A DNA stretch of 63,983 bases, the filler included, from Ionaspis alba (lineage: Eukaryota), in NCBI GenBank assembly GCA_964255285.1. It is 3 parts of 3 records of this genome, joined end to end, with 100 filler letters (N's around TTAATTAATTAA, not from the genome) between each part and the next. Parts side by side here need not be neighbours in the genome. Positions count along the whole stretch, not along the records: positions 1 to 22,768 come from CAXUUL010000196.1; 2 more parts are not named here. The stretch is one strand, 5' to 3'. The notes beneath the pieces are model-generated. The model did not search any database and had not been told where the DNA came from. It worked only from the letters and a program-made list of their open reading frames with translations. Positions 1-63,983 of the stretch are shown one piece after another. How positions within the stretch are numbered: position 1 is the stretch's first letter; each line of letters opens with the position of its first letter. A program made the position numbers and the translations under genes.

Positions 1-3000
1 CCCCTTCCCCTTCGCCCCCTTTCCCACCTCCCTAGCCACGGGCACACGTCTAGGTGCCTGACCCATATCCACTAGGCTAAGTCCACTAAGCTCATGCACC
101 AACGCTGGCGGAGATGTCGGAAGCGCCGGCGAAGGGCAGCTGTGCTCGGTTCCCAGTGCTTCGGTCCCGGTGCCTTGAAGAGGAGAGGTCGACTCGGTGA
201 CTTTGGCGGAGGCAGAAGGGATGCGGGCTGGATCCGGGAGCGTGATGCTCGCGTCGAGTGTCTCGGCCATGTCGTCGAGGAGGACTTCCATAGGAGCGAT
301 GTAGGCTACACTGCTGGAGGGCGAGTAGGCGAGGACGTGGCCGCAGATCTGATTGGTGGCGTTGTCAATTACCCAGGCGCCGGAGTCGCCTCCTTCTGTT
401 GGGTGATTTGTCAGCTGCTTTGCCAAATGGCTCAGATGTTGGGGTGTGAGGTGAGGTGATGGTGACACAACATTGATGTTCATAGGTATGAGCACGGGGA
501 CTCAGGCGTGGAGGAGTGATGCAGGGAGATTTACCTCCAAAGTTTCCCCGAACCTGCCAGCTATGTGAAGCGAAGCTTCGCCCTGGCATACGCACCATAC
601 GCATTGCTGGGAGGATGGTCCCGGTCTGCAGGCCGCTTGTCCTTCCCAGGGCGTGGACATCCAAGCCGCCGAGGTCATTGGCCTTCTTGATTTTGCAAGG
701 ATAGGAGTCTGGATGTGGAGAGGATCCGGTTGAGTCACGCTGGGTGATGGCTTGAGTGTTTGAAGTACCAGCTCTACAGTGTTGAGCTCCTCCCTGGATG
801 ATGTTGTGCGCCTGCATACGATGCTCGTCGATCTTGATTAACGCCCAGTCGACTTCGTGGATGATCTCGTCGCGACGAGACCGTTTGATGCCGGATGAGG
901 CATGTATGTGGCCGAGCGCGTGAGAAGAAAGATGTTCTTCGTTCTTGTCCTCTTCCGTGGGAAAGAACTTCTCATCCACGTCATCGATTGCGGGCTGGGT
1001 GACGACCAGGTCTTCGCCACGGCCAACGTTGATTCCTAGCGTGTCTCCAAGATCCATATCGTATTCTCCGTTCTCCTCTATCCTGGACATTTCATTCTCG
1101 AAGTCGGGAGATAGCCAGAACTCATCATCATCTGCGGAATGATCCTCGACATCGTACTCTCCTTCAGAAATCTCAAAAGGATATACTGCTTCGGGAGGGA
1201 AATTTTGCTTGATACTAGAAGTCGAAGAGTAGTCAGAGGACTCGCTTCGCCCAGAAGAGATCTCAGATGCCTCAGGACACTCGGAGACTTCGAATGAATA
1301 GAAGCCACTATTTGGACGCTGACTATCGGTGGAGAATTTCCCTGGATTGTTAGACGGCAACGAGGTCGGACGAGGTGCTATCGAGCGCTGCAGGTTATAA
1401 CAATCGTTCAGACCCAGTTGACTTTCCTCGTCGTCTTCGAGCATGTGGTGGACACTCATGCCGAACGGTTCTCCGTCGACCAATACAGCACCGCCGAATG
1501 AAACTGGTGGTAGGTGGTTGCCATTACGATAAACTCCTATCGAAGCACCACATGCTGGCTTCTGCTGGTAGTGCGGATTGAGAGATGGGTAGTCTTCCGG
1601 TTGAGATACAGCAGATATCTTAGCCTTCTGCTTGTTCTTGCGATTCTTCTTTCCCGCCTTCGATCGAACGATCTGTCCGGAGACAACTTTGATTTCGAAC
1701 AGACGAAGGTCTTTGTTGAGATGCCTTAGTATCTTTCTGACCTTACCAGTACTGGTACATTCCATGTACACAGTTGGCCTAGCAGTGTCGGCAGCTTCAC
1801 CGGCCATGAAGAGATCGACGGTATAGGATTCCCATCGGCTGATTGCCTTGCTCAAGATACGTTCTAGTTTTGGGAACATTGTTGACGTCCAGTACTTGGA
1901 GTAAAGAGACGGAAGGTCATGAGACCATACTTTGATCGTAGTGGTAGGCTTCTCGGCAATAAGGGACTGCTGTTTGACTGAAGCTGGTATGCTCTGCCTT
2001 TTTTCTTCCTTGGCAAGAGATTTAGTCCTTCCAATGCTCATATAGGTGGAGTCTCGAGCTTCAGTACGCCGATTAGCTACAGATTGACGGCGACGACTCT
2101 GTTCCAGCTCAGATGATGCAAGCGATGTCGATATTGAACTATCAGGCTCGCTATTCTTCTCTATCAAGCAACATCTGCTCAAGGCCTGGATAACCTCGAT
2201 CTGAAACGTTGTGCTGGACGTATCTGTGGTCTGAGTGGAAGGGTCCCCATGCTGAGTATCGGACGAGATACGATCAGCAACTGTCATGCAGTAGAGAACT
2301 GCGTTCATGTAACCCGTTCCACATTTCGCACCTAGCTTCCTGAGATAGATGTCCTGCAGTCGAGATTTGAAGTCTCTTCGAGTGTATTTCGACTTCCAGA
2401 ACTTCCCAATCGGCATCCAGAGTCCTATCTCCAGCAGAATGAGCCCGAGGCTATAGTAGTCGTGTGAGGGCGTATAGTGAGTAGACATTCCGCCGGCCAG
2501 GCTAGGATGATGATATACCCCAGAGAAGCTTCGATCGTCTTCTGTCATGGAATCACTAGGCAGTTGATTGAAAGCTGTCAGGTAAGGTTTCCGGATGATG
2601 GGACCCTTCCATGCTCTATCGTTGGCCGACAAACTATCACGATCGATAAAGAACACGATATTATCGCTGTTCACATTCCGGTGGGTAACACCCATTGTGT
2701 GAACACGACTGACGCTGGAGGCGACGTTAAGAGCAAGTCGAAATCGATTCTCAAGACTCGGCATATTGTTGATATCGGTATCGCCACCATTTTGGAGGAA
2801 CGACAGCAAACTTCGGGGTTGAATATCTCGCCCTCGAGAGACCGACTCTTCCTCCACAGGCGGGACTTTATAGACATAGGCGCAGCGTGACTTTTCTACA
2901 TCCGCCGTCCAGCCTTGTAATTGCAAGATCCCGGTGTAAGATTGTACGGGTTCCTCTGCAAGTTTGAGTAGGGCCAGTAATAGCTCCTCAAACCGAGCAC

Positions 3001-3883
3001 TAACAGGACGTAAGTCTTCGGGTTTGATGTTGCCATAAGTTGGTCCGTAATCGAGTAGGACTGGGACTTCTTTCCCATCAGAAGAAGACTTATTCGAAGG
3101 TGTTGGTAGAATGGAGGAGGATAAATAAGCCAGAGCTCGATTCTCGAGACTAGTGGCGATGGATTCATAAGAGGGAGGCGAGGCACCTAAAGCTTCGTCT
3201 GGGACTCTGAGACGAAGGTAGCTGGAGTTGATTCGGACAGAATCGGTAAGATCGTCGCCGTGAATGGGCTCCGCAATATCTGACACATGACGTTTGACAT
3301 CCGACGGATACACAAGAGGGGCCTTCTCAGCGACAGGGGAATGATTTTCATAGGATCCCTTCCTGTCACGCTTGCTTGAAGGGCTTCCGTCCCGGTACAA
3401 GTCCTCGATTCGAGGTCTTGATAAATCACATAGAGTGTCGATAGACGTCGTCAGGTCCTTTAATATTTCCTCCAGTCGCCTAAGGTTGCCTGGAGTCCAC
3501 CCAGAGTCTCCGGTTGACGTGCCATACGCCTTCATGTCGCCATACGCGCCTGGTATATGAATCGATTGGGGTGGCTGAAGACCTTCGGCTTCGTCTAATA
3601 GCTGTCTGATAGAACACATGATGCTGGCGACTAGATCGCTGATGCCAGCTCTGTCGAGTGAACCATCGATATCCCCACTATTGTGGGCTGCCGTTGAACG
3701 GTCGCTCCATTGAATTCCCCAAGCTATCAATCTATCTTTCTGAATGCGTAACTTGAGATGAAGAGAGGATAATTCAGGACCCTCATGGCGGGTTTGAACA
3801 ACATTTTCATATGATTTTTTGGTATCGGCAAATAATTGGGTCAACCGTCGAGGCAAGACGGTGCTTCCCATGATTGTTTTCAT
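1..3883 (-). CDS. HeLo (prion-inhibition) domain + kinase-like (pseudokinase) domain + trypsin-like/S64-type serine protease protein; 3' end runs off the window
   Basis: First ATG at 3883 (alternative 3871; the 3892 ORF start is TTG). N-terminus has HeLo-type LKLRIQKDRLIAWGIQW. Kinase-like motifs HRNVNSDNIVFF, YHHP, DYYSLGLILLEIGLW. Protease motifs CGASIG, SVHHML, DWALIKI, GRTSG. Intron 534-396 (GTAAAT..GCTGAC..CAG) gives NFGEGGDSGAWVIDNATNQICGHVLA; exon 2 is open to base 1. Confidence 0.85.
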
Positions 3884-6800
3884 TATGCGCAATCGAGCAA
3901 AAGTTGAATAAGAAGGAGATCTGACATTTACGAAGATACAGGATCGATGAAGCGCTCGAAGAGAAGTTGTTCATGCTTAAAGTGCCGAAGTCGAAGTACA
4001 CATCCTGCTGCCTAGAGCTTGTGCTCCAGGTAACAAGCATCCGCGCAATATTACAAGATTTCGTAAGCAGTATTGATCAAGTCAAACGCGTCGTTCTACT
4101 CTGGAGAAGAGCCCAGAATCAGGACGGATCGTGAATTACAGAGCTAATTGCATAGGCTGCCCTGAAGGCATTCGCAGACAACTGATTCATTGAAGCTGGC
4201 CGCGTGGCACACGTCAAATTAATGATCACCTTGCGGTTTAGCCGTCCTTCTAGCGCTAGTAGCGGATTCGGTTAAACGAGCCATGAGTTTTCGCGTGTCC
4301 TTGGCAAAAGGTGGTAGGAAGCTCATTAAAACGTACTACATGGCGAAAACGCAGAGTCTTCACCTCTTGCAGCATTTGCAATTGTCGCTGCTCGAAACTA
4401 TCGCCTCGTGTTGATATACGTGAAGTCATGGATGACGTTGCTTTAGATGTTTCTTACCTATCTACTAATAGTACTCTATGCGTAGAGACTGAATCATCTA
4501 TTTATCATCATTACGGACTCGGCTTCGGAGTCGAACGGAGTAACGATGCATAATTCTACACCGATGATTCGTGTTGGGTGTCGATCGTTTAGGTATGGGG
4601 AATGATCATCGAAGCTTGGCTACCAATCCATCGTGGAAACAACTTGAAGGAGATCCTCGTGGGGCTCACAGACAGACGTGATTAAGCTCCTGGCCCTGCA
4701 CACCTTCTTTTCCACCGGATGCACGAGACACGAGGCCGGGCAAGCGAGGAGGGCATGAGAGTGAATCGTCTCGCAGAAGGATAATCGAATGAAAGGTGGA
4801 TAGGCAATCCGATCCATGGTACACCAATTTGATCTGCATAATCGAACTGCTAGCGGGACTCCGATCTTGGTTGCGGGTGTCACTCAGTTTTTGACATCGA
4901 GTGGTGAGCGGGAGGAATTCTCGGTGTGCTTTGGCTGCATTGCGGCGACCACCAATTATTGGCAGTTTCCAAGCGGGATGGTGCATGCAGATTAGGCTTG
5001 GGATAGAGGAAACCCTGCGTGAGAGCAAACCCGGTTTTGGGGACTGGTGGATCGGAATCCTCCTGCAGCTGCAACTTGGTTCAAGGATGTCTCCTCACGA
5101 GCAAGGAGCACAACAACAGCGCTCGGTTAAAAGGGAGACTGAGTCTGCCGATATCGTCTTATCCACCCGCTCCTTTGGCACGATTGGCTGGCCTATCGGA
5201 TGAAAGAGTAATTATGGAGCAGTCTGGCAAACTTGCCGAAGATTCTTTTCCTTGCTTGCGTCGTACACTTTGTTGGTGACCGCTACTTGCAGGCAGACGC
5301 TGCTCGTGCGATAGTAGGAATGGGGAATGTAATTAATTGCCTTGCTGCAGATTTTGCTTTTTTCACACTATTCAAGATGGCCAGCGCACCTTGTCCTTGG
5401 GCCATTGGAAACTGCATACATTATGGACAGGATAGCGCGCTTCCTTCAAGCTGTGCCAGTCAACAGGGTCTGGCGCTTGCAAGAATAATGCGAGAGGGGA
5501 GCAGAAGAAGCAGACCCGATCACAGCTCGACAAAGGAACCCTGGTCCGGCTGAACTTACGGCGGCCCGCTCCTCTGTCATACCTCCTGTCAAATATGCAC
5601 GTCGATCCCACCCATGTCAGAGGCTGCGGAATAGACACTATTATTGGGGCAGCCATGCTCGATAGTGTATCATGAACCCTGCCAGCAAAGCCAAATGTGG
5701 ACATTGTTTGTCCACAAGTGTCAGATCTGGCCCCCACAAGTCCACTCGCTCTGAAGATGTCCGATGAAATCTTCGTCGCTGGTGCTCGGACTCGTGAGAC
5801 GATTGGGAATTGACCATGGATCGCCTCCTTGTTAGGATGTTGGGAGGTTGGCTAAGATCGGAAGGGACGAGAAGAGAGACTGTCGGGACCTGGCATCACT
5901 CAACCTCGCTTGCATCGTGGTCACTGACGATCCAAATCTCAACAGATGTAACCATGGGGGTTAAGGTGGCATTGGAAGCCAGCTAAGCTACGCGCTCTGG
6001 TCTGCACCTCTCAACACATCCTCGTATGTGCCTTTCAATGATTTGTCATGGTGGGAGCAGAACAAACCGCGCCACTGGTTGCACAGCAGGAACGCCGCCG
6101 TCAACCATAAAATTAGGCATCCTTGGCCCTAAGATTTCTTGTCGTTGTCCTCAAATCTCGCTGTGGATTTGATTGCTGGAGATGCGCTTAGATTTGGCTT
6201 TGAGCTCATGGATTTTTTGTGAAACGGAGCTGTCAAAAAAGACCCACCACTGGAGGCTGTGGAATATTGGCTGGTAGCGAAAGCCGTCTCTGGCGGACAA
6301 ATGTGACACGAGAACCAGACGACGACTCCTGCTAGTCTTTAGGGAATTCGCCGAAGCCGTGTGGCTCTGGCTAGATCTCGAATCACGGAAGAACAAAAAA
6401 CCAACAAAGTCGGCTTCCATAATTAGCCACCAGATTGCATAGTCCTACGCAGATTGTGGGGAAACACCACACAGCTCCAAAAGGAAAACTGGAAAATCGG
6501 CACCCTTGCCATGGCTGCTAGTGTCCACTATCTATCAGGGTCGCGCAGCATCAAGAACTCGTGCTAAGTTCGGGGAAATTGTCGCAGAGGTTACCCGGTA
6601 GATGGGATTATTCCCCACTACCAATATTGCAACAAGCCAGCTGAACCCCAGAGAGATGCATCGCAGATGCAAGCTGCGAGATGCACCATGCACGAACCAG
6701 GTTCGAAACAATGTGGCCTATTCATGTAGTTGGCAGGGGGAGAGAGAGATGGCGGGAATAGTGAAGGGGATGGTGGTGGTGCTGAAGAACAAGCGCCTGA

Positions 6801-9568
6801 GCCAACCACTGTCGAGTTGGATCTGACTCGCGGGGGGGCGGCTTCCGTCATTGATGCTTAGGGGGTGGTCAGGGGAGTCGGGGGGGAAGGATTGTCGCTA
6901 ATCGAGTTTCTCCTGCACTTGCGCGTCCCTACCAAACAACCGACGACAAAATGATGATGCTCAACAAATTAAACCACCTTGGGCATGACCGTGACAGGGA
7001 ACACGAGGCTATTCGGCTCTTCAACGATGATAGGGACGCAAATCTCTCGTTGTATTCTTGTCACTTTTTCCTTCGGAGCAGTCGATCACCACGTTTCTTG
7101 GCCAAGGCGATTGTGATTGCCGAGAGAAGAGACACCTTCTAGGAGTGACCCCCCCCGCTACTCCGTTCCGTGCATGTGAGTCTTTGGCGTGCTTTGTGCT
7201 TCCTCTTCCTCCTCCCCCAATTACACACTTCCGCTCCATAACATCGGGAACGGCAAATTGGAAGCCACAAATCAAGCGCGAATGGCGAAAGTGATCCACC
7301 TCCTTCTTTCTGTCTCTTTGTCTCGATTCAGTTCGGCAGTCCCATTGCTTGCGTTTCCCTCCATCATTACCTAAGTTGCGCTTGCCTGTCCAGCCTCCAC
7401 CGATTCCACAGCCATGGTTTCTCCGAAGCCTGGCAGGTGCCGGGTACGACGAGAGCGACACAGGCATCCATGGAGGATGGGACGATGACGGAGATGGAGG
7501 CTTTTAGTCGGAAGGGAAGAAAGGGGAATCGAATGGTGGTATGTAGCTGAAAGTATGATACCCATACTACTACGACTCTAGGATCCATTCGGAGCCAGTG
7601 TCAAAAAGCCTAGTTCGTTCGATTCTTCGACCATGCTTTCCTCCTATTCCAGTTCTTGCCGGAGAGAAAACTCACACTAGAGCTCATCCCCCCTTCGCTC
7701 TTACCCACTCCTCCACTCCGTCCCACATGCCACCCCCAATTGATCCGTGCTACCGATTGCCGGAACGCCATTCTCGCTCGATTTGGTATGGAGTCCTTGT
7801 GTGTGTCTCATCCTCGTCGTCACGGTTTCTGCTTGACGTGCCCCCCTCCTCCTACTAACACCCCCCGGCGATCTTCCTCGAAGCCTGAAGCTTCTGCTAT
7901 TGGCGACAATTCGGCGACGGCGTCCGACGCTTGTCGCTCTAGGCAGCCTTGACATCTCCGGTCATTGGTCTATGCGCCATCAGATCTCAGGAAGGCATGG
8001 GGGTGATATCAAGCCTGCTCGGTGCCCCATTATGGCGGGCTTTCCTCCTCTCATACCCCTTCCCACCACTACGATTGCTCTGTTTCTTTTGCTGCTGCCC
8101 ACGATTCGATCTGTCACACCATGCAATCTGCCTCCTCTTCCCCACGGACATTCCTTCCTTTCTTTGCTGCTGGCATCTAGCCTGCAGATTTGTTCCCAGA
8201 AAGGCATTTCTATTCAATCAAACTCAGCATCGAAACCAGTTACTGGCCACCGGGCTACCAGGTGAGCACGTTTTCTTCCTATCTCGATCATTTTCCACGC
8301 CATCATCTGCGCGAAACATGTCATCAGGTCATATTAGCCCCACAACTTGTCGATCATTCACCCCCCCTGCTCCAGCAGACCTGCATCCGGTCTTTGGCTC
8401 CCTGTGCCTTGAGTCGTGTGTTCCCTTGGATCCGAACTCTGATATGGCAGTCCGTTACAGTGTGTACATCCCCCAGTCTCAACGCTTAACGGCACCGGTT
8501 CCCCTCCGATAAATTCGCCTAAAGAGGTGATCGACTCAGTTCATTCCTTTCTCGCAGAAGGATTTGAAATTCTGCGGCTAGAGATACCACGGAAGGTACT
8601 GGTTACCAGCTGCCCACGTTTTTCTTGAATCCCGGAGTCAATCTTTCCAAATATCCTCATCCACCACCGGAACTGACCTATTGCAGCACTACCTAAAGAA
8701 GGGTCCCATAGACCGACTCTCAAGCGCTGTCTCCACATCATTTGCGAACCCCTGAAATTGTCATCTGTCAGAACAAGCTTCTTCACGGTAAGTGCGTCCA
8801 TGCCAGCGCGCCGCCCGTTGCGGCTTCCGTCCTTCGACCGACGCACGGATTTACCCTAAAAGGTCATGCTACACACGAGGATACACTATTCGATATCCTT
8901 TCCAGCCACGGCGTGCTGCACTCTTCCAGCCCACTTTAACCTTCTACCCTCAAATCGTCGTATTCGACGCCCTTTGTTACATCACATTTTACTCTTTATT
9001 ATCAGCTCGGTTATCCGACTATGAAAATTGTTTCCATCCTGCATTCGAGCCCTCTCGTTGTCGTTGCAAGGAATACTTCGGACTCATATCTGTATATAGT
9101 GTCAGTGCCTCGAACCACCTAGATATCTCCTCGACTCCCACCACGTTTCTAGACTGTCAAAACAGGCTCTCAGGGGAGACATCCTTTTTCCTCGTCGACT
9201 GGATCAGACTTTCCGGAAACAGGAAGCTGCAGTCCTCGAATACGTTGGACGTCATACAAAGAGGCACAGGTGCGAGCAACCTTCTGCATGTGGTTTCACT
9301 CATCACGCGATCATCCACACCTCGAGCTGCATCTCCATGTCCTCAGCCCTAATGGAAGATCCCTTCTGCATGATCCGAGAAGGGCTTGCTGGATGCATTA
9401 ATCTTAATTTTGCGTGGGATGATAGGCGGTGTAGCTAACATTCTTAATAACAGAATTCCCCAGTCAGTGGGAAACAAGTTCATGTCTTAAGCTTTTCGTG
9501 AGCTTTTCTCTCGATCAACGTGGTGGTGTCCAGATCTTTGGGTCCTACTGTACCTCAAGGATCGTTGC

Positions 9569-10680
9569 ATGGCATCGAGGACACTCCCAATGACGAGATC
9601 ACGGGTAGAACACGACCGCCTCCCTCCTCTGGTCGAGGTGAGTTACCATTTATTCTACCCTTAACCCTCGAAAGCTTTACTCACCTCCAAGTCCAGGCTG
9701 TCCCAGAAATTCGTCACACACATCCCTCGTCAGACCGTGGGACGCAGTACACTCGCTCAATCTATGACTCGTCCAGAGCACCAACTCAGTTTCCAGAAGC
9801 TCGTTCTCTCGCACCATCACCCTTGGTCACCAGTAAAACCCGTCCTCAATACACAGTATCGTATTCCTCCAACGGAAGCATGAACTCGCCGGACGAGTAT
9901 CGCTACTCGAATGGCAGCGGAAGACGAGGCAGCTATGCCTCAAGTTCCTCCTCCGGCACTCTACCGGAATTGACGAGAGGAGGCAATCCTATTCTACCTC
10001 CTGTAGCCAGCACGCATTTGCCAATCCGGAACGTCAGCGATCGACCGTCTCGTGATCCATGCAGCCTCCCACCCATATATTCCAACGGCACCAGTAACGG
10101 CTCAACTCTCAATCCCCACCGGCACGCAGTGCCCCCTCAACCAACTCAGATGCCCATCCGCAGAAACCCATCACCTCCCCGACAGATGGCCTATCCACCC
10201 TATAACGGGGTCCCACATCCAGACTACTCCTACCACTCAGGCCAATACATGGAGCGACCACCCTTCAACAACGGTAGCGGCAACGGCAACTATCCTCTGA
10301 GCTTTGATGCTGGCTCCGACTACGGGGACCCGAAACAGAAGCGACGGCGAGGCAACCTGCCCAAAGCGGTGACGGACACGCTGCGAGTCTGGTTCACGAA
10401 CCACGTCGGACACCCTTATCCGACCGAAGAAGAGAAGCAGGAATTGATGAGCCTCACGGGTCTGACCATCAGCCAGGTAAGCAGCAAACTCTACGAATAT
10501 AGATTTACTAGGCAAAGAGCTAACACTTTCCTCCAGATCAGCAACTGGTTCATCAATGCCCGTCGTCGCAGTCTTCCTCAAATGACCAAACAAGCTCAAG
10601 CCGAAGCGGAGATCCGTGAGCAGCAGAATGGCTCATCAGGTTCTGCTAGAGGCGATGACTACCGAGGTAGACACCGATGA
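9569..10680 (+). CDS. TALE/KN-class homeodomain transcription factor (Cup9/Tos8/TGIF-like)
   Basis: Exons 9569-9637, 9697-10476, 10537-10680 with GTGAGT/CAG and GTAAGC..GCTAAC..CAG introns. Spliced homeodomain KRRRGNLPK..WFTNHVGHPYPTEEEK..ISQ|ISNWFINARRR has the TALE PYP insert and WFxN helix 3. Start position is uncertain. Confidence 0.9.
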
Positions 10681-11323
10681 TGTGACTGTCATGACAAAGG
10701 AGCGAGTCATCGACCTGTGCTGAAGAAACACACCCATCGACGCACTGCTGTCAAATGACCAATCACCGGCGAACAAAAAAATCTTACAAGCGTCTCCCGC
10801 TTCGAAGAAGACACCATGCTCGTAGAATGGAAAGGACGGAACGTGGAACAAGGAAATATCTCTTTCTCGGCAAACCCTCGAAATTTCATGCTACTCTCGC
10901 TATCATACGTTCCCAAACAACTCACCAAAGATCCCCTGCTTTTGCTGGTGAAACAGAACAGCGGAGCTCTCAAAGCCCTTAAAAACCCGACAATCGTTCT
11001 TTTTTTGTATTTACTAGCGGGATTGCGGGAATATGGGTGTAGGTGTCTCAAGGGGGAGGATTTGCTTGCTTATAGCGCTTTTTTTCTTCTCCAAGCGCTC
11101 GCTTTTTCGGCTACTTTTTGCTTTATTTGGCTGGTATTGTGGGGTATGTTGGACTGGATTGATCCAGAGAGGGTAGAATGACAGAGGCGACTTTACGAAT
11201 AATGATGCGAGAGTGGTTTCCAGNNNNNNNNNNNNNNNNNNNNNNNNNNNNNNNNNNNNNNNNNNNNNNNNNNNNNNNNNNNNNNNNNNNNNNNNNNNNN
11301 NNNNNNNNNNNNNNNNNNNNNNN

Positions 11324-14300
11324 AAACCTTCCCCTTCCTCTCTCCAAAATTATGCAATCTCTCCCCAACAAGATAAACCTCATCCCTAACCCTCCTCCTC
11401 CACCCGCTCACTGCCCTCATCCCCCCAACAGCAGCTACAACCCCCAACCCTGCGGCCAAACATGCCGGATACGCGTATCGATAAACATTCGCCCTGACCT
11501 CAATGTCCCAAACACCCAACTTATCGACTCCCCACGCCACTCCCGCTGGTAGTCCAATTGCCGCACTCATGACCAGCACCCCCGGAAAGATGAATGCCCT
11601 CGTCGCAAGGCGGACATCGGGATCCAGCCAACCATGCGGTGGCGCAACGATTGCGCGCAAAGCCTGTGCCGGGCGGGAAGTGGCGTGCGCAAGGATGAGG
11701 CGGGTGAAGGCTTTAAGGGTGAGCACGCCCAGCGTCCAGGACTGGATTGCGTGGATGGTGTGGCGGGGAGGTGTGGGAGAGAGGTAGGTGTGTAGCGGGA
11801 GGAGGAGGTAGAGTTCTGTGAGAGCGGCGAGGAGGGATGGGAGGAGCAGGAGGGTTGTGCTGTAGAAGTAGGTGAGGCGTAGGAGGTGCAGGGTGGAAGT
11901 GCGGATGGCGTTACGGAGGGTTTTAGTGGAGGGGAGATGAGGGTGTGATAGGTGTTGATTGTCCCAGCGAATGCGGAGATGAAGTGGGAAGGAAAGATGT
12001 CGCGGGGAGAGTCGGATGAGAAGGTAGATGGGGAGACCGAGGACGTAAATTCCGATTGAGAAGGCGTAGATGTCGTTCATGCGCTGGTGGGCTGGAATGA
12101 GATGGGTGAAGATGCGACGACCGACGAGGAGCGGGATGACTGTTAGGCTGAGTCCGGTCATTGCGGCGAAGAGCCAGATTAGTAGGATGAAGAGCCCGAT
12201 GCGAATGCGGAAGTGTGGTGGAACGTAGAGTGTTGTGAACTGTTTGTTCTCGCGACCGTGGAGTCCGTGTGTGGTGTCGGGGAGGCCATCGGTGCGGCGG
12301 CCTGAAGCGTCCACTTCGACGAAGGTGCGCGCGCCTTTGGGAATGCGGACTTGGTCGGATGCGGGGGCGCGGACATAGCGGCCGGACTTGATGAAGTTGG
12401 GAGAAGTGAGCTGGTTGGAGGATGTGGGCTCGGCTTCTTTCTCTTTAATCGCCTCTGTAGTGGGTTTGCCGTGGAAGGACAGGATATCGCGCCACCTGCG
12501 ATGAGTAAAGTGACCCTCTTCATCATCCATCTTTTTGTCGAATAAGAAGTGCGAAAGCCGAAGCATCCTGGCGCATTTCTTGAACCACCATTCATACATG
12601 AATTTGAGACCCTTGGAGGGAGTGAAGAATCGGACTGCGAGTGGCATGAGGAAGTTGTAGACTAATAGGTCGATGGGAAACTCTAGGACTGGTTCGTTGG
12701 AAGACCAATGGATTGGAAAGACGCCACCTATTGAATAGGAAAGTCCCCAGACCACGCTGCCTAGGCAGATGATGACTAGTGCGCCATACACCAAGGCACT
12801 GAATGCGATCTTTCGAAGCTGTGTAGAAACGCTGCGTTCGAGAACGTCTCGAACTGGATGGAAGGTCGGATCATCAGGATCCCGAATGAAGTCTGGGATG
12901 GATTAGTATCTCCTAAACAGGATTATTAGGTTAAGGTTGACTTACGAAGAACTCCACTACGCAGAATCTTCCGGCACATGGCAACGAACAAGGCGAAGTG
13001 GAACATGTAACAAGTACCGACAAACCAGTGAACGAAGAGAGATGTGGCAGGCGAAGTGATAGTGAATTGGAACCTCGTCAAAGCCGTGGCATTCTCGAAA
13101 AGAGGGAGAAGTGCAAAGTCAAGAAGTAGCCCACAATAGAGTGGGAACACAATCATCTCGATACTGATGATGAGTATAACCTTCAAGACACCACCGGCTT
13201 GGTACAGAACATCTGCTACTGAGCCTTCCGTCTTCTCGCCTTCTTGAGCAGTGTGGAAAGCGGAACGGATTCGAAGGTAGATGGCTCCCGCGACAAAGAA
13301 GAAGAGATATCCTAGCAGAATCGTAATGACCCTGTCTCTCGTACTCCATTGTGCCAGACTGAAATCCAAAGGCCGTGTTCTTTGAGGGATGTCAAGGCTG
13401 ATCCGTAAAGGATTGATGTTCAGGATTGCAGGTACCAAGGCAATAGTCTGTCGAAGAGCAATCACGAGGCCAGTATAGAGAGCCTTACAATTGCTCACGA
13501 AGCTATCAGCTACGAAGGTAGCGGTTGTTCCGAGATCCAAGGTATTGCCGGAGCAGCTCTCAGCCATTGACCTAGAAGCAGCCAGTAAGGCTTTTCCCGC
13601 ATCCGCGAAATATTGCTCAATCGTATTCAGGGACTCATGAGCAATGATGGAGAAGACCGGGATATCAGAATCCGATAGACCTTCACCGGTCGCCACGAAC
13701 ATCTTGACAAGTCGGTCGCCAGCTGAATGCGCATAGTTCCATGCAGCTCTAGACAAAGGTCTGCTCCTGTTCAACCTTGCAAGAAATGGAACTAGCCAAC
13801 CAACAGGAGTCACAGCTAGCCCAACCGCAGTATCCACCCAGTAAAACGCACAGGCAGCGCAGAAGACACAAGTATCGATGATCAGATCGGCCGTAACGGA
13901 AGCCCATCGCAGCGGCAATTTGACAAGAAGCGATATGGGATTGGCGAGGAAGACCAAGAAGAGCTTGCCTGCTATGTAAGGGATCCATATGCCGAAGAAG
14001 ACAGTCAACGAAATGAGGACGGCACAGAACATGCCATTCTGGACGAGACCTGCCAAGGGTCCTTGCATACCGATCAATTCCATGATTCCCTCGAGATCTT
14101 CTCCGTCTTCAATAGCTTCGGGGTCATTGAGATCGACTCCCGCCTGCGCAGCAGCACCTGCAACTTCGGGATCTTCGCCACCATTGTCTCGCGCATTGGC
14201 ATCCTCAATCTGTAACTGTCCTTGGACAACGGGAACAAAAGGATCCTCAGCAGCGGCGTCTCTGATCACATGTTCGTCGTCTTCTCCAGGCTCCTCATCT

Positions 14301-16636
14301 CGCACTTCTTGCTGGGCGACACCCCCCCACAACCAATCTATCATTGTTTCGCGTATGCCTCGAGGCTCATGTACTGCAGCAGGGGGTTCCATGGGGGCAG
14401 GTTCGGAATCAGCTGCGACAGGTTCCACAGCAGTGGGTTCTGTGGCTATAAACTCTGCGGAAGGAACATCTGTGGAAGCGGACTCGGGCTGGCTTTCGAA
14501 GGTGGGCGATTCAGGCAGATCGTGGAAATACTCATCTCTCCCATGAGGCGGCGCTGGGGTAAAAGGAGAGATCCCCAAGAGCTTTGCCATCGGAACTTCG
14601 TCATGTTCTGGAAATTTCTCCGAAGGAGGCAGAAGAATGGAGTTGCCAGTGCTACTCCTTGATGGTTGTGAGTGGTCTGTAACGCTTATCTCCACTCCGG
14701 CGTCTTTACTCGTCCTCGGTCGAGGCCATCTTGCTTTACCTTTGTCGTATTTGTGGGCACTCATTCGTGCGGGCACGCTTGAAGCACTTGGGGGTGTTTC
14801 TGTGTCGGCAGGGCTCGTGTCGTTCTCATTGGTAAGTTCCTCGAAGCTAGAGGTTCGTGGCATAGTGCTTTCATCTGCCGTTGAAAGAGTTTGCCCCGTT
14901 GATGACCCGGAGGACTCTTCGATTACTTGCCAGCTTTCGTTGCTTGTATTGCTGCTTTGCTCACCAGTATTCTCCACGTCTATCTGTGCAAAGGCCTCGT
15001 CCACATTGTGAACTTCAGTATTGGAGCTTCCATCTATCGAATTCTTTATGAGTCGATCCATAACCGCCACCACCCAGCCCAGCTCCTCACTTCGACCTTC
15101 CTCATCTATGATCTTCAAAACGTTGGCAGGATTGTGATCCGCACGTCTCCACAGGTCCATGAAAACCTCGAGTCCAGGCCAGTTATGAGGTACCGTCCTT
15201 GGATGCTCTTCAAGCGTACGACGAATCTCGGTTGCTGTGGCTAGAACATCTCTCGTTGGCATGCTCGGTCTGTGATTATTATTTGATGGTCCAGCTGACG
15301 TTGTAGATTGATTTTGCATTTCTGTCGTGCCACTCGGACTGGAAGATAGCCTCGAAGATCCTTGTGTAGGGCTATATTCATCAAGAAATCGGGCGTAACC
15401 TTCGGGGTGCTCTTCCGGTTGTTCAAATCTGACAGGCCGCCGTGCTCTTGGTCTTGCCATCATCCGAGCTTCTCGTACAGCTCTTGCTTCAGAGGCTTCT
15501 TCATTATCCGCGTCTGGCGCATCTCCTGGTAGGTTTAGCTCCCGTGTCTCGGGAGGAGCTTGTTGATCCTGCCGATCTTCAAGTCTTAAGGGCGGCACGT
15601 TCTCCTCTCGGGGTCGTTCTACAGCTGCGGCGGCCGCGAACGCTGCACCCATATTTATGGCCGGTTGTTGCTGGACAACCCATTCTCTGATTAGGAAGAT
15701 TAAGATAAAAGCGATAACAACAAAAAGAGTAATTAGTTGACCTTCTAGCACATCGATGATCATGTTGTTGAATGTCGTCCACCTAGTTAGCCGACGGAGG
15801 AAGCTGATGTCCGAAAGCCAAGAAGGTGAGCGTTGCGAAGATCCAGCGAATGTAGTGGCATTTGAAGGCTTCGTATCGTTCAAACTTGCTGGTATTACCG
15901 AACCATAGTAGAAAACTCCTCTGAAAACACGCTTGGCGAATTGAAATAAGGTAGGATCCCCAGCCGTAAAATTGAGCGTCTGAAATATGGGTGGCCGGAA
16001 TGGAGGAAGAATATTGGAGAATATTGAGACCTTCAAGGTAGGATTCGAGGTTGCCATATCCTTAGCGGACATAAGCCCTCTGCTAGCAGCCGAAGTTCCT
16101 TGCGGTGCTAGCTGCTCTGTGGTCATTGCACCCAGCGCAGCTTGTTTCTCCATCTGTTGCCAATTTATCCAGCCCCCATCTCCAACCCAGAATAGACCTC
16201 TCCACACAGTCCGCATGCACCAAGGCACCCAGCCGAGCCATACGAAGACAACGAGATGCCATCGCGCCCACGTCACAAAGCTCTTCAGTGTATGTATTGC
16301 GGCTTGCCGGAGGAAGATAGGTAGAGGAACAGTGCTGGGCATCTGAGGATGGTAGAGTTTGGTGAAACGGAAAGAGGTCTTGCATAATTCGCAATGTTTC
16401 TTCTGCGAGTGAGACAACCATTCCATCAAGCAAGCTTGGTGCACGAATTTGATGCTGCCACTGCACTTGCAAGGGTAGAACAAAGGCTCTTCCTTTGAAC
16501 CCTCTCCCCGACATATTCGACATGTGTCCGGCTCTTCTGTGCCCTTGCTCTTGCCCTTTAAATTCGTCTGGTAAGCCGGATCGTTCATGACGTCGGGCTG
16601 TGACTGTGGACTTGCTGGTGGAATGTCTGAGTCCAT
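11324..16636 (-). CDS. DOA10: ERAD RING-CH E3 ubiquitin ligase Doa10/Ssm4 (MARCH6 family); 3' end interrupted by gap
   Basis: N-terminal RINGv CRICRGEGSKEEPLFYPCKCSGSIKFVHQACLMEWL..CELC, many TM segments, intron 12945-12893 giving [23 protein letters not shown], C-terminal RDEVYLVGERLHNF. Confidence 0.95.
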
Positions 16637-16844
16637 CTTGAAGGGAACGAGCTGTCTGAGGCGTTTAGGTGTGTATAAAAGTTGGCTGCAATTCAGTAGT
16701 AAGACTGAAAGGAAACAAAGGTATCAGTGTGAGTCAGGACACCAAGTGAATGGCTCCCGAGTAGAGGTTGGATATCAGAGGTGGCGAAACAGAGATCCCC
16801 GAACAACTGTGCGCCATACAAAGTTCCCAGATCAGTATTTCACT

Positions 16845-16974
16845 GACGTGGTCACAGCTGGCTTAACGACAGTAGTAGATCCACTCCTCGTTATGGTTGT
16901 GAGTACTGTTGAGCTGCAAGCAATCTGACGCTGAGAAATAAAGATTATGCACGTGACTGTATCTTCACGTGTCA
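16845..16974. promoter_or_regulatory. Cluster of ACGTG cores (UPRE/G-box-like) in the divergent DOA10 / She10-like promoter
   Basis: GACGTGGTCA 16845-16854, CACGTG 16950-16955, CACGTGTCA 16966-16974. Function is inferred only. Confidence 0.3.
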
Positions 16975-17613
16975 ACAACGACAAAGGAAGGTCTTGCCGA
17001 ACCTCGCTTTGCTCTTAATCCTGTCTAACGCGGCGCGTCCTCGTATGACGCAAGTTCGGTCTTGGCCTTCTCAGAGCTGCATTTATGCGTGACTGCCTCC
17101 TCCAACGGTGCGGGAGTACAGACTTCCTAGAAGGTATTGGAGTTGTGCAATGGTGAGGGCCAGTCATCACCATCTACCTTCATCTATATGTAAAACCGTG
17201 ATGGATGCAATTGAAATAATTCCCATATTTCGGTGACTACGTAAACAATTGATTTCTTCTAGACCCTGCCTTTGGTAGGACAGGGGTTGCCAACTTCTGT
17301 CCCAGTCGCGTGAGAACTGGAAGAAAACGGCTTCGCTTCCAACTTGGCACTGGCTCCATTATTGACTATCATTTTCATCCTCGGACCTTCAAATTCCATC
17401 AGAGCACCCGGAGAATCATGGTGCCTCCAGCTTGAGCAGCTCTACAGTACCATTCACCTGTTCTCTTTCGCATAAGTGAACGGAGACTTGGCACAGAGTC
17501 GGAAGGAAGATCCTTATCTGATCTCCTGAGGCTTTCCTGAGCTTAGGATTGAACTTTCCTTTCAGAAAGCTCCACTTGCAAGTCGAGTCAGATCTCCCAG
17601 CTGCTCTTAAAGG

Positions 17614-20600
17614 ATGGGCGTTAAGACGAACGGTCGGCCGGTTGACTTGCCAAAATCCAAACCTAACGGCCTTATCGTTGCTAAACCTTCACAACCGACA
17701 CGACGGAATGCTGGAATAGCAATAAGATCCTTCAGCTTGGCCGCGAGGTAATAAAATAGCGCAAAAACTCATTTCCTGAACCCACAAGCTAATGGTTGTG
17801 CTCTAGGCTGCTGGTGTGGTACGCAGTCTTTATTGCTGCGTTCCAATGTCCATCCTCATTAAACGACATAACCGAGGACTCTTCAAGAGTTTGCAGGCCT
17901 TACTTGACAGCCAGATCACAAGTCGCACCGTACATACAACCTTATTATGATGCCTACGCTGCACCTTACGTCCAGGCTGCACAGCCATACATCAACAAGC
18001 TCGATGAGCAGGTATACCGACCAGCAGTCGGCTTCAGCAAACAGAGCTATACAAAGTATGGAGCACCACGGGTCAACCAAGCTTCTAGCTATGGAAAAGC
18101 CCAGTGGGAAACATCTTTGAAGCCTCGGATCGAAGCCGCTCAGGCCAAGGCAAAACAACAATATGACGCTTCCCTAGCACCTCATGTGTCAAGGGCATCC
18201 GCAGCGACCGCCCCATACTATACTGCGGCCCAGGACAATGTACTACGTACCTATCAATCGCAAGTCCTTCCGGCATATATGGCTTCCCGACCGTATGTAA
18301 CCAGAGTATACGAGCTTGGACATAAGGCTTTGATCGAGACTGGAATCCCTTATGCACAGTGGGCATGGACTACTTCGGCTGTCTTCATCGACCGCACGCT
18401 TTGGCCGAGAGTCAGGATACTCTACGGAAAGAACGTTGAGCCGCAGCTCGTCAGAATAGGTGAACGATTGGGCCGGTACCGGGACGGAAAGAAATTGAAG
18501 GCTGCCATGGAAGAGGTCAATAGGTACGTTCTCCTTGATCCTTTCTAGCGTTAGGGCTGTGATCGAACATGCTAACCATGTTTGCCCTAGCATCCATGAC
18601 TCTTCTGTTTCTTCGGACCTCTCTTCCTCAACGATCACAACTGCACAGTCGGCCAGCACTCAAGATGCTACTAGCTCAAGTACTTCGGTAGTGGAACTTC
18701 CTTCGTCTACTCCAACAAAAGAGGAAGAAGATCGAAAGATTCGCGAGAAGATCGAAAACGACCTTAAAACATGGGAAGAGAAGTTTGCCAAGGCCGCCGA
18801 TAAAGGCACCGATGACCTCGAGGAGCGTGTTCAAGAGATTACGCAGCGCCAAATCGAGAAGCAAGTACATGGAGTCGGTGCTGCAATGGTTGTTCAGATT
18901 GAAGAAGTGGCTGCATCCGAGATTGGAAAACTAAAAAAGACCATCAGGAAAGTCGTCAAGTCACTTCCAGAAGAGCCTTCTGATGAAGATGAGAAGACGG
19001 CAGAAGACGAAGTTGCGAAAGCCGTTCGAAGTGCCGGTCTAGCCATCAGGACAAAAGCTTTGGCCTTAAGAGAATGGAGACAGAAATGTGACGCGGAGAC
19101 CCATTCGTTGGTGACTGCCGCCTCGGACTCGACCCTTGAGGTAATTGACAGCATCCGTGATCTTGGCTTGCAGGAACTAGGTATGAGGTGGGCATGGATG
19201 GAAGGCGTGACTTACGAGGATTGGGAAAAGTATAATGAAGTCAAAAAGGATGACTGGCGGGAAGAAATCGAAGCTGTTGCAACAACTCACCAAGGACTTG
19301 CTGATGCCAAAGCAGCAGCCGAAGAAGTCGAATCTCAAGGCATGACTGCGGCGGGAAATGCAGGACAAGAATTAGCAAGATTGAAAGATGTCGGTGTCTG
19401 GAAGATCAGGGCCAAAGATGACACGGATGATTTCAGCACCAAGGCTCTACCACCAAGAGCTGCTGCCGCGGGCCAGAAGGTTATGGATAAACTCAGTTCT
19501 GCCAAAGACTCTATCGTAGGGACCTCTCAAGGTACGGCGGACTCCATCATCTCACAAGCTTCAGAAGGAGCTGCCAAGGCCGCTTCTACCGTCTCTTCAG
19601 GCGTTGTCGGCGAGGAGCCTCCAATGTACGAGAGTGTTGCCTCAGTGGCAAGTGCAAAGGTTGGTGAAGCGTCTCAGCAGGCCTCAGAGGCTGTTATGGG
19701 ATCTACAGCTGCACATGAGAAAGCCCGCTCGTCTGCGAACTCCCATATCAAGCAGGCGAGCGAAGCTGTTGCCGATAAAGCTAGTAGTGTTGCATCGGCA
19801 GCAAGCAAGAAGGCAGATCAAATCTCCACTGATGTCAGCTCTGCTGTCATTGGAAGTTCGACACCAGGCTATGAATCCGTTGCATCTGCAGCCTCCAAGA
19901 GCATCAAGTCTGCCGCCTCACAGGTTTCCAAAGCTATTCCAAGTTCCTCGACCCCGGTTCAAGAGAGTGCGTCCAGCATCGCTTCCTCAGCAGCTTCTAG
20001 TGCTTCTTCCGTTGCTAGTCAAGCGTCAGCAAAGGTTTACGGTGGTGCAATGGCACAGAAAGTCGGAGAAAGAGTACCAATATTGGACGACCCGATCAAC
20101 GAGGATGACGATGCCACCTACTCTGCGAAACTGCAAGGCATTGTAAATCAAGCAGGAGACAAGTATGCCGACGCCACACGTGCGGTCAGTGAGGCGTTCG
20201 CTCCGGCAACCAAGACCCAAGGTGCCGCGGGGAGCATTACATCCCTGGCAAGCGAGCAGTATTCGAGTGCTCTTGCTGCAGCTTCAAGTATCCTATATGG
20301 AGCGCCTCAAGGTACTGGTGAAAGCATCTCGAGTGTTGCTTCGGGTATATATGCGGAAGCAGTGGCAGCGTAGGTGTCCCCTCAACGAGCCCGATTAACA
20401 CCGTGCTAACAATCACAGCGCGTCATCGATCATCTACGGCACTCCTCTGCCTGCCACAGCATCCCTTGCTGCTCAGGCTAGCTCAAAGTACTCAGAAGCT
20501 GTAAGCCTAGCTCAGGAGCAGTATACGCGAGCCAAATCAATGGCTTCAGAGCAGGTCTCTGGGAGCCCAAAGCCCGTTCATCAACAGATCTTAGCCTCCA

Positions 20601-22513
20601 TCGAATCTGGGTACTCCGGATCTCTAGCTGCCGCGAGCAAGCGTCTTGACTCTGCATTGAGCGCTGTCCATGCGACTTCTGCAAATCCGCAGCAGTCGGT
20701 CATGGTAGCTGCCAATGCTAAGTACTCAAGTGCACTGGCTGCAGCTTCATCTCAGTACGATGCAGCTAAGAGTGCCTTGGGTCCCAAATCTACTCCTGGA
20801 TACGAATCCGCCATGTCTGCTGCGGGTAAGAGCTATTCCGACCTTCTCAGCGCGGCAAGCTCGCAATATGCTGCCGCTACAGATGCTGCCAGCAGCGCTG
20901 CGTATGGTCCTCCTCAAGGCGTGCTTGAGTCAATATCCGCTATGGCATCTTCCCGCCTTGCAGATAGTCTTAGCCTAGCATCTGCCCAATTATCTAGTGC
21001 CAAGTCTGCCGTCGGCGCTACACCAACACCAGCTCATCAGCAATACATTGCCGAGGCTCAAAGACGCTACTATGAGGGTATTGGCCTCGCACACGAACGG
21101 TACTCTGAATTCGTGGCTGCTGCTTCAGGAGCTGTCTACGGCACACCCACACCGGTCCATCAGAGCTTGTACAACGCTGTTGTTGGAACGCCCAAGCCTG
21201 GTTACGAGAGTCTTCTTAGTGCTGCTCAAGCCCAATACAGCAATGCGGTATCTCAAGCCTCAGCCGGTCTCCAAGACGTGCTTGCCTCTGCCAGCTCTGT
21301 TGCTGGCAAGACAAGCAAATCGCCTACCAAGAGCATGCTCGACTCTGCCTCTTCTCAATACAGCTCAGCACTCTCCGTGGCCTCAGCGTCAATGGCCTCG
21401 GTGTCTGAAGCTGTTAGTGCCGCCATGTATGGCACATCTACAGGGAACGTGGAGTACATGACCTCAATGTTGTCCGAGAAAGCAGCCTCCATCTCTGCTG
21501 CGGCCAGCACCGCAGTCGCAGGGTCAGAAACTCCCTGGACCGAATCGCTCGCTAGCCAAGCCTCTCAAAACTGGGAGGCTTTGGTCTCCAAAGCCAGCGA
21601 AACTGTCTATGGTCAACCGACTCCCTTCTCCCAATCCATCCTCTCCCAAGCAGGCGAATACGCCTCCCAAGCCACCGACTCCGCCGCCGCTCAGTTCGTC
21701 GCAGTGCAAGCTCTCTTCTCCGAACTCGTCAACGGTAAAGAACCTGATTTCACAGAAAGCGTCATGAGTCGCCTCAGCTCCGCCTACCACACCGGCGCAC
21801 ACATCAGTATTGCCTCCTCCGCCTCCAGCTACGCCAGTGAGGCCTACGCCTCCGCCTCTTCCGTCGTCTCCTCTGTCTTCACACCCCCCGCTACGCTCGA
21901 AGCTATTCTTGAAAGTGCTAGCGAGCAGGTCAATGCTGCTGTTGAGGCCGCCAGTGTCCAGTACTATGGTACCAGCAAGGGGACTTACGAAAAAGCAACA
22001 TCGGCGGCTGCGAGCTCTTACTCCTCGGTGTCGTCGAAAGCCAGCGTTGCGGCTTACGGCTCTCAGACTGGATACGCCGAAGCAGCGCAGAGCTCAATCC
22101 AGGACGCTGCCGCCTCGGCTCAAAGTGCCATCTCGGCTGCTATTTATGGGACAAAGGTCGGTGCCACAGAATCCGCTACCAGTGCCGCGGCGAACGCCTA
22201 CGCCTCCGTCTCTTCCGCGGTAGAGGAGAACCTTTCAGCTGCATCATCGGTGGTCGGCGACACGGTATCGAATGTCCAGGCGAAGGTCAGCTCCGCTATC
22301 TACGGACCTGAGCAGGGAGCTGTGGAAAGCGCGCAGAGCAGACTTAGCGCTGCGGTCGAGAGTGCGAGAGCGAGGTTGGCGGAGATGGTCGAGGGCGCTG
22401 GGGAGGGCGCGAGCGAGGCTGTGAAGAGTGCGAAGAGGGGTGTTGAGGATATGGCGAGTAGTGTTAGTAGTGCTGCTGCGAAGGCTACGGGTAGGGTCAA
22501 GGATGAGTTGTGA
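17614..22513 (+). CDS. She10-like ER protein (family often auto-annotated 'Hoxa13'), Ser/Ala-rich repeats, C-terminal KDEL
   Basis: Exons 17614-17747, 17807-18523, 18591-20369, 20419-22513, all GT..CTAAY..AG and frame-consistent. TM RLLVWYAVFIAAFQCP, motif LGMRWAWMEGVTYEDWEKY, KVYGGAMAQ, ends RVKDEL. Confidence 0.85.
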
Positions 22514-22768
22514 GGGATGTGTAGCAAGAGTCGGGAAGGCTATGGAGGGAATGAGGATGGGAGTTGGGAGAGTGGAGAAGGAAAGGGTGGAATGATGGTA
22601 TGATGAGATTGTATTGATGGAGGGGAACGAGGACGCTGTCCAATTGCGGTATATAATGCGAGCGTGGTTTCGTTTGTTTCTCGTGATGGACGGAACTTTG
22701 TGCGGCGATATCCCCTACGATCGTTTTGCTGGCGATGTAGCGAGTCGATGGTTTATGATTTCTTGGGC

Positions 22769-22868
22769 NNNNNNNNNNNNNNNNNNNNNNNNNNNNNNNN
22801 NNNNNNNNNNNNTTAATTAATTAANNNNNNNNNNNNNNNNNNNNNNNNNNNNNNNNNNNNNNNNNNNN
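22769..22868. other. Artificial scaffold join with six-frame stop linker
   Basis: N44-TTAATTAATTAA(22813-22824)-N44. Confidence 0.95.
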
Positions 22869-24577
22869 AATATCTTCCACAACCAGCTCGCATCTAACTC
22901 GAGACGTGCTCTAGGTTGCTTTCCCCAATTCGGCCGTTCGTAAAAGCTCTGTGCTCCCTTCTCATCAAATGGCATCGACTCCTCCGGACGCAGGTATCCT
23001 ACGCCCGCAAAGCCGTTAACAACGTGCACGACTTCCCAGCCACCGATGGCTTTTTCGGGCCGCTCGGCAAGGACATAGTCGAATTTGTCCCAGAACTGCG
23101 GATGAAGGAGTAGGGTTTCGTTCTCGGTCTTGTCATAGTACCATATCGTGCTCGTCGGTGGTAAGGTATTGTTTCCTGGTGACGAAAATTCCAGAAAACG
23201 TGTCACACCTGTCATGCAGCTTAACGTGTCCATGTGCACGTTGATAACCGGCTTTGTTCCGTCTGCGAGGTTGTGCAAATAATTTAGTGCATCTGCTCCA
23301 GGGTAATTGAGTCTGGAAACGAGGAGCATGGCAAAGCTTGCAGTGAAGGAGCCTAATGTCGAGGCGATGAGCGCAAGGCTCAGCACACGATAATACACCG
23401 ATTTCTGTCGTCGAGTCCATATCCAGTCAGCACTTCTTGCGGCAACCGCAGTGAGTAGAGGAATCGCGTAGATAATAAATCGCCATTCTTTGTGAGGTTG
23501 TATGCTGTAGATCGTAATGAAGACGATATTTGGAATGAGAATGTCCAACGATGAGCGGCGAAGAGCCGGAATTGCCAAAGCAAACGGGATGCAAATCTGA
23601 TAGCTCAAGGGATTGAAGAGAAGACGAGGCAGGGCAGACGTGAAGTAGAAATGCCATGGAGAAGTACCCCAATTCGCAGATTTGCCGTGCACTACGTTGT
23701 AGATGAAGCCAGAAAGCTCCGGCCACAACGGAAACCTCTGCCAGAAGAAAGAGTCGATAGGTATCGTAAGTCCAAGGCCCACAGCTAGGCCAATAAGACC
23801 GGATGTGATGATATCTTGGAGAGACAGTCGGTACATCAGGAGTAGCCAGCCTGCATGGACAGCGAGCAGTAAAGCAATCTCAGCACGAAAAATGACCCCA
23901 ACAACAGTCAGTAAGATCAGAGCTTGTTTGTTGCTTCTGATGGATGCTTCAGATCTTAACGTAGGATTGGCAATGGACGGTAACAGGCTGCGTAAAGCCA
24001 GAGTGCCTGCCAAATCTCAACGGTGTCCCTTTCAAAGCTTTTGCTCAGAGCTTACTCAAGCCCAAAGCAAAAAAATTGGGCAGGGTTCTTGAAGCATAAT
24101 ACATTACATGGAATTGGCTGGCTTGTAGAACAATATACCAGTTGGCCGTTCCCCGCCCAAAGGCTTTGGCAACACCATTCCGGAATGCAAGAATGCTGAA
24201 GGCATTGTATAATCCGAGAATACCTCTGACTGAGCGTGTGCACAGTTAGTACTCGTCTCATGCCTTATATTGATTCTCTACAAACCCAGGATCTGTCTAT
24301 CTGACCCATTGACCAACCAACTGAAGGGCGATGACGCGCCAGCCAAAGCCAATGGGCCAACTAAGGTCCTTGGAACTGATCCGGGAAAAGAGAAGTGATC
24401 GTAATATCTGACGAAGAAGTCGTGGGCGTTCTTCAAAGGTATGCCATGAGCAAGTATATCATGCGTCGCTTGGAGGTTGAATGACTCTTCCACTTTAGAG
24501 TACGGCGACAGGAACAGGTGCAGCAATACAAGTAAGGGAATCAGCAACGCTATTGAAGCATCAGTCAAACGCCGCAT
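22869..24577 (-). CDS. ALG12: Dol-P-Man alpha-1,6-mannosyltransferase Alg12 (GT22); 3' end truncated at gap
   Basis: [64 protein letters not shown]. Introns 24285-24230 and 24055-24007. Confidence 0.95.
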
Positions 24578-24662
24578 CTTGACATATAGAGTGCATTATC
24601 GCTCCATGGCTCAATCGATGAATCTTATGTTCTTCATCGCGCATGAACTATGAGGCCTGCGC

Positions 24663-24686
24663 GCGGAACGCGTTCCGCCGACGCGT
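24663..24686. promoter_or_regulatory. Two MCB (ACGCGT) elements, one inside a perfect 16-bp palindrome, in the ALG12/dynamitin bidirectional promoter
   Basis: GCGGAACGCGTTCCGC 24663-24678; ACGCGT at 24668-24673 and 24681-24686; about 160 bp between the ATGs. Confidence 0.5.
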
Positions 24687-24739
24687 TGGAGTTTAGGGAA
24701 ATTCAACAGCAGAGATATAAGTCAACAAGAACTCATGAA

Positions 24740-26137
24740 ATGATGGCCAATAATCCCAAGTATGCTGGTCTTCCAGATCTTGTAAGACATTACCCGTGCT
24801 CTCTGCGCTTCTCCTATTGATCTAGACATTTCTCCCCATACGACCATACATTTGCTCACAATCACTACTAGGATATAGCTCCCGAATTCTATGAGACTCC
24901 GGAGCTTACTGATGACGCTTCTGAGTCACGGACGACTTACGAAAATGACGATTCCGAAGCTCTTGATATCGACCGACAACGACTCGACCCGGATGAGGCA
25001 CGAACACATTTTCAGTCTGCAAGAGTAGATGCTCGAGATGTTAATTTCTCCGACACGATTGAGGGGAGAAGAAAATCTTATCGAGTCTCGACACGACGGA
25101 AACGCAGAGGAGGTGATGACGAAGCAGGTGAAGTTATGGAAGAGGAAGACGATGGCTCCGAGAGCTTGAGAAGGAAGTTCGCGAGGTTGCGACGAGAATG
25201 GGAAGAGGTGCAGGCAGAAGTCGATAGAAGGAAAACCCTCGAAGACAAGACATTGAATGCCAGGGAAGGAGGCTTAGAAGAGGAATACCAGAAACTACTG
25301 GCTGAACTGAGCAATGCTATGGGAGCGCTTCAAGGGTCAGAAGAGCCTCCTCACAACGGACATGCTGGAAGCGCAGTAGATCGACTTGAGCAGCAAATGG
25401 GTAAACAAACAAAGCCAGCTACGGGACGGAGAACGGAGGTGAAGACAGCACAGGAAGACAGCGGTGATGGATCTCTCCGCACGACAAATCAACAAAACTC
25501 CAACCTGTCCAAAATTGCTACATTCGACACACGCCTCACCCATCTCGAAAACCTTCTCGGCATATCCACCCTTCCCCTTCCTTCCCAATCCTCCGAGAAT
25601 ACAAAACCTCTCATACCCACACTCAGCAACCTCGACCGACAGATCACAACTCTCTCGTCTGCTTCCGCCACCTCCCTTGACGCCATGAGCACCCACATCC
25701 GCACCCTAACCGCTTCGGCCGAAAAACTCGCGGAGACCCGCGCCTCCTCTCAAGCAGCCCCTGAATCCAGCTCCCCCGAAACATTCCCAAACACCGGCAC
25801 CAGCACCGAAGATTCTAAGCAAGACGCTAAAATCAACGCTCTTTATGGCACACTTCCCACGATTGAGTCACTTGCGCCATTATTGCCCAGTGTGCTCGAC
25901 CGATTGCGCTCCCTTAGGCTCATTCATGCCGACGCTGCGGGCGCGAGTCAGAGCCTTGCGGCAGTGGAGAAGCGGCAGGCGGAGATGGGGGAGGAAATCA
26001 GGAGCTGGAGGGAAGGGTTGGAGAAGGTGGAGGAGGTGGTGAGGAGTGGGGAAGTGAGGATGAAGGGCAACATGGGAGTCGTAGAAACGTGGGTAAAGGA
26101 GCTGGAAGGGAGGATGAAAGCCCTTGGTGGCAATTAA
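24740..26137 (+). CDS. Dynactin subunit p50/dynamitin (DCTN2/Jnm1-like)
   Basis: Exon 24740-24781 MMANNPKYAGLPDL, intron 24782-24871, exon 2 DIAPEFYETPELTDD; ESLRRKFARLRRE; KINALYGTLPTIESLAPLLPSVLDRLRSLRLIHADA. Confidence 0.9.
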
Positions 26138-26576
26138 TGAGTGCGTAGCTATTTGAGGCCGTTTCTTTAGCGCATTGTGCGATACCCAAGTTATTTTATG
26201 GCATCAGCTGACATATATTTGAGAGAATACATGAGCGGAATTACCCTTCTCCGAGTCGCATCTCGTGGGATTAGAAGATTGCGGCGAGGGCAAACTGCAC
26301 GCTCACGTACATGGCAGCGATGAGATCTTGCGGGATCTTTGAGCAGCCAAGTAAAGGTGCCTTGTTCTCACTCACTCCAATTGGCGCTTCCTGATCTGAT
26401 CCCTGCGCAGCCTCCTGCCTTCATTGAGCCTCTAGCAAGAGGAGCAATAGTGTCACGAGCTAATAGATCGGAGCAACCAAAGTGTGGAGCGTAAGACCAC
26501 AGTAGGTGCTCTTGTTTCAAGAGTGCTCCGGTTACGCTCTGCTCTAGGGTATCGCTGTATTCGAGTCACGGCTAGA

Positions 26577-28469
26577 TCACACTCCATCGTCTCCGGTCTT
26601 CAAAGTCGCCGGGTCCGCTGCACCGTCAACTTTGAGGCCATTTGTCGCTGCGGTGACACCTTCGACGTCGTGTGCTTCCTCTTTCCTTCGTAGCCGTAGC
26701 CGCACTTCTGGTACCAGATCGTTGAGGTCGACTAGGACACCTTCCTTTTCCGGGTGGTTGGCGGCGACGCCATTCTCCTTGATCTTGACTTTGCCTTCGG
26801 CCAGTTCATCTTCGCCAAGGATGATCGAGAACGGTACTCCACCGGCATCAGCAAGCTTGAATTGCGCCTGGATCTTTGGCTTGAGTTTATATGCAAATTC
26901 GGCCTTCGACGAAGTCGTTAGCTGCAAGCCTAGTGTTAAAATCAACATTCGAATTACCTTGATTCCTGCATCCCACAACGTCCGGCAAACTTCCATCCTC
27001 TCCTTGATCAAGCCAGTGGAGCCTTTGCTGCTGAACGCCATCACAAACACATCGACTTCATTGCTCCGTACCGCCGCTGAAGCTTTATCTGCCTCCATGC
27101 GAGCTTTGGTGATTGAGAATATCCTATCAACGCCAAAGGAGATGCCGACACAAGGTATCTGTGCCTTGCCCGAAAACATGCCCACCAACCCGTCATATCG
27201 CCCTCCTGCTGCGACACTACCCACACCAATTGAAGGGTCATTTGATCGATCCTCGTCTCCGTCCTTTGATTTGTCTTTCTTAGGTCGTGATTCCTTTTCT
27301 TTTTTGCCAGTGGTAGCTGGAGGTGCCGAGCCCTCTGTGACAACCTCGTAAATTACACCGGTGTAGTAGTCAAGCCCTCGCGCTAGGCTCAGATTGAATT
27401 CAACTTTGTCCAGAACTCCGAATGCCTCTAGATATGTAAACAGGAGCTCCATATCTTCCATGCCTTTGACCATATTCGCATTTGCTTTCAAGTGCTCCTC
27501 CCCTTGTAAATATTTCAGCACGTCTCGGCCACCCTTCCTCTGCACAAAGCCCCATATTCGATCTGCAACCTCCTCTTGCAGCCCCTTTTCTTCCACCATC
27601 TCCCGCCGTACCTCTTCCCAAGGTGACTTGTCTAACTTATCCACAGCACTACTTATCGTCCTGATCTTGTCCTCTGGAACCCCGCAGACCCCGAATATTC
27701 CGTCTAGAATGCCTCTGTGGTTTATTTTGATCAGGTATTTACCCTCCCAGCCTAATCCAGCGAACACTTCGGTGGTTATCCGCAAGATTTCCGCGTCTGG
27801 TAGCATGGGGTCGTACTGCCCCGCAATATCGAAATCGCACTGGTAGAATTCCCGCATACGTCCTTTCGTCATGGCAGGTTGATCTCGCCGGTACACCTTA
27901 GCTATGTGATATCGTTTTATGTTCTGTATCGAAGAGTTCATGGCGAGCCACCGAGCGAATGGAACAGTCAGGTCATAGCGGAGGGAGCATAGTTCACCGC
28001 CTTGATCGGCAATGTCGTAGATGAGCTTGCTGTCTTCTCCATATTTGCCGGAGAGGATTTCCTTCAATTCGAAGACTGGACTTGAAGACAATCAGACAAG
28101 CACAAGGACAGCTCGAGTAATAGAGCACCATACGTATCTATCGTGACGGCACCGTGGCGCTTGAAGACTTGAGTGATGGTAGAGAATATCCGGTCACGAA
28201 TGACCATATCCTTTCCTTCCCCTGTTGATGCTCAGTCATGAAAATTGGGACATGGGAGGAAGCACGACCGTACAGTCTTTCGTCCCTTTAGGAGTCTTGA
28301 GCTGGAATTGCACCTTCTCCTTCCCCATGTCTGCTTCTTTTAAGTCTTGGTGCGCCTGGATGCTCGAGAATCGTTTCGGTGTCTTGAAACTATTTGCGTA
28401 GATGAACTTTCTCTGTACTGGTGGACGAGACCAAACAAGTCTCACAAGCACTGGGAATGAACACCGCAT
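26577..28469 (-). CDS. HTS1: Histidyl-tRNA synthetase, probably dual mitochondrial/cytosolic (ATGs at 28469 and 28328)
   Basis: [53 protein letters not shown]. Introns 28273-28222, 28133-28081, 26957-26904. Confidence 0.97.
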
Positions 28470-28653
28470 GCACAATGTTTCCTGAATAATGTACAGCTAC
28501 TGTAAGACGTTGAGTGACGAATATCAACATTCTGGATCGCTGTGTCATCCCGCGCCATTTGGCTAGGGCTGAAATCAATACTGCCCGGTTGGGCCAGCCT
28601 AGGACCGATCATCTACTTCAACCTGCAGAAAACGAGCCTATGTAGGGCCCGTA

Positions 28654-31023
28654 ATGGCTCCTCATCCTGGCATAGACACCGAACCAGTAAGAGAGAAGGC
28701 GAGGAAAGATCTTTTAGATCTTCTTGAAGGCGTATGTAAGGCTATATGTACCCTGATATCTGCTAGACTTGGCAAATAACAACTCCCAGGTCCGAGGCAA
28801 GAAGAATCTAGTTATCGAAAAGGCTCTTGCAGGACCTATTGGGCTCTTCGTGAAGTTTTCGACACTCCAAGAGTACGGTGTCGACAAAGTCTTCTTTCTT
28901 GAGAATGACAATGTCGATTCCTCGCAACGAAATGTGATCTTCCTAGTTCGTGGAGAGGATGTGTCTCATCCAATTGCTGTTGCTGGTATGAATGTGCTAC
29001 GAAGCTCCTGATCCGTCCCGTTGTATGAAGCTTCTTAGCTGTATCATGTGTTTACTTGAAGCAAGCCCTCATGTCCTCCTTTCATGCGCATTATCCTGTT
29101 CAGCAATATCATTTTACCAAGGGAACATAAAGTAGATTGTGTAGACCCTTTCTACTCTACCCGATCAGTCTTGTTCCCAACAATAAATTACTTTATTTGA
29201 GCATGATCTATAGCGTGTTTCCTTGCCTCCCACAAATTCACTGCCATCATTACGTGCTGACAATCATTTTCAGCGCAAATCAAGCGGCTGCAACAAAACA
29301 GTAGTATCGGCCATGAGTTTTCAATCTTTCTCGTACCTCGACGAACGCTTGTATGCAACAAGATACTGGAGGATGCCGGGGTATTGGGGGACGTGAGTGT
29401 AGAGGGATTTCCGCTCTATTTCATACCTATAGAGCAAGATGTCCTCTCCTTGGAGCTTGAAGATAGCTTTGGCGATCTCTATCTTGTAGGATCTGTTTTG
29501 AACATTTAAACAGGCATTTCTCTGACAGAACCCAGCGCAAAGATCCGACGTGCACCTTCCTCGCTGCTCGAGCCCTGATGCTTGTACAACAGAAAAACGG
29601 ACTCTTTCCACGGATTATAGGGAAAGGAGATAACGCTCAACGTCTGATGGAGCTTCTCCTGCGAATGCGCTCCGAAGCCGCCGCAGATGAGCCATCAAGC
29701 TCCTCGCGGTCAGGATTAATGCCTAGCCAGTCTATCGAAAGCCTGATTATAGTCGACCGCGAGATAGATTTTGGCACGGTTTTGCTCACCCAACTTACTT
29801 ATGAAGGATTGATAGACGAGTTATTTGGCATCAAAGACAACCAAGCAGAAATTGACGTTTCCATCATTGGCCCAGTTCCTGGCCAGCAGCCCTCCCAGAT
29901 GAACCTGGGAAAAGCACCAGCTCAGACATCTCAGCTGGGAATGAAGCGCAAGATCCAACTCGACTCTACAGACAAACTCTATGACCAACTTCGAGATACG
30001 AACTTTGCTATCGTGGGCACTCTCCTCAACAAAGTCGCCCGCCGTCTCGAGAATGATTACGAGAGCCGCCACGTGGCCAAATCCACCTCTGAGCTGCGGG
30101 AGTTCGTCAACAAGCTCCCCGGGTACCAAGCAGAGCAACAAAGCTTAAAAATCCATACTAATCTGGCAGAAGAGATCACAAAACATACCAGCTCTGACAT
30201 CTTCTCACGTGTCCTTGAAGTCCAGCAAAATCTCGCCGCAGGCTCTGATCCAACCTCTCAGCACGATACAATCGAAGAGCTTATCGCCCGTGCTATACCT
30301 CTCCCCGTCGTTCTTCGTCTCCTGTGTCTCGAGTCATGCATTTGTGGCGGCATTCGTCCCAAGGATCTCGAGAATTTCAAACGCCAGATCCTCCACGCCT
30401 ATGGCCACCAGCACCTACTGACCCTCGATGCTCTCGAAAAGATTGGATTGCTTGAGCCCCGCGCGACGGCAAATGTCCTATCACTTTCTCTACCAACGGG
30501 AGGCACGGGCGTCACGCCGGGCACGAAGACAAACTACAATTACCTCCGCAAAACCCTCCGTCTCATAGTTGATGAAGTCAATGAGTCTGACCCTATCGAC
30601 ATTGCTTATGTCTACAGTGGCTACGCGCCTCTCAGCGTTCGCCTCGTACAATGCATCATCCAGAAACCGTATCTGCTTTCCCTGACCCGGCCCTCCTCTG
30701 CAGCGAATGGTATCAGCAGCGCTGCGCAGGGATGGCAGGGATTCGAAGACGCTTTGAAGGCAGTGAAGGGCGAGACGTTCAACAGGGTACAGAAAGGAGA
30801 CGAAGCGGCGACGAAGGCTAGGGCACTCTTGACAGGAACAGGGCCGAAGAAAGCTGTTGTGGTCATGTTCTTGGGTGGGATAACGCGTACGGAGATTGCA
30901 GCCTTGAGATTTTTGGCGAAAGGGGAGGCGGGCAGGAAGATACTTATCTGCACGACCGGTATCGTGAGCGGTGCAAGAATGATGGATGCGGCGATGGAGA
31001 AAAAGGGCTTCGGGGGCTCATGA
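28654..31023 (+). CDS. VPS33: Sec1/Munc18 family vacuolar sorting protein Vps33
   Basis: Exons 28654-28731, 28790-28985, 29274-29485, 29536-31023. LLEG|VRGKKNLVI, LLTQLTYEGLIDE, DIAYVYSGYAPLSVRLVQ, FLGGITRTEIAALRF. Confidence 0.95.
29056..29185 (+). ncRNA. Candidate intronic box H/ACA snoRNA in VPS33 intron 2
   Basis: Lies in a 288-nt intron (28986-29273). Hairpin 1 TGAAGCA..TGTTCA; H box ATATCA 29106-29111; hairpin 2 closed by GGGAACA 29121-29127 / TGTTCCC 29172-29178 with inner GTAGA/TCTAC stems; ACA at 29180-29182. Confidence 0.5.
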
Positions 31024-31365
31024 GGCATAAGAAGGGCCGTCAGCTCTGAGAATCGCTGGTCATGACAGTTGAGTTGAGGTGCCCTGTAAACATTATCGTA
31101 AAAATGGTGTCCGTCTTGGTACTGATCCAGGCAATATTTCACTCGATTTCTCAACAATGTTATGCATAGACGGGTCGGCCAAGTGCCCTCAACCTTTGCC
31201 AGAGCATGTAACAATCCAACCCCATTGTCGTACCAAACCAATACCTTGCGGGCCTCCATGAACTATTAAAATCAGGCAGGCCATGCACGCAAACTCCACG
31301 CTAATCAACAGACCCAGAAACAATCCAATACCTCCTTATCCCTTAGCACCCAACAGACTCCCTCT

Positions 31366-32029
31366 TCAAACAGTACTGTCCTCATATTCAAACCGAATAT
31401 CCCTTGGTCTCTGTGTATTCCTGCGCACAAACTCCTCATTTCCCGGCGGTCGTTCATCCTTCTCATTACCCGTCAACATACTCTGCAAACTCATGCAGAT
31501 GCTCTCCACGTTTTGAACTGGCGACCAGCCGGCTGTGCCAAGGAGATCGAGGCAGATGATACCGTTGGAGTAGATGTGTGGGTGCATAGGTATTTGACGT
31601 GATGGAGTGGCGGAAACTATGAACATTACTTCGGGCGCTTCTGTTGTGGGAGTCATTAGCAGGGATCTAGGAGTGGATGTGAGAGAGCCTGGTAGGAAAG
31701 GTGGAAGCCGGAGACAGCCTACCTATGGGATATTTATTCGAAAACCGAAAGCGAAGACGATAGGTCTGGTTGAGGTAAAGAGGATTGGAGTCAAGGACCC
31801 GGATGTCCATGAGCCATTCCTTGAGATCAGGGGCCGAAACGAGAGTTATGCCGTCCGGGAGCGAGCCTTGTATCTGATTGGCAGGCGGGGTCAGTTATGG
31901 CTGGGCTTCACTGTAGAGAAGACGAAAGCGGGTACCTTTGTAAGCTCCTGTTACAGTGTCAGCAATGATACAATAGTCCTTGAGAGAATTGGGAGAACTT
32001 ACCTTGCCCAAACGCTTTGCCGCGAACAT
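31366..32029 (-). CDS. Ubiquitin-conjugating enzyme E2, UBE2W-like
   Basis: Exons 32029-32003, 31947-31936 (12 nt), 31873-31723, 31640-31366 give MFAAKRLGKELTKIQ..YPIEAPEVMF..HPHIYSNGIICLDLL..WSPVQNVESIC, with catalytic Cys and the HPH variant typical of UBE2W. Confidence 0.92.
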
Positions 32030-32499
32030 CGTTCTCGGAGCCTCGAGCTGGTGGAACCACTTGGGGGCAAGCGAAGGAGGGTAATCGAAGCTCCAAGCGA
32101 TTGGATGCGGTGATGATCGGTTCCTCTAGAACCGTTCACTAGCAAAGGCGAGTTTGGGAGGATGCTACGATGCAAGATCGAGTAAAAGCACTGAGTCACT
32201 TAAAGAAGCCTGTCATGATACGGGAGAGGCTCTTTGCTTGTGATAGGGCTGCCTTTGCAGTGGTCTGTGCGGCATCCCGGCTCAGATGGCTTTTTCATTC
32301 GTACGCTACGTGAATTCGATCAAGAGCTTGGCCAATCGTCGACATACGCATAGATGAACGGTAGTGACTCGAGATGAGAATCCCATTGATTGTGCTGGAT
32401 TTTGTCTGTACACAATCCTCCCAGATCCAATGCTAGTATATGTAGGCTGAGACAGATCTGACCAAAGGGCTTGGGCTCAGTCCTCCTGCATTGGGCACT

Positions 32500-33100
32500 T
32501 CCTGGCTTTAATCAGCTTGACTTGCAACATATGAAGACCCCAACCATCTGCTTGGACTGAAGTGGGTATTTCTGACAGTGGTTGCCATTCCAGACCCAGG
32601 AATTAAAGACAACAATGGAGAATATCCTGCTCAAGGTCATGATCTTCAACTCCTTCGCTGTTGTTCGTCATGACGCAGGCGGGATTCTGATGCAATCGCT
32701 GGCTGCAACCAAGCCGAGACACGTTGATCGAGGTCCAGTTGACCTTTCCTTCAAGCTTCTCTATTATTGCCTCCATGATCTGACCCTCTTTCTCGTTCCA
32801 TATACGGAGGAGAGGATTGTACGGTGTAATCGGAGGCACAATCTCGTCAGAACGCATGGCTGAGGACGGTGCTGGCGGTGCACCTGATTCTATCGAAGCT
32901 GGAGTTACACAACTATATTAGCCAGGAGCTTCCTGCAAGGAAGCTATCGACTTACCTCTGGTGGCTGTGCTGGGTCTCATTTGCCTGGGAAGTCGATGGG
33001 TCAAGAGAACTTTCCTTGCGCTCTGCTCCGTCCATGACTTGCTTCGCTGATGCTGTTGATGTCAATGCTGCGATGCACATCCAGGCTCTGTCTTTTTTTG
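32500..33100 (+). pseudogene. Possible decayed DEDDh exonuclease (Gfd2/YDR514C/QIP-like) remnant
   Basis: Frameshifted fragments in plausible order: LALIS, YEDPNHLL, TEVGIS, PDPG, ENILLKVMIFN, KLSTYL, NAAMHIQAL. Resemblance is from memory of the family only. Confidence 0.3.
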
Positions 33101-34457
33101 GAAAGGAATTGAGAATGCGAGTGAGAATTAGAAGAACATACCAATTACTGCAACGTTCTGTTGATGGTTTTCTTGCTGATAGTCTGGATCTAAAGAGCCG
33201 CTCTTCGAACTTGCTTTAGCAATAGTGGTCTTGTAGTAGTAAGTATGAACTGAGCTACTAGTGCCCAAAGAGATATGTGTTGACAGGTAGAAAGAGCGTT
33301 GAAAGCCAGGAGTGCCTCGCTACTCCGAGTATGATAGTCCCCAAGAGCAAAAGAACCAAGTGAGATAAGATCAACAGATATGAAGGCAAATAGTGGTCGT
33401 TCGTCTCTGGTACTTAACATGCTCGCACATCGACAGCTCCGCCTCTATTGACCATACGTATACGGTTGGACCTTAGGCTATTCTCACCACTCCGCATATG
33501 GTAATCCTCAGTGACAGAAGTCCTCTGCCATCAAGATGGTCGGGCTTGCTATCACCGAGCTTTGCTTGGGTTGCGAATTATGGACAGTTTTCTGTTTGCC
33601 TTCTTTCTAGAAAGTTCTAAGATGTCTCGGGAAGTCTTTCCATAGAGCTTCTTTCCATCCGGTCTTACACTCCGAATTATTTGCAGTTGCTCTGTCGAAA
33701 CAATAGTCATTTGCGCGAGCCAAGATGATATGTCTGGTCACAAGTGTCATAGTTCTGTTTTCCTGTCAACTTTGAGCTACGAGATTTTCTTCCCTTTCAC
33801 AGCCGGGGCCCCAGCAACCAAGTCTCTTCCATCCACGACCATAGCTGCTCATTGGAGACAGCACTCTATGATGGTAAGGACACTTCTATACTAGATCTTT
33901 CAGGCCAACCACGAACGTCATGCAATGCGTAAACCTTCATCACGGCAACAAAGACTATAAATACTGTTTCTGTGATTTCCAAAACAAGTCGAGCTCATTC
34001 TTCAAGGCACAGCAGGTGGATTTCGTTGCGAACGGTGCTCTTCGCTATCTCAACCGTGCAAAGACCATGCTCGATGAGGTTCCATACTCTAGGGACAATG
34101 AGATTGCTGGCCTTGACTCATATCTGGTATTGTTTCCCTCGTTGCATCCTGTACTCGTACTACCCCTGATCAACACTCTTCCTTGCCTGAAACACAACGT
34201 CTTTGTCGAGAACAATTCCTCGATCTGTTGATAATGCCTTTGGGTAGAGAGTCGTCGCTTTGTTTGGTTGCTACCTTTGCTTCAGCCATGATATAAAACC
34301 ACGGCTCAAATCCTCTTCTCCTCCTTTCTCTTCCTATCATCCACAACCATTTCACCCTCACAACTTCATAAGCATCCGACCTTTGCATTAATATAGATTC
34401 TTTTTCCTGCAAGCCTATCAGCGTGATCTCTTCATTTGCACACATCCGCAAAATATA

Positions 34458-35087
34458 ATGGGTTTCCGGGGAGCAAGGGCTGCTCGCCGAAAGTGGGCCA
34501 AGCAGCAGAAAAGAGAGGCTCCGAAGAAAAATCTGCCTGCTGAAGGCGAGGACGGCGGTATCATATACGGGGAGATCGTCTGTTACGAGCCTCATCCCGA
34601 GCCTACATTTACTCGATCCAAACGGGAATCCACTCGATCTAAACGTGCACCAACTCCGCCTAAGGGTTCATCCAATAAGCCCGTCGAGCAGCCCAAGCTG
34701 AGTCCGCACTTTGTCATCCTGCTGCCACCTCAGTACAAGCACAAATCATACATCAACGACAAAGAATACGAGGCATGCTTGGTGATCACAGGCGATCCAA
34801 ATTTCTATCGCTCGTACTTCCGCATACACGGCAAGGGAAAGCCACGTCCACGCGAGATTCCTGGACCGCTGCGCGAAGTCAACGGTGTATGGGGCGGCAT
34901 CAACTGGAGACCTGTTCCATGGTGCAAGCGAACCTTCGTGCCATTATCGGTCACTACGATCCATCGTGCAACTCTCCACGAGCTTCAATTTCGGGGTCAG
35001 CCCATCCCTCGTGCACGACTCGACGACAAATCGTATGGGAGATTGCTGGCAAAGGTTAAGGCCGCGGAACCACACGTCTGGAAGTAG
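34458..35087 (+). CDS. Hypothetical 209-aa basic protein, single exon
   Basis: ATG in good context (ATAATGG) after a CT-rich leader and TATA-like ATATAAAA near 34291; protein-like composition. Confidence 0.65.
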   Translation: MGFRGARAARRKWAKQQKREAPKKNLPAEGEDGGIIYGEIVCYEPHPEPTFTRSKRESTRSKRAPTPPKGSSNKPVEQPKLSPHFVILLPPQYKHKSYINDKEYEACLVITGDPNFYRSYFRIHGKGKPRPREIPGPLREVNGVWGGINWRPVPWCKRTFVPLSVTTIHRATLHELQFRGQPIPRARLDDKSYGRLLAKVKAAEPHVWK

Positions 35088-35359
35088 TGGCTAGGGAGAG
35101 GGAAGGGACTCTGCCCTTTTCTTTGCTCTTTTGGTCGATCATCCACGATTATAGTGGCTGTACCCCTCTCAAGACAGCATGGTCCGGCTCGGCGACTGGC
35201 ATGGGAAGGCGTATAGGCGTTTGGGCTTCTGTTTGCATTTGATTTTGCTAGATTTCAGCAAAGGGGCACATGGGAAACAGCGGTATCTTGGCAAGTATCA
35301 CGGGTACATCGGGACATAGACAGCTATAGTTAGCACCACATTCATTATATCGTCCTGCC

Positions 35360-36298
35360 CTACGTCTCTACTCCCTTGAATTCCGTGAACAACCTGCCCA
35401 CCACCCTTCCCCGCCCATCAAATCTCACTCCTTCCTCCCTCAACAACATCCTCTTTTCAGCGATCTTCCCTCCCTCCTCTTCCTCTCCCTTGCTCATCTT
35501 TCCCCTTCCCGTCCCAACGCCTTCCCCTACCTCTCCTCCAAAACCGCCCACCTTTCCACCAGCCGCCACGACCCGGTGACAAGGGACTCCAGGCGCGAAA
35601 GGATTGTTCCGCATTGCGCTCCCAACTGCCCTCGCGGACGTCTTCAAAAAGGCAGCCAGAGCACCGTATGTTGTCACACGCCCCCGAGGCACTTGGAGGA
35701 GAGCAAGGAGAACGCGTTGGCGGATGGAAGGCAGGTGGGATGTAGTGATGAGGTGCTGGAGAGTAGAAATATCGTCCTTCTCAAAACCTGGCTCTGAGGT
35801 AGGTGGCGAAGATAGAGGTGTTGGATGCGTGGGAGAGGCAGACCGGGGTGGTGTGGGCGGTGTCAATGCCGCAGGACCATGCATAGCAGTACGGATATCT
35901 GCCTGCTTCTTCGCGCTCTTCTTCAGTGCCGGTTGCCCATCCTCGACATCCAGCTCCTCCCTCTTCCTCTTCCCCTTCTTCCCTCTCACTTTCAAGCTCC
36001 GCTCATCCGCGTCCACCAGATCCACCCTCCCTTCCGCAATCGCCTCACCCATCTCTATACAGTCTCGCAGCTGCTCCTCGCTCATATTTTTAGTAGCCGG
36101 GCTTTTGAGCCGTGTCGGCCAGGGGGCAGCCCCCTCTCCGATGACGGCATCGTAGATGATCCGCGCGAAGCAGTGGTCGAGGTGTACTGGCCAGGAGGGT
36201 TGTTTTGGGGATTTCGTGAGGGCGAGATGTGGGAGGTGCTTCGTGTAAAGGTCGTGCCAGCGGGTACGGAGGGCGAGGTGGGTCGGAGTGGTGGGCAT
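35360..36298 (-). CDS. O6-alkylguanine-DNA alkyltransferase (MGMT) C-terminal domain fused to an N-terminal uncharacterised domain
   Basis: VPRGRVTTYGALA..SARAVGSAMRNNPFAPGVPCHRVV..GGFGG..KRMLLREEGV with intact active-site PCHR. N-terminal WPVHLDHCFARIIYD block. First ATG is 36298 (36325 is TTG). Confidence 0.9.
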   Translation of the reverse strand: MPTTPTHLALRTRWHDLYTKHLPHLALTKSPKQPSWPVHLDHCFARIIYDAVIGEGAAPWPTRLKSPATKNMSEEQLRDCIEMGEAIAEGRVDLVDADERSLKVRGKKGKRKREELDVEDGQPALKKSAKKQADIRTAMHGPAALTPPTPPRSASPTHPTPLSSPPTSEPGFEKDDISTLQHLITTSHLPSIRQRVLLALLQVPRGRVTTYGALAAFLKTSARAVGSAMRNNPFAPGVPCHRVVAAGGKVGGFGGEVGEGVGTGRGKMSKGEEEEGGKIAEKRMLLREEGVRFDGRGRVVGRLFTEFKGVET

Positions 36299-37024
36299 TG
36301 TGGAAGAATGACCTGGGGCTGTCAATATGAGATTGAGTCCTCACGCTGCCTTGGTCTTGAATGAGGTATCTGTCTCTACGAATAGTGTGAGAGCAGACGC
36401 ACGTGTAGCGATGGGACTGGCTTATCAAGGCTATCAGGAAGTGAAATATCCAAGATGATATCTTCCTCCCGCGTGGAAGGCGATGAGTCAGAGTAATACA
36501 GACTTGATTCGTGGAGATAAACTTTATTAACTACACGCATGCTCGCTGTCTAAAGTGATCTGCTCTCTGATCTACAAGAAATCACGATGCACGCTGATGA
36601 ATCAAGCACCTAACTCAAAGATGTTTGTAGGATGTCCTCCTCGTACATCTTCGAGTCTTTGTATATGTAGGATCTTTCGCGTGCCGCGACTCCTATTAGA
36701 AAAACACCCCAGTTACATATGGATACACTATTTCCATTTAATTACCCGATACCCCACTGCTCACAGATACCTCCTTCACATTCGAAATTAGGCTAGCGAT
36801 TACCGTGTCATGCCTACTTACAACACGCGGGGACCCCCACACCATGCTTCTGGTTCAGTGAAGTAGCCTTCAATGAACAAGGCGCCATTCTCACACAGTA
36901 TACTGCTGTGGGCATCCATCTATACTCTAGATCATCAAGGCCTTTCCAAACAACCAATACCGAAATTAAGACGGCACTCCAACTCATCGGACCAAACGTC
37001 ACTCGTCACATTCACCCCCAAACC

Positions 37025-40000
37025 CTACCCTTCCACCTTCACCTCCTCCTTAATCTGCCTAATCATCATCTCCTCGACCTGCTTCGCCCCCACCCTCTCC
37101 GCCTTCTTACTCTCCTCCTCAGACACCCCCTCCCCAGCAACCCTCTCATCAAGCGCCAACTTCGTCTCTCCCAGCGCATGAATCTGCTCCTCGATAGTTC
37201 CTCTCGTGACCAGTCGGATGACCTCCACCTCCCTTGTCTGCCCCACGCGGTGTGCCCGGTTCTCTGCTTGAATATCGTCCTGCGGGTTGAACGACGAGTC
37301 GAAGATAATGACTTTATTCGCGCACGCCAGATTGATGCCCGCGCCACCGGCTTTCGTGGAGAGTAGAAAGACGGTGACGTCTTTACGGTCGTAGAAATCA
37401 TCGATTAGAGGCTGGCGCTCGTTGATATCTGTACCGCCGTCCAGACGAAAGAATTTCATGCTTAAAGATTCGAGGACGGTTTCAAGGATGTTGAGAACCA
37501 TAACGAATTGGGAGAATATGAGGACGCGATCGCCATTTGTATGGAAGGTCAGCACAAGCTCGCACAATTTTGCCACCTTTCCCGAATCCATCCATTCGTC
37601 GTTCACGAGCGCGAAGGAGCTCATAGAGTCGGGATACATGATGCAGAAGTTGTGGAGCTCGAAATCAGTCATGACTTGCATGTCCTCGTAAACGAGATCG
37701 ACATTGCTTTCGCGCTGAGCTTCTTCTACCATGCATGCTTTGGCCATTTTCCAGACTGTTTGGTCGTCGTAGAGGCGGCGGAAGAGGAGAGGGTGGATGG
37801 AGGCTTTGCGAAGGGCCATCATGATGTTGGTGGTTTCGTTGCCGGTTTTGAGACCGGCTTCGCGGTTTTGGATCACTTTTCGGGCGCGCTCTTGTTCTTT
37901 GGTGTAGATCTCATGCTGGGAATCGGACAGGTCGCAGTACTCTACTCTTCTCGTCTTGGCTGGTAAGTGTTTAAGTACCTGGTGCTTCTTCCGGCGAAGC
38001 ACGAACGGAGTTAGCATCGACCTTGCCCTTGCGATACGTTGCGCGGAAAGTAGAGCTGAATGCGTCTCGTCTGTGGTTTTGGCTTTGTGGCTAAAGATTG
38101 CTTGTAGATCCTTGCTATGCTCGCGAAAGACTTGAGGGAGAATGAATCCGAGTAAGGAGGCCAGCTCTCCGAGATTATTCTGTAGTGGTGTTCCGGTAAG
38201 GAGAAGACGGAATCTTGCGGGTATTCTCATAAGCTGCTCGTACGCTGCCGACCTGCTGTTCTTAAGAGCATGACCTTCGTCAAATACGCATACCTAGAAC
38301 AGGATTAGAACTGCATGCCAAGTCCGAGATCGCGGATTGAACGTACACAAGGCTTCAGACGACGGAGGAACTTATTATCGTCCCTTATCTTAGCAATCCC
38401 GTAAGTCGTGATAATAACATTTGGAAATTCTGACTCCAATATCTGATCCCTAATTTCGGGTCTTTCCTTCAAACCCGCTGAGCCCCATATCAGTCATGAG
38501 CTCAACCTTGTGGCGGAAAAACACATACCATAATACGGCATAACCGTAAGTTTCGGACAGAATGCAGAAAACTCCCTGAGCCAGTTCTCCAATGTAGAGC
38601 CTGGCACAATGACAAGATGCGGTCCCTTAACGCCTCGCTCAAGTAGACTGGCCAAAAAAGCGATAACCTGACACGTCTTCCCTAAGCCCATATCATCCGC
38701 CAGAATGCAGCTCAACTCTTTTTCGAAAAGCAAAGAGAGCCAATTGATACCAACGACTTGATAATCTTTCAACACTACCCCCTCCTTCATGATCGACGGC
38801 TGAGGGAAGAACGACTTTTTCGACTTCGCACGACCATCTGTCATCTTCTTGATATCTCCTTCGCCATCTTCATCAGCTGACATAACAGTACTGGTTGGTG
38901 TGCCAATCCCGGAATCTCGCAGAGACGAACCATCGCTCTTGTCTTCCTCCTTTATGTCATTGAAGTTCACTATCTCCAGTTCACCGCTGCTCGAGGCACC
39001 GAAGACATTGACGCCCCATTTCTGCATCTCAGTAGCCACGGGTTTGGCGAGTGCTTCACAGCGTTGCACAAGCTGATCGACTGCTTCGTATCCGGTCCAC
39101 ATGGTCTGACACGTGTCGACTATCTTCTCGCCCAGGTTCTTTCGGGTCTTCTTTTTTGCCGTTGACTTGGACGCTGGTGCTTCTTCAGAAACCTGTCGCA
39201 CTTCATCCAGGGTCTTGAACGGCTTCTGAGCCAAAACGAGAGAGGCAACCTTTTCTGTGATAGCGGCAATGTCCGTCAGATCTTGTATCGAGCATGAATT
39301 GAAAAAATTTAGAAGACTACTATCGAGCTGAGGATCGGCTTCGGACTCGGAGGCAATTCCGGAATCAGAATCGTCCGCAGAGTCTGGCGTACTTTGCCGT
39401 GGTGGAGGAGTGCGTGCTTTGGGTGATGGTACAGGAACAGGTGACGAAGGTCGTTTTCGTCCTTGTACGAGTCTCCTTCTCTGTAATGGGGGCTTGACTG
39501 CCGGTGGAGAGACCACGGTTTGTGTAGGGCGAGGATGGATCTGCGTAGCCGTGTACCTATCCTGAATGGTCTTACTCGGCGCTTTCAACTGTTGTTTGGC
39601 AGGAGCTTTCGGCTTCATCACTTCTCGAGCCGGGAGCTGATCATCATCAGAGATGGTCAAATCAACCTGGTCCTTCTGCTCGTCCTTCGCGCTGAGCATA
39701 TCCAGCGCATCTTCCTCATTTCCCTTCTTGGCCAGAAGAGCTTCGTGGCAGTCCCTGACGGAATGAATAGGGAGGATTATGCGCATTCGTTCAATCTTTT
39801 TACGTTGAAGATAGTCTGGGATATCTTCGAGCGCCATATCATCCACCGGCTGCGCCTTTGCAGGTCCCGTCTGCCGTGGCTGTTTCGCGGGTCGAGAAGA
39901 CCCTCCATAAGCATTGGCCATAACGTCTGCCGATCGTTTCGGTGCGGGGATTCTAGAGCTTGTGTTGTTCTCATCTCGGTTCCTCGAATCGTACACCGAC

Positions 40001-40671
40001 CCGGAAAGCCCTTTGGGTTTGTCCTTGTTCGCATGATACATTGCCTGAGCGGTGATCTCGCTGAACTTCTTGTTCCCAACACATGGAGCATCCGAATCTC
40101 GACTACGCGATAGTGTCGAGGTATTCGTCTTTGGCCCTCGCTGCTTGAAAACCGAAGGTTTGATATCCACCGTCCGACCTGCTTGCGATCCCTCGTCGCT
40201 GGATCCTCCTTGATATTTTGGACCTTCATCATCGCTTAGGTCGATCACGACTGGCTTTTTAGGAGTCTTTATGCCAGGTGGAGCACGGAAAGACGTCCCT
40301 GGTGGTGCCATCATATTTGCGAGAAATCCACCAGGCTTTCGAAATGGAGAGACTATAGGGGAGGGTCTGACAGGTGAAGAAGCTGCCACTTGTACGATCG
40401 AAGGTTTGCGGCCTGGGCTGTCCATCATTGTAGTATTCTGGCCGATGATCTGTGTGGGTTGTGTGATATATGGCATGGGTATGGAAGACAGAGTCTCGGT
40501 GTTCTGAGAAAGATTGTTGAGCTTTTTCGGAAGCGGGACCGTAGCGACCGTTTCGTAATCTTTGAAGGGGTCGTCGCCACTGTCGTTGTTTGAGTCGTAG
40601 CCCTGACTACTGGAAACGTGCCCCATCTCTGTTTTCCTCCTTTTGACCGGTGTATCTATGACGGACTCCAT
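37025..40671 (-). CDS. SNF2-family chromatin remodeller Fun30/Fft/SMARCAD1-like
   Basis: LKDYQVVGINWL, ILADDMGLGKTCQ, VFDEGH, LLTGTPLQNNL, LLSTKAGGAGINL, QAENRAHRVGQ; CUE-like region. Introns 38528-38478 and 38346-38294. A short upstream exon (ATG 40804) is possible. Confidence 0.93.
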
Positions 40672-40959
40672 ACTGGATGGTCTCCTAGAAGATCCTCCTG
40701 TGCGATCGCACTGACAACGACTGTAGTAGTTCACAAGTATTCCAACATGACTCCAATGACGTTATTCAGTTAGTAATGAAGAAATAGGAAACAAACGAAG
40801 CCATGCTTTTCCAAGTTCTCAAGACAGAAATTCAAATAATCTTGCTCCAAAATCGCAGAAGAGCACAAGCGTAATAGAAGCGATGTGTGGTGAAGGTGAA
40901 CGAAGACCACAACCAAATCGTTACCAATTTTAGCTCCGTCGCTGAGATACACTTTAAAA

Positions 40960-40981
40960 ACGCGAGTCCTTCCCAACGCGT
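40960..40981. promoter_or_regulatory. MCB-like elements in the divergent Fun30/VMA21 promoter
   Basis: ACGCGA 40960-40965 and ACGCGT 40976-40981. Confidence 0.35.
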
Positions 40982-41063
40982 GCGGGCGCGCTAAGATAAC
41001 TTCCGAAGGTGAACGCCGGCTATTGTTGCAACGGCTTTTGAAGCTACCAATCATACTCCAAAT

Positions 41064-41521
41064 ATGACTTCTCGAAGAACAATAGCCGGCGAGAAGGATG
41101 TATCTAAGGAGAATGAGCCAAGGATCCTCAGTCCAGAGACTGCTACATCCAGGAAATCGAACATCGCCCCTGCAGTCCCTGCGTGAGTGGCCCTGGTCTG
41201 TCCTTCTTGTGATATAGCAAACCGTCCTGACGCAACCATATATAGGGCGGTGATATACAAATTGCTTGGGTTCACTCTTGCAATGGTTGCAGGCCCCATT
41301 GGAACTTACTATGTGACTTTAAATACAATATTCGGTGGTGCGTTTCGATTCCAAATTCATAATTGGGCACTACTGATCCCCTGGTAGGCAGTTCTACCTT
41401 GGCCGGGGCCACTGCGGCTATTATGGCGAATGTGGTACTAGTTGCGTATGTGGTTGTGGCTATGAAAGAGGACCAGAGCGATCGCTTGGAGGCTGAGGAG
41501 AAAGCGAGGAAGGCCCAATGA
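41064..41521 (+). CDS. VMA21: V-ATPase assembly factor Vma21
   Basis: Exons 41064-41182, 41246-41337, 41388-41521 give [47 protein letters not shown]. Confidence 0.93.
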
Positions 41522-42111
41522 CCTGGCAGGCTTTGGTGGATTGGGGGCCTTTCACTATTGGACGGCGCTTGATGAATGTCATCTAAGGCGTCTACGATGG
41601 GGTATTTTAATTCATGTTCATGTTGTGCTCATCGGGAAAGAAGATTAACAGTCTGGGTGTCCCTGTAGCTTGAGGTAAGCTTGTTCTAGCCCGGAAAGTA
41701 TGTTCGTGTAAATATGCATGACGAACATAATGAGACTCAATTTTCATGTCAATTGCAAGAGAAGTCGAGCAAGGTAATTAATTATAGCCATAGGCACTAC
41801 CTTCATGCCTTAACCGAGAGCATTATGTGCAATTAGCTGCCATGGGGAGCGATTCGAGCCCCTAACACCACCAGATGTCTGGCTTGCTCCGAGGGCTTCC
41901 TGCGATTGTTCAGATGCCGTATCAACGCCCACCCTTGCCTTTTGCTACCCATGCCGCACAACCCAGAGACAGCCCTTATGCAACAGTACATCCGCCCAGT
42001 CATTACCCAAGTCTCGTTTCAGCATCAGATTATTTTCCAGATTTCCACAAAAGATCTGCGCGCCTTGTGCTCCGACCTCAACCACCCTTTTGTTATAGTA
42101 CGCAGTCCTCA

Positions 42112-43623
42112 TTAGTTGTTCTTGCTGAACCGCCTTTTGAGCCAACTTTTCCGTTTTTCTCCCTGATCAGCCTTCCCGTTATGCGAATATCCATTGACTG
42201 TGGGAGGTGGCGGCATTGGATTCCCTAGCTTCATCGGGACTCTTGGGCCTTTGTCCTTAGCTGGGAGGTGAGGCGGAGGAGCAGGGGGAAATCCATTTCC
42301 TTGAACTCCTGCTCCACCATAGCTCTGTTTGGGTCGTCCATAACCAGGATGTCCATACGCGGGAACATTAGTCCCATACTCCTCCAATATTGGGCCTTGG
42401 AACTGCGGGCTTCCTCCAAATCCGCTTAGTCCATAGTTCTCGGTAGGCTCTGGCTTCGGAGCCTGCTGGATCTTATCAATCGAGCTATTTTCGCTGCTCG
42501 GATCGGTCGAGTTGCCCCATTGGTCCGTCGCATGACTGCCAGTACCGGACGCAGAAGTCACGGTGTCGTAAGACTGCTGGTACCCGTTTGTGGGATAGAC
42601 TCCTTGGTTGTTGTTTCCATACAGAGCGGGATCAGAGGCATTCCGTGGTCCAAAGCGACGACCCTGATTGTACTGTCCGGGCTGATTCGAATATGTATCG
42701 ACATAGCTCTCTGGTCGGCTGTAAGACATTCGATTACTATAGTAGCCTCCTCCGTCTCCTGGAAATCGCTGCTGCGGACTGCTGTTGTGGTATCCTATAC
42801 AAGCAATAGTCAGCATTTTGCTAAGCGAGTCTTGGGCAGTAAAAATAGCCGATCGCGAGATCGCTCGTGAAACTCCGAGAGTGCTAGTGCGACACGCGGC
42901 AGTTGCGCAAGCACCCTCCCAACTGTCCGTCCGACCAAGGAGTTGGTTCCCCTCTGCAGAATTTTGGTGCGGAAAGACTTGCGAAGAATATAGAAATAGT
43001 CGATTTATTCGTACCTTGATAGTAGCTGCTCCGGCGACTCTGGGCATTTCCAAAGTCCTGAGTTTCTGTCTCATGTGTCAGAAATTCATCACTCAAGCCT
43101 CAGCAGCCGTAGATTGTGTACCTGGTCTTGTAGAGAACCTCTTAGAATAGCTCCCGTCAATTGCGGCCTCGAAAGAACGTATTGTATCTAAGGGCCGCTC
43201 GAACCGTGGTCGTGTAGGATTGGACCGGTCAGGATCAGCTGCAAAGACCATCAGTAGTGGAACTTCCATGGGTGTGCTTCTACAAACGTACTTATGATGT
43301 TGCCATGAATGTCCCGATGTTGGATGTTCCGGATGGACTCCATTGTCGACTCTTCTAAAGCTTGAGCAGCTGTGGAGTACTGTCAGTAACAGTGCATGTG
43401 GGTTGTATCATGCCTCCATGAGAGTCTTTCACCGACCTGGCTGTGCTTCAGTCATGGCCTTCGTTGGATCTGCCTTGGACGTCATCCTCCTGGCCGACTT
43501 CTCTTTCGGTGACTCGGTCAGGTCGACTTTGCCAACAGAGCCATTGCTCCTGTGGCTCCTCGTGCTGCCAAAGCTCAGCATCGACTTTGAACGAGGTCGG
43601 CTCGGTGTTTGTGGAGATGCCAT
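42112..43623 (-). CDS. DUF2406 family protein
   Basis: Exons 43623-43437, 43369-43292, 43238-43122, 43065-43015, 42794-42112. KADPTKAMTEAQP, HRDIHGNIITDPDRSNPTRPRFERPLDTIRSFEAAI, C-terminal KRKSWLKRRFSK. Confidence 0.88.
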
Positions 43624-45613
43624 GTTGATGGTTGTGGATGGTTCGCAGTAAAAGCAGTCTTAAGTATGATGGTTCTGGAGAGAAGGGCTTATGTGACAGA
43701 TAGTGTTGTGTCACCGGTTGTGGAGGGTGAGGTAGCGACAGATATGACGGGTGAAGCTGTTGACTGCAAATTCCAATTTCGGAACCGTGACGTTGTCTTT
43801 GTAGAATCGGGCCGTAGAACGGAACAATAGGGAGGTGATGATGCTTCCAAACGAGTACAATTTTGGTAGAGTTGATAGCGACTGTCTAAATTCAGATAGA
43901 GGATGCTGCAATGCAATAGCTCATGGAGTGGTGGTTGATGGTGAGAAATGAATGTAGTAGTTGTGACGCTGCTCAGTGAGAGGTTGGGAAAAAGATAAGC
44001 AGGACCCTGCTGCAGTGAAAGTCCTCGTTTTGCGCCGTTGTCTTAGCTTCCTCTAGGATCGAGCGTCACTCCACCGGCAGGCAGAAAACCCCAGTTATCG
44101 TCGTATCGATTAAGTTAAAGTTCGGGGGATCCACCGGCCAAACCTGCAACTTCTTCGTATCAATCAATTGTCTCCTACAGTTCCCTACCAACGGATTTGA
44201 TGCTGAAGGACGATCATTGAAAGGCTGGCTCAAGCTCTATGCTGTGATACAAATTAATTCTGAATTTGGCCGGACTGGCGTCCGCCAATTCGTCAATCAA
44301 TAATTTCGAGTTTCATCCCCCGTCATAGCGGACTCAGCGGAGTTACGCCACACCTTGAACCCTTGAAATCTAGGCCGAGCTGAACAACCGAATCAACTGG
44401 GGAAGGGCTGTAATCGCCAAGAGATGCTGCTGCTGCAACGCTGTCACACATGAAACTCATCTGTTATCCTAGTGGTGACACGACATAGCAGAATACGTGT
44501 TATCCGAGAGGACTGGTAAGAGCAAGATCTTGGGCATATTTGGTCATTGGCTGTCCCACACTGCTGGATGAGCTTTGCAGAGAAATGGCTTAAGGGCCTG
44601 AATTTGGCCTATCGTAGCAATCATTGCACCTCCATGTCTCCTGCCCACCCCCTGCACAATTCCTGCCTCTACTTCTCACGGTCGAACCTCTATATCGAGG
44701 ATGGATACAACATGACTCTGACTGATGCGCCGAATGATTTAGGGGGAAGGTTGTGTCGGAATTGTGCTCTTACTACGCCAGAATTGCCTGCAGCATTACT
44801 GTCAGCTTCAAGGCATTGACAGTGAGTAGTAGAACTCACCATGTGGCCTTGTGACTTTGCCCCAAATGACTCTGATCTTCGATCCTCGAACTTCTCGCTG
44901 TGCACGATAGACGAATGCAACTTTCTTTCCAAGGTAGAATCTGCTTTCCACATTAACACTCGTTGCGGATAGTGGGAAACGATGTGCCCACGTCGCTGCC
45001 TTGGGATCATCGACGCCTTCGATTTTGATCAGACTTTCGTACCATCAGTCAATCGTTTCTTATCGTCTCCTTTTCCGCGATTTCGTACCTTGTACCTGGA
45101 TTCGTATTCCGCTTTCCACGCTGGTATGACAGATGCCGGCCCCTTCATGTAGTGGTTCTGGTCAGCATGATGTTCTCGCTTCTCTCTTTGTGATCTTGGA
45201 TCGCTTGGGATTGCAAGGTCGAAACATGGAGCCGTAGGAAACTCACTTGACATATACTATCAACATCTATCGTCAGTATATGGTCTGTGATATGCATAGC
45301 AGTTCCACTGCGCATGTGGAAGGATTGGTGTCGGTGCTGGCGGAAAAGAATTATGCTGGATTGGGTGGGCTCTCTACTCACATCGGTGTCCTGCTTCGGA
45401 AGGCATTATGAAGACACGATCTCAGCTCGAATCGGAGACTGCGAATCTGGAATGGACAAGAGGATAACTGTCGAGATTACGTTGTTCAGAAAGGTTGATT
45501 TCGTCTTTTTGCTTGTTATTCCGAGATTCGCGATATGGAATTGTGAGTGCTTCGCGCTAAGTCCAGTCAAGGCTAGGGCAGTGATCTAGGGCTTTCCGCT
45601 TGCCGTGTGGAGT

Positions 45614-45713
45614 NNNNNNNNNNNNNNNNNNNNNNNNNNNNNNNNNNNNNNNNNNNNTTAATTAATTAANNNNNNNNNNNNNNNNNNNNNNNNNNNNNNN
45701 NNNNNNNNNNNNN
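45614..45713. other. Artificial scaffold join with six-frame stop linker
   Basis: N44-TTAATTAATTAA(45658-45669)-N44. Confidence 0.95.
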
Positions 45714-46882
45714 TTATGAGGCTGTGATTTTTGGCTTGGTGTAGCTGAGCGTGATGTCACGGATCGTAGATTGTGCAGGCATGGGTTTATTGATCGGAAA
45801 GTCGGAAGTAGGAAGTAATGCGAGAGATTATTTGATGTCGGGGGAGTGAGCTGGGTAAGCAGTCCCGGAAATGGCCGTGACAGAGGCAGAAAGAGACCGG
45901 AAATAGTAGTGATGGATTCCCGTGGCTCAGAATAGTCATAATCTCCGACGACAAAAGTATTTGCATCTCTGTCCGTTTACGGAATCGCCGTCAGCCAGGG
46001 GAACTAGCTGAGCAAATATTGCTTATGCTGAGGCAAAAAGTCGCGAAATTTGATAGTCGCACAGCCAAGACCGAATCTAGATAATTCTCATGCACAATCA
46101 AGGATAACGAATAAGTGAACGAATGACTATTATGTAGCGATCGATACGATACAGCGCGTTCTTCTAGCCACACAAAATTGACAAGCAACGATCGAGCAAC
46201 CCCTGGTCTTCCCCATGAAATTTCGTGATAGGCCTCCGAGGGGGGGCAAAATAGACAAAGCAAAAGACGTGTCATCTTTCCCCGCGCGCCGAACGCTATG
46301 CAACGCAAAAGAGCTCAAGAACAGAAAAAAATAAGACTTCAAACGCGAGATATGCATAAACCGAGGAAGCTTTCCCAGCCTCCTTCAGGTGGGTATTTCC
46401 CCGAAAACAATTCAATGGTGCCGCCCAATTCCTTTGTGATACAGATGAGAAAACATTGGTGTTGGTAGTACAAAAAAAACACTCTTGTGCGATGGTGGTG
46501 ATGATGATGACGATCATGATGACTCCAAGGTCCAGACCCAAACTCCTGTGGATGCTTGCTATCCTGCTTTCCCATATGACTGATGTGATTGATGATGCTC
46601 CAGGCTGAGTTGATGTTCGAGTTCCAGAGCCGAGTGAGAAAATTTTGTGTTGCTTCCATTTCACTATGCACAGGCGATCTCCCCCTTTGAAAAAATCCTC
46701 GCAATTGTGGCCAGCAGGCTTGCTCGTAAGGAACGTGTTGTAGATCGCGCCCAGTCCCCGTATACACACACTGGTATCATCCCCCAACTCTGTCCAATTC
46801 GATTTGACAAAAGAAATATTGGCTTCGTTAAAGATTTTTTTTTATCCACAATGAGACTGCTGGGAGATGTGATGAGTGGAAA

Positions 46883-47988
46883 TCATAGTCCAATGGAGTG
46901 CCGTGGGCTATGGCTCAACGACTCCACTGGACTGCAGTGCTCGGAAGCCCATGGGTCCTGGAGGAAGTTTGGGTTCGACTGGAAGGGTAGCCGGCCGGGG
47001 TGTAGCTCGTCCCACTTGCGGGCACAGTATTTTGCGGGCCAACGTTCCGAGGCGCCGAAGTCCAGCATCTATTGATTGAAGCGTTAGTTTGAATTCTAGG
47101 AGGACTGCCCAGTCGGACAGAGGTGGACGGACTAACCTTTGCGGCAATAATGTCGAACTGGAACTTCTCCCAGTAGTCGTAGGCCTGCTCGAGTGCTTGA
47201 ACCTACAGTCAGGCGATCAGTCGATTGACCAGGAGGGACAGGAGAAAAAATAGAAATGAACATACATCGGTGTCCGTCCATGTCCGCATCCGCTCTCGGA
47301 GTCGCTTGAATCGCATCTGAAGAGCGGGTACTTGATAGGACTTGCCAAGCTCGGTCTGGAATCGAACTGCGATGTCCTTCCATGGAAGGTTCTCCTCCTC
47401 TTTGAGCTTCAGCAATAGCTGCTCCTCCTCGTTCAGCTCGACCGGTCCGGCATTGGATGGTGCTCGCTTCCTCTTCCTTTGCCCGTACTCTGCAAACTCC
47501 TCATCGTGCACACGCTTCAATGCATTCAGCTGTCGGAGTCCAACTGGGTCCGGAGCTATCGGGATTGGGTGGTGGCGATTAGGTGAGGAGCGAGCAGTCT
47601 GAGATCCATGGTGGTATTCAGCACCGAAGTAGGGGCTAGATCCTTTATTGGATGGTGCTGGAGACAAGGGAAAAGTGAATGGTGGGTACTCTTCGTTTCT
47701 TATTCTGAACGGGTTCTCTGCAAACAGTAGATCCTCGACGTTGGGTCCGAACGTGCTTGGACTGCTCTTTGGCCGTGGGAAGTTTACCAAATGAGCTGGG
47801 ATGGGAGAGACCTCAATCGGTGGTGGTACCCGTGGAGTTGGATATGGGTTGTCAAAATCAATGTTTGACAATGGTGCCTGTCAACATGTAAGCTTAAACC
47901 TCTTCACCTTTATTGCTGATAGAATTGAATTGCTGCTTACCATACTGGAAGAGTTCCAGTCTGGCTCCGAGAATGGGTTGGTCATCAT
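46883..47988 (-). CDS. Myb/SANT-like domain protein, putative transcription regulator
   Basis: Exons 47988-47941, 47877-47266, 47202-47137, 47068-46883, all canonical. EEQLLLKLKEEENLPWKDIAVRF..VPALQMRFKRLRERMRTWTDTD|VQALEQAYDYWEKFQFDIIAAK|MLDFG..W..CARKWDEL. Confidence 0.85.
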
Positions 47989-50900
47989 TTGACCCGGGTA
48001 CATGAGATCAACTCCGGCACCGCCGTAGAATTGATCTGAAGGCATGAGGATGATGATGCCTTGTGATATGTACTATCTTGCTTTCTCTTTTGCAGATGCT
48101 AGTGTATTGATCGACTGTGTGAATGTAAGGAATGATATGATTGATTGTCTGATCGATCGATGCAAAGTAAGGTAGCAGTGGCAGTGGACTGAGGTCTAAA
48201 AAGAACGGGCGTAGCAGCAGCCTTATCAGAAAAACAACGTATGATATATAAAAGAGTGGGAGGGTGGGATAGTTTTGTGCGTCCACCGGTCATGCAGATC
48301 TCATATGCAAGGGGTAAAAGGAAACGCAGGCGGAAATGCTGGAGACTATTAACCCAGTGACAGGAAGGCTGTGCGGACAACATGGGCAAGACCCCGTCGG
48401 GATGTTGTAACTGGGCTTGAGTCTTACAACTGACTGTGCCTTTTGCTGCGGACATTAACACAAGATGCGCATCAGCGTCTTTCGGGATTAGCGAGGAACA
48501 TCTTGTTTTTATTCGATTGGGGGGGGAAGGGAAGGGAAGTGGAAGAGGAGCTTGCCCGCTCCATGACTCTCCCACCATCCATCCCCTGCTTGCCCTCCCT
48601 CGCCTCCGAGAAAAGACAACGGACAACACTCGTCGTCTTAGTGATGCAGGCCCCGGCTGGTTTCAGGATTTAGGCTGGCAGTTAGATTGGATGAGGAGGA
48701 TTATTTAGCGTTGGTGCGTGTGGGTTCGCCGATTCTTGTCATACCCATGCCCATACAGTCATCGTTGCGGGCGCCGAGAAGTGTGTACAGGATGGAGCGT
48801 GGATGGGAGTGGATAGAAGTAAGAGCAACACGAGGGGTTATGCTTCTTCTGTTGCCAACCACTTTTCAATTGTTGTTTCTTCAGGTACTTTGTGTTCATT
48901 GATTATCACAACCCTTCTCCCACCCACCCGAATGACTGACTGTGCCGCCACCGTCGGGGACATGCCTTCTGTCCTCTACGACCGAGTATTACTGCGTCGA
49001 CAATAGTATTACTCGAAGCACGTATGGACTTCTGCCACAAGGTCCCCGACCACTGGCTTGGATAAGTGAGATCGCATGGCAAGCAGGGTTCCACATGCAG
49101 GCCCGGACTGGGGTGCTGGTTGAGGGAGGGTGGCATTGCATGCTTGGGGTTCAATGTCGAACGAGTAAGAGATAGGCGGGACAACCAGAAAGCAGCTAGA
49201 CAGCGACAGGTGCTGCAAAGTTCGCGGTAATCAAACTACCATTCGTGACAAGAATACTCTCACCGGCGTCTGTCGGTGTCCGACATTCTGCAAATTATCG
49301 TTGGGTGGGCAGAGCAGCACCATGAAGCGAAAGAGTGGCTTTGCAAGACAGGGTCGAGGAGGAGAGTAAGCGCCGGATCGTTCGTGACAATTATTGCCCC
49401 GTCTCCTGACTTTCGGATACGCATACAAGCTGGAGTTTCTCTATATGCTCATCTCAGCCGATTACGCGGTATCAGTAAACATTCACTTTGCTTCAACTCC
49501 TTCACGGTCCCAACACCAGAGCAGCTCTCTCGCGATTTGAGTCCTTGTATGCATGCATGCGCAAAGGCATGTCCAGTACGTCAAATCATAGCATCTTCGT
49601 GGAGAGTGATCTGCAACGCACGTTGTTCAATACCACATCCACATGCGAGAGACCCCGGCCGGCAACCGGTTGCAGCCCCAGAATCATCCAGAAATAAGTA
49701 ATAATCACGCCGCTGCCCGTGAAGGCCTAATCGCTATCATGCCTCCCGGATTCCAGCCGGACCGATCACTGATCATACTTTTATCTCTTTTCTCTACTGA
49801 AGCCGATGCAGCTGAGCCTCGATCAAGATATATCGGGCCCCGACCAAGTGGCAGCTAGTGTGAAGACGCAGTAATCGACACAGCACACTAATCCGCAGAC
49901 TGTAATTTACCTCGTGCATGGCTGAACACCGGGCAAGCTCAAGCGCCGAAACCGACAGACTGCGGGCGGAGGAGAATACAAGGGAAAGGAAGCTTAGACC
50001 ATGCTGTTATTCTTAGAGCCAGCTGCTTGGTGGAAAGGGAAGGTTGCGATGGAATGGTGGTAATAATGGCAGTGGAGGTGTCACGATCAATTTCCAGACT
50101 CGCGTACTCATCCTGGCTGGTCACAACAAAGTTACTTGTACCTGTAGCGACTGACAGGCCCAGCTTATGGGATTTTCCGACAGTAACGAGCCTTGGGAAG
50201 GATCGCTAGCTCCCAATGATACCAACTTCTTTACCCTGATAGGATACTTTCTTGTTTCTTTATTGCAGCCTACATAACAAATACCTAATACATAAGCACC
50301 TGAGAGTGGCCCACAGTCTGAACTGCCTCCCAACTCCAACGTAACGTATGAACAGGAAACAATGTGGAGCTGGTCGGAATACAAACATTCTGCCGATGAC
50401 ATTGAGTTGGAATCACGATCGAAGCCAGAGAATTTGCCGGCTTCAGATTCGAACCAGTGTTCAGATTGGGAAACATGTCTGAGCCCTATGGTGGTGCATT
50501 AAAATGGGACAAANNNNNNNNNNNNNNNNNNNNNNNNNNNNNNNNNNNNNNNNNNNNNNNNNNNNNNNNNNNNNNNNNNNNNNNNNNNNNNNNNNNNNNN
50601 NNNNNNNNNNNNNGAAAGGAGGCTTGAAGATTATTTGTGGATTGGTACTGCGAAGCTATCCTGGCTGAATGAATGACATCTTGACATTACACTACTGTAC
50701 GAGTAAGATTTACGGGCACGGCGAGGCTCCAAAGGCTGAGATATAGCACTGCTTTGAGGAAATGATCATGTCAGCCTCAATGTGGTGAGACTGGCAGCTG
50801 TGTCCGCACTAGAGTACGGCCGAGCAGCCAAAGGATGCGTAGGAAACCCCTTGAATATGGCAGAATAATAATGATAAATAACGGCTGTTTCGCTCCTCTG

Positions 50901-51642
50901 TATAATCGATCATACATGCTCGTGCATGTGGTATGGACCGTTCCCAAGCCTGGAAACGTGGCATTTGTTACACCACATGTCCGCCTTAGTAGTGCTCGAC
51001 CTTGCCATTATTGTGCGTCTTGGGAATTTTGGCGGTCCAAGACGGATGGCACATCTTCCAGATCCGGCTCTGCAACCAGCCTCACGGGGGCCTGCAAGAT
51101 CTCGTCATCGCGGCTCGGAGAGCTCGTTGACTGGTCGAATGGGGTTCGCCGCCGCTTTGGGCCAGAATAAAATCAATTCCACGTGAAGAATTCGAGGTCG
51201 CCTGCTGATTGGATGTTGGTATTGTCTTTCCATATGCAATCAGGTCTGACAGACCAAAGAAGCTGAGCCCGGCCTCGTGGTCTTTGGGTCTGCCTCAGAT
51301 GTAAGAGCTGAAGATTAGCACTGGATGTCAGAAAGCTACTCGTTTTTCCTAGGCAGGTCCAGATTTTACACCCCAAAAGCTATCTAAACACGCTTTGCAT
51401 CATAGGTCTACTCCCCACCTGGTATGATTGTGGTTATGATGCTCTTTGCAAGGCGACCATCAAGTTTTGGAGCACGGAAAACGGCTTCGAGGCATTCCGG
51501 GTCTAATTCGCTTCTTCGCCGTGATATTGTGTGGCGAGATGGCAGGACAAGGGTATCACGAAGATGAGGGGGGCGCAGGATGGGTCGATTATTGAGTGGT
51601 AGCTTTATGCTTATTATCATAGCTGCACCTCATCAATAGCAC

Positions 51643-52700
51643 TTGATGTTTCGTGTGCATCTTACGGGAGATTTATTGGTTGGAGCTTCCATCGTGTCCG
51701 AAATGCTCCTGGACTATCCTGTTAAGGGTGCCTGGAACCGTTTCGACCATAACGATCTACAGTGGGCATGTGAGGGCCCGACCTTGAGGGGTAGTGCGAA
51801 GCAATATCTTATGGTCGGATGCTCACAAGTGCCGACCGATGTATTATTTGGATATTCGATGCCGGTGCTGGACTTTCAGCAAATTTCCCCCTGTGCCTCC
51901 GAATTTCGGCCGCAGCAATCACGCAGACTGGCAAGGAACACACTGGTCGGTGCGACGAAGCAGAAGAAGGATGAAACAAGAATGATGGTGCTGTCGAGTG
52001 TAACAACGGAAACATTGCTCGGTGACAAAACCATCACTCCAAGCAATAACGATTTCAAATGGCCCCGAGGTTGTTGTTGAGCCCACTATCCACCTATGTG
52101 TAGCTTTCACGATCCATCTGCACAGATCGAACGCTACCAAAGAGCTTGTCCCCACCCAGCGGCCCTGTTCGAGACGTCGAGGAATGTTTGAAGGAAGACC
52201 TGCAGATGACCTGCAATTCTCTTTGGTTCTCAGGTACCGAGCCATATAGCTCGCCTACACCCATAGAACCTGGCCAGCGCTGCCATTGGTGGAATCGAGA
52301 AAAAGAATTGTCCGACATCGTGATTAATGATGTTGTTGATGATGCTGATTCGTTCCTGAACGAAACATGGTGCCAGAGTATGATCGACCCCCAAACAAGC
52401 TCCTGTGAGGCTATGCTGTCAACCGAGACCACGATCGACCTCGTACCCAAGTACCACGGCTGTTGCGATGTTGTCATCACGATTTCATCAACTCGGGGAC
52501 CAAACATTAGGCATTGTTCCGGTTGACTTGTTGAAACAGACTGTGCGAGGCGCAGTTGCCCAAGATGTTGTGGCTTGCGAATAAGGAATCAGATATCCGA
52601 GGCTTCCACCAGGCTTCTCATATGTGGTAACTTCCAACCCGTTTAAGCTTCCTTTTTGACTGCCTCGCTGACCAACGGCTTTGCTCCCTGGAATCAAACG
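51643..52700 (+). pseudogene. Possible degenerate gene (kinase-like fold?)
   Basis: Consecutive same-strand ORFs 51643-52080 and 52146-52526 lack ATG starts. DLVPKYHG resembles the (V/I)P-x-Y-(Y/H)-G block of fungal kinase-like proteins. Weak. Confidence 0.2.
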
Positions 52701-52774
52701 TTGTGCCTAGACACCCTCGGATTGGGGAAACAATAATATGGTCTTACTATCCATTATGTCCAACTCAAACATTC

Positions 52775-53973
52775 TCACCTGCTGTTCTCACGTCTCCACT
52801 CACCTCCGTCTCCTATGTTAGACAAGGCTTCATTTGCAGCGTTGTTTGAGGGTTGTACCTCATCGTCGCTTTCGTAGCTGTCGGGTTCTGCAAGGATGCC
52901 AACAGCTTCCTCAGGTCTTGTGACCGCATCTCTTTCAGTTGAACGAGACTTCGTCTTAGGAGTCTGTTGGGAGTTCAAAACGTTATCATCCGCTGAAACT
53001 GACACTCCTCGTGCACCCCATCCTTTTTTGCTTCCAGCTGGTCCTCTTGTAGGTGCGCCGTTTGATGCATCCGTCGAAACTCTGTTCTCTTCGTCAAAAT
53101 CGGATTCTCCCCTTCCCAATATCTTGCCAACAAGCCAGCCTCGACTTAGGTCCTCAGAATCGACTACGCCACCATTTCGTAGTTTGACACGTTGTCTTGT
53201 CCAGTATACCCAGGCGAAGTCAGCGTAGAGGGCAGTCTGCACTATCCCGAAGATCACCGAAATCGCATTGACCGGCTCATGTTTCGCTCCCTTCACTATC
53301 CAATTGAGAATATAGAAAGCTCGATAGGAACCAAGCGTAAGAAGATAAAAAGAGTCAATGACTGTTGGTACCGTCGTCTCTCGAAGCAGCAGGAGTTGTG
53401 GTAGGACACACACAGATTCGAGAATCTGGGAGAACACCCAGAGAAGCTGTGACATCTATCAGCAGTCTTCACCCTCAAGTCTCTGATACAACATACCTCA
53501 CCAAGAGGCAAAATATGTCGCTGGAAGATCAACATCACGAAAGGGGCAGCTATGGCTGATCCAATCAAACAGACACCTGCAAACTTCCAAGCCTTCTCAC
53601 GTTCCCTCGTTCGAGCAAAGAGAAACATCATGATGAAGATGATGTATGCCGAGGATAGGAGATAGAATATCTTGAAGGTGAGGTTCCAAGCTGTTTGAAC
53701 GCCCCAGAAGAGGTCGAGGTATCGCGTGATGAAGACCAGCATATACATTATCTGGGTAAGGAGCGAGACGCCTTTGATAGTAGACATCAGTATAGCACGA
53801 CCTCTCAGCGCAAAGTGACCGACCTTCAGCGCTCCTATTGACGTGTATAGCCCATATTAAGATGCATATCGAGACGATGTGGGAGACCTACAATATCGAT
53901 TAGCGCTGTCTTTAGCAAGACCGTCTTCAGGCTATACATCTCCCAGTATCCGAAAGACGTTCATCTCGGCCAT
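52775..53973 (-). CDS. ER lumen protein-retaining receptor (Erd2/KDELR family) with long C-terminal tail
   Basis: Exons 53973-53938, 53887-53824, 53771-53497, 53446-52775. MNVFRILGD, SAEGVSLLTQ, RYLDLF, LESVCVLPQL, LGSYRAFYILNW, VQTALYADF. Confidence 0.92.
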
Positions 53974-54464
53974 ACTGGTTATGGTACCCGGTGAACCTGG
54001 TGAAGCCAACTTAAGGGGTCTAGGCTGCACGCGAGGTAGTTCCGACCGGCAGAGCTGTTACTCTGCCCGGGCGCAGAACCTGCGATGGGCCTTGCCAAGT
54101 CCTGCGAGGTATGGAGACTGGGTGATTAGGCGTACACAACTTCTTCAGATTTCGAAGCTATATAGGCAAATGCGATTCGCGATCGACGACAACAGCCAAT
54201 CCAGAAAGGATCTAACGGAGTTCGGGGCTGACGAGGCGGCCGGTGCCAAGACCCGAGCATGCCGAGGTGTGGGAGCTCGCACCGAATGTCAACAACTTGA
54301 AGCGGAAGAAGTCGAGTAATATAAGACGATCTTGTGCCAGCTTCATACCACTAACACCTTGACTTTGACGATTGTCATTTCACTGAAGTCATTAAATAAC
54401 AAAAACTATACTGACCCTTCGAACGTTGACTAACCTCAAGTTCAAGAGATTCGACACAATTACC

Positions 54465-55058
54465 ATGGACTCAAACGCAGCTACTATCCGCACCCTTCAA
54501 GCCATTGGCATCACCACCTCTGCGTTTCTCTCAGGTTTGTCCTTTGATCATCCGAGCGAAACTTGCTTCCTCCTGTGAGTCTCCCACTTACACAACCCTT
54601 CAGGCGCTACTCTTTCCATCTCCGTCTTTTCAGTCCCCGCTCTCCTCCTCGCGTCTAATACTCTACTCCCTCGCCAATGGGAAGCAATATACAGCCGGGG
54701 CAAAGCGATGTCTCCGCCTATTGCCGCCGTCTCCGCCACCTGCTCCGGCTATCTTGCCTACCACTTCTACAACGCGCCCCTCGGCTCACCACGGTGGGAG
54801 CTCTATGCCTTGGCCGCAGCCTCGACTATAGCGATCGTCCCCTATACTTTGATATTCATGGCGAAGACCAACGCTAGACTGACTGAAAAGGCGCGGGAGG
54901 CTGGCGCTCTGGATGCCAAAGAGCATGTGACAGAGGTTGGGCTTGCTAAGGGAACCTCTGCAAAGGAATTGCTGGATTGGTGGGGTGTGCTCAATGCTTG
55001 TCGAGCCTTGTTTACGCTTGCAGGCGCTGTTTTGGGATCTGTAGCTACCTTGGGATGA
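54465..55058 (+). CDS. DUF1772 / anthrone-oxygenase-like membrane protein
   Basis: Exons 54465-54534 and 54604-55058. RQWEAIYSRG, IVPYTLIFMAKTNARL, ELLDWWGVLNACR. Confidence 0.85.
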
Positions 55059-55561
55059 CTTATCGCGCCAGAAAATATGGGCTGTTTTGGCTAGGTTTGT
55101 TGATCTATATATGCTAGCTGGACCCGTTTATAGTTGCAATCGGTCACGATGATGCGAGGATATCTAAAAGAAAGACAGTATATTCCCCTCCATGAAAAAA
55201 CAGCTCTCTCGTTTCTGCGTATGCTAGGTGAATAGCCCTTCGAACCTACGCCAAGCGACAATAACGTTAACGGATTCACTGTTCTGAGGACTGCCGTTCC
55301 AACCCTCAAATAGAGCATGGAACCTCGTTGCCAGGAAGTCCCCAAAGGTCAATCAAGCCTTTTGTTTGATTCAGCAGCATATTGGCTAGCTCGAAAACCG
55401 GGCACTGAGATGAAAGGTCACGTTATCAAGCGGCTGTGACGGAATGCCAAAGCTCTTTCCCCAATTGATTTCATTTTCTCTTATTATAAGAACATTTGTT
55501 ACCCTTTGTCAACCTCGTGTGCATACCAGAACTCAACGAAGCATCCTTTCCACTCTCTACA

Positions 55562-57137
55562 ATGTCGAAAGATAGTAAAACCTCGAAATACTCGCACTTG
55601 CCTCTAACGATTTCTGGTCCACAAGAATGCCCCTTAAGCGTAAGGAGGTGGCCTTCCAGTCTCCATTATTACTAAAGGCAGTATATCAGGGAGCGGATCT
55701 CCTGAAAGAGCCATACTTCAACAAAGGCTCCGCCTTTCCGGCTGATGAACGGGACATCTTCAAGCTCCATGGCCGACTTCCTGCCAATATTGATACGCTC
55801 GAGGAACAGGTCACGAGGGCTTACCAACAGTACAGCAGTCGTGCAGATGATTTGGCGAAGAACACTTTCCTGAGCAGCTTGAAGATCCAGAATGAAGTGC
55901 TCTACTATAGGGTATGTTATGGGCCCGTTCATGAGAGTAATTACATAAAGATGTCGCGCTGATCGGCATATCTCATGAATAGCTCATACAAGACCACCTA
56001 AAGGAGATGTTCAGTGTGGTGTACACTCCAACTGAGGGAGACGCCATAGCCAACTTCTCAAGGCTGTTTCGGAAACCGGATGGTTGTTTTCTGAACATTC
56101 TTGACCAAGAGAGGGTAGAGGAGGACCTCTCCCAATGGGGAAGTGCAGCTACCGTTGACTACATTGTTGTCACTGACGGAGAAGAAGTATGTCCTTTGCC
56201 ATCTCGGCTGACAGCATGAGCGCTGCTGACAGCGCTTTAGATTCTCGGCATTGGAGACCAAGGTATGAATTCTACTCATATCCTATCTACATAGTGTTCA
56301 CCTTATTTCAGGGGTCGGCGGTATACTCATCTCCATTGCAAAACTGGTCCTTACTACTCTATGCGCCGGAATTCATCCGTATCGGACTCTACCAGTTGTC
56401 CTTGATTGTGGCACGGATGTATGAAATTGCTTCCATTGCCATTTCGANNNNNNNNNNNNNNNNNNNNNNNNNNNNNNNNNNNNNNNNNNNNNNNNNNNNN
56501 NNNNNNNNNNNNNNNNNNNNNNNNNNNNNNNNNNNNNNNNNNNNNNNGAAGAAGTTGTTAAGGAGATGGCCAAGCATGTGGATCGCCCCATCATATTCCC
56601 GCTTAGCAATCCTACAAGGCTGCATGAAGCTGACCCCAAGGACATCAACGAATGGACAGAGGGCAAAGCATTGATCGCTACCGGAAGTCCCTTCCCCCCT
56701 GTTGAATACAACGGGAAGAAATACGAGGTTTGTACGTTGACTTCAAAGATTCAGCCACAAGTATCTGCATTCGAGCTGACGAACGAATAGCTGAAGCAAA
56801 CAACAGTGTGACATTTCCAGGAATTGGATTGGGTGCTGTGCTGTCACGCTCGCGCCTACTGTCTGATAAAATGCTGGTGGCCGCAGTCAAGGCACTCGCA
56901 TCCCAGTCTCCCGCGCTGAAGGACCCTGATAAGGGCTTGCTGCCCGACGTCTCAGAGGCGAGAGAGATCAGTGTCCACATCGCCAAAGCAGTAATCAAAC
57001 AAGCGATTGAGGAAGGACTAGCCACAGAGAAAGGCATTCCTGACAAAGATGATGATCTGGATGAGTGGGTGAGGGAGCAGATGTGGGAGCCGCAATATAG
57101 GCCTCTGGTCCTTGTCGAAAAGATTAAGGGTGCCTGA
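55562..57137 (+). CDS. NAD(P)-dependent malic enzyme; central part lost in gap 56448-56547
   Basis: [66 protein letters not shown]; several canonical introns. Confidence 0.93.
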
Positions 57138-57209
57138 GAGTCAGCAATCGGTAGCACCTGCTTCCACTTAGGCAATAGCGTATCGCCTTTGACCAGCTGG
57201 CTATTGAGT

Positions 57210-59237
57210 TCAATAAAGGATAACATCTTCAAGCCCACATTCTCCTGCACCGAGTTTTTCCAGGAACTCTCCGTCCATGGCACCATGGACATAGCACTCC
57301 CCGATCAACTTGAAGCGAGTCCCGAGAGGTCGCAAGACAACAGGAGTACTGCAACCTAGCAACACCCATATAGTATCACCGTGTTGAGCTCTTTTTGGCG
57401 CCAGCCCAAAGAAGCCCCCTGCTGTTATCAGTAGCCTCCGTGCGAATACCAGGTTGGCTGATCGACCAACTGCTTCGGAAAGCTGCCATGTCGTGATACT
57501 CGGTTTAGTGCTCACATATGCATGCGGGAAATAATTCTGAAACTCCCTTCCAAAGATCTGTAAAGTGCTATTACACAGTCGGAACCGGTTATAAGCACTG
57601 TAGTTGAAGCTAGCACTGGCATCGTCAAACTCTGCATGTGGAAAGAGCGGTATCTCGACCAGGCTCCGATACCAATCTGGAACTGGCTCACCCCAGGCGT
57701 CTCTACCGGCCACTAGTGTCTGCCATACCGTGGTATCAACGCATGTCCCGTCACCATATGCATTGGTATCATGGACTGGCTGGACTATATCGTGGTTCAA
57801 CTCTTCGGGATCCCAGCATAAGCAGCCAAGTCCATCGACGACATCGATCCGGAACCCTCTGCAAGACATCTGCCCTTCCTCCAAGAAGTCGACAATCGCA
57901 TCTCTGTCTCCACTTGCACAGAATGGGGTCTTCGACGTCAATTCAAGAGAGACTTGAACTTGACGTCTCCAATCCGGTACCCACGAGGGACAATCCTGCT
58001 GCTTGAGAGGATTAGCTCTACTCTGACAAATGATGTCCAGCTTGTTTGTGGACCGGATAATTGCCTTGGCAAAGTCCGTGTAGACTTCTGGAACTGACAG
58101 GCCATAGCTTGGATGAACGTGATGGACTATGGAAGCATCCATCAAGCCCAATATACCATACACTTTGTCGCGTGAATCTCTTTGCTCTGACCAACGGCTA
58201 GCAAGTAGCAGACGCACAAGGTCAGGGCGATCTTCTCCTGCAGCTTGGGCGTGGCTAAACATTTGGAGCTGCTGCATTCGTTCCAACAAATGTACAACAG
58301 TAGGAGAGGAATACTCGAGTCCGACGTCCTCGTGATCTTTTATGACCTTGGATTTCAGGATCTCTGGATCCACGGTGATCAACTCGACAGCCTGACACAT
58401 TTCAAGCCAATACACAGACCGATTCCCACAGTAGAGCTGCAACATTGTATGGCTCATGGCGATCTCTTGAATGATCCAGAGACGCTTCCAGTATGGTCGG
58501 CTCAGCAAAAGATACAGAGCTCTCCAACTACCAGAAGGAAACGGATCAGTTCCATCACGCAGTATGTGTAGGAACTCCATAGCTTCATCAGTCGACCCAC
58601 GGTTCCGACTTGCCACAGCGACAAGCAGACGAATGGCTTTATCACTTTCCTCCCCTTCGTCACCTAACCAAGCCGTCACGCCAAAAGCGAGCTCGAAGAT
58701 ATCCCGCATGCGCTTGACTTGTACACTGCGTTCTGCAAGGTCATTCTGATTGATGCATAGCGCATCAACCCACAGTAGAAGCCCCTCGACGAAATCAGAC
58801 TTTTGATAGAATATACGCAGCGCAGCTTCAAGGTTCTCAGTCACTTCAATGGGGACTCCGTTGACAATAATAGGGGTTTCTGCAATGCGATCACCCCATA
58901 CATAGGATAGAGCTACATAGTCTCCCCAAACAAATCGCCAAAACATTGCGGTCGATCCGTTTTCGTCCAGTTCCTCGAGTTGTACGTCGGCCTCTTGAGC
59001 ACACGCTACCAACCATGCTTGCTTCAATGCTCGCCGATCGCCACTTAAGCTCGATTTAGCAATATGCTGCCAGTATTTTGGAGCATAATCGTCAAGAGAA
59101 ACATTTTCGAGAGTGCATCTAACGGGTAATATCGATGAATGTGCCTCTGCAGACGCAGATTGAGAACGAGAAGGAAGTAATCTAATCAGTCGAATCTGAT
59201 TTCGGTCTGCATTAAGTGGTTGATAATTCATATTCAT
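57210..59237 (-). CDS. Heterokaryon incompatibility (HET domain) protein, HET-6-like
   Basis: IRLIRL, YVALSYVWGD, LWVDALCINQND..ERSVQVKRMRDIF, YWKRLWIIQE, RDKVYGILGL, PSWVPDW, IGECYVHGAMDGE; intronless. Confidence 0.95.
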   Translation of the reverse strand: MNMNYQPLNADRNQIRLIRLLPSRSQSASAEAHSSILPVRCTLENVSLDDYAPKYWQHIAKSSLSGDRRALKQAWLVACAQEADVQLEELDENGSTAMFWRFVWGDYVALSYVWGDRIAETPIIVNGVPIEVTENLEAALRIFYQKSDFVEGLLLWVDALCINQNDLAERSVQVKRMRDIFELAFGVTAWLGDEGEESDKAIRLLVAVASRNRGSTDEAMEFLHILRDGTDPFPSGSWRALYLLLSRPYWKRLWIIQEIAMSHTMLQLYCGNRSVYWLEMCQAVELITVDPEILKSKVIKDHEDVGLEYSSPTVVHLLERMQQLQMFSHAQAAGEDRPDLVRLLLASRWSEQRDSRDKVYGILGLMDASIVHHVHPSYGLSVPEVYTDFAKAIIRSTNKLDIICQSRANPLKQQDCPSWVPDWRRQVQVSLELTSKTPFCASGDRDAIVDFLEEGQMSCRGFRIDVVDGLGCLCWDPEELNHDIVQPVHDTNAYGDGTCVDTTVWQTLVAGRDAWGEPVPDWYRSLVEIPLFPHAEFDDASASFNYSAYNRFRLCNSTLQIFGREFQNYFPHAYVSTKPSITTWQLSEAVGRSANLVFARRLLITAGGFFGLAPKRAQHGDTIWVLLGCSTPVVLRPLGTRFKLIGECYVHGAMDGEFLEKLGAGECGLEDVILY

Positions 59238-59362
59238 GTAAAGAGCAGTAGATGTCGAGAATGCATCACGTATTTAGGTGGCTGTGACAATATTATTCGA
59301 CCGGACAGGCTGGGTTGACAGAGGAGTATGTGTGACATGTAGATATTATTACTGTGCAGAGC

Positions 59363-59572
59363 GATCCGGAGTAAACAGTGGAGTTGAAGTCGGAGACGAT
59401 GCTTGGCGGGCAGGGATNNNNNNNNNNNNNNNNNNNNNNNNNNNNNNNNNNNNNNNNNNNNNNNNNNNNNNNNNNNNNNNNNNNNNNNNNNNNNNNNNNN
59501 NNNNNNNNNNNNNNNNNGATCCGGAGTAAACAGTGGAGTTGAAGTCGGAGACGATGCTTGGCGGGCAGGGAT
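59363..59572. repeat. Exact 55-bp direct duplication flanking a 100-N gap (likely contig-overlap artefact)
   Basis: 59363-59417 is identical to 59518-59572. Confidence 0.85.
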
Positions 59573-59915
59573 GCTTTGCCGATCTATTGACTTTGTTACA
59601 TACTCTCCACTTCCCAATCAATTGAAACCCCTGGACACAGTGCATCCGCACGTCCATCATCAATAACCAGCGTCCTCGAATATCACGCGGTGCCACATTG
59701 ATCACTTTACCTACGGTTATCCAGCATTTGCTTCACAACAGCACCCAAATACCACACTATGTCAATGACACGCTAGGAATGCTATCGCAATCAAACTCCC
59801 GGAGGTGAGCCCGCTCTGGGAATCCGCCCATCCCACGTTAGAAGACCTCGGCAGCGGCCATTGTACTCGAAAGAAGCATGGACTGCGCGGAGAACAATAT
59901 ACACATTCCTCGACA

Positions 59916-62900
59916 ATGGCTCATGCACATCCGTTGCCGGACGGATTTTGTTTACCCTCACATTTATCGTCGCACCACCTTAACAACCCCACGTACGCCT
60001 CTTCGACGGCTGCGACCCCGAATAGCAGGTTGATAAACTTGCCGCGACAGCAAGACCAGGTCAGTCATCAAAAGCGAAGGCTACAATTACGCAACGCCGG
60101 TTTCCGGGCTCCTGTGCTCCCTGCGCGCCGAATAAGTCCTTTCTTCTCAAATACAACCCCTGTCTTTGAACAGCCCACAAGCGCACAAACCGTCCATAGT
60201 GAGAATTCGCCAGGAGCCTCTGAGAGACGCACTCTCTATGGCGAAGATCTCCCTCCGAGCCCTGTGAGCATCTTACAGGAGATCAGCAACTCATCTCGAC
60301 GGGTTCGTCAGTCTCCAAGGCCTGCAATAAGTACCATATTCCAGGATTCTACTGCTACAGAAGGCACAGATGCTGCAACTTCCTGGTATCACGAAGCCAG
60401 CAACAATCCATCCCCGTTACAACAACCAGAGAAGTCGCCTAAGATGCCGAAGCTACGAGAGGTGTCGTTGAATGAGAAGACACCTCCGATTTTCAATTCA
60501 CCACCTGCGAAGCAGGCCAAAGGGCGCAAGAAGACGAAGCTTCACCTTCGTTCGGCGAGTTTCGAAGCGACCAAATACATCGAGCATCTAGAATCGCAAC
60601 TTGGATCTCTGAATACAAGAATGGAGGCCCTTACCTCTCCAACAACCGCAAAAACCCAAGCGGCAAAGCTCCGAGGATTACATAGTCAGGTACGATCACA
60701 AAGGCAGGAGCTTTCCGAATGGGAAAAGAAGTTCGGAGAAAGAGTGGACGATGAGATCTATCGAAGAACAAAATTGGAGGCAGGACTGAAGTTGAGGATA
60801 CAGACACTGGAAGAAGAAGCTCAGGTCAAGGACATGAAGATCAAAGAGCTTGGTTGGGAACTGGAAAGCGCGTTGATCAAGGCCAGGGAAGCCGAATCGT
60901 TGGGAACAACAAACCAGAACCTTGAACGAAGAGTCGATGTCTTGACAGAGCTCCTTGCTCAATCGCCAACCAGGACGAGTTTGCACTCTGCTTCAGCTCC
61001 AGGAGGTAATGACTCTGTCGCAAGTCCTAAGCGAACACCGCGTCCAAAGTCCCTCATGTTGCCCAGAATACCATCCTCTCCTGGAGCAACAAGATTTTCG
61101 TCGAACATTGGTATAGATACTTCGGCATGGTACGGACGGAATTCATTATCAGCATCGAGTATCTCTGAGAGTCCTGATGAAGAAATCACGCAATCGCTGG
61201 ACGGAGCACTAGCCGCGGCCGCCCACAATAGCTTGGACTTCAGTAATACTCGTTCAACGTCGGTGCAGTCAAGCATAGATCAAGCTACCTTCTCCCGCCC
61301 TGGAGCATCGGTATCCTCTCGACCTACATCCGTCATTTCGAGTTCTTCGTTTGGTGCTTCATGGGGTCTACCACCGCCGGTGGGCGTCTCTGAAGATCCT
61401 CGATCCGCTAGCCGACCGCGGAAGATGCGTCGCTTCCCTTCTGGCTCATGTGCATTGAAACCCCTGGTTCTCCCAACTACTACTGTTACCCAGTCATTAC
61501 CTGCATCTGCGCCTGTTCACGGGAGCTACGATTACCCGTCAAGAGAAGCATCAAATAGCTCAATTGATCCAACGAGTGCCGTTTTATCACGACCTCAAGA
61601 CCGTTCACCGTTTGTCACACCGACCCAGCCAGTTCGCCGCCGGTCCGCCACATGGGCTCAGAATCAGGCCTTGAAGGCATTAGAGGGCAAAGCGCAATGG
61701 ACGCCAGATGATGAGATTTGCCACTCGGAATCTAAAGATGCAGCGCACGAGGTCTTGTTCGACGAAGAGAAAAGTATTACAGTCGAAGATCTACCATCGT
61801 CAAGACTTACCAAAAGACGCAGTCTCCAAGCAGAACTAGAACAAGCTCAGAAGCTTGGTCTCGGGATGTCGGATGTTACCAGTGCTTCTGCAGATGGTTC
61901 AGCCAAGTGCGATACTGACAAGACATACCGTGTTCGGTCCCCAGAGGGAGAACTTATTCTAGGTGCACTCAAAGCTGCCTACCATCCATCTCATCGCTCA
62001 CCCCTCCTTCGCCGGCATTGTTCTTCAGAGCAATCGGTGTCAATACCGGAACATTCACCACGAAGCTCTGCACTTCCGCCGTCACCTGAGAAGACATCTG
62101 CGAGCTCCGCTCTCATCTCTAACAACCCCGTCACTATCTTCTCTCGGCTGCCCGGTCTTGTCACCTCAATCAAACACGATCCCCTGTCTCTCGCCAGAAC
62201 AATCCTCCGTAACGCGTGGAGCACCGGCCGCTCTTCGAGGCTTGGTGGCTTGGGCTGGTGGCTACTAGGTCTGATTTTTCGTTCTCGTCGGAAGAAGCGA
62301 ACAGACAAGGCTGACGAGAAAGTAGTTGAGGAAGAGCCGGCGCCAGGCTGGGATTGGAGTCCCTATTCGGCAGAAGCGAGTAAGAGGAGGAGAGTCGATA
62401 GCCATGTGCAGGAGATGCGGGACCAGACAAGAAAGCGTACGAGTAGGGACGAGCTGGGGAGGGCCGAGCACAGGGACGATTGCAAGGGAGTGGAAGAGAT
62501 GGCAGTGTCTCCATCTGCGCTGCGCATCTTCGAAGTCCCGATTCAACCGCTCGCCTATCGATGTGAGGACTGCGTCGAACCGTCTTCTCGGCGCAGCTTT
62601 AGGCTCTGGCTCCGCTTCTCCCTCGCAATCGTCCTTGCGATCGGTGTGGCAATAAAGGATGGCCCTGGTGCGCTACTTGTTGATATGCCACTGCAGCACC
62701 GACTTATAGACGAGCCAGCTCGGAGAAAAAGAGATCAGACAGTGCATCATGACGAGCGTAGCTTTTCGAGGACTCGACGAAGTGAGCAACGCACACAGCC
62801 CGTTCCGAATCGAGAACTTTCAACTACTAAGGGACAGGGTGGTAGAAAGACCCCAAACCCCAACGAAGGATATTGGGGATGGGAGGCAACATTTGTGGAA

Positions 62901-62939
62901 AACTTGGGGCCTGCAGACTTTCAGAGAGTATCACTATAG
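59916..62939 (+). CDS. Uncharacterised fungal protein with coiled coil and C-terminal hydrophobic segments
   Basis: About 1007 aa from ATG 59916 (59805 is GTG). Coiled coil KYIEHLESQL..NLERRVDVLTELLAQSP; hydrophobic LGGLGWWLLGLIF and WLRFSLAIVLAIGVAIKDGP. Confidence 0.85.
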   Translation: MAHAHPLPDGFCLPSHLSSHHLNNPTYASSTAATPNSRLINLPRQQDQVSHQKRRLQLRNAGFRAPVLPARRISPFFSNTTPVFEQPTSAQTVHSENSPGASERRTLYGEDLPPSPVSILQEISNSSRRVRQSPRPAISTIFQDSTATEGTDAATSWYHEASNNPSPLQQPEKSPKMPKLREVSLNEKTPPIFNSPPAKQAKGRKKTKLHLRSASFEATKYIEHLESQLGSLNTRMEALTSPTTAKTQAAKLRGLHSQVRSQRQELSEWEKKFGERVDDEIYRRTKLEAGLKLRIQTLEEEAQVKDMKIKELGWELESALIKAREAESLGTTNQNLERRVDVLTELLAQSPTRTSLHSASAPGGNDSVASPKRTPRPKSLMLPRIPSSPGATRFSSNIGIDTSAWYGRNSLSASSISESPDEEITQSLDGALAAAAHNSLDFSNTRSTSVQSSIDQATFSRPGASVSSRPTSVISSSSFGASWGLPPPVGVSEDPRSASRPRKMRRFPSGSCALKPLVLPTTTVTQSLPASAPVHGSYDYPSREASNSSIDPTSAVLSRPQDRSPFVTPTQPVRRRSATWAQNQALKALEGKAQWTPDDEICHSESKDAAHEVLFDEEKSITVEDLPSSRLTKRRSLQAELEQAQKLGLGMSDVTSASADGSAKCDTDKTYRVRSPEGELILGALKAAYHPSHRSPLLRRHCSSEQSVSIPEHSPRSSALPPSPEKTSASSALISNNPVTIFSRLPGLVTSIKHDPLSLARTILRNAWSTGRSSRLGGLGWWLLGLIFRSRRKKRTDKADEKVVEEEPAPGWDWSPYSAEASKRRRVDSHVQEMRDQTRKRTSRDELGRAEHRDDCKGVEEMAVSPSALRIFEVPIQPLAYRCEDCVEPSSRRSFRLWLRFSLAIVLAIGVAIKDGPGALLVDMPLQHRLIDEPARRKRDQTVHHDERSFSRTRRSEQRTQPVPNRELSTTKGQGGRKTPNPNEGYWGWEATFVENLGPADFQRVSL

Positions 62940-63501
62940 TAGGTCCGCCTGGCCTTGGTTTGTCGCGGTCGTTTCTATTTCTTCGTAAAATCACATGGTC
63001 ATCGGTTCTTCAAAAGCATGGTGTTGGTGGCCTTATGATAGAGGCTTTTGGATGGCGCATTATTCTTAAGTAAATGGTCTAGAGTCCTGGAGTACTGCGA
63101 CTGGGTGTTCTGGGATGAAAGTTCATGGTTATGGTTTATCCATGTACGAATACTGTATAAGTACCTAAGGCCAGAAGACAGGCGAGGCATGCTTCACTGT
63201 GGCAACATACGGTCTAAGCAAAAGTCATGCTCCAGATTCGCAGCAATCGTGGTGAGAGACAATGTGAGATTGTGCGGCGACCATAGGTATTGACTTGGAT
63301 CACGGGATGCATTGCCACCGATTGGAATTGGTGTTTTATTTCTACGCTTGATGAGTTCAATGCTCTATCGTTTAGTAGCCCGCAATCTTCCCCAAGATGC
63401 CGCAAAAGCATTCCACTATGTAAAGCTCTACCTAACGCGCTTCCCGAAGCTCCACAATCCCTAGAACAATATGGTATCAGGAAGAGTCAAGCCTTCTCTC
63501 T

Positions 63502-63981
63502 TCATTTGCGCCTTCCGCTAAGCTTACGTGTCTCACCTAGCTGTGCTGCCAACCTTGCAATCTCCTGCGGGAAATCTAGTTCGAGGCAGTTGTTGGAAAT
63601 TTCGAGGCCATGGTGGGTCAGGTATTGAACATCGATTGCAGTCTTTGGATGAACGAGATCGAAGGCTCGGCACGTTTCCATGTTTATAATCATGGCAAGA
63701 CGACGCGTTCGCTTGCACCTCGGCACAAGATCTCCGAATTCGACGAAACTGAATGAAATTTGACTGTAAGTATTCCTTCGACTCTTGAGCCCGAGTGGGG
63801 GGCTCCCAAATATCGAGGACAGAGCCCAACGAAGGATATTGCTGGAGGATTTGAAAGCACAGAACGAGAGTGTTAGGAGGTGGATATCGTCCTCACGATA
63901 GTTCGGTGCAGCCAGATCAGACCTGGTCTTGAGACATTCGACGGTCCAAGGCAGAAGATCCGTGAATCGTTTGGCAGCCTT
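63502..63981 (-). CDS. 3' end of a hypothetical protein entering from beyond the window
   Basis: Frame is open from the window edge to the stop at 63502 (about 160 aa, KAAKRFTDLLPW..GETRKLSGRRK); no recognisable motif. Confidence 0.45.
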   Translation of the reverse strand, partial: KAAKRFTDLLPWTVECLKTRSDLAAPNYREDDIHLLTLSFCAFKSSSNILRWALSSIFGSPPLGLKSRRNTYSQISFSFVEFGDLVPRCKRTRRLAMIINMETCRAFDLVHPKTAIDVQYLTHHGLEISNNCLELDFPQEIARLAAQLGETRKLSGRRK

Positions 63982-63983
63982 CA

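Follow-up and report, generated by a model that had tools for sequence, protein, structure and literature searches.

Our analysis shows that the window, meaning here the whole analysed stretch of 63,983 nucleotides from Ionaspis alba, contains at one edge a real and nearly complete fungal gene, with a protein of at least 1248 amino acids. Its domains follow each other in the order HeLo-family four-helix bundle (as predicted), linker, pseudokinase, linker, alpha/beta subdomain with chymotrypsin-fold protease, and tail. We favour, with a probability of roughly 0.5, the reading that this chain combines an MLKL-like switch and targeting module with a NAL1-like intracellular endoprotease that it gates. 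The features of the gene are the following, with residues (aa) counted along the spliced protein:

535..3883, minus strand: exon 1, from the ATG at 3883, with 1116 codons and one base (open frame and translation)
396..534, minus strand: predicted intron of 139 nt, phase 1, GTAAAT...CTGAC(414-410)...CAG
1..395, minus strand: exon 2, partial (frame 1..501 open at the 3' side), leaving the window at base 1
3404..3883, minus strand: putative HeLo-family helical bundle, aa 1-160 (Pfam PF14479 and model helices)
3260..3403, minus strand: disordered linker 1, aa 161-208 (pLDDT <50; mean identity 0.08)
2153..3259, minus strand: pseudokinase with protein-kinase fold, Pfam DUF7580, aa ~209-577 (Pfam, VIA, Foldseek and PDB profile)
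3167..3178, minus strand: PPSY, a PPxY motif, aa 236-239, in the loop at the position of the kinase Gly-rich loop
2660..2683, minus strand: degenerate catalytic loop HRNVNSDN, aa 401, with Asn for the HRD Asp (translation)
2567..2575, minus strand: AFN instead of DFG, aa 437 (translation)
1952..2152, minus strand: disordered linker 2, rich in Ser/Thr and Lys/Arg, aa 578-644 (pLDDT <50 at 575-640)
1664..1951, minus strand: alpha/beta subdomain (beta-alpha-beta-beta-alpha-beta), aa ~645-740 (pLDDT ~90, model residues 1-90)
1559..1663, minus strand: basic loop (RSKAGKKNRKNKQK...), aa 741-775, with 9 Lys/Arg in 35 residues
235..1558, minus strand: chymotrypsin-fold serine protease domain, aa 776-1170, holding the intron and the acidic disordered insert (Foldseek and VIA)
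1445..1450, minus strand: His-His of SVHHML (aa 810, 1456-1439), aa 812-813, one of them the catalytic His
1019..1423, minus strand: disordered insert, acidic and rich in Ser/Thr, that separates the catalytic His from the Asp, aa 821-955 (pLDDT <50)
848..850, minus strand: catalytic Asp, aa 1012, in DWALIKI (850-830) (homolog conservation)
382..384, minus strand: catalytic Ser, aa 1121, in GDSG (390-379)
1..234, minus strand: disordered C-terminal tail, aa 1171-1248, incomplete (mean identity 0.13)

The gene is present in a single copy in the window (tblastn), and the start of exon 1 (3883-535) agrees with the N-termini of its homologs. Unspliced, the frame stays open to a stop at 365 and the catalytic Ser is lost, in keeping with the claim of the first-pass annotation that GDSG requires removal of the intron at 534-396. 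This intron has a GTAAAT donor, a branch-like CTGAC and a CAG acceptor (GT..AG), and its removal gives a reading of 1248 aa without stop. Because exon 1 ends in phase 1, the junction codon is composed of G(535) and AA(395-394) and encodes Glu, yielding NFG-E-GGDSG, with GGDSGAWVID as the text after the junction. The NCBI eukaryotic gene models P0007 and P0008 show GNFGEGGDSGAW at the splice junction, and P0022 and P0097 have the same motif with a different junction-codon residue (GNFGSGGDSGAW, GGFGVGGDSGAW). When the best 120 homologs were classed by the sequence after the G.FG motif, 33 had the spliced form and 79 were interrupted at the intron point, either as ORF calls ending within 80 aa past G.FG without GDSG (74) or by reading through an in-frame insert of 24–42 aa (5); the remainder were three without a pattern match and five other cases. 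Splice signals and homolog gene models thus support the predicted splicing of 534-396. Exon 2 is still open where it reaches base 1, which leaves the stop codon and the last part of the tail outside the window; judging from homolog P0001, roughly 25–30 codons may be missing. Of the gene extent first proposed, the start and the intron held, but the gene runs off the window edge.

The N-terminal part matches the HeLo model PF14479 with 33.8 bits (cut-off 23.2, E 3.9e-8), as anticipated by the first-pass annotation, and its structure model contains long helices at residues 12-29, 36-67, 81-101 and 131-155. The putative HeLo assignment comes from this one Pfam match, above the gathering score; HET-s 2wvo was matched by phmmer only at E 0.65, and the structure hit lists of the N-terminal half, filled by kinases, included no comparison of the bundle on its own. 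The precomputed Pfam assignments of 6 of the best 120 homologs include a PX domain, which in P0097 comes after the HeLo part and before the pseudokinase. PX is a phosphoinositide-binding domain, and its occurrence in these homologs is a hint that points in the direction of membranes. The N-terminal helix is charged, with six basic residues and three acidic ones in the first 35 aa, and lacks transmembrane propensity (KD19 ≤0.38 in the first 40 aa, ≤1.02 in aa 1-160); likewise, no transmembrane segment is predicted in the whole protein of at least 1248 aa. By contrast, passages of a 2023 review describe a transmembrane-prone N-terminal helix as the key functional element of HeLo/HELL effectors.

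The second module is a complete protein-kinase fold. DUF7580 scores 31.3 bits in Pfam (cut-off 27), model residues 211-582 match CRAF and MerTK in VIA with a Z of 20.0 over 262–264 aligned residues, Foldseek retrieves JAK1 (1.3e-7) and MLKL 4btf and 8slz (~1e-6), and the PDB profile search finds LIMK1 (4.6e-5) and MLKL 4m68 (0.0026). Per-site counts, here and below, refer to proteins retrieved by similarity to the Ionaspis alba protein, with only the rows aligned at each site. The position of the HRD Asp is occupied in 213 homologs by N (148), D (26) or S (14), and that of the DFG Asp is never D in 211 homologs (S 123, G 44, A 32). The strand taken for beta3 contains no Lys, and the putative beta3 position is Asp/Glu in 192 of 195 homologs and never Lys. 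With both Asp residues lost and the putative beta3 without Lys, the domain is a pseudokinase, which agrees with the first proposal, as does the MLKL-like order of a HeLo-family N-terminus followed by a pseudokinase. The PPSY motif is kept in homologs (P 155/161, P 155/161, Y 154/161), and pLDDT is low next to it, at 230-235. PPxY motifs bind WW domains, and PPSY may be such a ligand.

The protease domain is recognised by its fold only, because no Pfam model, neither trypsin nor S64, matches it. Foldseek matches comprise SGPA 2sga (4.9e-5), alpha-lytic protease, Rv3671c, Deg1 and NAL1, and all 50 matches listed from the unbiased VIA search are chymotrypsin-fold proteases. Each position of the His-His pair is H in 252/253 covered homologs, the catalytic Asp is D in 264/265 and the catalytic Ser is S in 146/150 (T in 2, A in 2), and all are invariant in 35/35 sequences. 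The near-invariance of His, Asp and Ser suggests an active protease, although conservation of the triad does not amount to proof of activity. In all, the sequence features listed in the first-pass annotation were present where it had placed them, and its trypsin-fold triad and the conservation expected of it were recovered; the expected trypsin/S64 family match was not, and the nearest solved structure is instead plant NAL1. The alpha/beta subdomain is placed like the ATP-binding domain of NAL1, and only the NAL1 alignments reach over it. In the basic loop, G89, R93, S94, K95 and K98 (A1 numbering) are invariant in 35/35 sequences. The acidic insert, with 28 Asp/Glu and 27 Ser/Thr in 135 residues, includes the conserved islands YPFEISE and FWLSP.F, where Y261 and P262 are invariant and F263, W283, L284 and F288 nearly so. 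The tail carries a conserved PTSPPAL (family consensus 'SP..PTSPP.L').

At 50% identity, 254 clusters among 1.84 billion representatives belong to the family; 94 of the 150 that were listed are of at least 900 aa, and the match is C-terminal in the long proteins listed. Named members are from Lecanoromycetes, Dothideomycetes, Eurotiomycetes, Geoglossum, Candelaria, Leotiomycetes and Sordariomycetes, and the five Xylographa species listed have one named protein each. Mean identity is highest in the protease core (0.54–0.71), followed by HeLo (0.46), the pseudokinase (0.35) and the linkers (0.07–0.08; 0.07 for linker 2). HeLo appears in the precomputed Pfam assignments of most of the best 120 homologs, and a search for short proteins sharing its subtype returned 20 matches, all of them fragments of this same family. 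The gene is the local member of a Pezizomycotina-wide family that almost always keeps the three modules. The prediction that homologs are annotated as HET-s/LopB proteins applies to some, others being labelled hypothetical or DUF7580. The genes next to it are of the ordinary housekeeping kind and include one with a homeobox and one for a Doa10/MARCH6-like E3 ligase. We found no published study of the HeLo-pseudokinase-protease combination and neither experiments nor RNA data for the Ionaspis alba gene or any homolog.

In the reading that we favour, the protease would be catalytically competent and constitute the enzymatic output of the protein, while the HeLo-pseudokinase half, itself without catalysis, would act as an MLKL-like module for switching and targeting. 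Phosphorylation or a bound partner would make the pseudokinase change its conformation, and this change would set the location of the protein, at a membrane or endosomal surface, and govern the access of the protease to its substrates; self-cleavage of the flexible linkers might plausibly serve to activate or release it. We therefore read the protein as an intracellular endoprotease that is under regulation, is directed to membranes and is built on a chassis like that of necroptosis, and not as a proven suicide device.

The first-pass annotation had proposed a self-contained cell-death switch, in which the protease cuts its own linker and the freed HeLo or HeLo-pseudokinase part inserts into the plasma membrane and kills; the protein would then be an MLKL that is switched on by proteolysis and not by phosphorylation. 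The MLKL layout, the intact protease within the same chain, the two long disordered linkers open to it and the strand-forming island YPFE of its insert, a possible pseudo-substrate, all fit this scenario, as does the occurrence of HELL domains in some fungal kinase or pseudokinase proteins and of protease-activated fungal gasdermins, both described in parts of PMC12881547. However, the N-terminal helix is charged and not transmembrane-prone, the linkers are the least conserved parts (7–8% mean identity) and have no conserved cleavage motif, and the gene has housekeeping neighbours, with no NLR, gasdermin or amyloid-motif partner in the adjoining 12 kb. Additionally, all domains are conserved across fungal classes like those of an ordinary ortholog, and the gene resembles a core cellular gene more than an allorecognition or immune gene, although this last argument is weak. 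The evidence leans slightly away from a death switch and from HeLo-freeing autoproteolysis, and we consider this scenario unlikely, if worth keeping in view. We give still less credence to receptor-activated proteolysis, the mechanism of yeast Ssy5, in which HeLo and pseudokinase would form an inhibitory prodomain removed through signal-induced ubiquitylation, with the PPxY recruiting an Rsp5/NEDD4-type ligase and the freed protease clipping a latent regulator, for instance a transcription factor, as NAL1 does with FZP. The PPxY lies in an exposed loop and is kept in 154–155 of 161 covered homologs, the large non-catalytic N-terminal region precedes a C-terminal chymotrypsin-fold domain, and a language-model search gave an S64-annotated cluster as look-alike at 0.89, which serves as a lead only. 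The nearest structure, NAL1, has a regulatory role as a protease, with a transcription factor as its target (from parts of PMC12012508). Nevertheless, Peptidase_S64 was matched by one of 22 protease fragments only, at E 5.9, and by none of the others, no solved Ssy5 structure is among the matches listed from Foldseek and VIA, no candidate substrate is known, and a motif as short as PPxY may be conserved for structural reasons.

It is improbable that the protease fold merely clusters HeLo-pseudokinase units as an oligomerisation scaffold or makes a single cis cut, like the alphavirus capsid protease. NAL1 does operate as a trimer/hexamer cage (from parts of PMC12012508), and at sequence level the protease profile matches nothing in the PDB but alphavirus capsid autoproteases, around GDSG; yet these matches are not significant (E 0.13–2.6), capsid proteases are absent from the structural neighbours listed by Foldseek and VIA, and the near-invariance of all three triad residues argues for catalysis. 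Finally, an annotation artefact, be it a false fusion of two adjoining genes or a pseudogene in decay, is exceedingly improbable: only the window cutting the 3' end would favour it, whereas an uninterrupted frame of 1116 codons spans HeLo, pseudokinase and most of the protease, most of the best 120 homologs align at 97–100% coverage and 42–74% identity, and the complete architecture is present in several classes of fungi. The single frame and the full-length homologs led us to rule out this explanation, as far as sequence data allow.

Among known proteases, rice NARROW LEAF 1 (NAL1) was the best match by structure whether the VIA search was seeded by Foldseek or unbiased, with a Z of 14.7, 258–260 aligned residues and an rmsd of 4.9–5.0 (model 4..524 against chain 87/90..447). 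The aligned chain range corresponds to its ATP-binding domain (89-172) and its serine protease domain (184-458, triad H234/D291/S385), as given in parts of PMC12012508. The likeness is of fold, with 15–17% identity in the alignments and no sequence-level link found in protease profile and Pfam searches, and its Z ties, within 1 unit, with those of alpha-lytic-type proteases. ATP binding and the hexameric cage define the function of NAL1, which has neither HeLo nor pseudokinase; the fungal domain differs further by its acidic insert of ~135 aa between His and Asp. By rmsd, the best superposition is that of the two-barrel core of alpha-lytic protease 1gba (S1E type; Z 14.3, 179 aligned, 3.2 Å in VIA) and Streptomyces griseus protease 3sgb_E (Z 14.2, 173 aligned, 2.9 Å), with 2sga as the Foldseek top match. 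These enzymes are secreted by bacteria and have pro-regions of their own, unlike the multidomain fungal chain, which has large inserts, lacks any transmembrane-like hydrophobic stretch and is unmatched by the Pfam trypsin-family models. Yeast Ssy5 (peptidase S64) shares the layout of a C-terminal chymotrypsin-type domain behind a large regulatory N-terminal part, but its N-terminal half is unrelated to that of the fungal protein.

With HET-S and HELLP the protein shares the Pfam HeLo model, but it lacks a prion-forming or amyloid motif at the C-terminus as well as an adjoining NLR partner, and its N-terminal helix is charged and not transmembrane-prone. HET-Q1/HET-Q2 (from parts of PMC12881547) embody the same concept of a membrane-targeting executioner under serine protease control, although in two genes, for a gasdermin and a subtilisin-like (S8) or CHAT protease, whereas here a chymotrypsin fold and a HeLo bundle belong to one chain, and cleavage is only hypothetical. 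In MLKL, the executioner of animal necroptosis, and in plant MLKL-like proteins, a four-helix bundle of HeLo/4HB type precedes a pseudokinase, as it does here. In Foldseek no alignment was longer than that with full-length mouse MLKL 4btf (553 columns, E 9.3e-7), whose rmsd of 25 Å indicates that the domain arrangement differs from that of MLKL or is undefined; the MLKL pseudokinase structures 8slz, 4mwi and 6bwk are also among the Foldseek matches, whereas LIMK1, RAF and CLK1 outscore MLKL by sequence in the profile search. Bundle and kinase are connected in MLKL by structured brace helices and in the fungal protein by a disordered linker of ~50 residues, and the pseudokinase of the latter is followed by a protease module of 600 aa that no MLKL is known to have.

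The gene is carried on the minus strand by a single long frame, open from 3970 to 365, in which the first Met, at 3883 (MKTIMGSTVLPRRL...), agrees with the N-termini of homologs. Its parts, and the segments of the encoded protein that need coordinates, are as follows:

3883-535, minus strand: exon 1, ending at 535 in phase 1
534-396, minus strand: predicted intron of 139 bases, which starts with GTAAAT, has CTGAC at 414-410 and ends in CAG
395-1, minus strand: exon 2, partial
3167-3178, minus strand (aa 236-239): PPSY, a PPxY motif, in a low-confidence loop between the first two N-lobe strands, at the place of the Gly-rich loop
~1559-1663, minus strand (aa 741-775): basic loop directly after the alpha/beta subdomain, with G89, R93, S94, K95 and K98 invariant (numbering of the alignment of 35 spliced protease-part sequences, used for this region throughout)
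~1019-1423, minus strand (aa 821-955): acidic, Ser/Thr-rich disordered insert of ~135 aa between the catalytic His and Asp
~100-140, minus strand: SP..PTSPP.L, conserved in the family consensus of the C-terminal tail, the rest of this disordered tail being unconserved

Left unspliced, the frame runs to a stop at 365 and lacks the catalytic Ser. Joining 535 to 395 (predicted junction ...AACTTTGGAG joined to AAGGAGGCGAC...) gives ...SWQVRGNFG-E-GGDSGAWVIDN..., with GDSG at 390-379. The predicted removal of 534-396 rests on its splice signals and on the gene models of homologs: the NCBI models of the homologous proteins P0007 and P0008 read GNFGEGGDSGAW at the equivalent junction, and those of two others, P0022 and P0097, have an identical junction motif except for the residue of the junction codon. 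The first-pass annotation had stated that GDSG appears only once this intron is removed, and the exact junction and the homolog models agree with it. When the 120 best homologs were classed by the sequence after the G.FG motif, 33 had the spliced form, 74 were ORF calls ending fewer than 80 residues past G.FG without GDSG, and five continued across an insert of 24-42 residues that keeps the frame; three fell outside the pattern and five were other cases. An interruption after G.FG is therefore a conserved feature. Exon 2 remains open through base 1 of the window, so that the stop codon is missing from it and the spliced reading comprises 1248 aa without a stop. We found no second copy of the gene within the 63,983-nt window. 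An alternative acceptor AG at 416-415 was rejected, because the reading then stays in the exon-1 frame and meets the stop at 365 with no GDSG, and because the CTGAC site is downstream of this AG. A gene-fusion artefact was likewise rejected, given that the frame is uninterrupted and that most of the 120 best homologs cover 97-100% of it at 42-74% identity.

The N-terminus had been described as a HeLo-type segment, and residues 14-103 indeed match Pfam HeLo (PF14479, profile positions 9-94 of 205) with 33.8 bits, above the gathering score of 23.2 (E 3.9e-8); the same precomputed assignment is common to most of the 120 homologs. For aa 1-640, AlphaFold2 (56 homologs in the alignment) gave a model of mean pLDDT 72, with long helices at 12-29, 36-67, 81-101 and 131-155, disorder at 161-208 and 575-640, and a bilobal alpha/beta domain between these, to ~575. 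Comparison of the HeLo part with the PDB by phmmer retrieved STAT5, Vipp1 and HET-s at E 0.28-0.65, none of them significant; the HET-s match (2wvo_A, E 0.65) is collinear, 17-79 against 17-80. The structure-search lists for the aa 1-640 model contain kinases throughout, so that they barely compare the helical bundle. The N-terminal helix has no transmembrane propensity, the 19-residue Kyte-Doolittle mean not exceeding 0.38 within residues 1-40 or 1.02 within aa 1-160; the first helix is charged, and residues 1-35 include six Lys/Arg and three Asp/Glu. A transmembrane-prone N-terminal helix is given as a functional hallmark of HeLo domains in the sections of PMC10197012 consulted here. A search for short proteins with the same HeLo subtype yielded 20 matches, all apparently pieces of the same family.

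For aa ~205-580, a protein-kinase fold was firm by both Foldseek and VIA-align, a structural alignment. Pfam places DUF7580 at aa 350-559 (31.3 bits, cut-off 27), and the generic Pkinase model scores under its cut-off. With the aa 1-640 model, VIA-align superposed 262-264 residues on CRAF and MerTK (Z 20.0), and Foldseek returned JAK1 (E 1.3e-7) as well as MLKL pseudokinase structures (8slz, 4mwi, 6bwk), the longest alignment being with full-length MLKL (4btf, 553 columns, rmsd 25 A). A closer kinship in sequence to MLKL than to other kinases was not borne out by the ranking of the family profile against the PDB, where LIMK1 (4.6e-5), LIMK2, RAF1 and CLK1 came ahead of MLKL 4m68 (0.0026); in the alignment, the catalytic loop of LIMK1 reads HRNLNSHN.

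Residues were counted in 274 homologous proteins aligned to the family HMM, considering only the rows that cover each site. The window protein has HRN for HRD and AFN for DFG, and the position of the DFG Asp is not Asp in any of 211 covered homologs (Ser in 123, Gly in 44, Ala in 32). At the HRD Asp, 148 of 213 covered homologs have Asn, 26 Asp and 14 Ser, and the putative beta3 position, placed from the model strand 273-279, is acidic (Asp or Glu) in 192 of 195 and never Lys. To judge by these residues the domain is a pseudokinase whose catalytic machinery has been lost, as had been read from HRNVNSDN and AFN in this protein. The PPSY motif is kept in most covered homologs (P 155/161, P 155/161, Y 154/161) and is a candidate docking site for the WW domains of Rsp5/NEDD4-type ligases.

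Because the protease of the window is split by the intron, we folded instead the equivalent region of P0007 (aa 631-1154), the nearest homolog with correct splicing; this region shares 67% identity with the protease part of the window protein, and the alignment contained 34 spliced homologs. In the model (mean pLDDT 64, 83-93 in the ordered parts), residues 1-90 fold as a beta-alpha-beta-beta-alpha-beta subdomain (pLDDT ~90), which is followed by the disordered basic loop and by two beta-barrels broken by the long acidic disordered insert. Foldseek matched it to Streptomyces griseus protease A (E 4.9e-5, probability 1.00) and also to alpha-lytic protease, Rv3671c, Deg/HtrA and NAL1, the rice NARROW LEAF 1 protease. 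VIA-align on these matches gave Z 14.7 for NAL1 (8pmm_A; 260 residues at rmsd 4.9, model 11-524 on chain 87-447) and Z 14.3 for alpha-lytic protease (1gba; 179 residues at rmsd 3.2). In an unbiased VIA search of 48,161 representative chains NAL1 was again at the top (Z 14.7 and 14.4), followed by Lysobacter L5 (Z 14.3), and chymotrypsin-fold proteases occupied all 50 rows listed; over the VIA comparisons Z was 13-14.7. As modelled, the C-terminal domain is a double beta-barrel of the chymotrypsin fold (clan PA).

The triad follows the order His, Asp and Ser-in-GDSG (H812/813, D1012, S1121), and H171/H172, D374 and S472 of the protease alignment are invariant in 35/35 spliced homologs. Across the covered rows of all fetched proteins, His is kept in 252 of 253, Asp in 264 of 265 and Ser in 146 of 150. 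The trypsin-fold protease with its His, Asp and Ser thus stands as first annotated, but the trypsin/S64 family match expected for it did not appear: no Pfam protease family matched the window protein at E <=1, and 22 protease-only fragments yielded at best Peptidase_S3 (E 0.16) and S64 (E 5.9), each in a single fragment. A PDB profile search with the protease-only fragments retrieved alphavirus capsid proteases alone, around GDSG and at a non-significant E of 0.13-2.6, and a language-model search returned unnamed Ascomycota clusters at 0.96, with S64 as a weak lead at 0.89. At the level of sequence, the protease is an orphan.

NAL1 alignments span model residues 4..524 against chain residues 87/90..447 at Z 14.7, a score that ties with matches limited to the core (Z 14.3). 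According to the parts of PMC12012508 consulted, NAL1 has an unusual ATP-binding domain at residues 89-172, in which basic residues of loops hold the ATP phosphates, and its protease at residues 184-458, with H234/D291/S385 as the triad; it functions as a trimer/hexamer cage. The invariant R-S-K..K loop of the fungal proteins is a hint, only suggestive, of NAL1-like ATP binding. The NAL1_N and Nal1_C models are absent from the precomputed Pfam columns of 240 homolog rows, in Pfam copies that may not include them, and NAL1 families appeared in the language-model search only as weak look-alike leads (0.86-0.87). A homodimer prediction with two copies of aa 670-1096 of the homolog P0138, run without alignment or controls, scored 0.00 and is uninformative either way. 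The acidic insert contains two short conserved islands, YPFEISE and FWLSP.F, the first modelled as a short beta-strand, and could be a pseudo-substrate or docking segment.

When 1.84 billion cluster representatives were searched exhaustively by HMMER for relatives of the protease part, 254 clusters matched at E <=0.001, 216 of them at E <=1e-10. Among the matches listed, 94 of 150 cluster representatives are at least 900 aa long, and the long proteins have the protease match in their C-terminal part. Pfam detected HeLo and/or DUF7580 at E <=1e-4 in 22 of 30 long representatives, some of the DUF7580 scores being under the cut-off; seven others had no match and one, P0252, a sub-threshold MIT domain. 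Members occur in Lecanoromycetes (Xylographa, Lambiella, Schaereria, Lasallia and others) and in Dothideomycetes (Lindgomyces, Viridothelium, Elsinoe, Macrophomina, Patellaria, Elasticomyces), further named ones being Myotisia, Geoglossum, Candelaria and Trizodia. The protease profile adds Colletotrichum, Metarhizium, Cercophora, Collariella, Glarea, Hyaloscypha and Rhynchosporium, in which HeLo is again present and the kinase-like part is sub-threshold. Homologs had been expected to be labelled only as HET-s/LopB proteins; this holds for some, while others are named 'hypothetical', 'DUF7580 domain-containing' or 'Protein kinase domain-containing'.

Conservation differs among regions when the window protein is compared with 90 full-length homologs. 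These were pre-selected for all three protease motifs, and the triad was therefore counted in the alignment of 274 proteins.

Mean identity between the window protein and the 90 homologs, per region
Protease barrels: 0.54-0.71
HeLo: 0.46
Alpha/beta subdomain: 0.46
Pseudokinase: 0.35
Two linkers: 0.07-0.08

In the precomputed Pfam list, a phosphoinositide-binding PX domain is present in six of the 120 best homologs (P0069, P0078, P0092, P0097, P0100 and P0104), and P0097, from Lasallia pustulata, carries it between HeLo and the pseudokinase. The same list gives another homolog, P0091, SH3 domains and DUF7580, with no HeLo.

The gene has two identified neighbours, and elsewhere the window holds ordinary housekeeping genes and one HET-domain gene:

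9502-10680, plus strand: KN-homeobox gene
11193-16723, minus strand: RING-variant/MARCHF6_C (Doa10/MARCH6-like) ubiquitin ligase, in two ORFs presumably split by an intron
57210-59273, minus strand: ORF with a HET (heterokaryon incompatibility) domain, PF06985, E 9.8e-29, ~53 kb in the window from the gene studied

Long open frames of up to 1056 aa without a Pfam match at E <=1e-5 also occur within 17793-22513 (plus strand), 42112-43077 (minus strand) and 59769-62939 (plus strand).

The three-part anatomy first proposed, HeLo, pseudokinase and protease, was correct; taken alone this architecture is near-certain, and that it should be an artefact is scarcely conceivable. As to function, we favour, with a probability of roughly one half, a reading in which the HeLo-pseudokinase half, itself non-catalytic, would serve as a module for switching and targeting, with the NAL1-like protease as the enzymatic output, under regulation; the PX-bearing homologs hint at a membrane as the target. 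This general reading ranks first because the evidence leans slightly away from the death switch proposed in the first-pass annotation, in which the protein would be a killer that cleaves itself. An MLKL-like layout, an intact protease in cis and accessible linkers speak for such a killer, but its N-terminal helix is not transmembrane-prone, the linkers are without any conserved motif, the genomic context is ordinary and every domain is kept across classes, as in orthologs, so that we regard it as unlikely.

The HeLo-pseudokinase half might otherwise act as an inhibitory prodomain, in a scheme like that of Ssy5 with the PPxY as the handle for a ubiquitin ligase, which seems to us rather improbable. 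Lower still do we place a protease domain that is non-proteolytic or works for a single turnover. Rather improbable too, in our view, is a more elaborate form of the executioner, a single-chain and necroptosis-like one present throughout Pezizomycotina and armed by proteolysis instead of phosphorylation. Its NAL1-like module would form an oligomeric cage and cut the disordered linkers of its own chain, HeLo-pseudokinase units would be freed or clustered at a phosphoinositide-bearing membrane, and the conserved PPxY would couple the system to Rsp5-type ubiquitin control.

Fungal fusions of HeLo/4HB to a pseudokinase receive a passing mention in the sections of PMC12881547 consulted, and neither these nor the corresponding sections of PMC10197012 mention a protease fused to them. 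A search of full-text literature, in which few subscription-journal papers are covered, found nothing on DUF7580 or on the combination of HeLo with a trypsin-like domain, though an earlier mention may exist; for the LopB domain it listed a genome survey from 2005.

A conserved and complete protease in the same chain as HeLo and the pseudokinase offers a concrete, easily mutated handle (Ser-to-Ala), in a family present in tractable fungi and in many lichen-forming ones. Should the executioner reading be true, proteolysis would be a third trigger of the HeLo/4HB killer domain, besides amyloid templating and kinase signalling, and plant NAL1-type proteases would be tied to regulated cell death. 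Fusions of a HeLo/4HB bundle with a pseudokinase are the core of animal necroptosis and of plant MLKL-like immunity, and NAL1 is a rice yield gene. The N-terminal half of the fungal protein resembles MLKL, the animal necroptosis executioner, in having a helical bundle followed by a protein-kinase fold, as indicated by Pfam, the model, Foldseek and VIA-align (Z 20.0). Among the matches listed for the C-terminal half, NAL1 is the sole one whose alignment reaches over the N-terminal alpha/beta subdomain. The NAL1-like module appears to have a structural counterpart across ascomycetes that is described by no Pfam model in the copy searched.
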